A stretch of DNA of 64,000 bases from an uncultured Eubacteriales bacterium (GTDB lineage: Bacteria; Actinomycetota; Coriobacteriia; Anaerosomatales; CAVRZR01). The stretch's first letter is position 1. The number at the start of each line of letters is the position of its first letter. The stretch covers positions 11,199 to 75,198 of the forward strand of contig CAYGYT010000001.1 in NCBI GenBank assembly GCA_964354215.1, given 5' to 3'. The notes below the pieces were generated by a model, which searched no databases, was not told the origin of the DNA, and saw nothing but the letters and a program-made list of their open reading frames with translations. This document shows, one piece after another, positions 1-64,000 of this stretch. The position numbers were made by a program, and so were the translations under genes.

Positions 1-479
1 GTCTCCGCAGCGGCAAGCTCAAGCGGCGCTGAGCAGACACGCCTCGCCAATTCGAGGTTCGGCTGAGAGCAGATGACTAACCCGGCGGGGATTGAGATGG
101 CGCCTGCTGCCGTTCGTCTAGCTTAGGCGTCCTGGGCGCATGTATGTCTCTGGTGGGCCATAGTTGACAACCTTCGAACCCCGTGACTGGACCGACTTCC
201 TCGGGCACCTGGGGTCCCGGTCTCGTTGACATGCGGCACGTGAGAACCGAGAATCTGCCCAACTCAAGAGTGTGAATGGGTCCGTGGCCGAGGGGTCGCG
301 GAGGTGTTCGGAATGGACGGTCGGGCCGCCGTCCAGAGTCAGGTGACTTCGGGTGGCGGTCTTCTAGTTCTCTGGAGGTACAAAGGGTCCCTACCGGCAG
401 ACGGGACCGAGGCAATCGCATAGTGGGTCCGGAGTGCCTCGTCACCGGAGGCGCCCCGGAGGTGATCGAAAGGCAGTCG

Positions 480-531
480 GGCCGCTGCCAGAGGTGTCGT
501 CAACACCTCTGGCAGCGGCCTTCCCCGTTTT
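480..531 (+). terminator. Rho-independent terminator or attenuator hairpin directly upstream of the RBS of ORF 549-971
   Basis: Perfect 18-bp stem (ggccgctgccagaggtgt / acacctctggcagcggcc), 5-nt loop cgtca, then ttccccgtttt. The RBS aaaggagaagg and ATG 549 follow immediately. Confidence 0.75.
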
Positions 532-548
532 GAAAGGAGAAGGTCTCG

Positions 549-971
549 ATGGGCATCTTCGACAAGCTGAGGGGTTCGTCCGCACTACCGCCTCTGGACG
601 TATCGAGCACTGCAGAGAGGCTAATAGAGCCATACGCTGGGCACTTGGCCGACCTGGCCGATCGTGCCGGTGCGCTTGAGATCGTCACGGCTGGAGCGAG
701 CCTCTACGTGTTCGTCGGCAAGCCGCCCAAGGCGTTTGGCCTCGTCTGGTATCACGACGGAGAGGAGCAGAACTCCAAGAAGGTCGCCGAGGAGCGCGGG
801 TTCGCGTACGCACAGCTTGAGCGGTTCACGAATGATCTGCGGGACGTGTACTCGAAGCATCAGGGGGAGCCGCGGTTCGCGCGCAAGGTCGGGCGGCATA
901 CAGCCACCGTAGTACCATCGGAGAGCTTCGGTGCGGACGTGGCCGCTACCGTCGAGTCCTACACGGGGTAG
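549..971 (+). CDS. Hypothetical protein (140 aa), no family recognised
   Basis: Strong RBS (AAAGGAGAAGG) 5-8 nt before the ATG and coding-like composition. N-terminus is MGIFDKLRG. Confidence 0.6.
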   Translation: MGIFDKLRGSSALPPLDVSSTAERLIEPYAGHLADLADRAGALEIVTAGASLYVFVGKPPKAFGLVWYHDGEEQNSKKVAEERGFAYAQLERFTNDLRDVYSKHQGEPRFARKVGRHTATVVPSESFGADVAATVESYTG

Positions 972-1311
972 AGAGCAGCGCCCGCGGACGGAACCGGCGG
1001 GCGCTCAGGCTTGCTGGTGGGCCACAGTTGATGTGAACCCATGAACTCGCGCTCACATGCTCGGCGACTCCGCGGTTCCACTCTCCGCTGCTGCCGTACT
1101 CGAATGGATGCGAGTCCGACGACACCAACGCTGGGCGAGCGTCTCGCGTGTACGGCGCTGCCGGGAACGCCGCCGACGCATCTTCCAAGTCACGACCCCG
1201 GAAGTGGCGCTGCCCTTAGGGTCAGCGACGCATTTCGCGAAGGGCGTGTTCATCGCGAAGCGATGGACACTCCATGAGCGACTGAGGAGCGACCCTCAAG
1301 GCAGCGCCCAC

Positions 1312-2694
1312 CTACGGCATCTTCGCTGGCTCGATGAACTTGGTGAAGCGCTCGTTGAACACGAGCGGCACGGAGCCGGTGGGTCCGTTGCGATGCTTGG
1401 CGATGATGAGCTCGGCCATGCCCTTCGCCGGCCTGCCATCCTGGTCCTCGGCGTGCGGGTCAGTGTTGCGGTCGATGAACATGACCACGTCGGCGTCCTG
1501 TTCGATCGATCCCGACTCGCGCAGGTCCGACAGCTGCGGCCGCTTGCCGGCTCGCTGTTCGACCGCGCGCGAGAGCTGCGAGAGCGCGAGCACGGGCGCG
1601 TTCAGTTCCTTCGCGAGAATCTTGAGTCCCCGGCTGATCTCTCCGATCTCGACTGTGCGGTTTTGCTCGGACCGGCGGGCCTGTGGCTGCATGAGCTGCA
1701 GGTAGTCGACGATGACCAGGCCCCGTTGCTTGCCCCGCAGCTGCCGGCGTGCCTTGGTCCGAACCTCGAAGATCGAGATGGAGGGCGTGTCGTCGACCCA
1801 GAAGTCGAGTTCCGCGAGGCGGCCCATCGCTTGATGAATCGAGCCCCAGTCCTGCTCTTTGATGTATCCGGTACGCACGTCCTGCAGGTTGATGCGCGCC
1901 TCGGAGCAGAGCACGCGCTGTACGAGCTGCTCAGCAGACATCTCGAGGCTGAACAGGGCCACCGAGGTGCCCTTCTTTGCGGCGTTCACCGCCATGTTGA
2001 GCGCGAGCGAGGTCTTTCCGACGCTCGGACGTGCCGCGAGAATCGCGAGATCGCCCGCGTGGAGCCCCGCCAGGATCTTGTCCAGGTCCTTGAAGCCCGT
2101 GGGCACGCCAGTGACGTGCTCCTTGCGCTCGAAGAGCTCCTCGAGTTGGTGGAAGCCGATCTGCAGGAGCTCCTCCATCGGGCGGAAGTTGCTCTCCACC
2201 CGCTTGCTCGTGACCTCGAAGATCAGCCGCTCGGAATCCTCGATGACCGCATCGATATCGTCAGGCGCATCGAAGCCCATCGTCACGATCTGTGTCGCCG
2301 CACCGATAAGCTGGCGAAGCATCGCGGTGCGCTTGACAATCTGCGCATACCTCGACGCATTCGCGGCGGTAGGCACGACCTGCGTGATATCGAGCAGGTA
2401 CGGCTTGCCGCCAGCCTGATCGAGTTCTCCGGCGGTCTCGAGCCGATCGGCGACGCTCACGTGGTCGATGGGTACCCCGCGCGTGTACAGCTGCTCCATC
2501 GCCGAGAAGATGCGCGCGTGGGCGGGCCGGTAGAAGTCATGACCGTTCACGACGCTGAGGGCCTGTTCGACCGCCTCGGAGGACAGGAACATCGAGCCGA
2601 GCAGCGCTTGCTCGGCTTCGAGGTTGTGCGGCGGCACGCGTTCGGCCGACGAGACCGCGCGGAGACGCGGTTCCCGCAGGACTGCTTCGCTCAT
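1312..2694 (-). CDS. dnaB: Replicative DNA helicase DnaB
   Basis: N-terminal PPHNLEAEQALLGS motif, Walker A ARPSVGKTS, RSEQNRTVEIGEISRGLK and IAKHRNGPTG. Start moved to ATG 2694 (MSEAVLREP), because the longer ORF prefix looks non-coding. Confidence 0.93.
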   Translation of the reverse strand: MSEAVLREPRLRAVSSAERVPPHNLEAEQALLGSMFLSSEAVEQALSVVNGHDFYRPAHARIFSAMEQLYTRGVPIDHVSVADRLETAGELDQAGGKPYLLDITQVVPTAANASRYAQIVKRTAMLRQLIGAATQIVTMGFDAPDDIDAVIEDSERLIFEVTSKRVESNFRPMEELLQIGFHQLEELFERKEHVTGVPTGFKDLDKILAGLHAGDLAILAARPSVGKTSLALNMAVNAAKKGTSVALFSLEMSAEQLVQRVLCSEARINLQDVRTGYIKEQDWGSIHQAMGRLAELDFWVDDTPSISIFEVRTKARRQLRGKQRGLVIVDYLQLMQPQARRSEQNRTVEIGEISRGLKILAKELNAPVLALSQLSRAVEQRAGKRPQLSDLRESGSIEQDADVVMFIDRNTDPHAEDQDGRPAKGMAELIIAKHRNGPTGSVPLVFNERFTKFIEPAKMP

Positions 2695-2912
2695 CTGACG
2701 ACCCCTCCACGGGCCGGTTGCCGCGCGCCAGCTGCGCGCGTCCGGCTCTGGCCGGAGTCTAGAGGAGGGGTCTGACACGGACAACGCGCGGACACGCGAT
2801 ATCCACAGCCTCGGGTGCGCGCCCACCTGCGGTTTGCGCACTCTCCACAGATTCGCGCTGAATCGCCACTCGCTGCGGAGAAAGGCATCCGTGTGCTTGG
2901 TCCGAACGCTAA

Positions 2913-2939
2913 GACGCCACGCGATGAGGGCGTGGCGTC
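2913..2939 (-). terminator. Terminator-like hairpin downstream of rplI
   Basis: 10-bp stem gacgccacgc / gcgtggcgtc with a 7-nt loop, 30 nt after the rplI stop. On the minus strand it is followed by ttagcgttcgg. Confidence 0.5.
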
Positions 2940-2968
2940 CGCTGGGCTTGGTGAGGCGCTAGGCGCGG

Positions 2969-3595
2969 CTACTCCTGGGGGAAGTCCTCAGCAAGTGCCT
3001 CGGCGATGTCGTCCTCGGACTCGAGGGCCTGGTCGCCCTCGAAGGTGTCCTCGGCGGTGTCGCCCTCGGGCGCTTCGGCGGCCGCCTCGGCGACAACTTC
3101 TACGACCTCGGTCGGCTTGCCGGCGTCCACGAACGCGTCGGGCGCCGCGCCTTCGGGAACCACGTTCACCGTCAGCTGAGCCTTGACGTCACGGTAGACC
3201 GCGATCTCGACGACGTGCACGCCGAGCTCCTTGATGTGGCCATGCGTTTCGATCTTACGACGATCGATCTCGACACCGAGCTGTTCGCGCACGGCGTCCT
3301 CGATCATCTGAGAGGTGATCGAGCCGTAGAGGCGGCCTTCTTCGCCAACCTTCGCCTCGATGCCGACGCTCTTGCCCTCGAGCAACGAAGCGACGCCGCT
3401 GGCGTCGGCGAGACGCGCCTCATCGCGCTTGCGGACGTTGTGCATCCGCGCCTCAAGCTGCTTCAGATTGCCGGACGTCGCCTCGATGGCAACGTTTCGC
3501 GGCAACAGGTAGTTGACCGCGAACCCGCGCGCGACGTCGATGACGTCACCCTCGGCTCCTCGGCCTTTGAGTTCCTGCAACAGGATGACCTTCAT
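2969..3595 (-). CDS. rplI: 50S ribosomal protein L9 with acidic C-terminal extension
   Basis: MKVILLQELKGRGAEGDVIDVARGFAVNYLLPRN is a classic L9 N-terminus, and the gene sits in rpsF-ssb-rpsR...rplI-dnaB synteny. Confidence 0.93.
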   Translation of the reverse strand: MKVILLQELKGRGAEGDVIDVARGFAVNYLLPRNVAIEATSGNLKQLEARMHNVRKRDEARLADASGVASLLEGKSVGIEAKVGEEGRLYGSITSQMIEDAVREQLGVEIDRRKIETHGHIKELGVHVVEIAVYRDVKAQLTVNVVPEGAAPDAFVDAGKPTEVVEVVAEAAAEAPEGDTAEDTFEGDQALESEDDIAEALAEDFPQE

Positions 3596-3648
3596 GAATG
3601 CTCCTCGTTCGTTCGCGGGGCACGGCGCCCCACGACAGTGCCACTTCT

Positions 3649-4608
3649 CTAGATACTGCTCGGCGGTTCCTCAAGACGGGCGGGTGCACCCGATCCGTCC
3701 CGCGGGAGGCGCCGGAAGTTCGCCCAGAAATCGAGCATGCCGATCAGACTCACGATCAGAAGTACCTGGTCGAGCACCCACAGGACGATGTAGAGCGCGA
3801 CCATCTTGCCATAGCCGGTCCTCGGCACGTCGAACACCGCCGAGAAGACCGCAATACCTTGCAGGAAGAACAGCGTGCGAGCAACGAACAACGCGTTGAA
3901 TCCCACGACTCGGGCGAGTTGCGCGCTCGATCCAAAGAGCGGTGCTGTCGCCAGCAGGACCAGGCCCACCACGAGCGCCCACAAGACGTGCACGCTGAGG
4001 TCCAGGTCCCGGTTCGCCGGCACCTCAACCACGATCCCGCTTCGTCGTGCAGCCCATGCGATGGCGGCGATGACGAAGACCGCAGCGAAGAGCGCGGTCT
4101 GCACGTAGAACGACGGCCACAACATGACGAGTGCCGAGCGCGCTGCAGCGAGCTGCTCGGTCCATGCGGACGCGCTGGAACCCAACGCCTGCTTCAGACC
4201 CTCGCTCACGATGATGGCTTGGGCTCGCACCGCCTGCATGAGCGACTGTCCGAGAGAGCGGGCGGCCAGTATGTCCACAGCCGCCGCTCCACCGGCGATC
4301 GCACCGGTCAAGAGGAGTGCGACGAGCTGAGCAGACCGCCGCGGCAGAAGCCACACGGCCAGCAGAATCGCCGCGGCGGCGGGAGCCACGAATGCCACGG
4401 ACACCGGCAGTACCGACGCGGCCGCGGCGACACCGACGGCCGCCGCGAGAACGCTGACTGCGACCCGACCTCGGAAGGCAAGGCCCGCTGCCGCGGCAGC
4501 CGTCACCGGCAACCCCACGAGCGGGAGCTGCGATGATACGACCACACCGGCGGCACAGGCTGTGCCCAGCAACACCATGTCACGCACACCTGCGATCTGA
4601 TCGGACAA
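3649..4608 (-). CDS. Polytopic membrane protein, DUF2232 (YybS)-like by position and topology
   Basis: Multiple hydrophobic helices, located between rpsR and rplI as yybS is in Firmicutes. Start uncertain (TTG 4608, GTG 4587 or ATG 4578). Confidence 0.6.
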   Translation of the reverse strand: MSDQIAGVRDMVLLGTACAAGVVVSSQLPLVGLPVTAAAAAGLAFRGRVAVSVLAAAVGVAAAASVLPVSVAFVAPAAAAILLAVWLLPRRSAQLVALLLTGAIAGGAAAVDILAARSLGQSLMQAVRAQAIIVSEGLKQALGSSASAWTEQLAAARSALVMLWPSFYVQTALFAAVFVIAAIAWAARRSGIVVEVPANRDLDLSVHVLWALVVGLVLLATAPLFGSSAQLARVVGFNALFVARTLFFLQGIAVFSAVFDVPRTGYGKMVALYIVLWVLDQVLLIVSLIGMLDFWANFRRLPRDGSGAPARLEEPPSSI

Positions 4609-4616
4609 GAGCTGAC

Positions 4617-4877
4617 TTACCTGCGACGACCGTCGACGCGGCCGCTCACGACCGGGACGGTGTAGGGGACGAGCGCCATCTCGCGAGCACGCTTCACGGC
4701 CATGGAAAGCTGGTGCTGGTGCTGCGCGCAGTTGCCGGAGACGCGACGCGGCTTGATCTTGCCACGGTCAGTCATGTACTTGCGCAGCATCTGCGCGTCC
4801 TTGTAGTCGATGAACTCCGAGTGATCCTTGCAGAACTGGCAGTACTTGCGCCTCGGCTTGCGGGCGTAGTCGGACAT
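4617..4877 (-). CDS. rpsR: 30S ribosomal protein S18
   Basis: [17 protein letters not shown]...[18 protein letters not shown], with RBS GGAGGTAAG upstream. Confidence 0.95.
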
Positions 4878-4958
4878 CTGGCTTACCTCCTTCCGCGGGA
4901 TACGCGGTGTGATGTGGCGCGGACGGCGGGAGGGTACCGCCGCCCACCTGGGTTGGTT

Positions 4959-5360
4959 CTAGAACGGAATCTCGTCGCCGACCGTGTCGGCGGGCGCCGA
5001 TTCGGGAGCCGCATAGGACGCGGAGCCTTCCTTCGATGTCAGGAACTCGATCTCATCGGCTACGATGTCAACCTTCGAACGCTTGTCGCCCTGCGGCGTT
5101 TCCCACTGGTGCCAGCGGAGTCGCCCTTCGATCGCGACCTTCGAGCCCTTGCTGAGGAACCGCGAAAGGGCGTCAGCGCGCGCTCCGAAGATGCTGACGT
5201 CGAAGAAGTTCGGGACGTCTTCCCACTGGCCGGTCTCCTGGTTCTTGCGGCGGTCGTTGACCGCAACGCCGAGGGCGAGAACGGACGTGCCGCTCGGAAG
5301 CGCTCGGAGTTCCGGATCGCGGGTCAGATTGCCGCTTATGACAACTCGATTGATGCTCAT
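4959..5360 (-). CDS. ssb: Single-stranded DNA-binding protein
   Basis: MSINRVVISGNLTRDPELR... OB fold and acidic C-terminal tail ending DEIPF. Start set at ATG 5360 with GAAGGTGG upstream. Confidence 0.93.
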   Translation of the reverse strand: MSINRVVISGNLTRDPELRALPSGTSVLALGVAVNDRRKNQETGQWEDVPNFFDVSIFGARADALSRFLSKGSKVAIEGRLRWHQWETPQGDKRSKVDIVADEIEFLTSKEGSASYAAPESAPADTVGDEIPF

Positions 5361-5421
5361 GTACCCACCTTCATTCGTCACGGACCAACGTCACGGCATG
5401 GCGCATCCGTGTCGCCTCGTG

Positions 5422-5715
5422 CTATTCGCGATCCTCGCGGTGCACGAGCATGTAGCGCACAACGCCGTCGGTGATGTGCAGCACGCGGTCCAACTCGGCG
5501 ATGGAGGCAGGAGCGGAGTGGAAGTCGACGAGGGTGTAGTCCCCCTCGGTGAGCTTGTCGATCTCGAAGGCAAGCTTGCGCTTGCCCCAGGGCTCGACAG
5601 TGTCCACGACGCCCCCGTCGGCGGTGATCACGCCCTGGATCTTGTCCAGGACGCCCGCGTTCGCCTCCTCGTCGAGGGAGGGGTTCAACAGGAGCAGAAG
5701 CTCATAGGCCTTCAT
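5422..5715 (-). CDS. rpsF: 30S ribosomal protein S6
   Basis: MKAYELLLLLNPSLDEE... with RBS AAAGGAGGTGA. Confidence 0.95.
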   Translation of the reverse strand: MKAYELLLLLNPSLDEEANAGVLDKIQGVITADGGVVDTVEPWGKRKLAFEIDKLTEGDYTLVDFHSAPASIAELDRVLHITDGVVRYMLVHREDRE

Positions 5716-5795
5716 TGTTCACCTCCTTTGGACTAGACGGCCCCGGGACCCTGAAGGCGAAATGCCCGGAGCAGGAAATGAGCCTGCGCAGTGTA

Positions 5796-7043
5796 TCATC
5801 GGCCTGCCGCTGCCGCAACATCGCTCCCCACAGGCGCGACACAACAGCCAGGCTCTTCGTCGGATTCTTGCCGCCGCCACAGCGGCCAGAGCGCCCCCGC
5901 AGCCGTCAGCATGCCCGCCAAGGCGACAAGCCACGCGCGGCCGAGCCGCGAGAGCGCGACGCGGACCTCCGGGAGGCTCCTGCGTGCCGCCGCCGCGAGC
6001 AGATCTGTCGCCCCCGAGGCAGCACTCGCCGGCGCAGGAGCGGCCCGAACGACCCCGCTTCCCTGCTGCTGCCGCAGCCGCACGGCGCTGGTGCCCACGG
6101 CTCGCTGCGCTGGCGCAACGAGCCCTTCCATAGCCACGGCAGCCGCTGTGAGGGGCACATCTGCAGCGGAAGCGCGCACACGCGCTCCCACCGAGGACGC
6201 GCCCCCGGCTCGTGCGGCGGACATCGAGCTTGATCCAAGGTCCAGCGACCTGAACGCGAACGGAATGGGTTGAACCGGGGCTACCGGGTCTGAACCTGAC
6301 GCGTCGGGCTCGAGGCGAGCAGACTCAGCGGTCGGCTCCACGGTCACGCGCTCGAGAGGCGACGTCTCCGCGACGTGCGCCCGGGGGGCCGGATCCGGAG
6401 CTGGGTCCGAGGCCGGTTCCAGCGGCGTGGCTGCGGCGGTCGCGGCTGGAACGTCGGCCGAGGGTGCAGTGCGCGGCTCGCTCGCCCGGGCGGGCTCGAC
6501 CTGCGGCTCCGGCCGACTCGGGGACACGGGTGGAGCAACGAAGGCGCAGGGATCGAGATAGAGATCTCCCCGCCGTGCACCCAGGTGCAGGTGGATTCGC
6601 GATGAGGAGGCGTCTCCTGCGCCCGCCACCTGGGCAATCGAGGACCCGGACTCCACCCGCTCGCCTGAAACGACGCGAGCTGCCTCGAGCGGCATCAGCG
6701 TGAACCTGACGCCATCGGCGCGCTCGATCGTCACCGCGAGCTGGGTGCCCGAGACTCCTGTTGCTGGAACCCTCCCCACGAAACGCACCACGCCGGAACA
6801 GGGCGCGAGCACCAGATCCCCCTGCTGGGCCGCCAAGTCCACTCCCCGGTGTGTGGCGCCAGTGCCGTCCGCACCCGTGTAGGACGTTCCGAACGCCGTG
6901 ATCACCTCGGCGGCCGACGACAGCGGCCACCCCAACGATTCCGCCCGCGCAGCCTCCCCGCCCGACAGTGCCATGGCCGCGAACAGGGCGAGTCCGAGCA
7001 GGCTCAGCCGACGTGCAGCGGTGTAGCGTTCTGCGATGTACAT
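5796..7043 (-). CDS. M23 (LytM-type) peptidase with signal sequence and long Ala/Pro/Ser-rich C-terminal region ending in a hydrophobic helix
   Basis: HRGVDLAA...GDLVLAPCSGVVRFVG...IHLHLGARRGDLYLDP motifs. Start set at MYIAERY... (7043), which precedes the signal-like LSLLGLALFAAMALSG. Confidence 0.85.
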   Translation of the reverse strand: MYIAERYTAARRLSLLGLALFAAMALSGGEAARAESLGWPLSSAAEVITAFGTSYTGADGTGATHRGVDLAAQQGDLVLAPCSGVVRFVGRVPATGVSGTQLAVTIERADGVRFTLMPLEAARVVSGERVESGSSIAQVAGAGDASSSRIHLHLGARRGDLYLDPCAFVAPPVSPSRPEPQVEPARASEPRTAPSADVPAATAAATPLEPASDPAPDPAPRAHVAETSPLERVTVEPTAESARLEPDASGSDPVAPVQPIPFAFRSLDLGSSSMSAARAGGASSVGARVRASAADVPLTAAAVAMEGLVAPAQRAVGTSAVRLRQQQGSGVVRAAPAPASAASGATDLLAAAARRSLPEVRVALSRLGRAWLVALAGMLTAAGALWPLWRRQESDEEPGCCVAPVGSDVAAAAGR

Positions 7044-7160
7044 GAGGCACCCGTCTTCCCAGCGGTGAGCACCGGGAGACGAGGGGCCTCTACGAACACA
7101 TGTTCGCCCTACCGGGGGGGATTCCTGCAAACGTCTTCACACGGATTCTGGAGGGACCAC

Positions 7161-7187
7161 GAACGAGAAAGGCCGCCATTGGCGGCC
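7161..7187 (-). terminator. Rho-independent terminator after tRNA-Gly
   Basis: ggccgcc-att-ggcggcc hairpin, followed on the minus strand by tttctcgttc. Confidence 0.65.
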
Positions 7188-7199
7188 CGGATCTGACGC

Positions 7200-7275
7200 T
7201 GGAGCGGGCGACGGGTCTCGAACCCGCGACCTAAAGCTTGGGAAGCTTTCGCTCTACCAACTGAGCTACGCCCGC
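7200..7275 (-). tRNA. tRNA-Gly (anticodon CCC), CCA encoded
   Basis: The reverse complement gcgggcgtagctcagttggtagagcgaaagcttcccaagctttaggtcgcgggttcgagacccgtcgcccgctcca folds as a cloverleaf. Anticodon loop is ttCCCaa and the T-loop is ttcgaga. Confidence 0.92.
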
Positions 7276-7311
7276 TTGCTCGCACGCCTCGCGTGCGCGG
7301 AACAGTCTACA

Positions 7312-7911
7312 TTAGGCTCGCTGACGCGTCACGGCGCCACGGGCGAGCGTCCTGGTCGACCGGCGCTCGACTTGCCAGAGTATGAGCGCGAGCAGGGACA
7401 CGACGATCGCCAGTGCTACCTTCCAGACGCGCACTTGGTCGATAGCGCGTCGGCCGGGGATGATGCGCTGGAGTGTGGTCGCGTGTATGTCCATGTCGCC
7501 GCCATGCTGCGCGCACGCTGCGTTGAAGGTCCCGCGCACCTCGACGACTTCGCCTTCGTGTTTGTAGTCGCCGTACGTGGCGATCTCGTTGGTGAGATCC
7601 GCAGGCAGCCACACGGGCATGCCCGTGTTGAAGCCGTGAAGGCCAGAGCCCTCTTCGACGTTCTTGAGGTAGTAGCCGTCGTCGTTGAGGTGAATCCACG
7701 CCTTGTCCCCGCGCACCATGCGCTGGGCGATCGCTTCGCCGCGGAAGGTCACCGTCTTGCCGTCCCAGAGCTTGGGCTGCTCGATGAGCTCGGTGCTTGA
7801 CGGCTTGTTGGGGCTTGGGGGAGCGTCTTCGGCCAGGGCCACGGTCGGCACCATAAGCATGCCACCCAGAAAAAGGGCAGCGAGAGCGAGACGGAGGCGG
7901 CGGGTATTCAC
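7312..7911 (-). CDS. Exported protein with N-terminal signal and C-terminal membrane anchor, last gene of the trk operon
   Basis: GTG 7911 overlaps the trkH stop (TAGTG) with GAGGGGG 5 nt upstream. Signal-like RRLRLALAALFLGGMLMVPTVALA and C-terminal VWKVALAIVVSLLALILW. Confidence 0.65.
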   Translation of the reverse strand: MNTRRLRLALAALFLGGMLMVPTVALAEDAPPSPNKPSSTELIEQPKLWDGKTVTFRGEAIAQRMVRGDKAWIHLNDDGYYLKNVEEGSGLHGFNTGMPVWLPADLTNEIATYGDYKHEGEVVEVRGTFNAACAQHGGDMDIHATTLQRIIPGRRAIDQVRVWKVALAIVVSLLALILWQVERRSTRTLARGAVTRQRA

Positions 7912-9413
7912 TAGCGCCCCCTCAGCATCGCGTAGCCGTAGCCGAAGAGCGCGAACACCGACATGAACTCGAGACGTCCGAGCCACATCGCGAGAATGAA
8001 CATGATCTTCATGAGCTCGGGCGTGGAGGGGGAAAGGACGCCGCATGAAAGGCCGGTGTTCGACCCTGCCGACACCATCTCAAAAGCGGCCTGCACGAAA
8101 TCGTAGCCGTACAACATGCCGACGACTGTGCCAACACCGTACATGGTGATGTAGGCGATTGTGATCGTCATGGCCGTGCGAACGAGCGCGTCGTCGAGCC
8201 AGACATCCCGGACGTGGTGGTACTTCGTGCGGACGACGGCGGACTCAGGGGAGACCATCTTGCGGATATCTCCGATGATCGCCTTGGTGATGATGCCTAT
8301 CCGGATTCCTTTGATGCCGCCACCTGTCGAGCATGCCGACGCACCGATCGCCATCGCAATCGTCGTGGCGATCAGCCCGACTGGCCCCCATTGCGTAACG
8401 AATGCGCGCGAGTAGACAGTTGAGAATCCGGTCGTCGTGTGACCGGAAGCAATGTTGTAGAAGACCTTGCGAAAGAGCGACATCGAGTTGGAGTACACAC
8501 CGACCTTGGCAAGCCAGAACGTGCCGATCAGCGCCGTAGCCGTCAATGTGATCGCGAAGGACAGCGTCTCGACGTTGCGGACGATCTCCTTGCGGTTGCC
8601 TGTCCACACGGCCCAATGCATCGCGAAGTTGAAAGAGCCGGAGATGAAGATGATCACGGCGATAATCTCGTAGAGCAGCGAGTGGAACCACATCGTGTTG
8701 TACGACTGGGGCGCAAAACCGCCTGTCGACCAGGCGCCCATGAAGACCCACAGGCCATCGAAGAACGCACGGACCGGTGGCTGGCCCAGCCACCATCCCG
8801 CGGCGAAGAGTGCCGCAGTGCCGACCACGAGGTAGGCGAGCGAGACGAGCCATATCGCGCGGGCGGTCTGCACGACGTTCGGGAGTAGCCGCTCGTCCTT
8901 GCCCTCGCCCACGTAGACCTTGTACGCGCCGGCCGTCCCCTTGAACAGGAACGTGAGCGCGATGACGACGATTCCCTGGCCGCCCGCATAGGTGAGCAGG
9001 TGGCGCCACATGTTCAGACCCATGCTCACGTGGTCAAGGTCCTGCAGCAGGTACAGGCCGGTCGTTGTGTACCCGCTCATCACGTCGAACATCGAGTCAA
9101 GATAGCTGCCCTCGTGCCCAGAGAGGTAGTGAGGCAGCGCGCCGAGGATAGTCGCGACGATCCAGGACCCCGACGCCACGACGAGGCCGTGGCTCCACTG
9201 CAGATCCTTCTCCGTCTTGAAGAAGAGCTGCGCGCCGAAGCCGAAGATCAAGCAGGCGGCGATACTGATGACGAAATCGAGAACGGTGTCCCACTCGGCG
9301 AAGGCGATCGAGGTCGCAAGCGGAATCGTCATCAGCAAACCGACACCCACGATGACCTTGCCGGTGTACGTACCGATGACGAGGTGGTCTTCTCGGCGAG
9401 GACGAACGATCAT
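7911..9413 (-). CDS. trkH: TrkH/KtrB-family potassium transporter membrane subunit
   Basis: About 500 aa and polytopic, with repeated selectivity-filter-like segments (MSGYTTTGL, GAWSTGGFAP, ASGHTTTGFS, VSAGSNTGLS). Confidence 0.88.
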   Translation of the reverse strand: MIVRPRREDHLVIGTYTGKVIVGVGLLMTIPLATSIAFAEWDTVLDFVISIAACLIFGFGAQLFFKTEKDLQWSHGLVVASGSWIVATILGALPHYLSGHEGSYLDSMFDVMSGYTTTGLYLLQDLDHVSMGLNMWRHLLTYAGGQGIVVIALTFLFKGTAGAYKVYVGEGKDERLLPNVVQTARAIWLVSLAYLVVGTAALFAAGWWLGQPPVRAFFDGLWVFMGAWSTGGFAPQSYNTMWFHSLLYEIIAVIIFISGSFNFAMHWAVWTGNRKEIVRNVETLSFAITLTATALIGTFWLAKVGVYSNSMSLFRKVFYNIASGHTTTGFSTVYSRAFVTQWGPVGLIATTIAMAIGASACSTGGGIKGIRIGIITKAIIGDIRKMVSPESAVVRTKYHHVRDVWLDDALVRTAMTITIAYITMYGVGTVVGMLYGYDFVQAAFEMVSAGSNTGLSCGVLSPSTPELMKIMFILAMWLGRLEFMSVFALFGYGYAMLRGR

Positions 9414-9423
9414 GAGGCGCCGC

Positions 9424-9582
9424 TCACCAGATTGCCATCGCGATGACCGCGAGTACGAACGCGATCAACATCAGACCGAGGATGAAAGCCGCCTCGGTGA
9501 GCATCCCCGCCGAATACCGGCCCCAGTGCTCACGCGCTGTGAGGCTCGGATAGCCCTCGTCCTTGTTCGAACGATCCACCAT
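9424..9582 (-). CDS. Small single-pass membrane peptide (52 aa) between trkA and trkH
   Basis: ATG 9582 with GGGAG 7 nt upstream. The C-terminal half AAFILGLMLIAFVLAVIAMAIW is a TM helix. The track only shows it inside a longer ORF. Confidence 0.5.
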   Translation of the reverse strand: MVDRSNKDEGYPSLTAREHWGRYSAGMLTEAAFILGLMLIAFVLAVIAMAIW

Positions 9583-9584
9583 GA

Positions 9585-10250
9585 CTAGACTCCCGTGAGC
9601 GCCTTCTTGAGCGCTCGCTCGTGGACAACGTTCGTGAACGCGATTACCACGTCGCCAGGCATGAGTTCTGTGTCGCCGTGCACCGTCATCGCATCCTCGC
9701 CACGTACGATGGCGACGAGCACGCAGTCGCCCGGGAGATCGAGCGACGCGACGGCCTTGTTGCACACGACGCAGCGGTCGACGGGCAGCTCGATCTCGAC
9801 GATCGCCATGTTGCCCTTGCGCAGCGTGGTCAGTGTGCGTATGTCGCCCACCGTCGCTTCTTCCTCGATCATTCGCGAGATGATCGTGGTCGAGGATATG
9901 GCCTCGATTCCGAGCGCGTTGAAGATGTGCTCGTTCTTCGGGTTGTTCACCCGCGCAACCGCGCGAGGTACGCCGAAGGCGACCTTCGCCAGTTGGCAGG
10001 CGACGAGGTTGTCGTCGTCATCACCGGTGACGGCGGCGAAGACGTCGGCGCGCGCAACGCCCGCGTCTTCCTGATAGGCGGCGTCGCAGCCGTCCCCCTG
10101 GATGATGAGGGTTCGTGAGGGCAGCTCGGTAGCGAGCTTCTCGACCACCTCGTCGCGCTTCTCGATGAGGGCGACGTCGTGGTTTGCGTCGAGCAGCGTA
10201 CGCGCGAGGTAGGACGCGACCTTGCCGCCGCCGTTGATGACGATGTACAC
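9585..10250 (-). CDS. trkA: TrkA/KtrA-type RCK protein (TrkA-N plus TrkA-C)
   Basis: (V)YIVINGGGKVASYLARTL Rossmann motif. GTG 10250 is preceded by GGAGGAG inside the end of the upstream gene. Confidence 0.88.
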   Translation of the reverse strand: MYIVINGGGKVASYLARTLLDANHDVALIEKRDEVVEKLATELPSRTLIIQGDGCDAAYQEDAGVARADVFAAVTGDDDDNLVACQLAKVAFGVPRAVARVNNPKNEHIFNALGIEAISSTTIISRMIEEEATVGDIRTLTTLRKGNMAIVEIELPVDRCVVCNKAVASLDLPGDCVLVAIVRGEDAMTVHGDTELMPGDVVIAFTNVVHERALKKALTGV

Positions 10251-10252
10251 GC

Positions 10253-10894
10253 CTACTCCTCCATGTACCGTTCGAGCTTCGTGAAACACTCTTCTTTGAC
10301 CGCTGCGATCACGATGTCGCCGGCCTGCAATGCCGTCTCGCTCTGTGGGATGAAGGTTGTCTTGCCGCGTGACACGGCCACGACGCGACACTCGTTGTCG
10401 CCCTCGACCTCGCGCACCTTGCGGGCATCGGCATCGCGATTCACCTTGAACTCGATGATCTCGACGTCGCCAAGGGCTGAGATGTGGTGCCCGTGGCCCG
10501 ACTTGATCTTGTCGAGCAGATTCTCGGCGACCAGCGTAGTGCCGCACACGTAGTCGAGTCCGAGCTGCTGGTACGTGCGCTCGCGCACGGGGTTGTACAG
10601 GCGCGCGACCACGTGCTTGACGCCGAAGATCTTCCGCGCGACCTCGGCGGCCATGAGGTTTGTGTTGTCGAGATCGGTGACGGCGGCGAACGAGTCGCAC
10701 TCGGCGATTCCCGCTTCGAGCAGCACGTCCTCGTCAAAACCGAGGCCGCGCACGGTGACGCCGTTGAAGGTGGTGCCGAGGCGACGGAACGCGTCGCCTT
10801 CCTTGTCGATGACCGTGACGTTGTGGCCCTCCACCGAGAGCAGATTGGCGAGCTGGGAGCCGACGCGCCCGCATCCCACCACGATGACGTTCAT
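10253..10894 (-). CDS. trkA: TrkA/KtrA-type RCK protein (TrkA-N plus TrkA-C)
   Basis: MNVIVVGCGRVGSQLANLL Rossmann motif. Start trimmed to ATG 10894. Confidence 0.88.
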   Translation of the reverse strand: MNVIVVGCGRVGSQLANLLSVEGHNVTVIDKEGDAFRRLGTTFNGVTVRGLGFDEDVLLEAGIAECDSFAAVTDLDNTNLMAAEVARKIFGVKHVVARLYNPVRERTYQQLGLDYVCGTTLVAENLLDKIKSGHGHHISALGDVEIIEFKVNRDADARKVREVEGDNECRVVAVSRGKTTFIPQSETALQAGDIVIAAVKEECFTKLERYMEE

Positions 10895-11126
10895 GAAGAG
10901 CCCCCGTGTTCGACCGTTAAGCTGCGTTCCGGACGCTATCGGCCGGAACGCGCCCCGGTCAATCGGCCGCAGGCGTTCTTTACGCCGACTTAACTGCGCA
11001 CGCACCGCAATCCACCCTCGACGCCGGACTCCCAAGTCACGCGCGGCGAGCGGTCCCGGACGTGCTACGGGCGCCGCGCGCGATTCCGCTGCGCGACGCC
11101 CGCTACTACAAGACGAACGCAGATAC
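10895..11126 (-). promoter_or_regulatory. Long structured 5' leader of the trk operon (candidate riboswitch)
   Basis: 232 nt without a credible ORF. Contains nested hairpins (gcgttccgg/ccggaacgc; cgcag..ggcgt-aaaga-acgcc..ctgcg) and GAATC / CGGGACC / GGGTGGATTG / CAGTTAAGTCGG elements. Confidence 0.35.
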
Positions 11127-11276
11127 CTACGACTTGCCGATCTTGTACATCTTCGTGCCACAATCCGGGCACGTGCCCTGAGTCGCCGGGCGACCGTTCT
11201 TCATCGTGATGTCCTGCGCGTCCTGGATCTCCTTCTTGGACTTGCACTTGACGCAGTAGCCTTCCTTGGCTGGCAT
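11127..11276 (-). CDS. Small zinc-ribbon protein (49 aa), DUF5679-like; absent from the ORF track
   Basis: MPAKEGYCVKCKSKKEIQDAQDITMKNGRPATQGTCPDCGTKMYKIGKS with a CxxC...CxxC pattern and a perfect RBS GGAGGTGA 6 nt upstream. Confidence 0.7.
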   Translation of the reverse strand: MPAKEGYCVKCKSKKEIQDAQDITMKNGRPATQGTCPDCGTKMYKIGKS

Positions 11277-11397
11277 GCAGCTTCACCTCCTCGAGTGTGA
11301 GCGTGCGGCACGGCTGTTCGTACAGCCGTACTTCACCTGAACTCCCCTTCAGGACAAGTGAACTCCCAGCAGAAGTGTACTGGTTTTCGCCCACTTG

Positions 11398-12084
11398 TCA
11401 TGCACGCGGTGACTCGGATCCGTTCTCCGCTGTTTCAGCACGCCGTCCGACTCCTCTGCCGAGCAGCATAAGCACGACTCCCTGAAGCGCCACAAGCAGC
11501 GCAAGCGAGATGCCCGAAAGCGCCCAGAAACGCTCGGGGAAGAGCTGGATGAGCAGCGAATCGGCGGGAAAGACCCACGTCCCGGCTTCGAAGAATATGC
11601 CGTGGAACGCGGTGAAGAGGCGCTCGAAATCGGCGACCCCGACAACGGCAAGCAGCGGCGGCGCTATCAGGCAGGCGAGCCCTCCCCAACGCAGTGCCGA
11701 TCCGATGGAGCCCCAACGGCGGCGGCGCAGGCTCACTCCGAACCACACGACGAGTGCAAGTGCGAGCGCGATTCCGGCTGTCCGTGCGCGAAGCAGAACC
11801 TCCCGCACGTCAACGAGATGCGACACCGCCTGGGCGTCGAACCCGCCGCGCCCGCCGACCTCGGCGGGAAGCGGTGGAGCGTCGCGATCGGTGACGAAGA
11901 GACGAACCTGCTCGGCTGTGGCGACCGCCCCAGAGCGCGACAGCCCACTCGCTGCGGTTGTGTCGGATCCCCCGACGACGCGCGTGAACCACGGGGTCGT
12001 GAGCGCGGCCACGCTGACGGCAACAGCGACCGCGCAGAGTGCTACGGCGACAGCAAGCCGTTCGAGCACCGTCGCGACGCGCAC
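11398..12084 (-). CDS. Integral membrane protein, TIGR01906/DUF1461-like
   Basis: FTAFHGIFFEAGTWVFPADSLLIQLFPERFW signature. The GTG start overlaps the stop of the GGDEF gene (TAGTG). Confidence 0.7.
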   Translation of the reverse strand: MRVATVLERLAVAVALCAVAVAVSVAALTTPWFTRVVGGSDTTAASGLSRSGAVATAEQVRLFVTDRDAPPLPAEVGGRGGFDAQAVSHLVDVREVLLRARTAGIALALALVVWFGVSLRRRRWGSIGSALRWGGLACLIAPPLLAVVGVADFERLFTAFHGIFFEAGTWVFPADSLLIQLFPERFWALSGISLALLVALQGVVLMLLGRGVGRRAETAENGSESPRA

Positions 12085-13328
12085 TAGACCTGCGCCCCGC
12101 TCGCAATGCTCGCCCGGTCCCCACCCTCCTCGGACGACCTGCCGAGAGCGTCGTCGGCGGCGAGCAGCACATCGTCGGGCGTCAGGCCGTCATACGGGAA
12201 GACTGCGACGCCGACGCTGGCGGTGACGCCCACACCGTCCACCAGAGCACCCGCCACGACGCGCCTGACCGTATCCCCCACCTCGAGTGCTTGCTCGGTG
12301 CCGAAGAGGAACTTCCCATCGGGCATCTCGGTCAGCACGATCGCGAACTCCTCGCCACCATAGCGAGCAACGACGTTGGTGGACAGGAGCGAGTCGCCAC
12401 CCGGGGAGACAACGTTTCTCAGGCGCGTGGCGATCTCAACGAGCAGGCGATCGCCGCGGTTCAGTCCAAACTTGCTGTTGAACTCGCCGAAGTGATAGAG
12501 GTCCACGAGGATCAGGCAGACGGGCCGATCGTCTCTGCGGGCGCGGCTGAGCTCGGTTTGCAGCGCGCGATGGAAGTACGGCCGGTTGTACAGCCCGGTC
12601 GCGTCGTCCACGATCGAAGCGCTCTCGAGCTCGCGCTCCCGCGCGCCGAGCGATGCGACCATAAGCGTCGAGATCGCCGCCGCGCCCGCGATGACCGTGA
12701 CCTGCCAGAGGTATCGCACGCTCACGAACGTCACGTTCTGGTAGAGCGTCGGGTTCGCGAACGGGACGTTGACGGGCGGGAGCACGCCGAAGTATGGCCC
12801 CCACAGCACGCAGCCGAGAAGCACCGCGCACGCAGAAGCCAGGAACCAGGTACTCCGTGCCCTCGGCAAGATGAAGGCGCCCTCGAACACGAAGAGCGCA
12901 TAGATCGACCAGAACCACGAGCTCACACCGCCGCTGTAGTAGACAAGCACGCTCACGACGAGCGCGTCGAACAGAAGCTGCAGGTGGTTGAGGAATGCGA
13001 CGTTGCCAAGCCGGCGATAGGTGAGCAGGTAGAAGGTGTTGTAGAGCATCACGAACACGAGCGCGACAGCCGGTACCACCATGAGCTGCGTCAGTTCGCC
13101 AACCGGCAGGGCCTGCGCGTAGATCCAGGCGCCCAGAACGGAGTACACGGCAAGCGCAACGACGAGTGCCCAGCGAACCTTGATGACGAGGCCCACTCGG
13201 CGGGTATTCGCCTGAAGCGCTTCGATATCGTAGCGGGTCGGCTGCTCCCGCCACGTCACCTTGAGCGCGCGCGTGATCCTCTTACGAAGCCGACTCGGGC
13301 TCACTCGACCTCCGCTTGATACCGGCAT
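12084..13328 (-). CDS. Membrane-bound diguanylate cyclase (GGDEF domain)
   Basis: N-terminal polytopic domain, then ATGLYNRPYF...RYGGEEFAIVL...SVGVAVFP. Start set at ATG 13328. Confidence 0.85.
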   Translation of the reverse strand: MPVSSGGRVSPSRLRKRITRALKVTWREQPTRYDIEALQANTRRVGLVIKVRWALVVALAVYSVLGAWIYAQALPVGELTQLMVVPAVALVFVMLYNTFYLLTYRRLGNVAFLNHLQLLFDALVVSVLVYYSGGVSSWFWSIYALFVFEGAFILPRARSTWFLASACAVLLGCVLWGPYFGVLPPVNVPFANPTLYQNVTFVSVRYLWQVTVIAGAAAISTLMVASLGARERELESASIVDDATGLYNRPYFHRALQTELSRARRDDRPVCLILVDLYHFGEFNSKFGLNRGDRLLVEIATRLRNVVSPGGDSLLSTNVVARYGGEEFAIVLTEMPDGKFLFGTEQALEVGDTVRRVVAGALVDGVGVTASVGVAVFPYDGLTPDDVLLAADDALGRSSEEGGDRASIASGAQV

Positions 13329-13473
13329 GCGCAGTGGGATTCCCAGGGCGTGCCCGACAGTGTAGCACCGGCCCACGCCTCTGGACTGCCACGATGCGAG
13401 GGGTGTGCCGACAGGGCGTGGCCCCGTTTGGGGTCTAGCACCCGTATACTTGCCGCATGCCGAGGAGCCCGCG

Positions 13474-14439
13474 ATGAACGTCCAGGCCCTCGCCGCGTCG
13501 CTCGACTCGGCGATACGGACGCTCGCTCGCCTCGGCGGCGTGCTCGAGATAGCGCTCGTGCTCGTGGCGGCCGCACTCCTGATCGTCTCGCTCGTCGGCT
13601 CGCTCGCTTCGCGACGACGCGTGGTGCTCGGTATCGCGGCCGCAGTGCTTCTGGCCGGCGAGCTGCTGCTCGTATGGTTCCACTGGCGGGTCTGGAGCCT
13701 CGCGATCGTCGTCGATCCGGCGTCGGGGCAGACCGTCGGGCGCATCGCCGTCCCGCTGTGGGTGGAGTCCGAGAAGCTCTACGTGTGGGCGCTCATCGTG
13801 GCGCTGATGGGTCTCGCGGCACGTGAGGCTCGCGACGAGCTCCTCCCAGGAATCGGCGCGATCGTGGCGGCACTCGTGCTCGGCGCCGTCCTGTGGGGTC
13901 GTCCGTTCACTCACCCGCTGCCGTCGTTCTTCGGCCAGTACGCGGGCTACGTACAGGCGATGGCGTCGGGAGTGCCCCAGGCTGCGCAGTCGGCGTTCGA
14001 GGGGATCCAGGGTTCGCGGCAGTACTACTACAACACGTGGTACATGTGGGTCCATCCGCCGTTGCTCTTCTTCAGCTACGGCGCGTTCGCCGTCTCGTTC
14101 GTTGCGACCCTTCTCGCCGTCGTCCGTAGACACTCCTCCTACGAACGGCTCGCGTACCACTGGGCGCGCTTGGGCTATCTACCGCTCACCGCGGGCATGC
14201 TCCTCGGCTTTCCGTGGGCGATCCTCGCCTGGAGCGGGCAGTCGTGGTGGTGGTCGGGCAAGGTCAACATGTCGATCATGATGTGGCTGCTCTACACGGC
14301 CTACCTGCACGGACGTCTGTACCTGCGTCGGCGCGGCATGTGGCGCTGGGTGCTCGCACTGTCATTGCTCTCGTTCGCGATCCTCGTGTTGACGTACCTC
14401 GCCACGTACGTGGTCCCGGGGGCGCACAGCTATGCGTGA
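13474..14439 (+). CDS. CcsA/ResC-family haem-handling membrane protein with a divergent W-rich signature
   Basis: VHPPLLFFSYGAF, W-rich loop WAILAWSGQSWWWSGKVN and YTAYLHGR. GAGGAG RBS before ATG 13474. Confidence 0.7.
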   Translation: MNVQALAASLDSAIRTLARLGGVLEIALVLVAAALLIVSLVGSLASRRRVVLGIAAAVLLAGELLLVWFHWRVWSLAIVVDPASGQTVGRIAVPLWVESEKLYVWALIVALMGLAAREARDELLPGIGAIVAALVLGAVLWGRPFTHPLPSFFGQYAGYVQAMASGVPQAAQSAFEGIQGSRQYYYNTWYMWVHPPLLFFSYGAFAVSFVATLLAVVRRHSSYERLAYHWARLGYLPLTAGMLLGFPWAILAWSGQSWWWSGKVNMSIMMWLLYTAYLHGRLYLRRRGMWRWVLALSLLSFAILVLTYLATYVVPGAHSYA

Positions 14440-14445
14440 CGCGAC

Positions 14446-15189
14446 ATGATGACCGAGATCAGACAGAGGACGTGGGATTTCGCGCTCACGGTGATAACCG
14501 TCCTGCTGCTCGGGTCGCTCGGCGTGCAGTCGTTCATCGGAACGCTCTACTCATGGTGGGCCCAGCGGACGATTCCCGGATGGGAACAGACGGGGTACGC
14601 CGGCTTCGTACAGACGATGAACGCCCTCGCAGCTCCCCAGCTCGTGGCGCTCATCGTCGTGATGGGGCTCTGCGTACCGAAGCGCCTGTTCGAGCGCCGC
14701 GTACTGGCCGGAGTGTCCCTGGCGATGCTGTGCGCCGGTGTGGCAGTGTGGGCGGTGTTCGACAGCGTGGCAGCAGCGCTCGGCGCCTACCTCTCGCTCG
14801 CCGCCCTCATTCAAGTGGCGGTGGTGGCGCTTACGGTGGCCGGCGCACGCTCGCCCTCCTATCTCACCGAAGGACGCCTCACCAAGGTCGGCTCCGGGCT
14901 GCTTCACCTCGGCTTCATCATGTTCTGCTTCGTGGTCGCAGAGCTGCAGCGCTCGCGGTTCATGCTCCCCGCGTTCGCGCTCGCGGCACTCGCCATACTT
15001 GCCGGTACGGCGCTCTCGTTTTGGGCGGGGCGCGTCGCCTACGGCCCTACGCGGCCGCAGCCGTTCGCGGCGGTTGCGGAGGAGCCCGGACCGACGGGCG
15101 AGGACACCGAGGATCTCGCGGACGATGTGCTAGAGGTCGCGGACCATCGCAGCGACGAAGGAGGAGGCGAGCTCGACGAGCTCGGGTGA
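14446..15189 (+). CDS. Polytopic membrane protein of unknown function with acidic C-terminal tail
   Basis: Six or so hydrophobic helices, starts 6 nt after the CcsA-like gene, no family recognised. Confidence 0.6.
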   Translation: MMTEIRQRTWDFALTVITVLLLGSLGVQSFIGTLYSWWAQRTIPGWEQTGYAGFVQTMNALAAPQLVALIVVMGLCVPKRLFERRVLAGVSLAMLCAGVAVWAVFDSVAAALGAYLSLAALIQVAVVALTVAGARSPSYLTEGRLTKVGSGLLHLGFIMFCFVVAELQRSRFMLPAFALAALAILAGTALSFWAGRVAYGPTRPQPFAAVAEEPGPTGEDTEDLADDVLEVADHRSDEGGGELDELG

Positions 15190-16872
15190 CACGTTCTCGC
15201 TCGTATCCGTGTACCAGTGCCAGTTTGGCAGCTGGCCGTTGATGTCGAAGCCCATCACGCTCATCGCGTGATACTTGCGAGCCAGCGCCGGCGTCGCATC
15301 CGTTGAAAGCCCGCGGTACACCCGCGGCCGCACGAGCATGCCCCGCTCGCGTGAGACCCGCCGTGCGAGGCTCACGATGCGGCGATCACTCTTGTAGCGG
15401 CGGGCCATGCCCTCGGCGGTTACCCAGTAGAGCGCTCCGGCCCCCACGTTGTCGATGTTGATGAACACGGCGTCACGCAAGTCCTTGCCGTACGCGGCGA
15501 GGAAGGCCTTCATGCCCACCGTACCGACTTCCTCGGCACCGGTGGCCACGAACCAGACCTCCTTGTCCTGAAGCTCCCGGTCGACCGCTTCGGTGACACG
15601 CCGCCTGATCCTGGCAGCCTCGTTCGCAGCGAAGTCCGGGTCGCCGATGGGGTCATCGCCAGCCCATCCGGCCTTGTAGCCGAGGTCGTCGTCGGTCTCT
15701 TCCTCGCCGAAGTTGTCCCAGGACCCGATCTTGCGACCTTCCTTGCGCGCCGAGAAGTCGTCGGCGACGCCAAGCCAGCTGCTGACCGCTCCGTCCTTGC
15801 TCGCGGAGAACCTTCGGGGTTTCTTCGGCCGAGCGGGGGGGATGCTCGGGTCCGCGCTGTCCGGGCCGTCCGCTTCGAACTCGGGGGCGGGGGCGGCGTT
15901 CTCGCGATCGGCGAGCGAGTCGTCGACCGTATCGAAGTCGATCGTGTCGAAATCGAGCATGGCCTGACCCCGGGCCGCCTTCGAGGACGGTTCCGATGAC
16001 GGGTCAGCCCACGCGAAGTCGTCGGGCAGGACTGGTTCGCCGCCCTCGGGCGGACCAGCGGGAGTGTACGTCAGGAGCGTGTCCTCGGAAAGGACATCCG
16101 CCTCTTGGACCGCAGCAGGCCCGCGACGGCGACGAACCGGCTGGGGCACGAAGCCATCTCCCGGCTCCGGCACGAGCTCCTCCATCACGCCGAGCATCGC
16201 CGCTACGCCCGAGGCGTTGTCGTTCGCGCCGCTCGTCGCTTTCGCGAAGAACTCCCGGTGGACGTTGATGACCAGAGGGACAAGCAGGTACGCCGAGACG
16301 GCCAGCGTCCCGTACCAGAGCCACGGCTCCGATGATGGGACGAGGGCCTGAGCGAGAATGAGCAGCGGCACGAGCACCGTGCACGCCTTCATCAGCCCGA
16401 AGCTCAGACCGAAGTTCTTGACCATCGCCGGCGCGAACGCGAGGGAGGCTTTCGCCGAGTCGTAGTGGGCAACGACAACGACCGTGCGCATGCGCTCGCC
16501 GCGCCGCATCTTGGGCGTGTGACGGGCGACGATGTTCTGAGTCGGGCCCTTGGGCATGAGTGCCGTGAGGCCCCAGCGCGTGTCCAGATCTGACCACATG
16601 ACGAGCGCGGTCAAGGCCGCGAGGGCGAATGCCGGCCACACGAGCGCACCGTACCCGGATGCGACCGCCGCCGCGATGGTGAACAGGTGGTAGATCACGT
16701 ATGCCCAGCTGTAGGTCCTCGGCGATTCGAACTCCTGCCGTTCGACCTCAAGCCCACGGGACGCGAAGACGGCCTCGATGTAGTCAGCCGCGTGTGCTTC
16801 TGCATCGGTGGTGGCTGGCCGAGGCCCGATATCGTCCGCAAGCACGCGAAGGTGGGTCATTTCGCTTGCCAT
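15130..16872 (-). CDS. M28-family metallopeptidase with internal membrane segments
   Basis: VVVVAHYDSAKAS, ANDNASGVAAMLGVMEEL and VWFVATGAEEVGTVGMKAF motifs, plus a hydrophobic block after the N-terminal domain. Confidence 0.8.
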   Translation of the reverse strand: MASEMTHLRVLADDIGPRPATTDAEAHAADYIEAVFASRGLEVERQEFESPRTYSWAYVIYHLFTIAAAVASGYGALVWPAFALAALTALVMWSDLDTRWGLTALMPKGPTQNIVARHTPKMRRGERMRTVVVVAHYDSAKASLAFAPAMVKNFGLSFGLMKACTVLVPLLILAQALVPSSEPWLWYGTLAVSAYLLVPLVINVHREFFAKATSGANDNASGVAAMLGVMEELVPEPGDGFVPQPVRRRRGPAAVQEADVLSEDTLLTYTPAGPPEGGEPVLPDDFAWADPSSEPSSKAARGQAMLDFDTIDFDTVDDSLADRENAAPAPEFEADGPDSADPSIPPARPKKPRRFSASKDGAVSSWLGVADDFSARKEGRKIGSWDNFGEEETDDDLGYKAGWAGDDPIGDPDFAANEAARIRRRVTEAVDRELQDKEVWFVATGAEEVGTVGMKAFLAAYGKDLRDAVFINIDNVGAGALYWVTAEGMARRYKSDRRIVSLARRVSRERGMLVRPRVYRGLSTDATPALARKYHAMSVMGFDINGQLPNWHWYTDTSENVSPELVELASSFVAAMVRDL

Positions 16873-17037
16873 GGACCCTCCCAGTCCCGAGGCGTTGCTT
16901 GGACAGCCGCTGTGCGGCGCGCCTTAAGACAGCTGCCCCGCTTCGTGCATCATACCGCGAGACAACGTGGGGTCGGGCGCACGCGCCCGGTGCTGCGAGT
17001 CGGGCTGGGCTGAGGCACCACCCGAGCAGCTGCGCGG

Positions 17038-17076
17038 TGGGAAACGAACGGGCGGCCTCCCGAAGGCGACCGCCCC
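17038..17076 (-). terminator. Rho-independent terminator after the 17083-17499 gene
   Basis: Minus strand reads GGGGCGGTCGCCTTCGGGAGGCCGCCC followed by GTTCGTTTCCC. Confidence 0.65.
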
Positions 17077-17082
17077 GTCGTA

Positions 17083-17499
17083 TCAGGAGCCGCCGTGGCA
17101 GCTCACGCACTCGTTCAACCGGTAGACCGAGTGCCGCACCTGTTGAACGGGGTCGCCACTGTGACAGCGGCAGCCCGGTATCGGGATCACGAAGCGCCTC
17201 TCGATCGGCGCAGCGGTCCCTTGCGTGACCATCCGGTCGAACGCGGCGCGGTACTCCGTCGCAGGGCGCTCCATGCCGCCGAACGAATAGAGGAGCGCTG
17301 CGATGCCGACGAGCGCGAGCACGGTGATACCGACCCCGATCGCGACGCGCTTGAGCACGCGTCTCCAGTTCCGTCCCGGCGACCCGAGCCCGGAGGCGGG
17401 AGGTTCCTCGGCCACAGTCGAGGTCTCGTCGGCGAGAGGTTCGCGCTCTTCAACCCGACCCGGCTCTTCGACGGCGGTCTCTGTCTCGCGCGCGCTCAT
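17083..17499 (-). CDS. Membrane-anchored small c-type cytochrome-like protein (one CxxCH plus one CxCH)
   Basis: Acidic N-terminus, TM helix VAIGVGITVLALVGIAALLY, and C-terminal GCRCH (17161-17172) and ECVSCH. Start trimmed to ATG 17499 to avoid overlap with the upstream gene. Confidence 0.65.
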   Translation of the reverse strand: MSARETETAVEEPGRVEEREPLADETSTVAEEPPASGLGSPGRNWRRVLKRVAIGVGITVLALVGIAALLYSFGGMERPATEYRAAFDRMVTQGTAAPIERRFVIPIPGCRCHSGDPVQQVRHSVYRLNECVSCHGGS

Positions 17500-17537
17500 G
17501 GCTACGCCACCGCTCCCAGAATCAACATCCGGTGCGA

Positions 17538-17924
17538 CTACCCGTGGATGAGCTGGGGCAGACAGCGGGTGCACACCCACGTGGACGTGCCCCGAGTCCT
17601 GACGGGCAGCAGTGGACGGTCATCTTCTGAAGCCCCGCAGTTGAAACACGCCTGCGGGATGTAGGTCTTGGGCTGCTCAGCGACGTGCTCCTCCACGGCG
17701 TTGTGGTCGAACGGAACCGCCTCGCGTGTCTCTACGGTGAGCGCACCGGTCGGGCAGACGCCCAAGCAGAAGCCCGCTCCGTCGCAGAGCTCCTCTCGAA
17801 CCACGCGAGCCTTGCCGTCGATGATCTGGATCGCGCCCTCGGCGCACGGGCTCACGCACACTCCGCACCCGTTGCAGAGCTCCTCGTCGATACGGACGAT
17901 CTGTCTTGTGACTGTCGTTGACAT
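17538..17924 (-). CDS. 4Fe-4S dicluster ferredoxin-domain protein with Cys-rich C-terminal extension
   Basis: CNGCGVCVSPCAEGAI and CDGAGFCLGVCPTGAL cluster motifs, followed by CFNCG...CTRC. Confidence 0.85.
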   Translation of the reverse strand: MSTTVTRQIVRIDEELCNGCGVCVSPCAEGAIQIIDGKARVVREELCDGAGFCLGVCPTGALTVETREAVPFDHNAVEEHVAEQPKTYIPQACFNCGASEDDRPLLPVRTRGTSTWVCTRCLPQLIHG

Positions 17925-17963
17925 CGTTCTTCCTCCTCTTCTCGGCGGTATCGCCGTGGTGCC

Positions 17964-18443
17964 CTAGTCGTGTGTGGATCGGTCCGCGCCGTCACCGCCG
18001 ACAGCGGCCGGCTCGGCCGCCTGGCGCGCCGACGCCCTCTCGGCCGCGCGCTTGTGGCGCTTCGTCTCCATCAGGTGCTTGATGCCGTCGATCGCGTGTC
18101 CCCGGAACATGGAGCGGCGCCCGGAGTAGCGCATCATCTGCCGCTGCCACTCGCGCTCTTGACTGCGATAGCAGTGGACGTCGCAGTTGGCGCAGAACGG
18201 CTTGGGGTCCTTGGGACAGAACGCGCGGCGGTTCTCCCCGTACGCGAGGTGCGCCTCGCACTCCGCGCACAGGACCGGCGGCCTTCGGCCGTAGACGCCG
18301 AGAACGGCCGCGTCCGTGTGGATCGGCGCACGCTCCACACCCCGGTGCAACCCCTGGCAGTAGATCTCCACGAAGTCGCCGAGGGTGCGCGTGTCCTTCG
18401 CGACCGTTCGGTCGCTCATGCGCTCCTCGAACTTCTGATTCAT
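17964..18443 (-). CDS. YgbA_NO (nitrous-oxide-stimulated promoter) family Cys-rich protein
   Basis: DFVEIYCQGLH...LCAECEAHLAYGENRRAFCPKDPKPFCANCDVHCY...MMRYSGRRMF-like pattern. Start set at ATG 18443 (MNQKFE). Confidence 0.7.
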   Translation of the reverse strand: MNQKFEERMSDRTVAKDTRTLGDFVEIYCQGLHRGVERAPIHTDAAVLGVYGRRPPVLCAECEAHLAYGENRRAFCPKDPKPFCANCDVHCYRSQEREWQRQMMRYSGRRSMFRGHAIDGIKHLMETKRHKRAAERASARQAAEPAAVGGDGADRSTHD

Positions 18444-18515
18444 CCGTCCAGCCCTCGCCTGCGATCGTGTCCACATCCACCAGACCGACCCTACGTGCTC
18501 GCGGGAGCGCTATCC

Positions 18516-18529
18516 TTGACGAGCGTCAA
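18516..18529. promoter_or_regulatory. FNR/CRP-type inverted repeat TTGAC-N4-GTCAA
   Basis: Perfect TTGACgagcGTCAA in the divergent promoter region between the Crp/Fnr gene and the YgbA_NO-ferredoxin-cytochrome operon, centred about 79 nt upstream of ATG 18443. Confidence 0.55.
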
Positions 18530-18593
18530 TTCCGACGAAGAATCCTGACCGATCGAGTCGGGTTGCCGATCGGATGAGGAGGAGCCGGGCACG

Positions 18594-19304
18594 ATGGCGG
18601 GACCGGTCCGAGACGATGTCTACGCGGCTCTGCGCGCCTGCCGGCTCTGGCGCGCAGCGGCCGACGAGACCGTCCGCGCTCTGGCAGGGCGCGCGCTCGT
18701 CTCCGATGTCTCCCGCGGGACGCAGCTCGCGACCGAGGGTGACTCCGCCGAGAAGTTCGGTGTGGTCGTCGCGGGGAAGGCCCGGGTCTTCTCGCTTGCG
18801 CCGGACGGGCGTCGCGTAGCGCTCGAAACCGTCGAGCGCGGCGAGCCGCTCGCGGCGCTCGCGGCCCTATCCGGCGGCCGCTACCCGTTCAACATCGACG
18901 CAGTAACACCGGCGACTGTAGCGTGGCTACCCCGGCAAGCGCTTCTCGATCTCGTGGAGCGGGAACCCCAGGTTGCGCGCGACCTCATCGCCGATCTGGC
19001 CGGTCGAGTCGTGCACTTCACGAGCGTCGTGCAGACGCTCACGCTCGACGTTCCCTCTCGCCTGGCTCGCTACCTCTTCCAGCGAGCCCTCCAGACCGGG
19101 CAGACTACGTCGAGTGGACTCCTCGTCGATCTCGGCATGCGCAAGAACGAGCTTGCCGAGGCGCTCGGCACCGTGCCCGAGACGCTCTCGCGGGCGTTCG
19201 CACGCCTCAAGGGCGACGGGATCATTGCCGTTCGCGGCAGTGACGTGACGATCCTCGACATGCGAGCGCTCGCGGCGCTCGGCAGCGGCTACGAGGACGC
19301 CTGA
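18594..19304 (+). CDS. Crp/Fnr-family transcriptional regulator
   Basis: cNMP-binding-like N-terminal domain and C-terminal HTH NELAEALGTVPETLSRAFARLKGDGII. No N-terminal Cys cluster seen. Confidence 0.88.
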   Translation: MAGPVRDDVYAALRACRLWRAAADETVRALAGRALVSDVSRGTQLATEGDSAEKFGVVVAGKARVFSLAPDGRRVALETVERGEPLAALAALSGGRYPFNIDAVTPATVAWLPRQALLDLVEREPQVARDLIADLAGRVVHFTSVVQTLTLDVPSRLARYLFQRALQTGQTTSSGLLVDLGMRKNELAEALGTVPETLSRAFARLKGDGIIAVRGSDVTILDMRALAALGSGYEDA

Positions 19305-20101
19305 CCCTCGACGGACTGCGCGTTGTCGCCGGACTGGGTCGCCCCGCCGACCGAACCACCGGGCTTCTCCGCAGCGCGCCGCTTCGCGACAGCCGCCTTC
19401 GCACCCTTGTCGAGGGTGCTGGCCATCAGGAAGCCAGCCAGCAGGATCGCGGAGGCGACCATCTCCGCGGGGTAGAGTCCCACCGACTGCCCCGCTCGCG
19501 CCATGGAACCCGCACCGGCGATCACGATCGTCCCGACTGCGATGAGCACGTTGGCCCACATGCGGTAAGCGAACTCCCGCTTTCGCGAGAAGCGCCAGAC
19601 GCTGATGACAGCTCCGCCGAGGAGGAAGACGGTCCCGGGAACATTGAAGAAGAGCGACATGAAACGCGGGTACGAGAAGCTCTCGCCGAGCGCTTGGCCG
19701 CCCACCGTGATGCCGGGGACGAGCTTCTCGGCCTTGAGCGTGACGGTGAGTGTGCCGAGGAGGAAGACCAGGAACCAGCCGAGGTTCATTCCGAGGTACA
19801 CGTCGGGGCCGAAGCGTTTGCGCGCAATGAGGTAGTGGGAGCCCAGCCCGAGAAAACCGACGAGCGACGCCGCGAGCACGATGTAGATCCGATACACGAA
19901 CGGGTTCCACGAGCCCGAGTACTCGGACCACGCCTCCATGACAGCGGCCACCGCGTAGAACAGCAGGCCGACCGTCCAAGCGAGCTGATGGGGCTTCCGA
20001 CGCTGGAGCCACTGCGCGAACACGAGGTACGTGAACACGAACCCGAGAATGGCCGTCGCCGCGGGCCACCACCATCCCGACCAGAACTCAGCGCTGCTCA
20101 C
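19289..20101 (-). CDS. Polytopic membrane protein, unknown function
   Basis: Seven or so helices. The likely GTG start at 20101 is preceded by GGGGAGG. Confidence 0.6.
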   Translation of the reverse strand: MSSAEFWSGWWWPAATAILGFVFTYLVFAQWLQRRKPHQLAWTVGLLFYAVAAVMEAWSEYSGSWNPFVYRIYIVLAASLVGFLGLGSHYLIARKRFGPDVYLGMNLGWFLVFLLGTLTVTLKAEKLVPGITVGGQALGESFSYPRFMSLFFNVPGTVFLLGGAVISVWRFSRKREFAYRMWANVLIAVGTIVIAGAGSMARAGQSVGLYPAEMVASAILLAGFLMASTLDKGAKAAVAKRRAAEKPGGSVGGATQSGDNAQSVEGQASS

Positions 20102-20167
20102 GCCGCCTCCCCTCGATCGGTGCCCGCTGAACGGTGGTGCGCAGCACAACCTCCGACACGCGAGGCG

Positions 20168-21136
20168 CTAGAACTCGTCGAGCCGGGCGTCGGCCTTCGT
20201 CGCCGCTTCGCGCGCCCGGTAGTAGCGCTCGGTCGCGCTCGCCGCAAGGTCCTCGTATGCATCCGCGATCGCCTTGCCCGGGGTCTGGGGCAGCCCGCGC
20301 GCCAACTCGACGATGCGTTGCTCCTGCGCGTTGTAGCGTCGGATTGCGGCGTTTGCGGCCAGGATGTTGCCGGCGAGCCAGGCGGTATTCGACCGGCGGG
20401 AAAGGGCGAGCAACGCGACCTTGCCGTCGACGAAGTCGAGGTAGCGCTTGAAGTCGGCCTCGGGAAAGGCCGTTTCCGCCTGGCTGAAGTACGGGCGGGC
20501 CTGCCGAAACTGCCTCGATGCTTGCTCGGCAAGCCTGCTCGAACGCGTGACGCGGTCCTTCGTGAGCTTGTTGTACTGGCGCACCGACTCGTCAGCGAGC
20601 TTCTCGGCGCCGAGCACGAGCGTCCACCCGTCCTGCGCAGGCTTGAGCGCGAGCCCCGCCTTTGCGTTCGCGTCGAGGATCACATCGGCTGGTTCGAGCA
20701 TCCCGATGCGCGCGACCACGGCAGCGCGTACCAGCTGAGCTCGCTTCTGTTCGTCCTCGGTCACGCTGTCCATCGAGTCCGCGATCAGCCGCCGAGCTTC
20801 GACCAGGTCAGCACGAGCGACCGGGATCTTTGGCCTGAGCGCCGTGGCTTGTGTGGCGATGTCGGGGCTCGCCTCGGCTCGCACGACCTCGTCCACATCG
20901 AGCACGACGGCATCGGACTGCTCGAGCAGCAGCATCGCGCGGTCGAGCTGCCGTGCGCCCTTGAAGCGGCGCGAGATCGCCGAGGAGCCGATGACGCCGG
21001 CGGCAACCAGCACGACGATGACGAGGACGCTCGTGACGATGATGGCCCGGCGACTCAGGCGGCGATACGCCTGCTCCACATGCGGGGGAAGCGGTTGTTC
21101 GTCCAAGCCTGTTTGGACGTTTGGGTCGTCCGTCAC
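20168..21136 (-). CDS. Single-pass membrane-anchored protein with helical extracytoplasmic domain, unknown function
   Basis: GTG 21136 with GGAG 5 nt upstream, TM IIVTSVLVIVVLVAAGVIG, remainder predicted alpha-helical. Confidence 0.55.
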   Translation of the reverse strand: MTDDPNVQTGLDEQPLPPHVEQAYRRLSRRAIIVTSVLVIVVLVAAGVIGSSAISRRFKGARQLDRAMLLLEQSDAVVLDVDEVVRAEASPDIATQATALRPKIPVARADLVEARRLIADSMDSVTEDEQKRAQLVRAAVVARIGMLEPADVILDANAKAGLALKPAQDGWTLVLGAEKLADESVRQYNKLTKDRVTRSSRLAEQASRQFRQARPYFSQAETAFPEADFKRYLDFVDGKVALLALSRRSNTAWLAGNILAANAAIRRYNAQEQRIVELARGLPQTPGKAIADAYEDLAASATERYYRAREAATKADARLDEF

Positions 21137-21299
21137 GCAGTCTCCGGGGTTGGGTGCAGTCGGGCAAGCCGCAGTGACAGCATACTCCCGCCCGCGCGAC
21201 TCTCGAAGCCAGTGCAAAGGGGCGCGCGGTGCACCCGAATTGCTGTCGTTGACGGAACGGTGACAAGGCCGTGGCTGGCACACGTGTTGCTTGCAATTT

Positions 21300-21397
21300 G
21301 GGCGAGCTGGGCGACCCGCCTTCTCCTCCCCCCTCAGGGGCGGAACCCGCCCGCTCGACGCAAAACGAGGCGCGCCCCCCACGCGCCTCGTTTCATT
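21300..21397 (+). ncRNA. Candidate 6C-like small RNA (two stem-loops with C-rich loops; the second is an intrinsic terminator)
   Basis: SL1: gggcg/ccgcc stems enclosing loop ttctcctcccccctca. SL2: aacgaggcgcg-cccccca-cgcgcctcgtt followed by tc att. Lies in a 316-bp gap between divergent genes. Confidence 0.45.
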
Positions 21398-21452
21398 CCC
21401 CAGACCGTTCTCTCGGGTACACTTCTGTCGTTTCTTTGGCGGAAGGAGCGGC

Positions 21453-22421
21453 GTGGCCGAAGCCCTCGAACGACTCGTGAATCTCGCGATGTACCTCGCA
21501 TCCGCGCGCGCCCCGGTCACCTGGGAACAGGTGCGCGCGCACGTCGACGGGTACCCCGCGCACCAGGACCAGGCGGCCTTTCTCCGCATGTTCGAGCGGG
21601 ACAAGGAGGACCTTCGGGAAGCGGGACTCGTCATCGAGTCCGACGCGGACGGTGCCTACCGGCTTGATGCCGCAGCAACGTTCGCGAGCGAGATTTCGTT
21701 GTCGGCTGCCGAGACTGCCACGGTGCGAGCCGTAGGGGCGGCATTCCTCGACGACGAGTCGTTTCCATTCTCCGACGATCTGCGGATAGCACTCGCCAAA
21801 GTCGCGACGAGCGTGCAGGCCGACCATGCCCCAGTAGTGTCCCGGCTTGCCGAGGAACAGCCCGGCCGACAGGGCGCCTCCGTAGCGCTGCTCGATCGTG
21901 CGATCCTGGCGCGCAAGCGAGTCGAGTTCCGCTACGTGAACGCCGCAGGAGAGCGCAAACGGCACTCGGTGGAACCCTTCGGGTTGTTCCTGCGGGACGG
22001 CAGGTGGTACCTCGTCGGCAGAGACCGCGACCTCGACAAGGTCCGGCTGTACGCGGTCCTGAGGATCCAATCGATACAGGCGAACCGCGTACGACCGAAA
22101 TCCCCTGACTTCGATCGGCCGACCGATTTCGATGTGCGGTCCTTCATCGCCCTCCCGTTCCAGTACGGGAGAGATCCGTTCGAGGCGAGTGTCCGCTTCG
22201 AGCCGGCCCATGCATGGCGCACACGGACGCTGACGACGGGGTCGGGAACGCTCGATGAGGCCGATGACGGCTCGATCGAGTGGACGATCGCGGCACGCGA
22301 CCCGGAGCGGCTGATGCGCTGGGTCGTAGAGAACGGACCAGGCCTCACCTTGATCTCTCCAACGGGTCTGGTGCGCGAACTCCGCGAGAGGTGTGCGCAG
22401 GTGGCGGCGCGTCATGGCTAG
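21453..22421 (+). CDS. HTH-WYL-domain transcriptional regulator (PafB-like)
   Basis: N-terminal wHTH (ALERLVNLAMYLAS...), WYL region (RDGRWYLVGRDRDLDKVRLYAVLRI) and C-terminal WCX-like domain. GTG 21453 is preceded by GGAAGGAG. Confidence 0.75.
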   Translation: MAEALERLVNLAMYLASARAPVTWEQVRAHVDGYPAHQDQAAFLRMFERDKEDLREAGLVIESDADGAYRLDAAATFASEISLSAAETATVRAVGAAFLDDESFPFSDDLRIALAKVATSVQADHAPVVSRLAEEQPGRQGASVALLDRAILARKRVEFRYVNAAGERKRHSVEPFGLFLRDGRWYLVGRDRDLDKVRLYAVLRIQSIQANRVRPKSPDFDRPTDFDVRSFIALPFQYGRDPFEASVRFEPAHAWRTRTLTTGSGTLDEADDGSIEWTIAARDPERLMRWVVENGPGLTLISPTGLVRELRERCAQVAARHG

Positions 22422-23346
22422 GGCCACTGCCTCCGAGCGGGCGAAGCGGATGCTCGCCATCCTCCATTTGCTCCAGCCTGGTACCGAGCTCTCCCTCGAC
22501 ACCATGGCCGACGCGCTCGGCATCCCCTCAGCCGAGCTTGCCGACGATCTCGAGACGCTTTCGTGCTGCGGCCTGGCCCCCTACACGCCCGATGCACTCG
22601 TTCCAGTGCTCGTCGAAGACACCGTAGCACTCGTGTGGGGTGACCTCCCGGCGCTTGAGCGGGCGGTGCGGCTGTCCGCGAACCAAGCTCACGCGGTCCT
22701 CGCGGCGCTCCAAGCCGCGGGGCTACCCGCGGACGATCCGCTGTGTCGAAAGCTCGTCGCAGCTACGTCTGCAGACGCCACCGATGCCGAGCGCTTCGAA
22801 CGGGTCCTGTCGAGCGCACGAGCCGAGGGAGCACAGGACGTGCTCAAGGCCGCGTCGCTCGCCCTCGCAAACAGACGCGTCATCCGGCTGAGCTATCAGG
22901 GGGCCGGGGAGAGCACACCACGCGAACGCGTCGTGGAGCCCCTGGGGCTCGTGAACGAGCGAGGTCACTGGTACCTCGAGGCATTCGTACGCGACGCCGG
23001 TTCGCTCAGGACCTTTCGGCTCGACCGGGTTCGCTCGATCGACGTGCTCCCGGACCGTGCGCCCGAGCGGGCCCTCGCCCCATCAGGCGTCGCGTTTGTA
23101 ACGACAGGTCTTCCGGTCGCACGCATACGCCTGTCGACGAACGAAGAGGTGTCGGCGCGCGACTGGCCCGGCATGCGCGTGGTGGCACAGGACGAGACTG
23201 GCGTCCTCATCGACGTGCCCTACTCGGGTACCACGTGGGTCTCTCGGCAGGTGCTCTCGAGGCTCGGGGCCGCCGAGGTGCTCGCGCCGGCCGAGCTTCG
23301 CGAAGCCGTGCGGTGCCTCGCCGAGGAGAACTCGGCGAGCTCCTAG
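22414..23346 (+). CDS. HTH-WYL-domain transcriptional regulator (PafC-like)
   Basis: SERAKRMLAILHLL...SLDTMADALGI HTH and NERGHWYLEAFVRDAGSLRTFRLDRV WYL motif. The ATG overlaps the upstream stop (ATGGCTAG). Confidence 0.75.
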   Translation: MARATASERAKRMLAILHLLQPGTELSLDTMADALGIPSAELADDLETLSCCGLAPYTPDALVPVLVEDTVALVWGDLPALERAVRLSANQAHAVLAALQAAGLPADDPLCRKLVAATSADATDAERFERVLSSARAEGAQDVLKAASLALANRRVIRLSYQGAGESTPRERVVEPLGLVNERGHWYLEAFVRDAGSLRTFRLDRVRSIDVLPDRAPERALAPSGVAFVTTGLPVARIRLSTNEEVSARDWPGMRVVAQDETGVLIDVPYSGTTWVSRQVLSRLGAAEVLAPAELREAVRCLAEENSASS

Positions 23347-26231
23347 CGCACGAAACGCGATCCGACGGTGGTAGCGATCTCCTCAGAGGTGAGTATCTCG
23401 ACGTCGTTGACCGGAAGCGCCGCGAGAAACTCACGTCCGTAGCGCTTCGGACCCAACACCCGCGTATCGGCGATGACGAGGCAGCCCGTATCGGTACTAC
23501 TCCTGATGAGTCGGCCGGCCGCCTGTTTGAGCTCGAGAATCGCCTCCGGAAGGTAGTAGTGCTCCCACGCCCGCGGGTCGCGCTCTCGGCGCTCCTCATA
23601 CAGGGGGTCGGTGATCTGCCCGAACGGGAGCCGAGGCACCACGACGCACCTGAGGGTGTCGCCCTTCGCGTCGAATCCCTCCCAGAAGGACTTCGTCGCG
23701 AACAGCGAGAGCTTCTCGTGGGCAACGAACTCGTCCCTGAGTCGCTTGGACGAGGTGCCGCGACTCTGAACCAGCAGGCTCACGCCACGTGCCTCGAGCC
23801 GCGGAGCAAGGACGTCGTAGAGCGTCTCCATCTCCCGCCTGTTCGTAAACAGCGTGAGCACCGAGCCGCCCAGCGCCAGGTGGATCGATTCGAGCAGCCG
23901 CTCGAGGCCACCCTGATAGTCGCGGGTGTTCGGGTGAGGTACGTCGCTCGGCACGAACACCGACATCTGGCGATCGAAGTCGTAGGAAGAGGCAAGTCGA
24001 AGCGAGCGCCACGACTCCGCCGGCAGCCGGTCGAGACCGACGGCGTGCGCAAAGAAACCAAAGTCATCACCCGCGGCAAGCGTGGCAGAAGTGAAGATGA
24101 CGGAGTGCGTGCGGCCGAAGAACTCCTCGGCGAGCAGCTCACCCACGTCGAGACGCGCGGCCTTGAGTCTCTCTGCATCGACCGTTCTGCGGCGATCCAG
24201 CCGCACGGAGTACACGTACTCATCGGCGTCGCCCTCGAGCACGGCGACGAGTCCCTCGTACTGCTCGGCGAGACGGGAGAGCAAGCCGACGAGATCGGCG
24301 CGCACTTCGAACAGCTGCTCCTCCTCAGCCTCGAGCGACGTCACGAGCTCGCGCCCCTCGGTCAGGAGCTGCTCGAGCCGCTTCGCGAGGCTTCTACCCA
24401 CACCGGCAGCCGTGCTCCACGGGCCGGAGTCCCGAACGTGCGGCGTGAGCCGAAGCTCGCACGCGTCGTAGTCGCTCGCAGGTTGGAGCGCCGCAAGGTC
24501 CTTCACGAAGTCGAAGAACGAATCCGCGAGCGTCCCGGCGCGTCCCGCTGCCTCTTCGATACGCGCGACAAGTCCCAACAGCGACGATGCGTCCGGCCGC
24601 GCCACCAGCGCCCTGCGGAGCGAGTCAAGCGTCCCGCTACGCGAGCCCTTGAGCGCGGCGAGGATGGCCGCGAGTTCCTGATGGCTGGAACCCAGCGTGA
24701 GTTGCTTGCGTGCCTCGGCTTCTGCAGCGTGGGCCTCGTCGAGTATCCAGTACCGCACCGGCGGGAGAATGCCGCCGGCCGCGACCACGTCGCGGAACAG
24801 GAGCGCGTGGTTGGTCACGACGACGTGTGCGCTCGACGCGCGCCGCCTCACGCCGTGCACGTAGCAGAGGTGCGGGAAGAATCGGCAGCGCTTGCGGGTG
24901 CAGTCGGCTTGCGTCGCCTGCACGGCCGAGCGCAGTTCGCGACGCCAGTGCAGGTTGATCGCATCCAGGTCACCCCAGGCCGACTGGGCCACCCACGCGT
25001 GCAGGGCAGCCGCCCCCGCAAGCAGTTCGTCGTCCGCAGCCTCGAGCTCTCCAGCGAGTCGGTCGAGCTTGCGCAGACACAGGTAGTGTTCGTAGCCCTT
25101 GAGAGACACGTACTCGAGCGCTCCGAGCGATTCGGCTTCGAGGGCCGCCGCGAGTTTGGGCAATTCGTGGTAGACAAGCTGGTCGGTGAGCGAGTTCGTC
25201 TTGGTGGCCACGCCGACTGCCACGCGGTTCTCAAGCGCGAACAGCGCGGCTGGCACGAGGTAGGCGACGGACTTGCCGACTCCCGTCCCCGCCTCGACCG
25301 CGAGGTGAGTTCGCGTGGAGAAGGCCTCCAGCACAGCTGTGGCCATCCGCGTCTGCTCCGCGCGTTGCTCGAACTCGTCGTACATGCGTCCTGCCAGGCC
25401 GAATTCCCCGAGCTGCCTGCACACTTCCTCGACCGGCGGGCACGTACACGCCACATCGTCGGCATCGTCGAATGCCTCGACGCGACCTGCCTTGGTGCCC
25501 TGCCGAAGATCCCGCACGTCGAACGGCCGGGCTGCCTTCCCAGCCGCGTGGTGCGCCAGCACCCGGCGCAGGGCCCACGGCGCGTCGGGGCCGAGAGTTG
25601 CGACGCGCGCGACGAGGGAAGGTGGCAGCGCATCGAGGCCGCACAGGAGAACGCGCCACACGACGGCGAGAGCCTCTACATCGTCGGCCGCGCGATGTGT
25701 CGCCGACGTGGCGCCGAAGGCTTCGGCAAGATCGCGCAGTCGATGGGACCGGAGCCGCGGCAGCGCGATACGTGCAAGCTGGAGGCTGTCGATCCAGGCG
25801 CCGGGGAATGCCATCGTGCCCGCCGCCCGCGTAAGGAACGCCCGATCGAACGCGACGTGGTGCGCGACGACGTCGCGGCCGGCTACGAACTCCGCGAGCC
25901 TGCTCACCGCCGCCTCCACACTCGGCGCTCCGACCACGTCGGCGTCGGCTATGCCGGTGAGCTTAGTCGTCTCGAGCGGCACAGGGTGTCCCGGGTGGAC
26001 CATCGTGTGAAAGCGGCCGAGGACCTCAGGCCCCTGCATGACGAGCGCGGCTACCTCGATGATCGAGTCTCGGTCCGGATCGAAACCGGTCGTCTCTATG
26101 TCGACGATGGCGATCTCGTCTTCGAAACCGAAGACCGCGTCCGTTGCCCGTTCACCGAGCGAGGCGTAGGAATCGATAACCGTCGAATCCGTGCCGGGGA
26201 CAAGGAGTCGCAGAAGCGGGTCAGGAGTCAT
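23343..26231 (-). CDS. dinG: DinG-family helicase fused to an N-terminal DnaQ-like 3'-5' exonuclease
   Basis: Exonuclease motifs IVDIETTGFDP, VAHHVAFDRAFL and HRAADDVEAL. Helicase motifs AGTGVGKSVAYLVPA and ILDEAHAAEA, with a C-terminal helicase domain. Confidence 0.88.
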   Translation of the reverse strand: MTPDPLLRLLVPGTDSTVIDSYASLGERATDAVFGFEDEIAIVDIETTGFDPDRDSIIEVAALVMQGPEVLGRFHTMVHPGHPVPLETTKLTGIADADVVGAPSVEAAVSRLAEFVAGRDVVAHHVAFDRAFLTRAAGTMAFPGAWIDSLQLARIALPRLRSHRLRDLAEAFGATSATHRAADDVEALAVVWRVLLCGLDALPPSLVARVATLGPDAPWALRRVLAHHAAGKAARPFDVRDLRQGTKAGRVEAFDDADDVACTCPPVEEVCRQLGEFGLAGRMYDEFEQRAEQTRMATAVLEAFSTRTHLAVEAGTGVGKSVAYLVPAALFALENRVAVGVATKTNSLTDQLVYHELPKLAAALEAESLGALEYVSLKGYEHYLCLRKLDRLAGELEAADDELLAGAAALHAWVAQSAWGDLDAINLHWRRELRSAVQATQADCTRKRCRFFPHLCYVHGVRRRASSAHVVVTNHALLFRDVVAAGGILPPVRYWILDEAHAAEAEARKQLTLGSSHQELAAILAALKGSRSGTLDSLRRALVARPDASSLLGLVARIEEAAGRAGTLADSFFDFVKDLAALQPASDYDACELRLTPHVRDSGPWSTAAGVGRSLAKRLEQLLTEGRELVTSLEAEEEQLFEVRADLVGLLSRLAEQYEGLVAVLEGDADEYVYSVRLDRRRTVDAERLKAARLDVGELLAEEFFGRTHSVIFTSATLAAGDDFGFFAHAVGLDRLPAESWRSLRLASSYDFDRQMSVFVPSDVPHPNTRDYQGGLERLLESIHLALGGSVLTLFTNRREMETLYDVLAPRLEARGVSLLVQSRGTSSKRLRDEFVAHEKLSLFATKSFWEGFDAKGDTLRCVVVPRLPFGQITDPLYEERRERDPRAWEHYYLPEAILELKQAAGRLIRSSTDTGCLVIADTRVLGPKRYGREFLAALPVNDVEILTSEEIATTVGSRFVR

Positions 26232-26313
26232 CCGCCAAGCCTAGCACGCGGCCCTGACCGTCCGGGCCGCCATCCGGACCGCCAGCAAGGCAGCCCACAG
26301 GCGCAACCGCGGT

Positions 26314-26346
26314 CGAACGAAACACGGCGCCCCGAAGGGCGCCGTG
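26314..26346 (-). terminator. Rho-independent terminator after gene 26378-26992
   Basis: Minus strand reads CACGGCGCCC-TTCG-GGGCGCCGTG followed by TTTCGTTCG. Confidence 0.75.
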
Positions 26347-26377
26347 CGAGTCGCGCTAGACAATGAGTGGTGCGGGC

Positions 26378-26992
26378 CTACTTCATGCCCGTGACGGCCT
26401 TTGAGGCCACCAGCCACGTGTTGCCGTCCTTCTTGAACACCCACGTGTTCTCGAAGGTGCCGTACTGCGAGGTCTGCTGGTCCACGACGACGGTCGCCTT
26501 GTCGCCCTGCTCGGCCGCAGAGGCGATCTTGAAGCCCACAACGCCGTAGCCCTCAACCTGCTGCTTCAAGGCGTCTGGCGACGAACCCTGCTGCTTGGCG
26601 GCCGGTAGGTGGTTGAACGCGGTCACCCAGTCGCCCTTGTCGGCGGCGGCGTAGTACGCGGCGACCCACTTCTCGGGAGTCATCCCCGCCGCCACCTTGG
26701 TGGCGGTCTTCGCATCGAAGTCCGCCGGCACGGTGCCTTGGGCACCGGTGGCTGCGCCTGGTGACCCGCCCATGGCGCCGCTACCCGAACCCGTAGCTCC
26801 GGCGCCCGTTCCCGCCGCTCCGGCGCCCGTCGCACCAGTGCCGGCCCCCGGGGTTGTCGGCAGCTCGGTGACTGCCGGTACCGCACGGCCGTTGTTCCAG
26901 ATTGCGTAACCAAGGCCGGCAGCGAGCACGACCACCGCAACGACGAGCACGATGATCACGGTGTTCGTCGTGCTACGAGGGGTATCTGACAT
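26378..26992 (-). CDS. Membrane-anchored protein with Gly/Ala/Thr-rich linker and small globular C-terminal domain, unknown function
   Basis: ATG 26992 with AAGGA upstream and TM VIIVLVVAVVVLAAGLGYAIW. Confidence 0.6.
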   Translation of the reverse strand: MSDTPRSTTNTVIIVLVVAVVVLAAGLGYAIWNNGRAVPAVTELPTTPGAGTGATGAGAAGTGAGATGSGSGAMGGSPGAATGAQGTVPADFDAKTATKVAAGMTPEKWVAAYYAAADKGDWVTAFNHLPAAKQQGSSPDALKQQVEGYGVVGFKIASAAEQGDKATVVVDQQTSQYGTFENTWVFKKDGNTWLVASKAVTGMK

Positions 26993-27129
26993 GAGCTGAT
27001 CCTTTCGAGACGCGGTGTGCTGGCGAAACGCCCGCATAGCATACGGGCCAGCCCACTGTTCGTACAGCGGGTACGGCGGACACCTGGAAAGCGAATGATG
27101 CGCCAAAGCGAGCGACGAGCAGGCACGGG

Positions 27130-27306
27130 TCAGGCGGAGGTTCGGCCCTTCGGCGAGGGCGTCTCAGGCTGAGTCTCCGTCTTGCACGACGAGCGGCACC
27201 TCGAGCACGAGCCGCTGCAGCCGCCCTTGATCTTGAGCGCGTAGCACCTCGGACAGCGGACCTCCGCGGACGGGGACGGCAGGCCGCACGCAGGACACGG
27301 GGTCAT
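27130..27306 (-). CDS. Small Cys-rich protein (58 aa) immediately downstream of feoB; absent from the ORF track
   Basis: MTPCPACGLPSPSAEVRCPRCYALKIKGGCSGSCSRCRSSCKTE... has 10 Cys. The GGCSGSC block resembles FeoB-associated Cys-rich proteins, but no TM helix is seen. Confidence 0.45.
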   Translation of the reverse strand: MTPCPACGLPSPSAEVRCPRCYALKIKGGCSGSCSRCRSSCKTETQPETPSPKGRTSA

Positions 27307-27315
27307 CGATGGCAG

Positions 27316-29178
27316 CTACGCCACCCCCAACAGGCGGGCCATGATGCCGCCGACCACAAACGCGATGCTCACCGACGACGCGAACAACCCGAGCATGTAT
27401 GGCCACCCGCGCTCCTTGAGCACCACCATCGCCGACGCGATGCATGGGACGAAGAGGGTGATCGTGATCATGCCGACGAGGAGCTGTGCGTCGCTCAGGT
27501 TCATGGTGAAGAACCCCGCGGCGCCGAAGTCGCGCCGCACGAATCCCATGACGAATGCCTGAGAGGCCTGCGCGGGCAACCCAAGCCACCCGACCGTGAG
27601 CGGTCGCGCCACCTGGATGATCCACGCAAGCGCCCCCGTGATCTCCAGAAGCGAGATGAGCGCGGCACCCGCGAGGAAGAACAGGGCCACTTCCTTCATG
27701 AACTGGTAGACCTTCACGCCCGTCTTGCGCACGACGTTGTCGAGTCTCGGCACGCGCAGGCTCGGGAGGTCGATGAGCAGGTCGGTGGACGAGCCGGGAA
27801 GCAAGCGGTTGAGCGCGGTGCCGAGCGCAACAAAGATGATGACCAGCGCCGCGAGATAGGCGGCCGCGTAGGCCGCGCCGGTACGGGTCATGAGCGCCGC
27901 GATGACGGCAATCTGCGCCGAACACGGCACGGCGATGGCCATGAGCGCCGTGGCGATGAAGCGCTCGCGCCGGCTCCCGAGGATGCGGGTCGTAAGCGTC
28001 CCCATCGTGACGCACCCGAAGCCGAGAATGAGCGGGATGACCGCGCGCCCGTTCAGGCCAAGCGACGTGAGGGAGCGGTCGGCGAGCGCTGCGATCCGCG
28101 GAAGGTAGCCCGAGTCCTCGAGCAACGCGAGCAGCAGGTAGAATCCGGCCACGAGCGGCAAGATCACGCCGAGCAGATAGGTGGGCGTCATCGTGAGGAT
28201 CCCGAACTCGCCAGCGAGGAGAGTGTAGAGCCACGAGCCAGGCGCGACGATCGAACCGACCACCCGCTCGACGAACGGCACCCAGTACCCGAGCATGATC
28301 GTACCCTCGGTGATGCCGACAAGCCCTCCCGCGATCCACTGGCCGAGCACCACGTACATCCCCCAGAGCAGCGCGAGCAGCATTGGGATGCCCGTGAGCG
28401 GGTTCATCATCGCGTGGGAGAGCCGCGCCGAGAACGAGGCGCCGTGGAGCGTCTCGGTGATGACGTGACCGCAGATGTCGTTTACCCGATGCCGACGCCG
28501 CAGGTAGATAGCGTCCCGGAGTCCGCCGGGCTCCAGTCCGTGTCGCTCGGACACGACCTCGTCGCCTTCGAGGACCATGAGGGCCTCGGCCCGGGTGCCG
28601 ACACGAGACGCCATGAGAACGAGGTCTCGCTCGAGTTCGGGGTCAGCATGTCCGGTTCGCGCCCTCTCGAGGCTGGCCACCAGCTCAGGAATACCCGTTC
28701 CGGCTACGGCGACGGTCTCGATCACCGGTACGCCGAGCAGATCCTCGAGCAGGTCCCGATCGACGCCGACGCCCCGCTTGCTGGCCTCGTCAGCCATGTT
28801 GAGAGCCACGACGAGGGGCTTACCCATGTCGACGAGCTGCAGCGTGAGGAAGAGATCCCGCTCGAGGTGGACCGCATCGACGACGTTGATGACCACATCG
28901 CCGCCGAGGATGATGTCGCGCGCCACGGTCTCCTCGTCGTTGAACGACGAGACGCCGTACACGCCAGGAGTATCGACCACATCTCGGTCGCCAACGCGAC
29001 CACGCGTGAGCTCGACCGTCGTGCCGGGGAAGTTGCTCACGTCGACGTAGGTGCCGGTGAGCGCGTTGAAGACCACCGACTTGCCGACGTTCGGATTGCC
29101 CGCTAGCACCACGGTCTCGATACCGGGGCGCGCCGCAACGGAAGTGGCCCCGTGGTGATGATGGGCGGACGCTGCCAT
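27316..29178 (-). CDS. feoB: Ferrous iron transporter FeoB
   Basis: G-domain GNPNVGKSVVFNALTG...DTPG...NMAD followed by a polytopic membrane domain. Confidence 0.93.
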   Translation of the reverse strand: MAASAHHHHGATSVAARPGIETVVLAGNPNVGKSVVFNALTGTYVDVSNFPGTTVELTRGRVGDRDVVDTPGVYGVSSFNDEETVARDIILGGDVVINVVDAVHLERDLFLTLQLVDMGKPLVVALNMADEASKRGVGVDRDLLEDLLGVPVIETVAVAGTGIPELVASLERARTGHADPELERDLVLMASRVGTRAEALMVLEGDEVVSERHGLEPGGLRDAIYLRRRHRVNDICGHVITETLHGASFSARLSHAMMNPLTGIPMLLALLWGMYVVLGQWIAGGLVGITEGTIMLGYWVPFVERVVGSIVAPGSWLYTLLAGEFGILTMTPTYLLGVILPLVAGFYLLLALLEDSGYLPRIAALADRSLTSLGLNGRAVIPLILGFGCVTMGTLTTRILGSRRERFIATALMAIAVPCSAQIAVIAALMTRTGAAYAAAYLAALVIIFVALGTALNRLLPGSSTDLLIDLPSLRVPRLDNVVRKTGVKVYQFMKEVALFFLAGAALISLLEITGALAWIIQVARPLTVGWLGLPAQASQAFVMGFVRRDFGAAGFFTMNLSDAQLLVGMITITLFVPCIASAMVVLKERGWPYMLGLFASSVSIAFVVGGIMARLLGVA

Positions 29179-29190
29179 GCGGAGGGGTCC

Positions 29191-29541
29191 CTACCGGGCG
29201 GCTAGACGAGCCGGGAGTGCGCGCCTCACGCGAATGCGCTTCGCAAGGCCGCGCCCGACGGCTATCTCTTGACGACCGCTCTTCAGCACGAGCGGGCCGG
29301 CAGGGATGCGGGTGACGCAGGTGACGCACGCTCCTTCGGCCATGCCAAAACGCAGGCACTGGACCCGGGCGTGCTCGTCGTCGACCTCAACGATCTCCAG
29401 CTCGTCGCCGGTCCGTGCCCGGTCGAGCGAGTAGTGCTCGCACGATTCACACTCGAGCGACACCTCGGAGTCAGACAACTCGATGGGCAGCCTGCTGCGC
29501 TCCTCGGTGCCGAGCTTGTTCGGGCTCTTGCTTCCGCCCAC
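29191..29541 (-). CDS. feoA: FeoA-domain protein with Cys-containing N-terminal extension
   Basis: SH3-like FeoA core (GDELEIVEVDD...RFGMAEGACVTCV...LVLKSGRQEIAVGRGLAKRIRV). GTG start with GAGGAG 6 nt upstream. Confidence 0.8.
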   Translation of the reverse strand: MGGSKSPNKLGTEERSRLPIELSDSEVSLECESCEHYSLDRARTGDELEIVEVDDEHARVQCLRFGMAEGACVTCVTRIPAGPLVLKSGRQEIAVGRGLAKRIRVRRALPARLAAR

Positions 29542-29561
29542 GGGTGTCTCCTCGAACTCTC

Positions 29562-29583
29562 AGACTTAGTATCAACTAAGTCT
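29562..29583. promoter_or_regulatory. AT-rich inverted repeat AGACTTAGT-atca-ACTAAGTCT upstream of feoA (candidate metalloregulator operator)
   Basis: Perfect 9-bp arms, 21-42 bp upstream of the feoA start, in a locally low-GC patch. Confidence 0.5.
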
Positions 29584-29760
29584 ATTCCAGCGCTCATACT
29601 AGGGTCGCCTGAGGGCCCTGTCAAGGTGCCAGACGGGTACAGACGTGCTAGCCTCGTTGCGAAGCGGAGTAGCTCCCGGCGCCAGCGCTGGGCGGCAGGC
29701 CGACAACCACGGGCGATGAGCCCCGGCCCTGTCATCACGGAGCCATCGTGACCGCAAGAC

Positions 29761-29791
29761 CCTCGGCGGATAGCCGGAGGTCTTTCTTGTT
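29761..29791 (+). terminator. Attenuator-type hairpin with U-tract just upstream of the P-type ATPase RBS
   Basis: cctcggc-ggata-gcc(g)gagg stem (7 bp, one bulge) followed by tctttcttgtt. RBS GAGGAG at 29793 and ATG at 29804. Confidence 0.45.
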
Positions 29792-29803
29792 CGAGGAGAT
29801 GCG

Positions 29804-32521
29804 ATGACCCAGTTGCCGACAACGTCGGGCCCTCCGTGCCACGCGCTCACAGCCGAGGAAACACTGCTGCGACTGGGCTCGGATGCGGCCACCGGCCTGC
29901 CTGCGGTAACCGCGGCGACGCGGCTCGAGGCCTATGGGCTGAATGAGCTTAGACCCGCCGAGCGTACCCCCGCGTGGCGCATGTTCCTGGCGCAGTTCAA
30001 CGACTTCATGATCTGGGTCCTTCTCGGCGCGGTTGCGATCTCCGCGATCGAGGGGCAAGTGCCCGAGGCGATTGCAATCACGGCGATCCTGCTTCTCAAC
30101 GGCGTTCTCGGGTTCGTACAGGAGTACCGGGCCGAGCAGGTGCTCGAGGCGCTCAAGGAGATGTCCGCTCCCACCGCCACGGTCGTGAGAGACGGGCGGG
30201 AGCAGGAGGTCAACGCGTCCGATCTCGTTCCCGGCGATATCGTCCTGCTCGAAGCGGGCGACCGCATCCCTGCCGACGGGCGCATCGTCGAGGCGGCAGC
30301 TCTCCGGACCGAAGAGGCCGCCCTCACCGGTGAGAGCGCCCCCGTCCACAAGACCGCCGCCGAGGTCTGCGAAGCGGGCGCCGATCTGGGCGACCGGGGC
30401 AATTCCGTGTTCGCTGGGACATCGGTAGCCGTTGGCAGAGGTCGGTACGTGGTGACGACTACGGGTGCCGCGACGGAGATGGGGAAGATCGCCCAGCTCC
30501 TATCGGAGCAGACGGAGGAGAAGACGCCGCTGCAAGAGGAGCTGAAGACGGTCGGGAAGCGCATAGCGCTCATCGTCCTGGCCATCGCAGTCATCGTCTT
30601 TGCAGAGGAGGTCTACAAGGCGCTCGCCGAAACGGGGAGCACTCTCTCCGAATCGTGGTCGAGCGGCGCGTTCAGAGATACCCTCACGCTTGCACTGCTC
30701 GTCGCGGTGTCGCTCGCTGTGGCGGCGATTCCCGAGGGGCTACCGGCCATCGTGACGGTCGCCCTCTCGCTCGGCGTGCGGACGATGGCGGGCCACAACG
30801 CGATAGTCCGCAAGTTGCACGCGGTCGAGACGCTCGGCTCGACCACGTTCATTTGCTCCGACAAGACCGGAACGCTCACGCGCAACGAGATGGCGGTGCG
30901 TCGGCTCGTCGTCGGTCTCGATCGCGTCGATGTGCTGCGGGACCACGCCCTTCAGCCCGATGACCGCCGTCCCGCCGATGCCGATCTTCAGCTGCTGCTC
31001 GAAATCGCCGCTGCCTGCAATGACGCGCACTACTCGGCGGATGGGGCGCTTCTCGGCGACCCTACCGAGACCGCCCTCATCGTCGCATCGGACAACATCG
31101 CGACAGAGCGGATGCGACCCCGCCGAGTCGCCGAGGTTCCCTTCGACTCCGAGCGAAAGCGAATGACGACCGTCCATGACGTCGACGGCCGGAGAGTCGC
31201 CTACGTCAAAGGCGGCACAGACGTCGTGCTGGGACTTTGCAGCCATGCGGTGCTGCACGGCGAAGTGGTCGAGATGTCCGCGGACCTCCGCGAGAGCCTG
31301 CACGGGGTGAACGAGCAGCTTGCGTCGAGCGGACACCGCACGCTCGCCTTCGCCATGCGTGAACTCGCCGCGGAAGAGGCCGTCGACGAGGATATCGAGC
31401 GCGGGCTAACGTACGTCGGCATCATGGGCCTGATCGACCCCCCGCGCATCGAAGTGCCTGCCGCCATCGAGGAATGCCACCACGCCGGTATCAAGGTAGC
31501 GATGGTGACCGGCGACCACGCGCTCACCGCGAAGGCGGTCGGGGAGCAGATCGGCCTGCTTGAGGGCGAACGGATACTGACCGGGCGTGAACTCGAGGCT
31601 ATGTCCGACGACGAGCTGTACGACGTCGTCGAGGACGTCCGCATCTACGCCCGGGTCAACCCGGAGCACAAGCTGCGAATCGTCGGCGCGCTCAAGCGCC
31701 GCGGGGAGATCGTCGCGATGACGGGCGACGGCGTGAACGACGCCCCCGCACTCAAGAAGGCGGATATCGGCGTGGCGATGGGGCGCATCGGCACCGACGT
31801 GTCGCGCGAGGCAGCGGACATGGTCCTCGCCGACGACAACTTCGCGACCATCGTCGAGGCGGTGAAGCTGGGCCGTGTTGTGTTCGAGAACCTGCGCAAG
31901 TTCATTCTATTCCTACTGTCGTGCAACATGAGCGAGGTCCTCATCGTCTTCACGACGGCGCTGCTAGCGCCGGTGCCCGCACTGCTGCCGCTGCAGCTCT
32001 TGTGGATCAATCTCGTGACCGACGGCCTGCCGGCACTCGCGCTCGGCGTTGACCCGGGTTCGCCACACGTCATGGATAGACCGCCCCGAGGAGCCGAGGA
32101 ATCCATTCTCACACCGCGGCGTCAGGCCCAGGTGCTGTGGCAAGGAGCGCTTATAACTGTGGGCGCACTGGTCCTGTACCTCGGCGTCGAGGGCGGATGG
32201 GTTCCCGTGGACAGCCCTCGCCACGCCCAGACCATGCTGTTCACGGTCGTAGTGCTCGCACAGCTCCTGCACTCGTTCAGTTTCCGCTCCGAGACGCGCT
32301 CCGTGTTCTCGGCGCACTCCCTCAAGAACCGGTGGCTCAATCTCGCATTCGTAGGGTCGATGTGCCTGCAGATGCTCGTCGTCTACGTGCCGTTCCTGCA
32401 GCGCGTGTTCCACACCGAGCCGCTCGGCCCGGAGGATTGGCTTGCCGTGCTGGTCGCTGCCCTCATTCCGATGGCACTCATCGACTTGACCAAGGTCGCC
32501 CTGGCACGGCGAAGCCGCTAG
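29804..32521 (+). CDS. Cation-transporting P-type ATPase (P2 type, Ca2+/Mn2+-like)
   Basis: TGES, ICSDKTGTLTRNEM, KGGTD and MTGDGVNDAPALKKADIGVAMG motifs, with about 10 TM segments. Confidence 0.92.
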   Translation: MTQLPTTSGPPCHALTAEETLLRLGSDAATGLPAVTAATRLEAYGLNELRPAERTPAWRMFLAQFNDFMIWVLLGAVAISAIEGQVPEAIAITAILLLNGVLGFVQEYRAEQVLEALKEMSAPTATVVRDGREQEVNASDLVPGDIVLLEAGDRIPADGRIVEAAALRTEEAALTGESAPVHKTAAEVCEAGADLGDRGNSVFAGTSVAVGRGRYVVTTTGAATEMGKIAQLLSEQTEEKTPLQEELKTVGKRIALIVLAIAVIVFAEEVYKALAETGSTLSESWSSGAFRDTLTLALLVAVSLAVAAIPEGLPAIVTVALSLGVRTMAGHNAIVRKLHAVETLGSTTFICSDKTGTLTRNEMAVRRLVVGLDRVDVLRDHALQPDDRRPADADLQLLLEIAAACNDAHYSADGALLGDPTETALIVASDNIATERMRPRRVAEVPFDSERKRMTTVHDVDGRRVAYVKGGTDVVLGLCSHAVLHGEVVEMSADLRESLHGVNEQLASSGHRTLAFAMRELAAEEAVDEDIERGLTYVGIMGLIDPPRIEVPAAIEECHHAGIKVAMVTGDHALTAKAVGEQIGLLEGERILTGRELEAMSDDELYDVVEDVRIYARVNPEHKLRIVGALKRRGEIVAMTGDGVNDAPALKKADIGVAMGRIGTDVSREAADMVLADDNFATIVEAVKLGRVVFENLRKFILFLLSCNMSEVLIVFTTALLAPVPALLPLQLLWINLVTDGLPALALGVDPGSPHVMDRPPRGAEESILTPRRQAQVLWQGALITVGALVLYLGVEGGWVPVDSPRHAQTMLFTVVVLAQLLHSFSFRSETRSVFSAHSLKNRWLNLAFVGSMCLQMLVVYVPFLQRVFHTEPLGPEDWLAVLVAALIPMALIDLTKVALARRSR

Positions 32522-32644
32522 AAACGTTCATCTTGCACAAATGCCCGCTCATCGTCGTATGATGCATTTCATCGTCCAAGCCATGCCGCACGTTGGTGGC
32601 CTGGGGCAGCCGCAGCATTCACAGGAAGACACAGGGCGCCGAAC

Positions 32645-33379
32645 GTGACGGACCGGGCCGAAAGAGACGCAAGCGGCGAGAACGCCCACGCGAGACCGGG
32701 CGGCGAGAACCCGGCCACGAGCGACGCGGCGGCCGTACTCGCGCATGAACTGCGCGGGCCACTCACGGTCGTGAGCGGATACCTCGACCTGCTGGGACGC
32801 GCACAAGACCCTCAGGCACGCGAGTACGCTCTCGGTGCGGCCCACCGAGCTGTCAGGCGCATGGATGCTTTGATCGACGACGTGCTGGAGTCCTTCGACG
32901 GTGCGGCTGCAACGCCTAGACCTCTCCAGGCCGTGAATCTCGGCTGCCTCCTCGAGTCACTCATAGCCGACGTGCCCGCCTATCGCTCGAGAGTGGTGCT
33001 CCACGCCGCATTCGTCTGCCGCGCGCAGGCTGACGAATTGCGTCTCACGCGTGCCATCTCCAACGTGCTCGACAACGCGCTCAAGTTCTCGCCTGCCGGG
33101 ACTCGCGTGCGCGTCACCCTCCGCGAGGAAGGCGAACGGGTCGCCGTAGTGGTCGAGGACGAGGGGCCCGGCATTCCCCCGAGAGATGCGGACCGCCTCA
33201 AAGGACGCTTCGAGCGGCTCGCGCGCGACGACGCCGTACCCGGCGCCGGCATCGGGCTCGGCGTGACGGTCGACCTGATCGAAGGCATGGGTGGCACGGT
33301 CCAGATCGGCAACCGCACGCACCAGGTTGGTGCTCGGATCGAGCTGCGCCTGCCTGCTGCGTCGAAGGAGCTTCGCTAG
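32645..33379 (+). CDS. Soluble orphan histidine kinase (HisKA plus HATPase_c only)
   Basis: H-box AHELRGPLTVVSGYLDLL, N-box NVLDNALKFSPAG, G1 DEGPGIP and G2 GAGIGLGV. No TM or sensor domain and no adjacent response regulator. Confidence 0.85.
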   Translation: MTDRAERDASGENAHARPGGENPATSDAAAVLAHELRGPLTVVSGYLDLLGRAQDPQAREYALGAAHRAVRRMDALIDDVLESFDGAAATPRPLQAVNLGCLLESLIADVPAYRSRVVLHAAFVCRAQADELRLTRAISNVLDNALKFSPAGTRVRVTLREEGERVAVVVEDEGPGIPPRDADRLKGRFERLARDDAVPGAGIGLGVTVDLIEGMGGTVQIGNRTHQVGARIELRLPAASKELR

Positions 33380-34365
33380 CCGGCTCGTGCGCTCCCCGGT
33401 GCGTCGCGGTCTTCCAGTGCCCAGCTCACGAGCCTCATGCAGAGCTCGGGGAACTCGATGCCCGCGGCGCGGGCCGCATCCGGCAGCAGGCTCGTCGAGG
33501 TCATGCCCGGAATCGTGTTCAACTCCAGCAGATAGACGCGGCCGTCCTCGGCAACGATGGTGTCCGATCGCGACATGCCTCGGCAGCCAAACAGACGATG
33601 CGCTTCGAGAGAGAGCCGCTGGCACTCCTCGCGAATCGCGTCGCTCACGCGCGCCGGGATGATGTGGCGACTCATTCCCGGCACGTACTTGCTGTCGTAG
33701 TCGTAGAACTCGTGTTCCGGAACGATCTCAAGGGTCGGGAGCGGGAAAGGCTCGCGCGTGCCGAGGACCCCCACCGTGACCTCAACCCCTGCAACGAATC
33801 GCTCGACGAGCACGCTCTCGTCGTACCGGAACGCTTCTTCGATACCCGCCGGGAGCTCGTCGGGGTTGTGCGCGATGGTGACGCCGATCGCCGATCCCTC
33901 GTTCGCGGGCTTGACAACCGTCTTCGGGCCAAGCTCTGCGGTGATACGCGCCGCATCCCACGCCTCACCCGCTTGCAGCGTCACGTACTCCGGGCTGGCG
34001 AGCCCCGCCTGGGCAAACAGGTGCTTGGACACGACCTTGTCCATCGCTAGCGCACTCGCGAGGACGCCCGATCCCACGTACGGCATCCCGAGAAGCTCGA
34101 GCAGCCCTTGCACCGTGCCGTCTTCGCCGAAGCGGCCGTGGAGGGCGATGAAGCAAACGTCAGCCGGTGAATCCTCGAGGCGCCTGATGAAGCCCGGCTC
34201 GCCAGCGTCGATGGTCTCCACCGATACGCCGAGCGAAGCGAGGGCATTGGCAACCTGCCGACCCGTGTTGAGCGACACCTCGCGCTCCGCCGAACGGCCG
34301 CCCATGAGCACGGCGACGCGCACGTTGGCCGCCCCCGAACGGGCCGATTCCGGGTCGTGATCCAT
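33376..34365 (-). CDS. ddl: D-alanine--D-alanine ligase
   Basis: VAVLMGGRSAEREVSLNTG, FIALHGRFGEDGTVQGLLE, ATP-grasp core and LELNTIPGMT. Start set at ATG 34365. Confidence 0.92.
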   Translation of the reverse strand: MDHDPESARSGAANVRVAVLMGGRSAEREVSLNTGRQVANALASLGVSVETIDAGEPGFIRRLEDSPADVCFIALHGRFGEDGTVQGLLELLGMPYVGSGVLASALAMDKVVSKHLFAQAGLASPEYVTLQAGEAWDAARITAELGPKTVVKPANEGSAIGVTIAHNPDELPAGIEEAFRYDESVLVERFVAGVEVTVGVLGTREPFPLPTLEIVPEHEFYDYDSKYVPGMSRHIIPARVSDAIREECQRLSLEAHRLFGCRGMSRSDTIVAEDGRVYLLELNTIPGMTSTSLLPDAARAAGIEFPELCMRLVSWALEDRDAPGSARAG

Positions 34366-34382
34366 GCGTCTCCCGAGTCCTT

Positions 34383-35081
34383 CTACCGCAGATGGCCGAA
34401 CCGAACCGTGTCGACGACGACGAGCATCGTCCACCATAGCGCGACGCCGCCAAGCGTCGCGAGCGCGCCCTTGAGAAGCGCCTCCGTGAACAGGCCGTCA
34501 TGCGAGGCGCCGCTCGAGCGCAGGAGCGCCGCAAGCCACACGGCCACGACGAGGAGGGGGCCGGCTGCTGTCAAGCCTAGCCCCACGATGACCATGCGCG
34601 CGTACAGCCCCGAGGCGTAGACGACATCCCCGGTCGGGGTCTCCATCAGGAGCCAGCCCGCGATGCCACAAAGCGAGATCCACACGGCGAAGTAGGCGAC
34701 GAACGGCCAGCTCGGAGTGTGTGTGCGCGACAGCCCTGCCGCGGGGGACAGCGCCGAAGCGGAACCGCCAGCTGCACCTTCGGAGGAGGCGTCGGGAGTC
34801 GTGACGCCGTCGGCGGGGGGCGCATCGCTATCAGTGGGTTCTGAGATCGGGACGGTGACATCCGGATCGGCGGTCAGCGCGGTAGCCTCGGACAAGCCGG
34901 GCTCGGCGTAGACGGGCTCGGCGTCGACGGGCTCGGTGTCGACGGGCTCGTCAGCGTCCAACGACGCTACTATCGCGAGCAGATCGGCCGGCGGAGTGTC
35001 CACAGCTGACGCCGATGGGGTATCCAACGCCTGTGCGATATCGGATCCGGGCGACTCGGTCAAAATGGCAGTCCTCGGCAA
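34383..35081 (-). CDS. Hypothetical membrane protein with acidic low-complexity N-terminal half
   Basis: Four hydrophobic helices in the C-terminal half. Start codon uncertain (TTG 35081 per track). Confidence 0.5.
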   Translation of the reverse strand: MPRTAILTESPGSDIAQALDTPSASAVDTPPADLLAIVASLDADEPVDTEPVDAEPVYAEPGLSEATALTADPDVTVPISEPTDSDAPPADGVTTPDASSEGAAGGSASALSPAAGLSRTHTPSWPFVAYFAVWISLCGIAGWLLMETPTGDVVYASGLYARMVIVGLGLTAAGPLLVVAVWLAALLRSSGASHDGLFTEALLKGALATLGGVALWWTMLVVVDTVRFGHLR

Positions 35082-35178
35082 GTGTGCTGGTTTGATGCAT
35101 TTTCACACATCGGTACCGCATCTGCTTCCAGCATGCGCGAAGGTCGATTGTGCGTAACCAAAGCGATGAGGTGGAACC

Positions 35179-36570
35179 ATGGACGACGTGAACCCCGAGT
35201 TTGATTCCGCGCCGGACTCACAGGCGCCGTCAGTGCCCGCAGCGCCCGCTCCCGACGCCTACGGCGCACCACAGGCCGAACCAGTGCCGCCGGCGCAGAG
35301 CGAGGAGCAGGCGGCCAGCCCTGCCTACGCCGAACCCGCGATGTACTCGCCGCCCGTCCAAACGGGGGCGGCCGCGCCTGTTCCTGCAGCGGCTCCACGC
35401 TCGGGGGTGGGAGCGGCGATAGCCGTGGCCATAGTGGTCGCGCTGTTCGTCGGCGCGATGGCGGGTGCCGCCGCCGGATTCGCAGGCGCCCAGCTCGCTC
35501 GTGGCAATGCGCTCCTTCGGCCTGCCAAAGTGACGGTCGTCCCTTCGAAGACCTCCGAGCCGGTCGTTGCGGCGGCTGCGGCGGCTGTTCCGAGCGTCGT
35601 GAACATCGACGTGAGCGGATCGGCTGAGTCCCAGTCGCAGAACGACAGGAACCTGCCTAGGGACCACCCGAACGTTCCGTTGAGAGGGAACGGCTCCGGA
35701 GTGGCCTACAAGGCGGCACCTGATGGCGGCACCTACATCATCACGAACAACCACGTGGTCGAGAACGCCACGAGCATCGTGGTCCGCGACGCTGCCGGGG
35801 CTCGACACGACGCGAAGCTCGTCGGCCGTGACCCGGAGACCGATATCGCCGTCGTACGGGTGTCGGGCAAGGTGCCGGGAATCCAGCTCGGTGACTCGAA
35901 TGGTGTTCAGGTCGGCCAGCTAGTCGTCGCCATCGGCTCCCCGTTCGGGCTCGAGCACTCGGTCACGTCCGGCGTGGTCTCCGCGCTCGGGCGATCGCTG
36001 CCGGACTTCACTGGCAGCTCAAACGGGGTGTATCCGCTTGTGAACGTAATCCAGACCGACGCAGCCATCAACCCGGGCAATTCCGGTGGAGCCTTGGTCG
36101 ATCGCACTGGGCGTCTTGTGGGCATCAATACCGCCATCTATTCCGAGAGCGGCGCCAGCGGCGGAGTCGGTTTCGCCATTCCGGTAGACACGGCGCAGCG
36201 CGTGGCCGAAGAGCTCATCCGCGGCGGCAAGGTCCAGCACCCGTTCCTCGGTGTGGTGGGCCAGACAGTAGACGATCAGCTCGCCAAGGAAGAGAAGCTC
36301 AACGTGAGCGAGGGCGCCTTCGTTGTCGATCTGACACCCGGCACGAACGCCGTGAAGGCCGGCATCAAGAAGGGCGACGTGATCGTCTCGCTTGAGGAGA
36401 CGCCCATCCGCTCGATGGACGATCTCATCCTTCAGGTGCGCAGGCGCGACGTCGGCGATACGGTCTCCGTCGGGCTCGTGCGAGACGGCGAGAAGATGAC
36501 TGTAGACATGACGGTCGGGTCCAAGCCGGCGAACCTAGACACGAGCCAGCCGACAACCAGCACGCCGTAG
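35179..36570 (+). CDS. htrA: HtrA/DegP-family serine protease with PDZ domain
   Basis: Catalytic triad context (TNNHVV, DIAV, NPGNSGGALVD) plus a C-terminal PDZ domain. N-terminal Pro/Ala-rich region and TM helix. Confidence 0.9.
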   Translation: MDDVNPEFDSAPDSQAPSVPAAPAPDAYGAPQAEPVPPAQSEEQAASPAYAEPAMYSPPVQTGAAAPVPAAAPRSGVGAAIAVAIVVALFVGAMAGAAAGFAGAQLARGNALLRPAKVTVVPSKTSEPVVAAAAAAVPSVVNIDVSGSAESQSQNDRNLPRDHPNVPLRGNGSGVAYKAAPDGGTYIITNNHVVENATSIVVRDAAGARHDAKLVGRDPETDIAVVRVSGKVPGIQLGDSNGVQVGQLVVAIGSPFGLEHSVTSGVVSALGRSLPDFTGSSNGVYPLVNVIQTDAAINPGNSGGALVDRTGRLVGINTAIYSESGASGGVGFAIPVDTAQRVAEELIRGGKVQHPFLGVVGQTVDDQLAKEEKLNVSEGAFVVDLTPGTNAVKAGIKKGDVIVSLEETPIRSMDDLILQVRRRDVGDTVSVGLVRDGEKMTVDMTVGSKPANLDTSQPTTSTP

Positions 36571-36610
36571 CCCCGCAGGAATCCAGACACGCAGCGGTGC
36601 CGCGGGGGCG

Positions 36611-37966
36611 CTATGCCTTCTTGCGGCGCGAGCGCAAGAAGGCGACGAGCCCGATCACGAGAGCGCCGAGAACTGCAACGGCCAAGACGGCCGGCAGCGC
36701 GCTGTTCCACTTCTCGGTCGCAGAATCGGACGTCTTTTCGCCTTCAACGGGCGCCGCTGAAGACCGCACGACCTGCTCGGCTGTGGCCATCTGGGTGGTT
36801 GGGTTCTCGACCTCGGCCTTCTCGGCAAGTTCCTCAGGCAGCGAGCGGTAGTTGAGGGTCGCAACGATCGTGGCCGAGGGCTGGTCGGGCATCGTGATGG
36901 TGTAGGTCTGGGTAACGGACGCCTGGGGCGGGATCCTGTCATCGGAGTGGACGCCGGTGGCCTCCCAGAGCTCCACCGGGTGCCGCCCCTTGTCGTCCTT
37001 CAGCACGGTTCCGAACTGGCGGGTACCGAGCGCCGTCTCCTTGCCGTCCGGCCCTGCTGCGGTCACGTCCAGCCACATCTGGCGCACCTCGGTAAGCCCG
37101 GTGGGCAAGTAGTGTCCCGCGCCCACGTTGGTGATCGTCACGGTCACCAACGCCGAGGCGCCCGGGGCAAGGATCTCCGGGGCATCGAGGCGCATCTCGG
37201 CTGCAGCCTTGAGGTTTGCGGTCGCGCGCTCCGCGTCACCCTGGCCCACGTTGCCCCCCACGAAGGTCATCGTGTAGATGTGCTCGCGCTGAGGGCCGCC
37301 TGCTGCGGCCTTGCCGGGATTGGGCTTCGTCACGCCGGGGCCCGGGGTCATGTGGCAGTCCTGGCAGACGACTCCAGCCTTCGCGTACGGGCCGTTCTTC
37401 CATTCTGAGTACGAGGACTCGAGGTGCATGCCGTTCACGGGATGGTCGACGTTGTGGCACGCGCCGCAGAACTCAGCCGACTCGTGGAACGCCGAGTAGG
37501 CGGTCGCGTGGACCGGAGAGACGGCGTCTTTGAGCTGGGCCCTCTTGGTTCCATCGAGTTTCAGGATCTGCGAGGTGTTGGACGGCGGCATAGTAGTACC
37601 TACCACTTGATGACAGAAGTCGCAGAAGACGCCCTGCGCCGATTGAGGAGAGAGCTTGCCGGTCGCGGCCTCTCCCGACATCACGGCCACGGGACCGTGG
37701 CAGGTGTCGCAGAATGCGCCCAGCTTCCCGTCGGTGGCCTTGTTCGCCTCGGCCTTCTTGGCCTGGTACGCCGGGTCGGCGAGTGCCTTGGCGTGCATCG
37801 TGACACTCCACTGGCTCAACAGTCCCGCGTGACAGCCGCAGGCCTCAGCGGGCTTGAAGGCCCTGGACGGCGCGTTTGGTAGTGCGCCAGCCCCCTGGAC
37901 CGCGCTCAGACAACCGATCAGAACAACCGCACTCGCTATGCACAGCTGAAACCGAATCGGCCTCAT
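36611..37966 (-). CDS. Multihaem c-type cytochrome, signal peptide plus C-terminal TM anchor (4 CxxCH and 1 CxCH)
   Basis: ACGCH (37829-37840), CDTCH, CDFCH, CGACH and CQDCH. C-terminal LPAVLAVAVLGALVIGLVAFLRSRRKK. Start set at MRPIRF (37966). Confidence 0.85.
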   Translation of the reverse strand: MRPIRFQLCIASAVVLIGCLSAVQGAGALPNAPSRAFKPAEACGCHAGLLSQWSVTMHAKALADPAYQAKKAEANKATDGKLGAFCDTCHGPVAVMSGEAATGKLSPQSAQGVFCDFCHQVVGTTMPPSNTSQILKLDGTKRAQLKDAVSPVHATAYSAFHESAEFCGACHNVDHPVNGMHLESSYSEWKNGPYAKAGVVCQDCHMTPGPGVTKPNPGKAAAGGPQREHIYTMTFVGGNVGQGDAERATANLKAAAEMRLDAPEILAPGASALVTVTITNVGAGHYLPTGLTEVRQMWLDVTAAGPDGKETALGTRQFGTVLKDDKGRHPVELWEATGVHSDDRIPPQASVTQTYTITMPDQPSATIVATLNYRSLPEELAEKAEVENPTTQMATAEQVVRSSAAPVEGEKTSDSATEKWNSALPAVLAVAVLGALVIGLVAFLRSRRKKA

Positions 37967-38190
37967 GTCTGTGCCAGACGAGGCACGCTCGGTGATTCCG
38001 ATCTTCTCAGACGCCGTCGTAGTGCGCGCACGGCACCAGCGCGCGAAGGGTATGACTGTCACCGTCCGTCCTTTCCGAACGCGGACCCGATGTCACTCAT
38101 GGTACACGGTGCGCAAATCCGCAGGAAGGGCGCTTGCCTCGCCGCAAACTCCGGGTTCACGCCCGCCCCGACCACGTCATCCGCTGACGG

Positions 38191-40113
38191 CTAGGGGGGT
38201 GCCAACCAGACGTCGAAGGCCAGGTCGCCGGAGAGTGGAAGAGCCAATCGCGCACGTCCGTCCTCGTTCGTCGCGGGGAGGGCCGCGTCCGAGGCGGTCA
38301 GTCGCGCATTCACGCGCGATATCCTCCAACCAGGTGGAGGCGCGACCGTGACCGTCATGGGGATGTCCTCGAGGTCCGCTTGTCTCGCGACGAAGAGCCG
38401 GTAGGACGGGGCGGCGCTCGGCGCCCGTGGCGAGCCCTCTCCGTTCGGGACGGACGACGAAGGATCGCCGGTGGCACCGCCGGTTCTCCACGCGACGGGG
38501 ACGTGGCTGACCACCGTCTCCGTGTGGGTCCGTCCTCGAAGGACCGAGAACGAGCGGCCCTCGGTCGGGAGCCCGGACTCAACGGTGCCGTGGCCTCCGC
38601 CGTCCGACGCGAACACCGTGCCCGGTGCCCGGGAGACGCGCAGCCAGTCGTCGAAGGAGTTGCGCCCGGCCAGCGCATAGGGCCCCCTGTTCGAGTACCC
38701 GAGGACAAGCGTCGACTCCGCCGAGCGGTCGGGCATGAGAGCGACCTCGTAGTCGATGGTCTTCTTCATGGCCATGTTGATCTTGCTGCCGAGGTTCATC
38801 GCGTTGGAGATGACGAGGAGATCCGTTGCGCCGCCAGACGGAGCGATCCGCCCCGACCACCCCAGAGCGACGACCGCCTCCTCCGCTCCGGGATCCGTGA
38901 AGTAGAGCTGCACGTGCTTGGCGTCGGCGGCCTTCGCCAGGGCCTGCGCTGCCTTGGCCAGTTCCCCCGGGCTAGCGCCGAGCACCCGCCGCTCGAGTTC
39001 CCCAGCGAGTGCAACGAGTACGTCCTTCCTGCCCTCGCCCCCCTTCACCATCGTGTAGTACAGCAGACGAGTGAGCAGGTTCTCGGGCGTGAACGTCTCG
39101 GAGAAGCTCTGCACCCCTATCGGGCCGAGAGCCTCCAAGAGGTACTGCATCGCGACCGTGTCCACGACGACGACGCCGTCGATCGGAGGTTGATCGTAGT
39201 CCCGCCAGAACCCGAGCATAGCGCGCGCACTCGTGGGGAAGTCGATCCACCAGTTCGCTTCTCGGAGTCCGAACTCGCTGGTCAGGGCTGCTTTGGGAGG
39301 TCGCGTGAAACCATCAGGCACGTAGGGCATCAGGAAGACGTCCCGATAGGGCGGGTCCGGCAGCGTGTAGATGTCTCGCCACTTGTCGAGTCTGACACCC
39401 GTCGGACCCACCTCGATGATGCCGTAGCTGCCGGAGAACCCCCCCGTGGGTCTCAGTTCCGCGCCGTTCTGGGAGACGACCAGGATTCGGTGCGTGGACG
39501 ACAGCAGGTACCTCTCCAGCGGCAACAGAGCGCGGAATCGGTCCAGGGACGGGGCGGCGCGTCGGAGTGCAGCCTTGGCCGAACGGACCTGCTTGGTCAG
39601 TGGCGGCACCAGACCGCGCTCGTCCAGGGCCGCGACCCGGTCGGCCACGTCGACGAGCGCGGCGAGTGCGGTTTCGACGCGCCGGCGTCTGTTCTCGAGC
39701 AACGAGCTGAGGCCGCTCGTCGGGCTTGCTCCCGCTCTATTGGCGGGCACCTGCTGAAGTGCCGCCGCCAACTCGGCGCCGGCGGTCGAGGCGCGCAGCC
39801 CGAGCACCACGAGCGCCTGCGCCGTGGAATACTGACGCCCAACCAGAGGGACCGCGCCCACCGCTTCGCCGAGCCAGTCGGGCCCGAGCATCCCTTGTGC
39901 GCGAGAGAAGCTCCGCTTGGCGGCGCCGAATTGCGACACCGCTCCGGTCGCATCGAGAGACGCGAGACGTGTGGCAGCGGCCGCGGCCTCGGCCTTCCCC
40001 TTCTTCGCCACGCTCGCGAGACCGGCTGCCCACCCGTATGCCCCCGCCACGAGCACGATCACGAGCGCGGCAACGGCGGTCACGATGATGGCCGAGCGGA
40101 TCGGACGCTTCAT
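38191..40113 (-). CDS. DUF4012-domain single-pass membrane protein
   Basis: N-terminal TM AIIVTAVAALVIVLVAGAYGW. The ILVVSQNGAELRPTGGFSGSYGIIEV block is typical of DUF4012. Confidence 0.7.
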   Translation of the reverse strand: MKRPIRSAIIVTAVAALVIVLVAGAYGWAAGLASVAKKGKAEAAAAATRLASLDATGAVSQFGAAKRSFSRAQGMLGPDWLGEAVGAVPLVGRQYSTAQALVVLGLRASTAGAELAAALQQVPANRAGASPTSGLSSLLENRRRRVETALAALVDVADRVAALDERGLVPPLTKQVRSAKAALRRAAPSLDRFRALLPLERYLLSSTHRILVVSQNGAELRPTGGFSGSYGIIEVGPTGVRLDKWRDIYTLPDPPYRDVFLMPYVPDGFTRPPKAALTSEFGLREANWWIDFPTSARAMLGFWRDYDQPPIDGVVVVDTVAMQYLLEALGPIGVQSFSETFTPENLLTRLLYYTMVKGGEGRKDVLVALAGELERRVLGASPGELAKAAQALAKAADAKHVQLYFTDPGAEEAVVALGWSGRIAPSGGATDLLVISNAMNLGSKINMAMKKTIDYEVALMPDRSAESTLVLGYSNRGPYALAGRNSFDDWLRVSRAPGTVFASDGGGHGTVESGLPTEGRSFSVLRGRTHTETVVSHVPVAWRTGGATGDPSSSVPNGEGSPRAPSAAPSYRLFVARQADLEDIPMTVTVAPPPGWRISRVNARLTASDAALPATNEDGRARLALPLSGDLAFDVWLAPP

Positions 40114-40242
40114 GTTCCTAGGGTACAGCCGCCTGCTCCTCGTCGCGCTCATCCGCTCGACACCGGGAGCCCCTGACACCGCGGGAGCGACGCCGGGGGC
40201 AGAAGAGCTAGGCGCCCCCGCACCCTGGATGACAGCGGGACA

Positions 40243-41673
40243 CTACCTCGTGCGGTCACCGCCGAAGTACTCGGGGACCGTCCGCACCTTCCTGCGGCGT
40301 CGACGCCGGACAAGGGCGAAGACGACTCCCGCAACAATCAACGCGCCGAGCAGCGCCGCGGCTCCTGCAAGCAGCTGCGAGGTGCTCACGCTCGCTCCGC
40401 GCTCGGCCCGACGTTTCGCCTGTTTCGACCCGTAGACCACCTTCTGAGCGCGTGCCATCTCGGTCACGGGGTTCTCGACTCGCGCCTTCTTTGCCATCTC
40501 CTCCGGGAACGACTTGTAGTTCAGGACTGCTTCTACCGCTACGCCGCCCTCGGTTGTCATCGGGAACGCATACGTGGAGTGCACGGCGTTCTTGGGCGGG
40601 ATTCGGTCGTCTGACTGAACAGCCACCGCGTCCCAGAGCTGGACGGGGTAGCGTCCCTCGGCGTCTCGGTACACCGTCCCGAACTGACGACGGCCCAGCA
40701 GTCGCTTCGCCCCATCGGGAGAGACCGCGTTCACCTCGAGCCACATCTGGCGGATCTCCGCGACTCCCGCCGGGATGTAGTGTCCGGCCCCGACGTTCGC
40801 GACGGTGACCTTCACCGATCCGGTCGTTCCGGGCTCGACCACGTCGGACGCCTCGAGCGAGACCCGTGCGGCAGCTTTGAGGTTCATGCGCGCCCGGGGG
40901 GCGTTGCCCAGGGGCACGTTCGCGCCGACGAAGTTCATGAGGTAGACGAAGTTCCGGATCGGTCCCATGGGGGCGGCCCGGCCAACGGTCGGCCCTCCGC
41001 CTGGCCGAGCGCTCATGTGGCAGTCCTGACACACAATGCCGAGGGCCGCGTAGGGCCCCGCTTTCCACTCGGGGTAGGTCGTGTCGAGCATGACCCCCGT
41101 GGTGGGGTGCTTGAGTGTATGGCACGCGCCACAGAACTCCGCGCTCGTGTGGAACTTGGAGAAGGCGTTCTTGTGAGTCGGCGCCGACGAATCGGGGTAC
41201 TGGGCTCGCTTCGTGCCGTTGGCCCGCAGCTTCTGAGAGGCGTTTCGTATCGGCTTCTTCGTGCCGGTGACCTGGTGGCAGAAGTCGCAGGTCACTCCCT
41301 CCTTGCTCTGAGGAGAGAGCTTCGACTCGCCTTTCGTCTGCCCCGCCATAGTTCCGATAGGCGTGTGGCAGGTGTCGCAGAACGTACCGAGGCTCCCGCC
41401 CGTGGCTTTGTTGGCCTCTTGCTTCTTGACCACGTACACGGGGTCGTAGAGAGCCTTCGCGTGCATCGACAGAGCCCATTCGTCACGCTGCTGCCCATGG
41501 CACGTGCAGGAGGTGGCGGGCTGGAAGCGTTTCGCAGGGATGTCTGGCAGCGCCTCGGCCTGCTGCGGCAGCATGCAGAGGAGTACCGAGGCGATCGCAC
41601 ACGCGGAGACGACCGCGCCGGCTCGAATCGCTCGCAGAGTGGGGCGGGGAGGTGTGCTGGTGGTTCGTGCCAT
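40243..41673 (-). CDS. Multihaem c-type cytochrome, paralogue of 36611-37966 (4 CxxCH and 1 CxCH, C-terminal anchor)
   Basis: SCTCH (41497-41508), CDTCH, CDFCH, CGACH and CQDCH. C-terminal LLAGAAALLGALIVAGVVFALVRRRRRRK. GGAGG RBS before ATG 41673. Confidence 0.85.
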   Translation of the reverse strand: MARTTSTPPRPTLRAIRAGAVVSACAIASVLLCMLPQQAEALPDIPAKRFQPATSCTCHGQQRDEWALSMHAKALYDPVYVVKKQEANKATGGSLGTFCDTCHTPIGTMAGQTKGESKLSPQSKEGVTCDFCHQVTGTKKPIRNASQKLRANGTKRAQYPDSSAPTHKNAFSKFHTSAEFCGACHTLKHPTTGVMLDTTYPEWKAGPYAALGIVCQDCHMSARPGGGPTVGRAAPMGPIRNFVYLMNFVGANVPLGNAPRARMNLKAAARVSLEASDVVEPGTTGSVKVTVANVGAGHYIPAGVAEIRQMWLEVNAVSPDGAKRLLGRRQFGTVYRDAEGRYPVQLWDAVAVQSDDRIPPKNAVHSTYAFPMTTEGGVAVEAVLNYKSFPEEMAKKARVENPVTEMARAQKVVYGSKQAKRRAERGASVSTSQLLAGAAALLGALIVAGVVFALVRRRRRRKVRTVPEYFGGDRTR

Positions 41674-41750
41674 CCGTCGCCTCCAAGCGCCGGTCGCCCG
41701 TTTGCCCCACAAACAGGCTACCTGAAGTCCACCCCGTCGTCCTACTGCAC

Positions 41751-41780
41751 GAAGACCCCAGCGGTACCGCCGGGGTCTTC
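41751..41780 (-). terminator. Strong hairpin between the small anchored protein gene and cytochrome paralogue 2 (no clear U-tract)
   Basis: gaagacccc / ggggtcttc 9-bp stem with a 12-nt loop. Confidence 0.35.
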
Positions 41781-41806
41781 GGATTCTCGACTCGGGCTGA
41801 GAGACG

Positions 41807-42127
41807 TCAGGCAGGGGCTCCGGTCTTTCGGCTGGCCAGAACACCCCAGACGACGATCGCGACGATCGCGACGAGCGACGAGACTGCCCAAAACAGGTTC
41901 AGCAGGTCGCCCTCCTTGCTCCACGGCGTCGTGGCCTTCGCCTCGGCCGCAGTCGCGTCGGGCGGAGCCTCGGGCAACACGATGAGCGGGGCCACGACCA
42001 CGACTTTCTTCGCAGCCGTGGTGGCCGCGGTCGTCGTGGGCGTGGCCGTAGCGGCAAACCCTGCTGCAGGCAGCGTGAAGGTCAGGAGCACGAGCAGGCA
42101 CGCGAGTGTGAGCAGTACGCGCTTCAT
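41807..42127 (-). CDS. Small secreted protein with Thr/Ala-rich spacer and C-terminal TM anchor
   Basis: Signal peptide MKRVLLTLACLLVLLTFTLPAAGFA, C-terminal LFWAVSSLVAIVAIVVWGVLA, and GGAGGT RBS. Confidence 0.65.
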   Translation of the reverse strand: MKRVLLTLACLLVLLTFTLPAAGFAATATPTTTAATTAAKKVVVVAPLIVLPEAPPDATAAEAKATTPWSKEGDLLNLFWAVSSLVAIVAIVVWGVLASRKTGAPA

Positions 42128-42317
42128 GAATGACCTCCGGCGCCGCTGGGGCCGCTATCCTGGTGCGACCGTTCGTGGCCGACGATACCACACCCTCGGA
42201 CGCTCTTCCCACCCTCTAACTGCGGGCTCCGTGCACGCGTGCGGGTCGCGCCGTTGGCGGGGATGGGGTAGAAACGTCTCGATAGGAAACCACGGCCACT
42301 GAGAGGATGGTGCACGC

Positions 42318-42827
42318 ATGGTTGAGATGTATCGCTGCAAGGGGTGTGGGTACTTCCATGTCGGACCGGCCCCGGACACGTGTCCCGTGTGCGGCGCGTC
42401 GAAGGGCATGTTCGTCGAATACGCGGGACCCGGCGACCTGACGGGCACGAAGACGCTCGAGAACCTCAAGGCCGCGTTCGCGGGCGAGTCGCAGGCAAAT
42501 CGCCGCTACACGATGTTCAAGCGCGTGGCGGAGCTCGAGCGCGCGCCAGCCTCGGCGATCTCCGCGTTCGAACGGGCAGGCAGCGAGGAGACAGCGCATG
42601 CGCTTGGCCACCTCGCCTACATGGGAGCGGTCGGCACGACGGCCGACAATCTCCGCGCCGCGGCAGCCGGTGAGGAGTACGAGACGGTCGACATGTATCC
42701 GTCCTTCGCCGAGACCGCCGAGGCCGAGGGGCATCCCGAGATCGCCTACTACTTCCGGGCCGTCGGACGTTTCGAGAACGAGCATCGCAAGGAGTACGTC
42801 GGCGCACTGGGGGAGCTTGAGTCGTAG
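42318..42827 (+). CDS. rbr: Reverse rubrerythrin (N-terminal rubredoxin-like CxxC...CxxC, C-terminal diiron ferritin-like domain)
   Basis: YRCKGCGYFH...CPVCGASK, then ESQANRRY...EETAHALGHL...GEEYE...ENEHRKE diiron ligand pattern. Confidence 0.88.
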   Translation: MVEMYRCKGCGYFHVGPAPDTCPVCGASKGMFVEYAGPGDLTGTKTLENLKAAFAGESQANRRYTMFKRVAELERAPASAISAFERAGSEETAHALGHLAYMGAVGTTADNLRAAAAGEEYETVDMYPSFAETAEAEGHPEIAYYFRAVGRFENEHRKEYVGALGELES

Positions 42828-43901
42828 GTGGGTTGGCCAGAGGAACCGGTCGGCATCAAGGGCCTCAGTCGTCCCCTCCTCGACGAACGTCTACGAGCGC
42901 TCGGCGCGCCGCGCTATCGTACGTCGCAGGTCGTGCGGTGGCTCTACGCGCGGGGAGCCCGTTCGTACGACGAGATGACAGATCTTCCAGCAGGTCTGCG
43001 GGCGTCGCTCGCGGACCTGCTTGCTCTTCCAGTGCCTACCATCGTCACGCGTCAGGCGTCCGAGATCGATGACACGCGCAAGTACCTGCTTCGCCTCGGC
43101 GATGGCGAACTGGTGGAGGTCGTGGGCCTTCCTACCGCGGACCGGCTGACCGTCTGCTTCTCGACGCAGGTGGGCTGCGCGATGGCGTGCGCGTTCTGCG
43201 CGACCGGTGTCTCCGGCTACGTGCGCGACCTCGCACCCGGTGAGATGGTTGACCAGGTGCGAATCGTGGCCGAGGACTACGGCCGCCGTGTGTCGAACGC
43301 GGTCGCCATGGGGCAAGGGGAGCCGTTCGCGAACTACGATGCGGTCTTGGCGGGGCTGCGGTTCTTGAACGACGCCGATGCGCTCGGAATCGGTGCCCGC
43401 CACCTCACTGTTTCGACATGCGGCGTGGTAGGCGGTATCAGACGCCTTGCCGAGGAGCCCGAGCAGTTCACGCTGGCGGTGTCGCTACACTCCGCCGTGC
43501 AGTCGACCCGGGACCGTCTCATGCCCGGAGTCCGCGGTATGCCGCTCATGATGCTGCGGAGCACCCTTCTCGACTACGCGTCGAGGACAGGACGCAGGCC
43601 AAGCCTGGAATACGCGCTGATTGATGGCGTGAACGACACGGACGCCGAGCTGTCCGCCCTCGTGCAGTTCGCTCGCGGGATGCTCGTGCACGTCAACCTG
43701 ATACCCGCCAATCCCGTCGCGGGGTTGGCGTTCGAGCGCTCCTCGGCTCATCGGGCTCGGCTGTTCGAGGAACGGCTCGCGCGCGCGGGCATCGAGGCAT
43801 CGGTCCGCACCGAGCGAGGAGCGGACATCGACGCCGCGTGTGGGCAGCTTAGAGGGCGTGCCGAGGCTCCCGCGCGTGGCTTCTACGGTGAAGACACCTG
43901 A
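42828..43901 (+). CDS. rlmN: 23S rRNA/tRNA adenine-C2 methyltransferase RlmN (radical SAM)
   Basis: RYRTSQVVRWLY, radical-SAM CAMACAFCATG, and C-terminal GADIDAACGQL. Confidence 0.9.
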   Translation: MGWPEEPVGIKGLSRPLLDERLRALGAPRYRTSQVVRWLYARGARSYDEMTDLPAGLRASLADLLALPVPTIVTRQASEIDDTRKYLLRLGDGELVEVVGLPTADRLTVCFSTQVGCAMACAFCATGVSGYVRDLAPGEMVDQVRIVAEDYGRRVSNAVAMGQGEPFANYDAVLAGLRFLNDADALGIGARHLTVSTCGVVGGIRRLAEEPEQFTLAVSLHSAVQSTRDRLMPGVRGMPLMMLRSTLLDYASRTGRRPSLEYALIDGVNDTDAELSALVQFARGMLVHVNLIPANPVAGLAFERSSAHRARLFEERLARAGIEASVRTERGADIDAACGQLRGRAEAPARGFYGEDT

Positions 43902-46900
43902 CCCGGCGCCCTGCCCGGCTCGACAGGACAGAGGCTGTGGAACGCGGGACACTCGTCGCAGGTCCGTGGTTGGTAGTGCCCCAACGGTGGAAAGACTCCC
44001 CTGCCGATATCGGAGACGATGCCGCTGATCTCGGTCTCGATCTCGCGCAGGTCCTCGCGTCGGTAGCTGAAGCGCGTCTCCTCGCCTCCCGCTTCCAGCT
44101 TGAAGAACACCGCCTCCAGATGCTCGATGTTGGGCTGCGCGCTGAACACGGCGAGCGCGTAGCACGCCGACTGAAGCCGCCATCGTTCGAACGAGAATGA
44201 ATCCGGCGCAGAGACCCCGGTCTTGTAGTCGACCACGAGCGCTTCTCGTCCATCGAGCGCGAGGAGGTCGATAGCGCCGTCGACCACCGTCTCGGAGACT
44301 GCCACCCCAAACGGGACCTCGCGAAGGACCGTCCCCGCGGAACTCACCGCCCGAGCGAGCGGGCTCGCGGCAAAAGCGGTCACCGCCCGCCGGACGCGGT
44401 CGAGATCCTCGTCGCAGAGCCCCTCTCGACGTGCCATCGCCTCGAGAGTCCCGGCCGGGGGCCTGCCTTGGTCGTCCAGGACCGACAGTGCCTGGTGCAC
44501 AACGGTACCGATCGCGCGAGCGTCCCCGGGGATACCCCGGTACGAAAGGCGGCCCACTCGTGCAACGTACGTTGCGTAGTAGCGGAACGGACAATCGAGA
44601 TAGGTCTGCAGGCCCGTGTAGGAGACGCGCGTCGGCCCGCCGGGTGCGGAGGACTCGTCCGGCGCCGCGGGAGGCATCCCGGCCGGCCGTGTCGCCCCCT
44701 CCGCCTTTCTGGCCGCGACCCCCTTCTCGTCGGTCGTACACTCACCTGCCGGTCTCGCACAGTTGAGGCGGAGCCGTGCTTCCCCACATCGCCCGTCGAT
44801 CGGCTCGCGCTCGCTCGCCGGCACGGCTGCGTCGACGCCGATCGCCTCGCAGATCCAGCCGATGGGCCTGTCCGGCAGCAGCTCCTTCGTGAGGTCCGCG
44901 ACCCCGAAGAGCGCGAGCGCCTGGGTCGCGCGCGTGCACGCGACGTAGAGCACGCGCTTGGACTCTGCGGTCTCCCGCTCCGTGCGCCACTCGCGCACCG
45001 CAGCCGAACTCCGCGTGTCCCGACACGACGCGAACGGTTCGTCGACCGGCAAGCGCAGCCCGAGCGTGACCTGACCGGCCGGGCTGCCGCAGTCGAAGGT
45101 GAGCGACCTTCTTGGAGGTTGGTTGCCGAGCTCGGCGAGAGCCACTACCGGGAACTCGAGTCCCTTTGCTGAGTGGACGCTCATGATGCGCACGGCGTCG
45201 ACGTCCTCGGCAGCCATAGCCGCCTGCTGCTCGTAGCGCCTGTGGCGTCGGCGCAGCTCGAGGTGGGCCAGGAAGGCGCTCGGGTCGCCGGGCTCCAGCT
45301 GTTCGAACTCCCCGGCAAGACGCGCGAACTTGAGTACGTTCGCCCACGCGCGTTCCTCGCCCGCCGCGAACAGCGTCACGTCGTAGTCCAGCTGCTCGCA
45401 CGCGCGATGGATGAGGTCGTAGAGCGACGTGCGGCCCTGTTCTCGGCGTACATCCCCTACCGCCGCGAGCAAGGTACGGAGCGCCGTTTCGTCCTCCTCG
45501 ACGAGGGTCGGGCGGTTCTCGTCGCTCGCGGTCTCCCACAGACTCCGCCCGTCCGCCGACGTACGCAGTACGTACAAGGCGTCGTCTGACACGTTGGCCA
45601 TGCGGCCGACGAGCATCCTCGCGAACGCCTCGTCGTCTGCGGAGTTACCGACGACGCGCAGCAGCGCCTCGAGCTCCTCGGTCTCGGGAGTATCGAAGTA
45701 GGTGCCTCCTGACGCCACGAACACGTCGAACCCGCGCGCGCTCAATGCAGATTCGAATGCCTCGGAGCGCGTCATGGCCCTCAGGAGCAGCACCAGGTCA
45801 CTCTGCTGGACTCCTTCCCGCCGGAGTCGCGCGAAGTGCTCCGCGACGGCCTCTGCTTCAGCGACCGTTCGACCGAGTTCGCTGCACGCGTCGGCGTCAA
45901 GCACAGTGAGTTCGATCCGCGGGAAGTCATCGGGCCAGGAATCGCGTTCGGGGTCGTTCCCGGCGTCGCGTTCGCCCACCTCCAGCTGCACAAAACCCTC
46001 TGGCCAGAAGGGCGCCGAGGAGAAGAGTCCGTTGAAGAACCGTACGAGTTCCGGGTGCGATCGGAAGTTCTCCGGCAGCGTGAAGACCCGCTCCCCGGGA
46101 AGCGCGCGCAGCCGTCGACGGAAGACACCGACGTCGGCGTTGCGCCAACCGTAGATCGACTGCTTCTCGTCGCCCACCGTCGCGAGCGCCCCGCCTGCGA
46201 GCTCCGCCACGACGGAGAGCTGCAGTTCGTTCGTGTCCTGGAACTCGTCGACCATCACTTCGGTAAGCAGGCGCCGGTAGCGTCGGACCAGTTCCGGATG
46301 CGCGCGCAGGAGATCGCGCGTCTTGAGCTGGAGGTCCTCGAAGTCGAGCGCACCGAGCTTCTCCTTGGCGGAGGCGTACTCTGCGGATGCCCGCCTCAGG
46401 AGTTCGACGAACCCCGCAGCGTAGCCGTCAGACACCTGCTCTGCCGCGACTTCTCTGAGGCGTGCCGCCTGCTCCTCCGCTCGAATCGCAAGCGGCTTCG
46501 CACACGTGCGGCAGCCTTTGCTCTGCTTGAAGCCAACCAGTGCCCCGAGGATCGAGGCACCGCACTCGGATTCCCCGGTATCCACGGTCTCCAGCGACTG
46601 CAATGCGTTCGCGAGGTGCTCGATGTTGCGCTCCTCCGTGACGCCCCGACCCGTGAGGCCGAGCATCTCGTCGAGGACCGAGCGCAGTTCGCTTCGAGCA
46701 TCGGCCAACGCCGGCGCCACATCGGTTGCAGAGCCTTGCAGCGCATCGGCTCCGCGCCCGAGCGATCGCAGGTGCTCGTCCACGGTGCGGATACCGCCTT
46801 CGATCTCGAGCACATCGTAGTCGGCGATCAGCCGCTGCACCTCGTCTGAACCCGACAGCGCGCTCACCGCCCGTTCGAAGGCCTGCTGTCGCACGAGGGC

Positions 46901-47311
46901 GGACTGGACCTCATCCATGACCGAGAACATCGGGTCGAGCCCGGCCTCGAACGCATGCCTAGTGAGAAGCCGCCTGCACATGCCGTGGATCGTGGAAATC
47001 CACGCGCGCTCCGCCTCGCGGGCGACATCCACGCCCACATCGCGCGCGAGCGCTCCGCGGACTCGCTGGGAGAGTTCTCCAGCTGCCTTCTCCGTGAACG
47101 TGATTGCAACGAGGCGCTCGAGCACCCCTGTCGCACCGGACGCTCGCGCCATCGCTGCGTGTCGAACGAAGCGCGCAGTGAGCACGCGTGTCTTGCCAGA
47201 GCCGGCTGCGGCCGACACGAACAGGCCGCCAGGCGGAGCGGTCACCGCGGCTGCCTGTCGCTCGCTCAGGCTCAACGTTGGCCCCCCGGGCAAAACCCTC
47301 GAAGCCGGCAC
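43883..47311 (-). CDS. addA: UvrD-type helicase-nuclease, AddA-like subunit
   Basis: Walker A AAAGSGKTRVLT, VDEFQDTN, and C-terminal PD-(D/E)xK with VVDYKTG. An alternative TTG start at 47275 would overlap the addB stop (TTGA) and give (M)SLSERQAAAV. Confidence 0.85.
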   Translation of the reverse strand: MPASRVLPGGPTLSLSERQAAAVTAPPGGLFVSAAAGSGKTRVLTARFVRHAAMARASGATGVLERLVAITFTEKAAGELSQRVRGALARDVGVDVAREAERAWISTIHGMCRRLLTRHAFEAGLDPMFSVMDEVQSALVRQQAFERAVSALSGSDEVQRLIADYDVLEIEGGIRTVDEHLRSLGRGADALQGSATDVAPALADARSELRSVLDEMLGLTGRGVTEERNIEHLANALQSLETVDTGESECGASILGALVGFKQSKGCRTCAKPLAIRAEEQAARLREVAAEQVSDGYAAGFVELLRRASAEYASAKEKLGALDFEDLQLKTRDLLRAHPELVRRYRRLLTEVMVDEFQDTNELQLSVVAELAGGALATVGDEKQSIYGWRNADVGVFRRRLRALPGERVFTLPENFRSHPELVRFFNGLFSSAPFWPEGFVQLEVGERDAGNDPERDSWPDDFPRIELTVLDADACSELGRTVAEAEAVAEHFARLRREGVQQSDLVLLLRAMTRSEAFESALSARGFDVFVASGGTYFDTPETEELEALLRVVGNSADDEAFARMLVGRMANVSDDALYVLRTSADGRSLWETASDENRPTLVEEDETALRTLLAAVGDVRREQGRTSLYDLIHRACEQLDYDVTLFAAGEERAWANVLKFARLAGEFEQLEPGDPSAFLAHLELRRRHRRYEQQAAMAAEDVDAVRIMSVHSAKGLEFPVVALAELGNQPPRRSLTFDCGSPAGQVTLGLRLPVDEPFASCRDTRSSAAVREWRTERETAESKRVLYVACTRATQALALFGVADLTKELLPDRPIGWICEAIGVDAAVPASEREPIDGRCGEARLRLNCARPAGECTTDEKGVAARKAEGATRPAGMPPAAPDESSAPGGPTRVSYTGLQTYLDCPFRYYATYVARVGRLSYRGIPGDARAIGTVVHQALSVLDDQGRPPAGTLEAMARREGLCDEDLDRVRRAVTAFAASPLARAVSSAGTVLREVPFGVAVSETVVDGAIDLLALDGREALVVDYKTGVSAPDSFSFERWRLQSACYALAVFSAQPNIEHLEAVFFKLEAGGEETRFSYRREDLREIETEISGIVSDIGRGVFPPLGHYQPRTCDECPAFHSLCPVEPGRAPGQVSSP

Positions 47312-50190
47312 CGGTCGCAGGAGCTCACGTCGAGGGGTGTTGGCGGTATGAGGCCTTCCCGCATGCCCTCCACGGCCTGCCGCGCTCGGGCTTCGGCATC
47401 ACGGATCACGACATCGATCCTCTCGGACTCCATCCCATCCGTCGATACGAGTCCGCGGCCTCGCACCGAGCTGGTCGAGTAGAAGCCGCGGTTCTCGGCC
47501 GACGTCACGTTCTGTGAGGAGAGCCGGCGATACAGGCCGCCCGCGATAGGGGCGCCGAAGCACTTCTGAGCAATCCGCGCGTAGAGCGCCAGTTGCAGCA
47601 GTCCCCTTTCGGCGGACTTGCTGGCGGAGTAGCGAGCGTCAACCGTGCCGGTCTTGTAGTCCGCCACGAGCAGCTCGCCGTTCGGCCCCTGGTCAACGCG
47701 GTCCATTCTGCCGGCAAGCTGGAACCCCTCGAACAGCTTCTCCTCCGGCGCGAACTGCATTTCGTGCGCGACGGGTGTGAAGTCAGGGAGAAACCCGGCG
47801 TCGGCGCGTACGAAGCCGACGACCTTCCTGTGAACCGACGCCTGGACGGACCGCTCGGCGAGGCTCGTGGCGTCGCCCTGCCCGGCGACGAGCGCGTCGA
47901 CTACCTCAGCGGCGAGCGCTACTGCCCGCGTGACGTTATGTTCGGTAACTCTCACATCGCCAACCGCCGCTGGCAGTTCCTGGAACAGACGGCGCAGCGC
48001 CTCGTGTGAGAGCCGTCCGACTTCGAGCGCATCATGGTCCTCCTCGAGCGGCCGCGCGCGAACCACGCGCTCGTGGAACCACGCGTAGGGACACCTCAGG
48101 TACGCCTCGATCTCCGTTGCCGAGTACACGGTCCGTCCTCGCAGCTCCTGAAGCACCCGTTCGTCGCGCAGAACCGGCTCGCGCGCTGCCGCTCGGCGAG
48201 AGGCGCGCGCGACCCGCGACATGGCTGACTCGGACGAGAGTGTGGCGCCGTCGCGAGCTGCGGCGCGCAGCGATCGGCGCAACGAGCGCGGCGCCGCGCC
48301 AGCGTCGGTCTGCTCGAAGCCGAGCGAGAACACCGGCGGCAGCTGCTCCTCGGCTATGTCTTCCGCACCAGGTACGCGGTACAGATCAAGGAACTCCTCG
48401 AGGAGCCACGACGGTCTCAGCTCTGAGCCATCGGACGCGGCCACCTGACGGCTCAGGACGAGCCGTTTCGTCGCCCTCGAAGCAACGAGGTAGAACGTGA
48501 GGCGCTCGGCGTCCTCTTCGTCGCGGCTGGGGAGCGCGAGTCCCATGGATCCAAGTGCCGAGACGAGTGACGGCGCTCGAAGTGGATTCTCGCTTGCGCG
48601 GGGCGGGAAGTCGCCGAAGGAAAGGCCGCCGATGATGACCACCTGGAAGCGATGGGAGCGCGCTCGCTCGGCGGACAAGACGCGGACGGCCGAACGACCC
48701 GCTGCGGGCGTGATCGTGGCTTTGGCCTGCAGGAACGCATCCATGAGTTCGGGGCCGCTCGTTCGCACCCGGCTGAGGCCCGCGGCCTCTTCCACGAGCC
48801 CTAGGAGCGCCCTGTGTGCCGCCACATCCGCACGGCCCTCGGCGCTCAGTTCACCGGTGACGCCATGCGCCCGATGCCCGCTGCTCAGCAGACAATCTGC
48901 CATATCTTGCCATTCTGCCGCCGTCGATTCTGTTACCTGCCCCCTCATAAGGCTCGTCGCCGCGACGGCGAGCTTCGACGCGGCAGGAGCATCTCTTCGC
49001 ATCGAGGCCACGAGCGCGGCGCGTCTGTCGACTCCGTGGCGTCGCCAGCGCGCTTCCACGCGTTCGGCCGCGTCCCGCGGCACCCCCGAATAGGGCGATC
49101 GGATAAAGGCGAGCAGTTCGTTGCGCGCGTCGTGCAGAGCGAAGCGTGTCAGGTGAACGAGTGCCCGACCCCAGCCTGTGTCTCGTGCCGGTCCGACAAC
49201 GTCGAATTGTGCTGGGATACCGGTCTCAGTCAGAGCGTGTCTGAGCGCTCCAGCGTGCAGCGCAACGTTCCTGTAGACGACAGCGATCTGGTCGGGCGGC
49301 ACGCCGTCATCGAGCGCCGACTGTATCTCCGCCGCGACGCGGCTCGCCTCTGCTTCTTCCCCGCATGCGCTGGAAAGACGGACGTCGCCTGTGCGCGGCG
49401 CGCCCAAGGCGCGGTCCGGGGCCAGAAAGAGCCGAGACTCCACGTAGCGCAGCTCCTCGGAAGGCGTGTAGTCGCAGGCACCGACGTGCATCAATCGTGC
49501 GCCGCCGCGTGTCAGCCGCTTGACGAGCGGGTCGAGCGAGCGGGTCGCGGGGAAGTCCTCCTGCCATGGAAGCGACAACCAGAGGTCCGCGTGGGCCGAC
49601 GCTGTGGAGAGGAAGCGTTCCTGGGTCGCGGTCAGGTCGGCGAAGCGGTTGACGACGATCGGGCCCGCGAACCAGTTGTGATCCTTGGACCTCTCCAGGT
49701 GGCGTACGGCAGCCGCGCGCTCGATGCGCTCCTCTGTGAGGAGCAGGTCCGAATAGGCTGCGAGCACCCGAGCGATCTCTCCTGCGACTCCGGATTCAGT
49801 CAGATCGGCAGTCGGTGGCTCGAAGAGGTCCGAGGCGAGCGGCAGGAGGAGCTGCAGGAGCCCCTGTCCCTCGGACGACGGCCGGAGCGTCTCGAGCCTG
49901 CTCGAAGCGAGTGCGCGCCCCAGGAGAATCGAGCGCTCCGCCGACCCCACGATGGATCGTGCGTCGCCGTGTAGCGCCCAGAGCGTGTCCACGTACGAGT
50001 CGAATACCGTCGTTGCCACGCCCAGGAGAGGTCCTCGGCGTGCGAACTCGGCAGCTACGCTCTCGACGTCCGGTCTCGAGGGCAGGAGCACGACCGCGCT
50101 CGTGCCGGCGGACACCGCCTCCCGCACGACCTTGTGGAGCACCCCGGTCTTGCCGGCATTCGGCGGTCCGACGACTAGCGTGAGCGACAT
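47272..50190 (-). CDS. addB: AddB-like helicase-nuclease subunit with C-terminal nuclease and Cys cluster
   Basis: N-terminal GPPNAGKTG, C-terminal VADYKTG, and Cys pattern YLRCPY...SSCDRCRLRGFC typical of the AddB Fe-S staple. Confidence 0.8.
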   Translation of the reverse strand: MSLTLVVGPPNAGKTGVLHKVVREAVSAGTSAVVLLPSRPDVESVAAEFARRGPLLGVATTVFDSYVDTLWALHGDARSIVGSAERSILLGRALASSRLETLRPSSEGQGLLQLLLPLASDLFEPPTADLTESGVAGEIARVLAAYSDLLLTEERIERAAAVRHLERSKDHNWFAGPIVVNRFADLTATQERFLSTASAHADLWLSLPWQEDFPATRSLDPLVKRLTRGGARLMHVGACDYTPSEELRYVESRLFLAPDRALGAPRTGDVRLSSACGEEAEASRVAAEIQSALDDGVPPDQIAVVYRNVALHAGALRHALTETGIPAQFDVVGPARDTGWGRALVHLTRFALHDARNELLAFIRSPYSGVPRDAAERVEARWRRHGVDRRAALVASMRRDAPAASKLAVAATSLMRGQVTESTAAEWQDMADCLLSSGHRAHGVTGELSAEGRADVAAHRALLGLVEEAAGLSRVRTSGPELMDAFLQAKATITPAAGRSAVRVLSAERARSHRFQVVIIGGLSFGDFPPRASENPLRAPSLVSALGSMGLALPSRDEEDAERLTFYLVASRATKRLVLSRQVAASDGSELRPSWLLEEFLDLYRVPGAEDIAEEQLPPVFSLGFEQTDAGAAPRSLRRSLRAAARDGATLSSESAMSRVARASRRAAAREPVLRDERVLQELRGRTVYSATEIEAYLRCPYAWFHERVVRARPLEEDHDALEVGRLSHEALRRLFQELPAAVGDVRVTEHNVTRAVALAAEVVDALVAGQGDATSLAERSVQASVHRKVVGFVRADAGFLPDFTPVAHEMQFAPEEKLFEGFQLAGRMDRVDQGPNGELLVADYKTGTVDARYSASKSAERGLLQLALYARIAQKCFGAPIAGGLYRRLSSQNVTSAENRGFYSTSSVRGRGLVSTDGMESERIDVVIRDAEARARQAVEGMREGLIPPTPLDVSSCDRCRLRGFCPGGQR

Positions 50191-50248
50191 GCGGTCTCCC
50201 TGGTCACGAGAGAAGCATGCGTCCGCGCTCTGACATCAGGAGCCAGGT

Positions 50249-50545
50249 TCAGGAGGGGTGTGCCTCGGTGTAGCGCTGGACCCCTTCGCGCAGCTCCCGC
50301 ACCTTGCGCCACGCGACTTCCTCGTCGCGACCGAGATAGTGATCGACCTTCCCGCCGAGCGCCTCGGCAGCCTGCTCAGCTCGGTCCGCGAGGCCTCGGG
50401 CTAGGTCGGCCGCACGTTGCGCTTCGTCGACGATGCGCCGCCTCGTCTTTGCCCCCGAAGCAGGCGCGAACAGCAGCCCGATCACGATGCCCAAGACGGC
50501 GCCCGTGATAAGTCCGATCACGAAGAGTGCCAGATTTTTCCTCAT
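50249..50545 (-). CDS. YtxH-domain small membrane-associated protein
   Basis: N-terminal helix LALFVIGLITGAVLGIVIGLLFAPASG followed by a charged helical region. The ATG overlaps the parB stop (ATGA). Confidence 0.7.
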   Translation of the reverse strand: MRKNLALFVIGLITGAVLGIVIGLLFAPASGAKTRRRIVDEAQRAADLARGLADRAEQAAEALGGKVDHYLGRDEEVAWRKVRELREGVQRYTEAHPS

Positions 50546-51420
50546 GACTCTACCTCCTGCGCTCCCCGCGGTTCGTCGTCCTCCGTGATGAGGCGGTAGA
50601 TTCGCTCCAAGTCCTCTTCACCATGAAACTCGATCTCAATCTTGCCCTTGTTCTGCGCCAGACGCACTCGCACGTTCGTTCCCAGCATCCGCCGCAGCCT
50701 CCGAGCCACGAGCTTGAAGGACTTCGGTGCGACTGGTCGTGGAGCGCGCTCCACCTGCCCAGCGGCAATGAGTCGCGAAAGGTTCTCGGTCTCGCGGACC
50801 GACAACCCGTCGTCCACAACACGCTGGGCAAGTCGGAGTCGGGCGTTCTCGTCCGGAACCGACAGTACCGCTCGGGCGTGGCCGGCGCTCATCTTCCCTT
50901 GATACACAAGATCCTGGACTTCTTCCGGGAGGTCGAGCAGGCGGAGAGCGTTCGTTATGGCGGACCGGGACTTGGAGACCTTGTCTGCGAGCTCAGCTTG
51001 GGTCATCTGGTGCTCTGCAAGGAGCCGCCTGTACCCGCGAGCCTCTTCTATCGCATTCAGGTCCTCGCGTTGCAGATTCTCGATGAGCGCCAGTTCCAGC
51101 GCTTCGACCTCGGTCGTCGTGAGGACGCGAACTGGAACCTTGTCGAGGGCTGCGACCCGAGCGGCTCTCCATCGGCGCTCGCCGGCGATGATCTGATAGC
51201 CGTCGCCTAGCGGTCGAACGATAATCGGCTGCAGCACACCCACCTTGCGAATCGAGTCGGCGAGCTCGGCGATCGCCTCTTCGTGCATGTCGGTTCGCGG
51301 CTGCAATGGATTCGGGGACATCATGTCAAGCGCCAGTTCCATGGGTTCGCCGGTCTGCGATTCCTGTGCTGCGTTCGGGATGAGCGCCGAAAGCCCGCGC
51401 CCGAGGCCTCGCTTAGACAC
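50542..51420 (-). CDS. parB: Chromosome partitioning protein ParB (Spo0J)
   Basis: GLGRGLSALIP, IAGERRWRAA and HTH QAELADKVSKSRSAITNALRLL. Confidence 0.93.
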   Translation of the reverse strand: MSKRGLGRGLSALIPNAAQESQTGEPMELALDMMSPNPLQPRTDMHEEAIAELADSIRKVGVLQPIIVRPLGDGYQIIAGERRWRAARVAALDKVPVRVLTTTEVEALELALIENLQREDLNAIEEARGYRRLLAEHQMTQAELADKVSKSRSAITNALRLLDLPEEVQDLVYQGKMSAGHARAVLSVPDENARLRLAQRVVDDGLSVRETENLSRLIAAGQVERAPRPVAPKSFKLVARRLRRMLGTNVRVRLAQNKGKIEIEFHGEEDLERIYRLITEDDEPRGAQEVES

Positions 51421-52204
51421 GATCGATCACTTCCTTCGAGAGCCGCTTGTAGGCGTCCGCTCCCTTGCCTGACGGGTCGTAGAGTGTTACCGGTTGGCCG
51501 AAGCTCGGCGCCTCCGAGAGACGGACTGTCCGGGGAATCAGCGTCTTGAAGACCTTCTCCCCAAAGAAGTCCCGCACCTCTTCGACTACTTGCTGAGCCA
51601 AGCGAGTGCGAGAATCGTACATCGTCATGACGACGCCGAAGACTTCGAGATCCGGATTCAGGTGGGTCTTGACCAACCTGACGCTATCGAGAAGCTTCGA
51701 CAGTCCCTCCAGGGCATAGTACTCGCACTGGATTGGAATCAAGAGACTATCCGCCGCGGTGAGAGCATTCACGGTCAGCAGGCCAAGAGAGGGAGGGCAG
51801 TCGATGATGACGATGTCGAACTCCCCGACGACTGGTTCGAGGATGGACTTGAGTCGGCTTTCGCGACTGAAAGCTGAGACTAGCTCGATTTCGGCGCCGG
51901 CGAGCTGAATCGTGGCCGGAACCACGAAGACCCCTTCGATCTGCACTGGCTCGATGATCGTTTCCAGACCGATCTCGCCAAGCAGCGCGTTGTAGACGCA
52001 GAGCTCGCGCTGGTTCTTGTTCAATCCGAATCCGGATGTGGCGTTGCCCTGCGGGTCAAGATCGACAAGCAGCACGCGCTGTTCGAGCTCGCCAAGGCCG
52101 GCTGCGAGGTTAACGGCAGTGGTGCTCTTGCCAACCCCGCCCTTCTGATTCACGACCGCCATAACCAGGGGCGGGCCGTGCTCTGTCTCCGAATGGATGC
52201 TCAT
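51413..52204 (-). CDS. parA: Chromosome partitioning ATPase ParA (Soj)
   Basis: Deviant Walker A NQKGGVGKSTTAVNL. Start set at ATG 52204 with GGAGGGG upstream. Confidence 0.93.
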   Translation of the reverse strand: MSIHSETEHGPPLVMAVVNQKGGVGKSTTAVNLAAGLGELEQRVLLVDLDPQGNATSGFGLNKNQRELCVYNALLGEIGLETIIEPVQIEGVFVVPATIQLAGAEIELVSAFSRESRLKSILEPVVGEFDIVIIDCPPSLGLLTVNALTAADSLLIPIQCEYYALEGLSKLLDSVRLVKTHLNPDLEVFGVVMTMYDSRTRLAQQVVEEVRDFFGEKVFKTLIPRTVRLSEAPSFGQPVTLYDPSGKGADAYKRLSKEVIDRV

Positions 52205-52272
52205 CCAGTACCCCTCCACATTCTAGGACGGCGAGGTCGCATTATACGCGAGCTACCCGAACGCACAAACCC

Positions 52273-52995
52273 TCACGCCAAAGGTGCACGCTGCGCCTTA
52301 CCCGGCTGTCGCGGAAGAACCACCCGGGACTCGCCCGTGCGACGATACTCGATGATGGACCGGCGCTGCCCGCTCGGCAGCTCGAAATCCCGACGCTCGG
52401 TCAGCTCCATCCCTACCAGTCGCCCAGCGGAGGTTCCTCGCTGCACTTCCTCTCCAGAGAGGCGGCCCTTCATGGCAACCAGCACACCGCCGCTCTCAAG
52501 AAGGGGTGCCGCCAATTCGACAAGCGAAGGCAGCGAGGTCAGAGCCCGGGCCGTCACAACGGCGAACGCGCGCGGCCTCTCGGCAGCAAGCGATTCCGTC
52601 CTGAGGTGGGCAACCAGCAGCGGCGCGTAGCCTTGTAGCAGATCGACGACGCCACGAAGGAACTCCGCCTTCTTGCCGACCGATTCCACCAGCGTCGTCG
52701 TCCTCCCGACCACGAGAGCCAGCGGAATCCCCGGGTATCCGGCACCACTTCCAAGGTCCGCGAGCTCGCCTCCCGGAGCCGCAAGCACCTCCGGCACTGC
52801 CATGAGTGAATCGACTACGTGGAGCTCCACGGCGTCGGCCAGGTTCCTCACGGCGGTCAGGTTGAACGCTTCATTCGCCTCCAGCACCGCTTCGAGGTGC
52901 AGCACAAGTGCCTCTTGCCCCTGCTGCGATACCTGGACGCCGGCGTTCTGTAGAGAGGTCTGCAGAAGCAGCGCAGCGGAACCCTCATGTTTCAC
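52273..52995 (-). CDS. rsmG: 16S rRNA m7G527 methyltransferase RsmG (GidB)
   Basis: SAM motif LADLGSGAGYPGIPLA in origin-region synteny. The GTG start is embedded in parS site 1. Confidence 0.88.
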   Translation of the reverse strand: MKHEGSAALLLQTSLQNAGVQVSQQGQEALVLHLEAVLEANEAFNLTAVRNLADAVELHVVDSLMAVPEVLAAPGGELADLGSGAGYPGIPLALVVGRTTTLVESVGKKAEFLRGVVDLLQGYAPLLVAHLRTESLAAERPRAFAVVTARALTSLPSLVELAAPLLESGGVLVAMKGRLSGEEVQRGTSAGRLVGMELTERRDFELPSGQRRSIIEYRRTGESRVVLPRQPGKAQRAPLA

Positions 52996-53003
52996 GTGAA
53001 ACC
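52988..53003. promoter_or_regulatory. parS site 1 (TGTTTCACGTGAAACc)
   Basis: 15/16 match to the TGTTTCACGTGAAACA consensus. Overlaps the rsmG start codon. Confidence 0.85.
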
Positions 53004-53023
53004 TCCCGCAGTCATTCTACCAA

Positions 53024-53039
53024 GGTTTCACGTGAAACA
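53024..53039. promoter_or_regulatory. parS site 2 (gGTTTCACGTGAAACA)
   Basis: 15/16 match to the parS consensus, 36 bp centre-to-centre from site 1. Confidence 0.85.
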
Positions 53040-53284
53040 TCTGGGGATGCGCCCTGGGGTCGGGGGCAGCTGTCGGATGGCGCCCTGGCCTGGCCGGATC
53101 TCTCCATGGCCGGGTCGGAGCCCTTGCCGACTCACCCCGCTTCCGGCGTTCGCGCCGGAATCTCGTGGCCCACAAGCCTCAGGCAGTGGTTCCGGGTTTG
53201 CGGGCGCGCTCGCCCCAGGCTGCGCGGTCATTCGAACGTCTAGCCTGGGTTCGCCGGGGGCCACTGTCTGCGGCACATAGGCCG

Positions 53285-54046
53285 TTACTTCGGCCCAACG
53301 ACTACCTGCCGGTACGGCTCTTCGCCTTCGCTGTAGGTCGTGACGCGCCGATCGTCTCTCAGAGCCACATGTACCAGGCGTCGCTCGTAGGCGGTCATCG
53401 GGCGGAGCTTCACCGGCACTCCTTGCCGCGCGACGCGGTCGGCGGTTCTGCGCGCCACATCCTCGAGCTTCTCTCGCCGCCGGTGTCTATAGCCCTCAAC
53501 ATCGACAACGACGGGGTAGCGGAATCCAAGACGCCGATTGGTGATCGCTGAGACGAGGGCTTGGAGCGCATCCAGCGTCCTACCGTGCCTGCCGATAAGC
53601 GCAGCACAGTCGCCGCCCACGATATCGAGGATGATCTCGCCTTCGTCCCCCTCGTACTCTTCGATTGTCGCGGTGATACCGAACGCCGGCAGGATCTCCT
53701 GGATGACCGTGACCGCTTGGTCGGCCACACGATCGAGCTCCTCGTCGGAAAGGTCCGGCGTTTCCCCTCTGTCGTCGAGTCGCTCGACGCCACCTTCAGG
53801 CTCGTCATCGGCGACCTCGAGCAGGTCGCGGGCCACCTGCCGCGCGCCTTCGATCTCGCGGAGGTACTCGTCCTTGATCCAGACGCGCACCTTTGCGGAT
53901 CGCTCGCCACCCATGCCGAACAGCTTGCGGCCGGGCTCTTCGAGCACCTCATACGAGACTGCGTCCTGTTGGACGCCGAGCTCGTCAAGCGCGACGTCGA
54001 TCGCCTCGGCGACGGTCGGTCCCTCGGTCGTCGTTTCTCGTTCCAT
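53285..54046 (-). CDS. jag: Jag/KhpB RNA-binding protein (Jag_N, KH, R3H)
   Basis: GPTVAEAIDVALDELG N-terminal domain, C-terminal R3H LRPMTAYERRLVHVAL, and position after yidC. Confidence 0.88.
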   Translation of the reverse strand: MERETTTEGPTVAEAIDVALDELGVQQDAVSYEVLEEPGRKLFGMGGERSAKVRVWIKDEYLREIEGARQVARDLLEVADDEPEGGVERLDDRGETPDLSDEELDRVADQAVTVIQEILPAFGITATIEEYEGDEGEIILDIVGGDCAALIGRHGRTLDALQALVSAITNRRLGFRYPVVVDVEGYRHRRREKLEDVARRTADRVARQGVPVKLRPMTAYERRLVHVALRDDRRVTTYSEGEEPYRQVVVGPK

Positions 54047-54049
54047 CTT

Positions 54050-54757
54050 TCACTCTCCCTGCGCCTGTTCGCGCGAATACGACTTGATGAGGATCTGCTG
54101 CTGGGCGACCTGCCACGCGCTTGAGGTCACCCAGTAGAGAAGAACCCCGGCGGGGCTTATCCAGCCGAACCAGAGCATCATGATCGCCATGTACAGACCA
54201 ATCATCTTCTGCTGTTTGTCTCCCGGCATGAGCTGCTGCGGCAGCCACACGCTGAGCGCGAATAGAAGGGCCAGGACCACGTAGGGAAGAGCCACGAGAA
54301 GCCCCTCCTTGCTGAACATCCACTGCGGGGACTTGGTAATATCTGGGAGGATGAACAAGAAGTCCTTCGATGCCTCAGGATGCGCCGCAAGGTAGAGAGG
54401 CAGGCTGGGTGGCTTCTTGCCCGCAAGCACCTGGAAGAGCGCGATGAACACGGGCATCTGCAGTATCAAGGGCAGGCACCCACCGAATGGGTTGACCTTG
54501 TTCTCCTGATAGAACTTGAGCGTTTCTTCCTGAAGCTTCTGCTTGTCATCCTTGTGCTTCTTCTGCAGCTCCTTGATCTTGGGCTGGATGCGCTGCATCT
54601 CGTACATGGACTTGGTTTGCTTGATGGTGAGCGGCATCAGAATGATCCGCATGACTATAGTCAGCAGGATAATCGCGAGGCCATAGTCGCCAACGACGCT
54701 ATAGAGATAGTTGAGTGACTGAAGGATGAAATCCTTGATAGCGACCCAGACGGACAC
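54050..54757 (-). CDS. yidC: Membrane protein insertase YidC (short Gram-positive type)
   Basis: GLAIILLTIVMRIILMPLTIKQTKSM...NPFGGCLPLILQMPVFIALF. Confidence 0.92.
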   Translation of the reverse strand: MSVWVAIKDFILQSLNYLYSVVGDYGLAIILLTIVMRIILMPLTIKQTKSMYEMQRIQPKIKELQKKHKDDKQKLQEETLKFYQENKVNPFGGCLPLILQMPVFIALFQVLAGKKPPSLPLYLAAHPEASKDFLFILPDITKSPQWMFSKEGLLVALPYVVLALLFALSVWLPQQLMPGDKQQKMIGLYMAIMMLWFGWISPAGVLLYWVTSSAWQVAQQQILIKSYSREQAQGE

Positions 54758-54797
54758 AGGACACGACCTCCTCGCGGTTGCGCAGTACTAGCGCACT

Positions 54798-55034
54798 TCA
54801 GGGCACGGGGTCGTGCCCACCGGGATTCCAGGGGTGACAGCGCGCGATGCGCCTGACGGCAAGCCAGCCGCCCCGCAGCACGCCATAGCGTTCGACTGAT
54901 GTTACAGCATACGTGGAGCACGTCGGTGTGAACCGGCACGTAGGCGGGAATGCCGGCGAGATGAACTTCTGATACCCGCGTATCGCGAGTATGAGTGCCC
55001 GCCGGGGAACCCTTGCGAGACTCGTCGCGTTCAC
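54798..55034 (-). CDS. yidD: Membrane protein insertion efficiency factor YidD
   Basis: YQKFISP...[11 protein letters not shown]...[14 protein letters not shown]. The GTG start overlaps the rnpA stop (GTGA). Confidence 0.88.
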
Positions 55035-55387
55035 AGGACCTGTGCCCTTCGCAAGACCGACTGCAGCGCCGCGTCGATCTCGCTCGGTCTGGCCGTGACG
55101 ACGCCCACGCGAGCGACGAGCGCGACGTCGAAGGTCCGCCACGGCCCATTCGCGCGACGAGCGGCCTCCCGGAGCACTCGTCTCGCCCGGTTGCGCGCGA
55201 CCGCTCCGCCCATCCGCCTGCCGGCGACGAAGCACACCCGTCCGTCGGCGGAACTCGGGGGAGCAGGGGCGACCAGCAGCATCATGAGCGGGTGAGAAAC
55301 CTTCTTGCCGCTCCGGAACATCGCGTCGATCTCGCGCGACGATCGGATTGTCTGCACTGCCGCCTCCGCACGGGCAGGGCGGGCCAC
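55031..55387 (-). CDS. rnpA: RNase P protein component
   Basis: Basic protein with the RNR-like motif ([16 protein letters not shown]) in rpmH-rnpA synteny. The GTG start overlaps the rpmH stop (TAGTG). Confidence 0.85.
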
Positions 55388-55524
55388 TACGCGCTGAGGC
55401 GTGCACGCCCCTTGCGACGGCGAGCGGCCAGAATCGCGCGGCCGCCTCGAGTAGACATGCGTGCACGGAAGCCATGCGTCTTGGCGCGCTTCCGGGTGTT
55501 AGGCTGGTACGTCCTCTTACTCAC
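55387..55524 (-). CDS. rpmH: 50S ribosomal protein L34; absent from the ORF track as a separate ORF
   Basis: (M)[47 protein letters not shown] start with GGAGGAACC upstream. Confidence 0.93.
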
Positions 55525-55571
55525 GGTTCCTCCGATCGGCTCTCCGGGGGCTCCGGGAGCAAAGCCCGACG

Positions 55572-55601
55572 ATTATACAGACGCCTTTTCCGCAGTGTCA
55601 A
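55572..55601 (-). promoter_or_regulatory. Sigma-70-type promoter for rpmH (TTGACA-N18-TATAAT)
   Basis: Minus strand reads TTGACA (55601-55596) and TATAAT (55577-55572), about 50 nt upstream of the rpmH start. Confidence 0.6.
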
Positions 55602-55702
55602 CGAGTGGTCGGCGTATCTCGCCACGAGCTGGTCTTCGAGCGGCCCACTCTTCTCACAGCTCAGGGGCTTGCTCGCGACAGACACGATTTCGGCTCGCAA
55701 TC

Positions 55703-56109
55703 TGTGGACAGTGTGGAAAAAGCAGGTCTTGACGCTCCCGCGGCCTGTGGATAACCCGCTTCGAGGAATTGTCCTTCGCTTCCGCGCTTTGCTAGACTCA
55801 GCCCTGTTCTCCTAGCTGCTCGGACTGCTCGCATCACCTTGAGAAACGCCGCTCGTCGCCAATAAGGTTCCGCTCATCTCCCAGCCGCCGCCACGACGGA
55901 TGGGATTGTCCACAGGCCTGAGTTGTCGCGCGTTCGCGCGGCGCCACCCTCTGCAAGCGCTTTCCACAGGGTCTCGCTTCCGGAGGGGTGTTTTCCACCG
56001 ATTCTCGCGCTGTCTCCGGTGGCTGAACGTGCCTGTGCTGCGGCGTTCGCTCTGTTGATTGCCCTTGGGCACACCGCCTGTCCACAGATGTGGAAAGCAC
56101 TGTGGACAA
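55703..56109. other. oriC-type DnaA-box cluster (at least 9 boxes)
   Basis: Perfect TTATCCACA at 55746-55754 (reverse orientation). TTGTCCACA at 55906-55914 and 56101-56109. CTGTCCACA at 55703-55711 and 56078-56086. TTTTCCACA at 55712-55720. CTTTCCACA at 55960-55968 and 56089-56097. TTTTCCACC at 55991-55999. Confidence 0.8.
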
Positions 56110-56239
56110 CAGCGGAAACCCGAGGTGAGGCAGGGATTCGCGCCTTCTGCTGCCCCTTCCGCGGAGCGAGAAGGCGCCCGCCAGAGCGGGGCCTCGTCAC
56201 GACGATATCGCCGAAGCGTGTGAGGGCCTACGAAGAATA

Positions 56240-57238
56240 GTGGGGGTTTTGAAACCTTTCTTCTCTGAAGAGCGTGTGCCACGGACACGGCTCGCGGAGC
56301 GAGCGGGATCCGGCTCCGGTCGTGCCGGGCCCGGCGTCCTGCCTTGCGCGTCGACCGCCGGGCCGGCTTTGGTGCGCAACATCCTCTCACCAACGGAGTC
56401 GGCCCGCATCGCGGTCTACGACGCCGTCGGCAGCGCCCCGCGTGTCGAGGAGGTCGCTCCCGTCGAGACGGGGGAGTACATCTCGCTTCTGGCTACCCGC
56501 ACGTACGAAATGGCCCGCGCCATGGGCGGCCGAGTGCCGTTCTCGGTCATCAACGAGGTCGCGGAGAACTACATCCACGCGGACTTCCGATCGCCGGTCG
56601 TCACCATCCTCGACTCCGGCAACACTATCCGCTTCTCCGACCAAGGTCCCGGCATACACGACAAGATCAGGGCGGTCGAGCCGGGCTACACGACCGCCTC
56701 GGCAAACATGAAGCGCTACATCCGGGGCGTTGGCTCCGGCCTCCCGCTCGTGCGCGAGTGCCTCTCCTTCACGGGCGGGACCGTACAGATAGAGGACAAC
56801 CTCGGCTCGGGCGCAGTTGTTACCGTCAGCGCAGGGAGCGCCGCGGACGCGGCAGCGCCCCACGCCTCGTCGTTGCCCGCGAAGGGCTCCGGTGAGTCGA
56901 CAGAGTCCCGCGCGGCATCTCTGCCGACGCAGGCGTCTTCGCCGCCCGCGCCAGAGCAAGACACCGCCTTCCGTCTTCAGCCAGCCTCCTATCCGGGTCC
57001 GGATGGGGCGTCTCGGCTCACGAACAGACAGAAACGGGTCCTTGCCCTGGTGATGGAAGCCGGCTACGCGGGACCGTCTCTCGTAGCTCGGGAACTCGCG
57101 ATCGGGCTGTCAACCGCCTATCGAGACCTGGCTCACTTGGAGACGCTCGGTCTGATCTCGTCCGATGAATCTGGCAAGCGGGCACTTACTCCGGAAGGGT
57201 CTCAGTTCTTGGAGAGCCTTCTCCATCCAGGGAGATAG
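56240..57238 (+). CDS. GHKL-type ATPase domain protein fused to a C-terminal winged-HTH, encoded between the DnaA-box cluster and dnaA
   Basis: N-box-like NEVAENYIHAD, G1 DQGPGI, G2 GVGSGLPLV, an Ala/Ser/Pro linker, then RQKRVLALVMEAGYAGPSLVARELAIGLSTAYRDLAHLETLGLI. True start uncertain (no convincing RBS; GTG 56240, 56276 or 56372). Confidence 0.6.
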   Translation: MGVLKPFFSEERVPRTRLAERAGSGSGRAGPGVLPCASTAGPALVRNILSPTESARIAVYDAVGSAPRVEEVAPVETGEYISLLATRTYEMARAMGGRVPFSVINEVAENYIHADFRSPVVTILDSGNTIRFSDQGPGIHDKIRAVEPGYTTASANMKRYIRGVGSGLPLVRECLSFTGGTVQIEDNLGSGAVVTVSAGSAADAAAPHASSLPAKGSGESTESRAASLPTQASSPPAPEQDTAFRLQPASYPGPDGASRLTNRQKRVLALVMEAGYAGPSLVARELAIGLSTAYRDLAHLETLGLISSDESGKRALTPEGSQFLESLLHPGR

Positions 57239-57274
57239 GCTCGCGTGCGCACTGACTCTGCTGAGGGGATTGAC

Positions 57275-58669
57275 ATGTCCGACGTGAACGTGATCTGGGA
57301 CGGCGTCTTGGATGTCGTGCGCGGCGAGCTGACCACGCCCGTCTTCAAGACGTGGTTCGAGCACGCCCGCCCCGTCTCTCTCGACACCGATGGCGTGTTC
57401 GTCATCGGTGTGCAGAACGAGTTCGCGCGCGAGTGGTTCGAGTCGAGGTACTCGAGCCTCATCCGATCGGCGGTCAGCCAGGTCACCGGCGAGGGTATGG
57501 ATATTCGCGTCGTCATCGACCGAGAGGCGGCGGAATCCGCCGTGTCATCCGTGTCGACATCCGACGTCGAGGTGGAGTCCATTGCCCGCGATCTCGAAGC
57601 GAATGAGGAGAAGCGCCTGCAAGAGGCGTCAGCCGGCGACTTCGGCCCGAAGTACACGTTCGACACGTTCGTCACCGGGGAATCGAACCGCTTCGCGTGT
57701 ACCGCCGCCCTCGCCGTCGCTGAGGCACCGGGGCTTTCCTACAACCCGCTCTTCATCTACGGGGGGGCGGGGCTGGGGAAGACACACTTGCTTCAGGCGA
57801 TCGGGCACTACGTTCGCAAGAACTACTCACACAAGAAGGTCGTGTACGTGTCTACGGAGCAGTTCACGAACGACTTCATCAACTCCATACGCGACCGAGA
57901 CTCGAATCGCATCGACGGCTTCAGGCAGCGCTACCGGAACTCCGACGTCCTCCTCGTCGACGACGTTCAGTTCCTGAAGGGCAAGGAGGGTATCCAAGAG
58001 GAGTTCTTCCATACCTTCAACGCCCTGCAGCAGCACGGGAAGGCGGTCGTGCTGTCGTCCGACCGGCCTCCCAAAGACATCGCGACCCTCGAGGACCGGC
58101 TTCGGAGTCGCTTCTCGATGGGCCTCATTACCGACATCCAGCCGCCCGACCTCGAGACGCGCATCGCTATTCTTCGGCGTAAGGTTGATACCGAACGCCT
58201 GGTAGTCCCGGACGACGTGCTCGAGTACACCGCCGGGCGTGTGTCTTCGAACGTCAGAGAGCTCGAGGGGGCCCTTACTCGAATAGCCGCGTATGGATCA
58301 CTGTCCCGGCATCCGGTCGATCTGGAGCTCGCCAAGACGGTGCTTCAGGACGCGTTCCCTGAGCGCTCGACCCGGCCGATCGCCGTGTCCACCATTCAAC
58401 GAGAGGTCTGCAAGTACTATTCGATCAGCCACTCGGAACTCGTCGGGAGCAAGCGCTCCCAAAACATCGTCTATCCTCGGCAGATCGCCATGTACCTAGC
58501 CAGGGAACTCACTGACATGTCGCTACCAAAGATCGGGGATGAATTCGGTGGAAGGGACCACACCACCGTCATGCACGCGACCGCGAAAATCCAGAAGCTC
58601 ATGAATGCCCAGCGGGAGGTCTACAACCAGATACAATCCCTCACCAACACGATCCGGCAACAAACCTGA
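57275..58669 (+). CDS. dnaA: Chromosomal replication initiator DnaA
   Basis: [13 protein letters not shown]..., AAA+ Walker [23 protein letters not shown], and domain [10 protein letters not shown]. Start set at ATG 57275 with GAGGGG upstream. Confidence 0.95.
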
Positions 58670-58900
58670 TGTCACTGCCTGTTGACAAGGGTGTTGGCAA
58701 CAGGTGGTTCACCTGTGGGCCTGTTCGGCCACTTTGTGGGAAACGCCTCCGCGCTGTGGGTCCTGGGGATACTCTCGTGTCCTTCTCCACACGCAGCTCG
58801 AACGGACACGCCCGCTGCCACCTGCGTTCTTGGTGACCTTCCACATGCGCACAGGACCTAGTACTGAGACGGATAGTCATAGATATGAAAGGAACACTAG

Positions 58901-59998
58901 ATGAAGTTCAGTGTCGCTCGGACCGAGCTCTCTGAGGCCCTCGCCGTGGCGGGGAGGGGACTCTCGGCCCGCTCCACGCTCCCGATCCTTTCAGGGATCC
59001 TCGTCTCGTGTGAGAAGGGTTCCGTCACCTTCCAGACAACGGATCTGGAAATCTCGGTCCAGACTCAGGTCAACGCGCTCGTAGAAGAAGAAGGGCGAAG
59101 CGTCCTTCCTGGAAGGCTGTTCTCGGATATCGTCCGGAATATGCCCGAGGCCGCGATATCGGTGAGCGTCGAGAAAGACACCGCGGTGATCTCCGGCGCA
59201 ACAGCGTCGTTCACCCTCAAGACGCTCCCGGCCGACGATTTCCCCAAGTTCCCGGTCGTTTCTGTCGGCAAACGAGTCTCTCTTCCCTCGGCGATCATGA
59301 CATCTCTCGTGCGGCAGGTGGCCAAGGCGGTGAGCAGAGACGAGACCCGCGCCATATTGACGGGGGTTCTGCTGTCGGTAGACGGGCCGTCAATTCGCAT
59401 GGTCGCCACCGATTCCTATCGCTTGGCCGTGAGGGAAGAGGAGCTCGAGACCCCGGCGGAACACCTTGAGGTCGTGGTACCGGGCAAGGCGCTTGAGGAA
59501 GTGACGAAGCTTCTTTCCGGAGCGGATGCGGTGGAGATGGGGGTCGCCGAGAACCAGATTGTGTTCCAGTTCGGGGAGACGATCTTCGTGACGCGACGAA
59601 TCGAAGGAACATTCCCGAACTACAAACAACTGATTCCGAAGGAGCGCGAGACGGTGGTACGCGTTCCCTCCGAGGAGTTTGCCGCAGCGGTGAAACGCGT
59701 GTCCATCATGGCCCAACACAACACGCCACTCCGGCTGTCGGTCCACAGCGAGGACCAGACGCTCAGCCTCAGCGCCGCAACGCAGGACGTCGGCGATGCC
59801 TCCGAGGACCTAATGGCAAAGGTCGAAGGCCCAGACGTCGAGATCGCCTTCAATCACGCCTTCCTACTGGATGGTCTCTCGTCGATAGCCTCCGAAGACA
59901 CGCTGGTCGAAATCGTGAGCCCTCTCAAGCCGGGCGTAGTCAAGCCCGCGGATGGAGAGGACTACCTCTACCTGCTCATGCCCGTACGGTTGAGCTGA
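58901..59998 (+). CDS. dnaN: DNA polymerase III beta sliding clamp
   Basis: MKFSVARTELSEAL...LPILSGILV..., three-domain length, C-terminal YLLMPVRL. Confidence 0.95.
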   Translation: MKFSVARTELSEALAVAGRGLSARSTLPILSGILVSCEKGSVTFQTTDLEISVQTQVNALVEEEGRSVLPGRLFSDIVRNMPEAAISVSVEKDTAVISGATASFTLKTLPADDFPKFPVVSVGKRVSLPSAIMTSLVRQVAKAVSRDETRAILTGVLLSVDGPSIRMVATDSYRLAVREEELETPAEHLEVVVPGKALEEVTKLLSGADAVEMGVAENQIVFQFGETIFVTRRIEGTFPNYKQLIPKERETVVRVPSEEFAAAVKRVSIMAQHNTPLRLSVHSEDQTLSLSAATQDVGDASEDLMAKVEGPDVEIAFNHAFLLDGLSSIASEDTLVEIVSPLKPGVVKPADGEDYLYLLMPVRLS

Positions 59999-60011
59999 CA
60001 GAGACCAGAGG

Positions 60012-61142
60012 GTGCACGTCTGGATCAAGCGGCTGGAGCTCACTGACTTCCGGAACTATGAGTCGTTCGTCCTCGAGCCCGCTGAAGGCCTCACCGTCCT
60101 GTTGGGGCCGAACGCGGTCGGGAAGACGAATGTCATCGAAGCGATAGAGCTTGTGACCGAGACGTCCTCATTCAGGAATCCGGCGTGGTCGGATCTGGTG
60201 CGAGCCGGCGCCGACCGGGCAGTCGTTTCGATGCGCGCGGAGTCGGAAGCCGGGAGCAGGACGGACATCGTGCTCGCTGTGGAGAATGGACGCCGGGCGT
60301 ATCGCGTGAACGGCACCGCGAAACGATCGGTCATCGATGCGGCGGGACAGGTGCCCGCGGTCGTGTTCACGCCAGACGACCTCCGCATCATCAAAGAGGC
60401 CTCAGACAGACGGCGAGGCGCAGTGGATTCAGTAGGAACCCAGGTGTCTCGAGCGTACGCGCAGCTCAAGACCGAATACGACCGAGTGCTCAGGCAGCGG
60501 AACGCGCTCCTCAGAGAGGGCGAGGTAGACGACGGGGAGATCGCGCCGTGGACGGAACAGCTCGTGCGGGCGGGAGCCGCCCTCGCGACTCGACGACGGC
60601 GGCTGACCGACACGATGGCTGGGCATCTCACGAAGGAGTACGAGGCGCTCTCGGGTGGAGAGGACCTCCGCGTCTCCTACGTGAGCACGTGGCGCCCGCA
60701 GACGCGCGGGCTGGACGCATACGACGCACATGGCGCGGCGAACGCAGATGACCAGGAAGCCGAGGAAGCCGCGGCGATGGCCGAGGTGCTGGTGGCCCGG
60801 CGTGGCGAGGAGCGAGCGCGACGAACGAGCCTCGTGGGACCGCATCGGGACGACCTACGATTCGAGGTCGAAGCGAAGGACGCACGCACGTTCGCATCAC
60901 AGGGCCAGCAGCGGAGCATCGCCTTGGCGTGGAAGCTCGCTGAGCTCGAAGTGATCGAGGAACTGACAGGAACAACGCCCGTCTTGTTGCTGGACGACGT
61001 CATGTCGGAGCTGGACGAGTCGAGGCGCCACGCGCTTTCGGCTCGGGTCAGCCAACGAACACAGACGGTCATGACCACAACGAACCTTGGGTACTTCGAC
61101 GAGGCTCTCATCGCCGAGGCAAAGGTTGTGGAGCTGGCATGA
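60012..61142 (+). CDS. recF: DNA replication and repair protein RecF
   Basis: LELTDFRNYE, Walker A GPNAVGKTNVIEAI, signature SQGQQRS, and LLLDDVMSELD. Confidence 0.93.
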   Translation: MHVWIKRLELTDFRNYESFVLEPAEGLTVLLGPNAVGKTNVIEAIELVTETSSFRNPAWSDLVRAGADRAVVSMRAESEAGSRTDIVLAVENGRRAYRVNGTAKRSVIDAAGQVPAVVFTPDDLRIIKEASDRRRGAVDSVGTQVSRAYAQLKTEYDRVLRQRNALLREGEVDDGEIAPWTEQLVRAGAALATRRRRLTDTMAGHLTKEYEALSGGEDLRVSYVSTWRPQTRGLDAYDAHGAANADDQEAEEAAAMAEVLVARRGEERARRTSLVGPHRDDLRFEVEAKDARTFASQGQQRSIALAWKLAELEVIEELTGTTPVLLLDDVMSELDESRRHALSARVSQRTQTVMTTTNLGYFDEALIAEAKVVELA

Positions 61143-61720
61143 GGAAGCGGAACACGCAGACCACCCTCGGGGACGCTCTCAGCGGGTGTATTCGGCGGTT
61201 GGACCGCGGCGGAAACCTCACGCAAGCGAGAGTCGTCGAAGCTTGGCCAAAAGCCGCTGGCCCCGACATAGCCCGACACACCGCGGGCGTGCACATCCGC
61301 CGAGATGAGATCGTCGTGTACGTCGACTCTCCGGTCTGGGCCACGGAGCTCTCGGCACTCTCGGCCCAGCTCGCGCAACGTCTTAACGAGTGTCTGGGTG
61401 AGGACCTGGTTGGAGCCATGCGCTTCACTGTGTCCAGGAAGGTAGTGGAACAGCGGGCGCGAGAGGCGCAGTCGGACGAGGACGATCTGTTCTACACACA
61501 GGACAAGGTGGAGCCAGTGCCGCTCGGCGAAGCGGAGCTCGAACAGGTCCGGCAGAGTGCCGCCGCCATACGTAACCGGGACCTGCGCGAGACCGTGATC
61601 CGCGCCACTGTGAAGGACCTCGAATGGAAGCGAGGAATCGAGCGCCGCGACTCCCCCGGCCCGCGCAGCCCGGTCCCGCCGTCAGCCGATGGCGCGACTG
61701 GTGTCGAACAAGGGTCCTGA
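61139..61720 (+). CDS. DUF721-domain protein (DciA-like) between recF and gyrB
   Basis: VVEAWPKAAGPDIARHTAGVHIRRDEIVVYVDSPVWATEL is typical of DUF721. The position is equivalent to the mycobacterial DciA gene. Confidence 0.75.
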   Translation: MRKRNTQTTLGDALSGCIRRLDRGGNLTQARVVEAWPKAAGPDIARHTAGVHIRRDEIVVYVDSPVWATELSALSAQLAQRLNECLGEDLVGAMRFTVSRKVVEQRAREAQSDEDDLFYTQDKVEPVPLGEAELEQVRQSAAAIRNRDLRETVIRATVKDLEWKRGIERRDSPGPRSPVPPSADGATGVEQGS

Positions 61721-61770
61721 GCTGGGGGAACAAGGGGCCGAAGGAGACCACACACCCCCATCTGTTGTGT

Positions 61771-63766
<1,996 letters not shown>

Positions 63767-63804
63767 TCGAGGGCCGCACAGGGGGCAGGAGCGAGCACAC
63801 GGGC

Positions 63805-64000
63805 GTGGCTGACCGAGGTTTCGATTTCGGGCCGGTACAACGGCGCGACGCCAAGCGCTTCGAACCGCCCCCCTGGGAACAGGACCGGTTCGAGGAGCTG
63901 TCGCGGCGGCGTGCGGAGGAAGAGGCGGCGGGCGCGGCGCTCGAGAAAGAAGCCCGGGCGAATCGCCTCGACGAGCCCGACGCCGAGCTGGACGAAGCGG
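63805..64000 (+). CDS. 5' part of an unidentified CDS running off the window (not gyrA-like)
   Basis: Open frame from GTG 63805 with a strong GC3 bias ((M)ADRGFDFGPVQRRDAKRFEPPPWEQDRFEELSRRR...). No clear RBS. Confidence 0.3.
   Translation, partial: MADRGFDFGPVQRRDAKRFEPPPWEQDRFEELSRRRAEEEAAGAALEKEARANRLDEPDAELDEA

Follow-up and report, generated by a model that had tools for sequence, protein, structure and literature searches.

A contracted CxCH motif conserved at the predicted first haem site of membrane-anchored pentahaem cytochromes from Coriobacteriia

The tetrahaem cytochrome KsTH (Kuste2854) of Kuenenia stuttgartiensis, an anammox planctomycete, was reportedly described by Ferousi et al. 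in 2019. Two papers that cite this work give its CKCH sequence as a functional haem-binding site (PMC7096707, PMC8388095). The preliminary description of the locus analysed here had named a Kuenenia tetrahaem cytochrome as the only protein with a characterised CxCH motif, which agrees with the literature found. Two pentahaem cytochromes of known structure provide further references: the low-potential cytochrome c552 (LPC, 5ZE8) of Thermochromatium tepidum, and MccSep/ExtKL (GSU2937-2936, 9WT8) of Geobacter sulfurreducens. The latter is a polysulfide reductase with the catalytic residues Cys239 and Sec325; its solvent-exposed haem 1 is thought to be the electron-entry haem, and it contains the peptide VEMTNHAGHSIPDGU (PMC13510729). 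Cell-surface multihaem cytochromes are also present in Gram-positive metal reducers (OcwA of Thermincola). In the Anaerosomatales, multihaem proteins are listed for Anaerosoma and Parvivirga, and a cluster of two multihaems and a rubrerythrin is reported (PMC9686372).

We analysed a 64-kb stretch of DNA (the window) from an uncultured bacterium of the class Coriobacteriia (Actinomycetota), in line with the Actinomycetota-like host first suspected. The only multihaem ORFs of the window are two minus-strand genes, cytA and cytB (Table 1). The preliminary description had proposed that they are paralogous and that each encodes four canonical CxxCH motifs and one contracted CxCH at the positions of Table 1. 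BLASTP (53% identity over 408 aa, E 1e-159) and translation, which gave exactly four CxxCH and one CxCH per protein, bear this out. The computed layout of cytA comprises a signal peptide, a haem cap, an Ig-like domain, a linker and a C-terminal transmembrane helix followed by RSRRKKA; cytA also matches Pfam Cytochrome_C554 (25.7 bits, cut-off 20.8). The signal-like N-terminus and the C-terminal helix with its basic cluster, both noted before, are found in the two sequences, and the AlphaFold model of cytA has helices predicted at residues 3-25 and 423-450. The homologues, too, end with a linker, a hydrophobic stretch and an Arg/Lys cluster; no conserved sorting motif was found in their C-termini, and sortase-type NCBIfam models scored below cut-off. 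The two cytochromes are signal-peptide, type-I, C-terminally anchored proteins, so that "tail-anchored", the term first applied to them, holds for the C-terminal anchor and not in its strict sense. The public NCBI gene call of cytA (395 aa) begins only at Met57, so that signal peptide and CxCH site are both missing from it. The CxCH peptide with both Cys reads ...ACGCHAGLLSQWSVTMHAK.

Table 1. Features of the cytochrome locus (positions refer to the 64-kb window)
Feature	Position	Strand	Basis or remark
HtrA-type serine protease gene, convergent, conserved	35179..36570	+	Trypsin_2 + PDZ on orthologous loci; synteny
Hairpin over cytA 3' end, 20-nt arms, toward convergent htrA	36606..36652	.	inverted repeat I1
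cytA	36611..37966	-	451-aa pentahaem cytochrome (ORF)
cytA membrane anchor: hydrophobic helix and basic tail	36614..36700	-	model helix 423-450; pattern also in homologues
cytA loop G282-AGHYLPTG-L291, Ig-like domain	37094..37123	-	profile alignment to 9WT8; column counts
cytA Met233 codon	37268..37270	-	Met in 96/96 CxCH-group sequences; His in most relatives
cytA contracted haem-1 motif C43-G-C45-H46 (CGCH)	37829..37840	-	translation EACGCHAGLLSQWSVTMHAK
DUF4012 single-pass protein gene	38191..40113	-	PF13196, 75 bits (cut-off 28)
cytB	40243..41673	-	476-aa cytA paralogue, architecture as cytA
cytB C-terminal hydrophobic helix and RRRRRRK cluster	40288..40377	-	sequence
cytB contracted haem-1 motif C56-T-C58-H59 (CTCH)	41497..41508	-	translation TSCTCHGQQRDEWALSMHAK
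Hairpin between small ORF and cytB, 16-nt arms	41750..41781	.	inverted repeat I2, 94% complementary
Small 106-aa ORF upstream of cytB	41807..42127	-	signal-like N-terminus; C-terminal hydrophobic stretch, then basic residues
Rubrerythrin gene, divergent from cytochrome locus	42318..42827	+	Pfam; adjoins cytochrome in ~60/80 loci

On the basis of sequence comparisons and of the model, we consider it likely that cytA and cytB encode membrane-tethered pentahaem electron carriers, vertically inherited, with haem 1 bound at CxCH, and that the DUF4012 gene (probably cytA too) was brought in by rearrangement. They would belong to a large family of extracytoplasmic pentahaem c-type cytochromes hosted by uncultured and recently cultured Coriobacteriia of an OPB41/Anaerosomatales-type lineage. 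The proteins would be exported through the Sec signal peptide, loaded with five haems on the outside of the membrane, and kept there by their C-terminal part: an acidic/Gly-rich flexible linker, a single transmembrane helix and, in the cytoplasm, an Arg/Lys cluster.

The CxCH motif was present in all 115 full-length close homologues. Coriobacteriia-type genome loci gave 83 cytochrome ORFs with a complete N-terminus, and 82 of these have it too. At these loci x is G, T, A, S, V, L, I, Y, Q or R; in the cytB subclade it is T, I, V, N or E, with C, C and H kept. Six positions (C43, C45, H46, W53, M57 and H58) are invariant in an alignment of 96 CxCH-group sequences (96/96) whose mean column identity is 54%, which places the motif far beyond chance. 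Among 119 scorable representatives of clusters at 50% identity, the haem-1 site is CxxCH in 106 cases, CxCH in 10 and Cx3CH in 3, and W..S.H follows in all three types alike. The earlier proposal that CxCH replaces the CxxCH preceding W..S.H in related families is therefore upheld. The alignment of homologues, suggested as a check, gave the same picture: CxCH is confined to the closest group and invariant there, more distant relatives having CxxCH or Cx3CH at the equivalent site. In a neighbour-joining tree the group formed by CxCH and one CxxCH lineage has a bootstrap of 69%. The cytA motif aligns with haem 1 of both reference structures (CANCH of 5ZE8, CIECH of MccSep). Judged from these alignments, CxCH is a real conserved feature and not noise, and the cytA/cytB family is the second, and by far the larger, with a conserved CxCH at a predicted haem site. 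The likeness to KsTH seen here concerns the motif, a contracted C-x-C-H beside canonical motifs in a multihaem c-type cytochrome. According to the papers that cite it, KsTH differs in being tetrahaem, soluble and the redox partner of hydrazine synthase; by comparison, a motif experimentally known from that one anammox protein only is strictly kept in hundreds of relatives, fixed over a whole Actinomycetota lineage with x mostly Gly. The one-codon difference would have survived speciation and gene duplication.

We infer from this conservation that haem is covalently attached at CxCH. It seems unlikely that the site lacks a normally attached haem, i.e. that haem 1 was lost in favour of a metal site or a redox-active dithiol, or is held by a single thioether, even if a one-residue spacer is sterically demanding and haem at CxCH is experimentally proven for one protein only. 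With a single thioether, nothing would hold the first Cys in place over evolution. Invariant residues at both Cys and at the His, beside a freely varying x, are a pattern which fits neither this case nor neutral decay after haem loss. No dedicated haem lyase gene was found within the 64-kb window; on the other hand, the rest of the haem-1 signature (W53, S/T56, H58) is invariant as well, the haem-1 region of cytA is confidently modelled (block pLDDT 87), and the Cx3CH tolerated at the equivalent site of another clade suggests a structurally permissive haem pocket.

The predicted fold of cytA (haem-free model, pLDDT 90.4, pTM 0.83), an N-terminal helical haem cap and a C-terminal Ig-like stem, matches that of 5ZE8 and 9WT8. 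Foldseek gave a single full-length structural match, 5ZE8 (E 1.8e-17, TM 0.70), which was also the best match of a profile search against PDB sequences (E 3.4e-17, and 4.1e-8 for 9WT8, haem 1 being aligned). Neither OcwA nor MtrA was matched significantly, whether by sequence or by fold. The family shares with LPC five haem motifs in identical order, a first motif followed by W..SMHAK, and an H..PTG loop within a C-terminal Ig-like domain. LPC differs by its canonical CANCH at haem 1, by a Cys instead of His between the haem-4 and haem-5 motifs, and by the lack of a C-terminal membrane anchor; it is soluble and resides in the periplasm of a Gram-negative phototroph. Overall identity is 21%. 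MccSep likewise has the cap, the Ig stem and five haems, and aligns at the haem-1 motif with W..S.H and at the AGH..P.G loop (AGHylPtGl on the cytA side, AGHSIPDGX in 9WT8). In contrast to the membrane-tethered cytA and cytB, it is a soluble periplasmic tetramer; its haem-1 motif is CIECH, its catalytic haem 2 has His/Cys ligation (Cys239), and it contains Sec325. The cytA family has no Cys at the aligned positions: the Cys239 region falls on a Cys-free stretch, and Leu291 (Leu in 94 of 96 sequences) occupies the place of Sec325. ExtKL is the best NCBIfam match for the pair (1.5e-13 and 9.7e-16), with scores of 50-57 bits that are far under the 250-bit cut-off.

The predicted axial ligation also bears on function. 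His285 of the Ig-like loop is invariant, and so is His175, four residues past the haem-4 motif. Met233 is a putative distal ligand switched from His to Met, since the CxCH group has Met where most relatives have His (His 103, Met 21 among cluster representatives). There are six conserved His/Met candidates for distal ligands (H58, H153, H161, H175, M233, H285) for five haems, so that their assignment is not unique; one coordination site may be open. The absence of the MccSep residues Cys239 and Sec325 makes electron transfer likelier than catalysis. We regard as unlikely an enzymatic role, either as an MccSep-like reductase of sulfur or selenium species or as a peroxide- or oxygen-detoxifying reductase acting alongside the neighbouring rubrerythrin, although polysulfide reduction is the activity of the nearest homologue to have been characterised, and one cultured member of the order reduces sulfur and thiosulfate. 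The Met233 specific to this clade could also give rise to a high-potential His/Met haem such as dihaem peroxidases contain. The Leu at the Sec/Cys325 position, the missing Cys239 equivalent, the invariant His175 and the low ExtKL score argue against catalysis. Rubrerythrin is a conserved divergent neighbour, but the intergenic regions between its gene and that of the cytochrome yielded no conserved regulatory motif, and the synteny includes housekeeping genes and may be purely vertical. The protein would most likely act not as an enzyme but as a membrane-tethered carrier or relay of electrons, placed in the wall space of its monoderm host, because the haem-ligating Cys and the Sec/Cys of MccSep are lacking and the full set of conserved His/Met candidates is kept. 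Haem 1, solvent-exposed and the presumed electron entry in MccSep, would be attached in this carrier via CxCH, not CxxCH.

Synteny was computed on 83 loci (80 species-level genome loci and three further cytochrome loci). In about 60 of the 80 species-level genomes the cytochrome lies in a block AddA-RlmN-rubrerythrin / cytochrome / HtrA-membrane protein-Ddl, near oriC and 15-20 kb from dnaA; vertical inheritance alone could account for the conservation of rubrerythrin and HtrA as neighbours. There is usually one cytochrome per locus. Two are present in 8 of the 80, then directly adjacent, and the cluster of two multihaems and a rubrerythrin reported for Anaerosomatales (PMC9686372) resembles this tandem form, as compared by description. 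No linked quinol dehydrogenase, haem-maturation gene or further cytochrome was found at the cytochrome locus, and the redox partners that we infer for the carrier had a linked gene in none of the 83 loci. The likeness to OcwA-type systems lies in an extracytoplasmic location in monoderm cells, whereas here the cytochrome gene stands alone, without other cytochromes, within a housekeeping origin-proximal block.

These data are difficult to reconcile with the single envelope electron-transfer module that the preliminary description had seen in cytA, cytB, the DUF4012 protein and the small anchored protein. This module is very improbable and is largely refuted by the synteny comparisons. The four genes are co-directional with short gaps and no strong hairpin separates cytB, DUF4012 and cytA, so that co-transcription is possible in the host genome. 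However, none of the 83 loci has a homologue of the gene between the cytochromes, correctly recognised as DUF4012, in the 8-10 kb around its cytochrome, and the single cytochrome of most genomes speaks against the pair itself as a unit. Orthologues of the DUF4012 protein (77-83% identity) are encoded elsewhere, one between gatB and gatA/gatC and another beside a deaminase and a glycosidase-like gene. At 53-57% identity, three of the four homologues examined lie within polysaccharide-biosynthesis clusters (glycosyltransferase, DegT, deacetylase, Bac_transf). By these comparisons the DUF4012 gene is a neighbour through local rearrangement, outside any conserved unit. cytB is the resident orthologue of its sub-lineage, with 61-64% identity to the syntenic single-copy genes of the two closest relatives (L085 and L086). 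The DUF4012 gene, and probably cytA too, would have reached the locus by a rearrangement specific to the host genome.

The small protein said to precede the pair does have a signal-like N-terminus and a C-terminal anchor, but its ORF lies upstream of cytB only. A search of the 80 genome loci gave no match to it at E<1e-5 and one chance-level match (L017, E 0.97) at E<1; it belongs to no family of Pfam or NCBIfam. It accompanies the cytB-type genes of L085 and L086, where equivalents 52-54% identical occupy the same position (rubrerythrin / small ORF - one cytB-type cytochrome / HtrA). The hairpin that separates it from cytB, without a T-run, is terminator- or attenuator-like.

The translations of the two cytochrome genes of the window, cytA and cytB, were analyzed together with the two genes that accompany them. 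The preliminary description of these cytochromes, i.e. a paralogous pair with one contracted CxCH and four canonical CxxCH motifs each, proved accurate. The two proteins share 53% identity across 408 residues (E 1e-159), their first sites read EACGCHAGLLSQWSVTMHAK and TSCTCHGQQRDEWALSMHAK at the exact coordinates, and four CxxCH follow the contracted site in each. The cytA peptide spanning this site (C43, C45) is ACGCHAGLLSQWSVTMHAK. Apart from cytA and cytB, none of the window ORFs has at least two CxxCH. With a threshold of 20.8 bits, the Pfam family Cytochrome_C554 (PF13435) recognizes both proteins: cytA with 25.7 bits (residues 45-119) and cytB with 29.9 bits. Public gene calls of cytA differ: the JGI/ENA call has 451 aa, the NCBI call has 395 aa and starts at Met57, so that the signal peptide and the CxCH site are lost (37796-37966).

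Genes of the cytochrome region of the window, in order of transcription
Gene	Coordinates	Strand	Protein length (aa)	Position in transcription order
small ORF	41807-42127	-	106	first
cytB	40243-41673	-	476	second
DUF4012 gene	38191-40113	-	640	third
cytA	36611-37966	-	451	last

Attachment of c-type haem proceeds almost universally via CxxCH; longer spacers are known, some of which require dedicated lyases. For the shorter CxCH, usually regarded as an oddity, we know of one biochemical precedent. According to secondary citations, the contracted motif is known from one anammox protein, KsTH of Kuenenia. As in KsTH, the C-x-C-H of the window proteins sits where homologues bind haem by CxxCH, haem binding being here a prediction. 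CXCH is already counted as a haem motif by one bioinformatic pipeline.

The conservation of the contracted site was considered in three sets of homologues. With cytA as query against 5.8 billion proteins, 1114 relatives were obtained at E<=0.001 among the candidates scored. In the best 120 of these, all 115 full-length sequences have CxCH as first site, mostly CGCH, and also CTCH, CACH and CLCH; the five others are gene calls starting at the internal Met57. Four homologues besides cytA have a call truncated in this way. In the alignment of 96 close cytA homologues (mean column identity 54%), C43, C45, H46, W53, M57 and H58 are invariant and position 44 is variable. Finally, a scan of GTDB with one genome per species yielded 527 relatives, of which the best 80 loci were taken; they come almost entirely from uncultured Coriobacteriia/Actinomycetota MAGs. 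Their 86 cytochrome ORFs are distributed as follows: three have no N-terminal site (two are cut by contig ends and one has a disrupted 5' region), two belong to outgroup phyla and were set apart (CGRCH in a Chloroflexota record, CGGCH in another Actinomycetota record), and 80 of the remaining 81 carry CxCH, where x is G, T, A, S, V, L, I, Y, Q or R. The sole exception is locus L082, with CNGCH. With the window genes included, the Coriobacteriia-type ORFs with a complete N-terminus number 83, and 82 of them have the contracted site. Because both cysteines and the histidine are kept and the middle residue drifts, the alignments show the pattern expected of a working haem-attachment site. They do not resemble what a decaying site, or a site with a single thioether, would leave.

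To place this contraction in the wider family, an exhaustive HMMER search was performed with cytB against 1.84 billion representatives of 50%-identity clusters, giving 3143 relatives. In the best 150 of them the homologous first site was recognised by the downstream W..S.H, and the spacers are distributed as follows: CxCH in 10 representatives, CxxCH in 106 and Cx3CH in 3. The preliminary description had asked whether homologues carry CxxCH elsewhere and CxCH in this clade only. This is what was found, the 10 CxCH representatives being those closest to cytB, and in these alignments the contraction is specific to the clade and strictly kept. One haem-1 pocket therefore has spacers of one, two or three residues in different clades of the superfamily. 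The three Cx3CH representatives, P0167, P0171 and P0228, are distant cytB relatives and read CKEKCH, CQEKCH and CKDNCH. The cytochrome of L082 (9884-11491; OY968780.1, a Coriobacteriia chromosome), an orthologue that keeps synteny within the rubrerythrin/HtrA/Ddl block, is a natural comparator for the contraction. Its CNGCH lineage, which includes the cluster representative P0126, is sister to the CxCH group in one neighbour-joining tree and nested within it in another; CxCH together with P0126 receives a bootstrap value of 69%, CxCH by itself one of 22%. Strict monophyly of CxCH was not retained in view of this conflict, and a single origin of the contraction is likely rather than proven.

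The fold was examined with an AlphaFold model of cytA built on the 96-sequence alignment (pLDDT 90.4, pTM 0.83). It consists of an N-terminal helix, taken as signal peptide, a helical domain with the five motifs, a beta-sandwich (~256-401), a disordered stretch (415-422) and a C-terminal helix (423-450). Foldseek against the PDB returned one full-length match, 5ZE8, the pentahaem low-potential cytochrome c552 (LPC) of Thermochromatium tepidum (E 1.8e-17, TM 0.70, 440 columns); in the remaining matches, Ig-like or CARDB domains, the alignment is limited to the C-terminal half. Searched against PDB sequences, the family profile matches 5ZE8 (3.4e-17) and 9WT8, the Geobacter MccSep, which is the extKL product (4.1e-8). 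The best NCBIfam match is the ExtKL multihaem selenoprotein model (NF040886), on which the two cytochromes score 50.1 and 57.4 bits, far under the cut-off of 250 bits. The window family is thus homologous to LPC and MccSep and has their architecture, a five-haem helical domain followed by a C-terminal Ig-like beta-sandwich. The five haem c motifs align in order with those of this type, the first being CxCH and not CxxCH.

Recent work on MccSep, a protein made of a five-haem cap and an Ig-like stem, showed that it reduces polysulfide in the periplasm (PMC13510729). Electrons are proposed to enter it at haem 1, which is exposed to solvent; catalysis takes place at haem 2, which is ligated by His and Cys239 and is approached by Sec325 from the Ig-like domain. 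The contracted site corresponds to haem 1, since it aligns opposite CANCH of 5ZE8 and CIECH of MccSep, both followed by W..S(M/I)HA, as well as opposite the CxxCH of the 106 representatives. The catalytic residues of MccSep are absent. The MccSep loop AGHSIPDGU reads AGHYLPTGL in the window family: its histidine is common to both, and as His285, in the (A)GH..P.G loop of the Ig-like domain, it is found in 124/124 representatives and 96/96 close homologues. The position of Sec325 is occupied by Leu291 (Leu in 94/96, Val in 2/96), and neither Sec nor Cys was found there in the 96 close homologues. Likewise, the MccSep stretch NPTQCC, which has Cys239, the distal ligand of haem 2, aligns with NGMHLE, which has no Cys. 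We infer that the MccSep catalytic apparatus has been lost from the family, or was never present in it. His181 was considered as an equivalent of Cys239 and set aside as a ligand, its column being variable (His in 74/96).

Other candidate ligands are better conserved. His175, four residues past the haem-4 motif, is invariant, and His58, His153, His285 and the residue of column 233 are nearly universal in the wider family. In column 233, 103 representatives have His and 21 have Met; Met is present in 96/96 close homologues (Met233 of cytA, 37268-37270) and in three CxxCH outgroups. The histidine of this column is a presumed distal haem ligand. In this clade one haem would then have exchanged His/His ligation for His/Met, and the Met of the CxxCH outgroups suggests that this switch predates the CxCH contraction. 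To judge from the alignments, all five haems are probably six-coordinate.

In about 130 homologues the last 60 residues follow a common pattern and have no motif in common: a low-complexity acidic/Gly/Ser/Ala linker, then about 20 hydrophobic residues, then 2-6 Arg/Lys. A sortase signal or other C-terminal sorting signal was rejected, these tails having no conserved motif and the NCBIfam matches being sub-threshold: with the models LPXTG_anchor, Microco_LAVTG and GG_III-CTERM, cytB is below cut-off and cytA has no match. Together with the N-terminal signal peptide, the tail pattern predicts a type-I orientation, in which a flexible tether would hold the haem domain at the external side of the monoderm cytoplasmic membrane. 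We regard the family as a putative branch of the LPC/MccSep fold that is anchored in the membrane, has no catalytic role and would bind its entry haem via CxCH.

The distribution of neighbouring genes was then compared among loci. About 60 of the 80 genome loci have the same block: AddA, RlmN and rubrerythrin (divergent), the cytochrome, then HtrA (convergent), a membrane protein and Ddl. The window has this block too, plus FeoAB, a P-type ATPase and a histidine kinase. A locus usually contains one cytochrome, and no further multihaem gene lies within 10 kb of it in the 80 loci; the cytochrome is a stand-alone gene of the core genome. Two directly adjacent copies are present in 8 loci (L035, L038, L039, L049, L053, L061, L063 and L073; ~8400-11300 in each, between rubrerythrin and HtrA). 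The tandem copies group in subclades of their own, which indicates a duplication independent of the cytA/cytB pair of the window. In the closest two relatives, L085 and L086, the flanking proteins are 66-88% identical to those of the window, and the order is rubrerythrin, small ORF (52-54% identical), a single cytB-type cytochrome (61-64%) and HtrA, so that cytB is the resident gene. The DUF4012 gene and cytA are found between cytB and htrA only in the window genome among the relatives compared. The nearest relative of cytA (67%) has another context, adjoining an FKBP isomerase and gatA.

The association of the cytochromes with the DUF4012 gene and the small ORF in an envelope module, as first proposed, does not hold. 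The middle gene does encode a DUF4012 protein (PF13196, 75.4 bits for a cut-off of 28). A DUF4012 homologue is present near the cytochrome in 0/83 loci, a cytochrome is present in 0/7 DUF4012 loci, and in the 80 loci tblastn (E<1), with the DUF4012 protein and the small ORF as queries, gave nothing save one chance-level match of the small ORF. The orthologues lie in unrelated contexts: the 83% orthologue is between gatB and gatA/gatC, and the 77% orthologue is beside a deaminase and a glycosidase-like gene. Four homologues were examined at 53-57%; three are among glycosyltransferases, DegT aminotransferase, acetyltransferases, polysaccharide deacetylase and Bac_transf sugar transferase genes, and one is among unrelated metabolic genes. 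An unrelated role of this kind had been named in the preliminary description as an argument against the module. Thus the first interpretation stands, and strongly so, for the CxCH motif and fails for the module.

In this genome cytB, the DUF4012 gene and cytA may nevertheless be co-transcribed. Only two hairpins are strong, one in the gap that separates the small ORF from cytB (41750-41781) and one at the cytA end (36606-36652). The former has 16-nt arms, 94% complementary, without a T-run, and may be a terminator or attenuator separating the small ORF from cytB. A scan with sigma-70 and terminator consensus gave nothing exceeding the shuffled expectation. An operator shared by rubrerythrin and the cytochrome was rejected, a k-mer survey of 59 intergenic regions yielding only words resembling ribosome-binding sites. 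Dedicated haem-lyase or maturation genes nearby were also discarded: ResB, CcsA and CcdA are absent by Pfam from the 34 window ORFs scanned, the four proteins included.

The most likely working of the cytochrome is as follows. It would be exported via Sec and would receive haem at five sites from System II, the machinery of Gram-positive bacteria; CxCH is counted among these sites by analogy with Kuste2854 of Kuenenia. The haem chain would have the order 1-3-4, with branches 2 and 5, as in MccSep; the protein, tethered at the membrane surface, would serve in electron transfer and not in catalysis. In this order, cultured strains use H2 or formate for the respiration of Fe(III), sulfur or thiosulfate; they encode 17-18 multihaem cytochromes, and quinones were not detected in them (PMC9686372). 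A membrane-tethered relay would fit that physiology, the comparison being made at the level of the order and not through the gene in those strains. A further reading, which we put forward tentatively and judge rather improbable, concerns this order-level Coriobacteriia lineage as a whole: the contracted CxCH, fixed at the solvent-exposed entry haem of a core, origin-proximal and membrane-tethered pentahaem cytochrome, and the His-to-Met switch at another axial ligand would retune the haem chain, and might make the cytochrome the central extracytoplasmic electron hub. If this were true, the retuning would affect both geometry and potential, the hub would operate in organisms without detected respiratory quinones (PMC9686372), and CxCH would be routinely matured by an ordinary System II haem lyase or by an undescribed specialised paralogue.

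The CxCH finding is solid and conserved, yet it is a variation on a known theme, and for its biochemical reality there is a single precedent to rely on. A literature search with many subscription papers outside its scope turned up no account of an Actinomycetota family that carries CxCH, and none of a homologous haem site whose spacer varies in length. The family represents a natural experiment with hundreds of sequences and two solved homologues (5ZE8, 9WT8). Because one-, two- and three-residue spacers occur in one pocket, and a CxxCH syntenic orthologue exists, two questions become directly testable: how a haem lyase handles a one-residue spacer, and how the contraction affects haem geometry and potential. 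Structural templates and cultured relatives are available for this. Motif-counting pipelines restricted to CxxCH score four haems here. The lineage in which this cytochrome is conserved as a core gene is widespread in the subsurface and counts reducers of Fe(III) and of sulfur among its members, so that the role of the protein bears on how electrons cross the monoderm envelope.

Concerning the wider window (64 kb, ~66% G+C), the presence of dnaA, dnaN, recF, gyrB, parB/parA and dnaB (50542-52219, 57245-63766, 1312-2841) identifies it as the origin-proximal part of a bacterial chromosome, with the region of the replication origin inside it, and the cytochrome locus lies ~15-20 kb from dnaA. The genes feoA/feoB (ferrous-iron uptake) and a P-type cation ATPase (27316-29541 and 29804-32521) are a few genes from the cytochromes, an arrangement also present in L085 and L086. 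Nine records (L018, L025, L026, L033, L057, L067-L069, L073) are labelled "uncultured Eubacteriales bacterium"; these labels are probably wrong, since most of the records have the Coriobacteriia-type block with flanking proteins 60-75% identical. Elsewhere in the window, a protein of the YgbA_NO family (nitrous-oxide-stimulated promoter) is encoded divergently from a Crp/Fnr-type regulator (17964-18476 and 18594-19304).

Follow-up and report, generated by a model that had tools for sequence, protein, structure and literature searches.

A GHKL-ATPase/winged-helix gene adjoining dnaA as a candidate regulator of chromosome replication in Coriobacteriia, Ca. Aquicultoria and Firmicutes-type genomes

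Organization of the origin region

The window (the whole stretch of 64,000 nucleotides that was analysed) has its cumulative GC-skew minimum at ~56–60 kb, and the ORF at 56240–57238 (plus strand) is a genuine gene situated between an upstream DnaA-box cluster and dnaA. We refer to it as gene X. The insertion of a gene at this site was the central element of the original prediction, and it is borne out. The features of the region are as follows.

55387..55524, minus strand: rpmH (ribosomal protein L34), assigned from its translation and divergent from gene X
55572..55601, minus strand: rpmH promoter, a perfect TTGACA-18-TATAAT (promoter scan 12/12), also visible in relatives
55703..56109, no strand: upstream DnaA-box cluster with tandem TGTGGACAGTGTGGAAAA, TGTGGATAA, TTGTCCACA and a triple CTGTCCACAGATGTGGAAAGCACTGTGGACAA, a layout kept in relatives
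55769..55798, plus strand: candidate X-dnaA promoter, TTGTCC-18-TAGACT
56242..56246, plus strand: Shine-Dalgarno sequence of gene X, GGGGG
56249..57238, plus strand: gene X, GHKL-ATPase/wHTH protein, 329 aa from TTG 56249 (332 aa from GTG 56240)
56249..56263, plus strand: N-terminal aromatic peptide MKPFF
56396..56857, plus strand: GHKL/Bergerat-fold ATP-binding domain, residues ~50–203
56555–56587: N box, preceded in the domain by a beta-hairpin (RIAVYD..APRVEEV) and helix alpha1
56639–56656: G1 box, followed by a lid with PGYTTA
56726–56746: G2 box
56858..57016, plus strand: Ala/Ser/Pro low-complexity linker, residues ~204–256
57017..57226, plus strand: C-terminal wHTH, residues ~257–326
57239..57274, plus strand: X-dnaA spacer, 36 nt, with the dnaA Shine-Dalgarno sequence GAGGGG at 57263–57268 (sequence and terminator scan)
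57275..58669, plus strand: dnaA, starting at ATG 57275 (Pfam DnaA_N, Bac_DnaA, Bac_DnaA_C)
58670..58900, no strand: dnaA-dnaN spacer with a second DnaA-box cluster, TAG/TAC trio-like repeats (~58859–58890) and an AT-richer stretch
58901–59998, plus strand: dnaN (Pfam)
60012–61142, plus strand: recF (Pfam)
61139–61720, plus strand: dciA (Pfam)
61856–63766, following dciA: gyrB (Pfam)

Of 80 related loci, 74 have rpmH in this place; in five others the contig stops short of it, and the remaining locus (L064) has pyr genes. The putative X-dnaA promoter was picked out by eye in aligned intergenic regions, relatives having ‘tgcTAGAAT’ at this place, and its score is too low for the automatic scan.

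The window contains 11 copies of the DnaA-box sequence TGTGGAMA where 1.5 are expected, and seven of the 11 lie within 55703–56108. The cluster that had been described at 55703–56109 is therefore genuine, but it is one of two. Across 81 loci the gap between rpmH and X carries 7.4 boxes per kb as against 0.38 per kb elsewhere, and the dnaA-dnaN spacer carries 10.6 per kb, with TAGTAGTAA-type arrays beside a DnaA box in 42 of 73 loci (DnaA-trios as defined in PMC6669920). From these arrangements it is likely that the unwinding element, composed of a box plus DnaA-trios, lies in the dnaA-dnaN spacer and does not adjoin X.

Enrichment of exact and one-mismatch k-mers in both gaps flanking the X-dnaA pair recovered only DnaA boxes, DnaA-trio arrays and ribosome binding sites (of dnaN), and no X-specific operator. 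A word resembling GGAYAC(R)CCG, noticed on visual inspection of the two gaps, was discarded, as it overlaps -35-like or box-like sequence and has no statistical prominence. In the long spacer between rpmH and X, Rfam models gave no structured RNA and no riboswitch at the gathering threshold, the match to STAXI (E 0.94) being at chance level.

Gene X and its family

Homologues of X begin with M-[KR]-x-[FY]-[FYL] in ~70 of 81 loci, and a G-run, GGGGG in the window, lies 2–6 nt before the inferred start in a similar number (~70/81). Translation therefore most likely starts at TTG 56249 (MKPFFSE…) rather than at GTG 56240, from which the ORF had originally been drawn. With this start, the AT-rich patch at 56228–56270, for which origin DNA had been entertained, is not origin DNA but the ribosome binding site, the start codon and the conserved N-terminal peptide.

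Searches returned 1826 homologues at E≤1e-3. The family is discrete, with 386 clusters (50% identity) at E≤1e-30 compared to 4846 generic matches at 1e-3, and we estimate its size at ~390–540 clusters at 50% identity. At least 496 species carry the gene, a lower bound because the genome scan relied on a pair of exact peptide patterns (STAYRDLA. and I[RK]GVGSGLP[IL]) and misses Atopobiaceae-type sequences. The gene is conserved and under purifying selection, and it is single-copy: the 80 best loci include no paralogue that is not next to dnaA. There is no dedicated Pfam or NCBIfam model for the family, its members are named only “ATP-binding protein” in public records, and a full-text literature search found no paper that deals with the protein or with any gene lying between rpmH and dnaA in Coriobacteriia.

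Architecture of the X protein

A GHKL ATPase joined by a linker to a winged helix-turn-helix (wHTH), with no H-box, had been proposed for this ORF, and Pfam, family-wide profile matches and AF2 models all support this composition. The Pfam HATPase_c model matches residues 102–196 (E=1.6e-8, 35.4 bits versus a cutoff of 26.4) as well as 30 of 30 diverse family members, and the domain is modelled with pLDDT mostly >85. Foldseek aligns it with the CA domains of histidine kinases (probability 1.00) and also with PDK2. Numbered from the TTG start, the N box is E103..E106-N107..H110, G1 is D131-Q-G-P-G-I and G2 is G160-V-G-S-G-L-P; E103, E106, N107, H110, D131, G133, G135, G160, G162 and G164 are invariant across the family. 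For catalysis, GHKL proteins require DxGxG, GxGxG, the Mg-binding Asn and a Glu four positions ahead of that Asn. The Mg-binding Asn (N107), D131-x-G-x-G and G160-x-G-x-G place X in the GHKL superfamily together with the fold match, and the best reading of its intact ATP-site residues is that the domain is catalytically competent. Because the catalytic Glu at N-4 is invariant, ATP turnover rather than mere binding is suggested.

The hallmarks of a two-component sensor histidine kinase, namely a DHp/HisKA domain and a cognate response regulator or sensor domain, are lacking. No HisKA-type Pfam model matches X even at E≤1, and the AF2 models have no DHp helical hairpin, a beta-hairpin and one helix preceding the N box instead, nor any sensor domain or transmembrane segment. 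No response regulator lies near X in the window or in the ~89 loci, where the neighbours are rpmH, dnaA, dnaN, recF, dciA and gyrB.

The N-terminal peptide is followed by a variable, disordered spacer extending to about residue 48 (pLDDT ~50). The peptide reads MAxxFYPFVDN in Atopobiaceae and MESYFQRFIDNLE in Aquicultoria, and Firmicutes-type loci have basic amphipathic versions of it; the branch represented by L088 has a polar N-terminus with no aromatic peptide, so the peptide is not universal. Intramolecular docking of the peptide was considered and rejected, its pLDDT staying at ~50 in an AF2 model built from 131 sequences. The linker is likewise disordered (pLDDT <55), and its length among homologues ranges from ~10 to >200 residues.

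The C-terminal domain is modelled with pLDDT >90 and has the topology H-H-H-beta-beta-H, with STAYRDLAHLE as its recognition helix. It had been called MarR-like; the generic wHTH fold holds, but MarR is too specific, the closest types being Csa3, TrmB and IclR. Among 30 members, the Pfam models HVO_A0261_N, TrmB and IclR match 22, 17 and 17, respectively, and the MarR model gives weak matches in fewer (10/30). Csa3/CasR-type wHTH matches are also found in PADLOC and NCBIfam, and Foldseek returns Hpr/MarR (2fxa) and AspA (5k5q). MarR-family proteins carry their wHTH within a ~140-aa helical dimerisation scaffold, and the wHTH of X comprises only ~70 aa. The recognition helix is near-invariant within branches but differs between them (STAYRDL, PTWTREL, SSTFQMF), and the DNA target of X may therefore not be origin DNA.

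Linkage of X to dnaA

Gene X lies directly upstream of dnaA and on the same strand in all 89 loci with a readable downstream gene: 80 of 80 species-level genome loci (the best 80) and nine from other branches. The absence of positional conservation in relatives had been named as grounds for abandoning the original prediction, and this comparison decisively removes those grounds. The 89 loci span Coriobacteriia (including cultured Olsenella), Ca. Aquicultoria and Firmicutes-type MAGs. Adjacency is seen in Atopobiaceae (L081–L084), in an Eggerthella-like or other Coriobacteriia branch (L088, L089), and in Firmicutes-type loci (L085, L086, L090) that have dnaN-yaaA(S4_2)-recF and jag-mnmE-mnmG. 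Where the rpmH side is rearranged, by pyr genes in place of the rpmH cluster (L064), a 1.9-kb insertion (L077) or an inserted bioY (L091), X still stays with dnaA. The physical coupling of X to dnaA thus extends to two or three deep lineages, with DnaA boxes on either side of the pair.

The gap between the two genes has a median of 19 nt (IQR 13–33, n=77 loci) and a DnaA-box density of 0.18 per kb across loci; in the window the spacer contains no DnaA box, and a terminator scan found no terminator in it. Because adjacency is universal, the median gap is 19 nt and the window gap has no terminator, co-transcription of X with dnaA and a dnaA-linked role are well supported as hypotheses, and a separate dnaA promoter within the 3′ end of X is possible. 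Few bacterial gene neighbourhoods resist rearrangement as strongly as that of rpmH and dnaA, and positional conservation is for this reason weaker evidence here than elsewhere.

Two closer couplings were considered and set aside. An apparent X-DnaA fusion in L079 (a 719-aa ORF) contains a TAA stop, and programmed read-through from X into dnaA, with which the shared frame in the window would agree, does not fit the random distribution of frames in 77 loci (19/27/31).

Relationships to known systems

The original prediction held that the architecture resembles neither a kinase nor an anti-sigma factor, and this needs correction: the ATP-binding domain aligns over its full length with SpoIIAB, and its best PDB profile matches are the Ser kinases BCKDK/PDK (E 1e-5, via a common IRxSDxGxGI..K...FTTA motif). 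With a SpoIIAB sequence entered by hand, hhalign aligns residues 71–193 of X with residues 23–137 of SpoIIAB at a probability of 88.7%, from alpha1 through the last strand. At the level of sequence profiles this shows relatedness of X to SpoIIAB, not membership, and TIGR01925 scores only 13.8 bits on X against a cutoff of 135, which places X outside the SpoIIAB/RsbW sequence family. Like the single-domain proteins SpoIIAB and RsbW, X has a stand-alone GHKL domain with no DHp; the three have in common the order beta1-alpha1-N-box helix, a lid motif P-x-F-T-T, and a catalytic Glu at the fourth position ahead of the Mg-binding Asn. The SpoIIAB and RsbW genes sit directly upstream of those of their DNA-binding targets, and X too is directly upstream of the gene for a DNA-binding protein. 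Unlike them, X includes a wHTH of its own along with an N-terminal peptide and two long disordered tethers, and the gene that follows is dnaA and not a sigma factor gene; neither a STAS antagonist gene nor a sigma-factor gene is present near X at any locus examined.

Among histidine-kinase CA domains and PDK, the best fold matches are HK853, CpxA, PhoQ, CheA P4 and PDK2, and the sequence profiles of KinB and MprB match in addition to BCKDK, with N, G1 and G2 boxes intact. X differs from these kinases: it lacks a HisKA/DHp acceptor His, a sensor or transmembrane domain and the N-terminal helical bundle of PDK type, and there is no response regulator in its neighbourhood.

A Foldseek search with the predicted structure, suggested along with the original prediction, gave DIP2311 of Corynebacterium diphtheriae (PDB 3lmm, an uncharacterised structural-genomics protein) as its top match and the sole one to cover both domains in the same order. 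The alignment extends over ~300–318 columns (E 5e-6 to 4e-5) with 14–15% identity and TM 0.32–0.38. DIP2311 is 555 aa long with a large extra N-terminal region that has no counterpart in X, and none of 30 X members matches its GHKL subfamily in Pfam. It has no known function or linkage to dnaA, and the mention found in the literature is only incidental.

Pfam, NCBIfam, PDB sequence and Foldseek searches detected no homology of X to YabA, Hda, SirA, Soj, DiaA/HobA, Spo0A, MtrA, AdpA, CtrA or SeqA. Like the known DnaA/oriC regulators, X would be a lineage-restricted accessory factor tied to DnaA or the origin, and like Hda and YabA it could bridge DnaA with DNA or the clamp; to our knowledge, none of these regulators is a GHKL protein and none is the fixed first cistron of a dnaA operon. 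Noc and X both combine a nucleotide-binding switch with an HTH, and a conserved N-terminal peptide with a variable spacer, but Noc is a ParB-like CTP-gated DNA-membrane tether with the ParB-CTPase fold in place of GHKL. Csa3-type CARF-wHTH regulators have the most similar wHTH, their nucleotide-binding fold being CARF rather than GHKL. Membership of X in a defence system was rejected; only its wHTH matches PADLOC Csa3/CasR/CARF models, and its context is the replication origin.

Possible roles of X

From its context, X is a strong candidate for a new regulator of chromosome replication. The reading that we prefer, and to which we give about an even chance, is an ATP-dependent, DNA-tethered regulator that is co-expressed with DnaA and acts on DnaA or on initiation. 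X would be the promoter-proximal cistron of an X-dnaA transcription unit whose promoter region is embedded in DnaA boxes, and would be made together with DnaA, probably under DnaA autoregulation. Of its putative modules (the aromatic N-terminal peptide on a disordered spacer, a GHKL domain of histidine-kinase/SpoIIAB/PDK type, the flexible linker and the wHTH), the wHTH would anchor X on DNA, probably origin-proximal, and the GHKL module would bind ATP and then hydrolyse it or transfer its phosphate. In this way X might control whether a partner, most likely DnaA itself, is bound or is phosphorylated on Ser/Thr; the N-terminal peptide would serve as the docking motif, and initiation or dnaA expression would be tuned to the nucleotide or energy state of the cell. 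It is from context that we infer this function, including co-transcription with dnaA, binding to DNA, turnover of ATP and a target in DnaA or the origin.

A more far-reaching version, which we offer only tentatively, is that X represents a new class of initiation regulator: a GHKL kinase or ATP switch that would be tethered to DNA, would obligatorily be encoded first in the dnaA operon and might control DnaA directly through phosphorylation or through ATP-gated sequestration as an ‘anti-DnaA’ analogous to anti-sigma factors. Such a class would extend over Coriobacteriia, human-gut and oral taxa among them, as well as Ca. Aquicultoria and some deep Bacillota, and we know of no DnaA regulator currently described in these carriers.

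X could instead be solely a nucleotide-sensing transcription factor, in which the GHKL domain senses ATP/ADP, much as the CARF domain of Csa3 senses its ligand, and the wHTH controls the X-dnaA promoter or another regulon with no direct action on DnaA or unwinding. The resemblance of the wHTH to those of Csa3/CasR/TrmB/IclR regulators, which pair a ligand-sensing domain with a wHTH, is consistent with this, as is the place of X as the first gene behind a complex, conserved promoter region. We nonetheless consider it unlikely: no palindromic or repeated operator besides DnaA boxes is enriched near the promoter, the invariant catalytic Glu points beyond nucleotide binding, and two long flexible tethers plus an N-terminal docking peptide would be odd for a simple repressor.

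X might also have no part in replication, being for instance a general regulator or a stress kinase that was inserted once in an ancestor and kept in place by stable origin-proximal gene order. In nearly all bacteria jag-yidC-rnpA-rpmH and dnaA-dnaN-recF are syntenic, and no origin-specific motif could be tied to X. Against this, the gap to dnaA stays at ~19 nt with neither boxes nor a terminator, X follows dnaA when the rpmH side is rearranged, the linkage persists in lineages with otherwise different origin-region gene orders, and no copy of this single-copy gene was found elsewhere, which makes such an explanation distinctly unlikely.

The N-terminal peptide suggests two further roles. In the first, X would be an Hda/YabA-like factor whose peptide binds the beta-clamp, such that DnaN loaded on DNA would recruit X, which would then inactivate or titrate DnaA once initiation has occurred. 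The clamp-binding consensus is QL[SD]LF or QLxLxL, and X peptides carry its C-terminal half (S-F-F, S-L-F, Y-P-F): x-S-F-F and x-S-L-F resemble QLSFF and QLSLF, and QDFYPF of Atopobiaceae resembles QLSLPL. As in Hda, the peptide forms the very N-terminus and is carried by a flexible spacer, and dnaN comes next after dnaA; this role is nevertheless very unlikely, since the hallmark Gln is absent in most members, some branches have no such peptide, and AF2 gives it no structure.

In the second, X would be a Noc-like NTP-gated tether with a weak amphipathic membrane helix at its N-terminus, the wHTH on origin-proximal DNA and ATP-dependent oligomerisation attaching or sequestering the origin at the membrane. 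Its layout of peptide, spacer, NTP-binding domain and HTH parallels that of Noc. The Firmicutes-type N-termini (MSWFKRLFGG, MGIFSRFFGPKK, MFSFFSKLLKKFKK) also resemble the tail of MinD. Their likeness to the Noc helix is close; in Noc, K2, S4, F5, R7, F8 and F9 are important, and a variable spacer comes after the conserved N-terminus (PMC4331003). A cationic amphipathic helix is found only in this minority branch, and a family-wide membrane-targeting helix was rejected, the median hydrophobic moment being 0.375 against a background of 0.27 (95th percentile 0.57). With Pro and acidic residues in MKPFFSEE of the window, a moment of 0.5 reached by only 17% of N-termini and a net negative charge in 51%, we regard this as the least probable of the alternatives.

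Significance

Outside E. coli, Bacillus and Caulobacter we know of no identified DnaA regulator in most bacteria, and gene X is a single-copy, strongly conserved and unnamed gene physically tied to dnaA across whole classes. Its carriers include cultivable members of the human and animal microbiota (Olsenella and other Atopobiaceae), and the availability of isolates, together with a clear operon structure and well-defined targets for point mutants (E103, N107, D131, the recognition helix and the N-terminal peptide), makes the question directly testable. Even with a purely transcriptional role, the family deserves a dedicated model, as pipelines label the gene ‘histidine kinase’ or ‘ATP-binding protein’. 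If DnaA or the origin is indeed its target, X would provide the first kinase-like control, of GHKL type, known for replication initiation in bacteria, and initiation would be linked to ATP through a protein besides DnaA.

Conserved position and probable start of the gene

X, the GHKL-ATPase/winged helix-turn-helix (wHTH) gene, is co-oriented with dnaA-dnaN-recF and lies directly 5' of it in all 80 related loci retained. The arrangement recurs in nine loci of other branches (L081-L084, L085, L086, L088, L089, and L090); two short contigs are cut off too early to identify their downstream gene. The position in relatives, for which the original prediction had proposed a check, is thus conserved. 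The jag-yidC-rnpA-rpmH genes are divergent upstream of X in 74 of the 80 loci, five contigs ending earlier and one (L064) differing. The X stop and dnaA start are a median of 19 nt apart (IQR 13-33, n=77); in the window the distance is 36 nt, which includes the dnaA Shine-Dalgarno sequence and in which no terminator-like site was found.

Three loci are altered nearby. L064 has pyrC, pyrB, and pyrR-like genes (1874-5800) in place of the rpmH-rnpA-yidC-jag cluster; rearrangement or a join made in MAG assembly has parted rpmH from dnaA there and left X in place. In L077 1.9 kb is inserted, and in L091 bioY separates rnpA from X. X still adjoins dnaA in all three, so the two genes behave as a unit.

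An open reading frame is present at 56240-57238 on the plus strand as first described. In about 70 of 81 loci the product begins M-[KR]-x-[FY]-[FYL] from an in-frame ATG, GTG, or TTG preceded by a GGGGG Shine-Dalgarno sequence, and the closest relative (L001) reads GGGGGGGTTG-TTG-AAG-CCA-TTC-TTT. The corresponding window features are:

56242-56246, plus strand: Shine-Dalgarno sequence GGGGG
56249, plus strand: TTG, putative X start (MKPFFSEE, matching the conserved homologue N-terminus)

Judged by these alignments, the start codon in the original prediction needs correction to the putative TTG at 56249. The AT-rich patch at 56228-56270, previously suggested as possible origin DNA, is instead the ribosome binding site, start codon, and conserved N-terminus.

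Domains and structural relatives

The X product matches Pfam HATPase_c (E 1.6e-8; 35.4 bits against a curated cutoff of 26.4; residues 102-196) and no HisKA-type Pfam model even at E<=1, in agreement with the proposed histidine-kinase-like ATPase fold lacking a HisKA/H-box. Two AlphaFold2 models are concordant (18-sequence alignment, pLDDT 71.6; 131-sequence alignment, pLDDT 79.5, pTM 0.58).

AlphaFold2 segments of the X product
Residues 1 to about 48: disordered N-terminal segment
Residues about 50-203: GHKL alpha/beta domain, confident
Residues 204-256: low-complexity linker, disordered
Residues 257-326: wHTH, confident

The linker expected between the ATPase domain and the wHTH is disordered in both models. 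The C-terminal domain had been called a MarR-like wHTH; the winged helix is confidently modeled, and the MarR label is too narrow. The C-terminal 70 residues of the window protein match many winged-helix models weakly, and such matches are consistent over 30 diverse family members, with HVO_A0261_N (22/30), TrmB (17/30), IclR (17/30), and MarR (10/30); we rejected X as a MarR protein proper on the membership test. No NCBIfam model reaches its cutoff; the best partial matches are to the Csa3 wHTH and to various kinase CA domains.

The top Foldseek match in the PDB is DIP2311 of C. diphtheriae (3lmm; E 5e-6 to 4e-5, 14-15% identity), an uncharacterised structural-genomics protein and the sole match covering both domains in order (about 300-318 columns). 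Histidine-kinase CA domains (HK853, CpxA, PhoQ, CheA P4, VanS) and PDK2 follow, and the wHTH alone matches Hpr/MarR (2fxa) and AspA (5k5q). Against PDB sequences, the family profile finds the Ser kinases BCKDK/PDK best (E 1e-5, via the common 'IRxSDxGxGI..K....FTTA'), then KinB, MprB, CheA, and MutL, with the wHTH matching PhiH1-repressor-like, FapR, ArsR, and AdcR proteins. By hhalign the family aligns with B. subtilis SpoIIAB at 88.7% probability (X 71-193, SpoIIAB 23-137), a result that is indicative only; the aligned span starts at helix alpha1, takes in the N box, G1, P-x-F-T-T lid motif, and G2, and ends in the last strands. The SpoIIAB and BCKDK/PDK matches speak against the earlier view that the protein resembles neither a kinase nor an anti-sigma factor.

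We rejected membership in several known groups. X is not a histidine kinase, lacking a DHp domain and a partner regulator, nor a SpoIIAB/RsbW member (TIGR01925 13.8 against 135 bits, with no STAS or sigma genes), nor a defence protein, as only its wHTH has PADLOC matches (Csa3/CasR type).

Extent of the family and conserved residues

A word-indexed search gave 1826 homologues at E<=1e-3; the top 120 share 45-70% identity over >=80% of the protein. A profile searched exhaustively against 1.84 billion cluster representatives yields 386 clusters at E<=1e-30 and 543 at <=1e-10, beyond which generic HATPase_c proteins form a wide shoulder (4846 at 1e-3); the family is thus discrete. The only names in source records are 'ATP-binding protein', 'histidine kinase', 'MarR family regulator', and 'anti-sigma regulatory factor/ArsR regulator'. 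When one genome per GTDB species was scanned with two peptide patterns, relatives appeared in 496 or more species; this is a minimum, as the patterns miss Atopobiaceae-type sequences.

Carriers include two Actinomycetota classes and a third branch with Firmicutes-type gene order. Among those in Coriobacteriia are Anaerosomatales and Atopobiaceae, including Tractidigestivibacter, cultured Olsenella absiana/YH-ols2223, and Atopobiaceae HCP3S3 isolates; those in Ca. Aquicultoria are Aquicultor, Oleimmundimicrobium, and Subteraquimicrobium. The third branch, which includes a MAG named 'Clostridia bacterium' (L085, GCA_034926675.1), L086 (36% GC), and L090, has jag-mnmE-mnmG upstream and dnaN-S4_2/yaaA-recF-dciA-remA-like genes downstream, with DciA encoded after recF and X again directly 5' of dnaA.

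Invariant or nearly invariant residues in broad alignments (numbered from TTG 56249)
N-terminal beta-hairpin: R53-x-A55-x-Y57-D58, P64-R65
N box: E103, E106-N107, H110, F113
G1: D131-Q-G-P-G-I, K139
Lid: P-G-[FY]-[ST]-T-A
G2: G160-V-G-S-G-L-P
Further pair: D183-N184
wHTH: R260, G275-P276, T289, R292, L297

The Asn is the Mg-ATP ligand of GHKL enzymes, and the G1 Asp makes the adenine contact; in GyrB, MutL, PDK, and SpoIIAB-type enzymes the Glu at position N-4 relative to this Asn serves as general base. All three are invariant in the X family, which argues for a domain that turns over ATP or carries out phosphotransfer and against a degenerate one.

DnaA boxes and the likely origin

The window has the gene map of a chromosomal origin, with parB, parA, rsmG, jag, yidC, yidD, rnpA, and rpmH on the minus strand, followed by X, dnaA, dnaN, recF, dciA, and gyrB on the plus strand, and a cumulative GC-skew minimum at about 56-60 kb. 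The DciA gene (DUF721 helicase operator; 61139-61720, plus strand) shares 4 nt with the end of recF, and its presence indicates that the lineage uses the ancestral DciA system, not DnaC/DnaI loaders. Rfam matches at gathering threshold, unrelated to X, are an nhaA-I RNA motif (278-334, plus strand; 50 bits) and a tRNA (7203-7275, minus strand).

The window has 11 copies of TGTGGAMA where 1.5 are expected; seven of them, within 55703-56108, substantiate the DnaA-box cluster reported upstream of X.

DnaA-box density (TTRTCCACA, <=1 mismatch)
rpmH-X gap: 7.4/kb
dnaA-dnaN gap: 10.6/kb
X-dnaA gap: 0.18/kb
Elsewhere: 0.38/kb

X and dnaA together sit between the two clusters. The rpmH-X layout is conserved, with, in turn, the rpmH promoter, tandem boxes, a promoter-like element toward X, and further boxes; many relatives also have one near -20, immediately ahead of the X Shine-Dalgarno sequence.

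55601-55572, minus strand: rpmH promoter, perfect sigma-70 consensus TTGACA-18-TATAAT
55769-55798, plus strand: promoter-like element toward X, TTGTCC-18-TAGACT ('tgcTAGAAT' in relatives)
56077-56109: triple DnaA box within the rpmH-X gap

The perfect rpmH consensus is kept in relatives and is unusual for a 65% GC genome. A leader word, CACCTTGAAAAC (window 'caccttgagaaac'), is conserved 3' of the promoter-like element (window 55769-55860; also L010, L020, L024, and L039). If this putative promoter is used, the X-dnaA mRNA would have a leader of about 450 nt with several DnaA boxes; the region has no Rfam match.

In relatives, the dnaA-dnaN gap contains boxes and, beside the last, arrays such as TCCACAgccCTTATTACTACTATTATT, the other strand being TAA/TAG repeats; TAGTAGTAA (<=1 mismatch) is present in 42/73 of these gaps and is not enriched on the rpmH-X side. 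The window's second cluster (58670-58900) has a final box, TAG/TAA DnaA-trio-like repeats, and an AT-richer stretch before the dnaN ribosome binding site, and similar arrays occur in the dnaA-dnaN spacers of L003, L018, L020, L024, L027, L039, L060, and others. This pattern matches the basal unwinding system, and the predicted unwinding site is most likely downstream of dnaA, not beside X. The cluster beside X resembles the B. subtilis incA/B region, which also houses the dnaA promoter.

The rpmH-X spacers of L081 and L082 (Atopobiaceae) and L088 have few canonical boxes and many GTTGAAAAC / GTGAAAAGTTTTC-like repeats, which could be divergent DnaA boxes or X binding sites; these branches also differ in the wHTH recognition helix (PTWTREL, SSTFQMF).

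Possible roles of X

X is a conserved, single-copy gene under purifying selection, and its product combines an intact catalytic GHKL site with a wHTH, two flexible tethers, and an N-terminal peptide. Comparative genomics strengthens its candidacy as a dnaA-associated regulator. Our leading reading, with chances about evenly balanced, is that it is a dedicated regulator of DnaA or of initiation. No X-specific operator was found in the flanking gaps and the recognition helix varies by branch (STAYRDL, PTWTREL, SSTFQMF), which count against any model in which X binds origin DNA.

A purely transcriptional, ATP-sensing regulator is rather unlikely. It is somewhat less probable that the function is unrelated and the position kept by inertia: the rpmH/dnaA neighbourhood is notoriously stable, and this is the main caveat, but the X-dnaA unit is somewhat more than such stability would yield.

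Two further roles concern the N-terminal peptide, which is conserved with lineage-specific forms, is absent from at least the L088 branch, and is left unstructured by AlphaFold2 even with 131 sequences. We treat it as a putative short linear docking motif.

Forms of the N-terminal peptide
Most Coriobacteriia: MK[SPG]F[FY]
Atopobiaceae: MA[RQH]xFYPFV[DE]N
Aquicultoria: ME[SN]YFQRF[IV]DNLE
Subteraquimicrobiales: MKxFL[EQ]K[IL]
Firmicutes-type branch: basic amphipathic, MSWFKRLFGG, MGIFSRFFGPKK, MFSFFSKLLKKFKK

The peptide resembles the C-terminal half of beta-clamp-binding motifs (QLSFF, QLSLF, QLSLPL), but the Gln is usually missing, and a clamp-linked Hda/YabA-like factor is improbable. The Noc membrane-targeting helix, in which K2, S4, F5, R7, F8, and F9 are important, likewise has a conserved N-terminus and then a variable spacer (PMC4331003). 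Firmicutes-type X N-termini are strikingly like it (the L085/L086/L090 branch being also MinD-like), but a Noc-like origin-membrane tether is slightly more doubtful still, as a cationic amphipathic helix is unsupported family-wide: hydrophobic moments have a median of 0.375, compared with 0.27 in internal windows (95th percentile 0.57); a value of 0.5 is reached by just 17% of N-termini, and 51% carry a net negative charge.

X is fixed immediately 5' of dnaA and follows a predicted promoter region dense in DnaA boxes. As a regulator of DnaA, it would be made and regulated together with DnaA through co-transcription. The wHTH would keep it on DNA, and the GHKL module may gate partner binding or phosphorylation in an ATP-dependent, SpoIIAB/PDK-like manner, with DnaA the first candidate partner and DnaN the second. 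Anti-sigma kinases are encoded just upstream of their sigma factors, which is a suggestive analogy for X and dnaA but no more than that. Full-text literature searches found no description of the protein or of a conserved rpmH-dnaA gene in these lineages, and there is no dedicated Pfam or NCBIfam model. The domains of X are known; no earlier description of their architecture or of the obligate coupling to dnaA is known.
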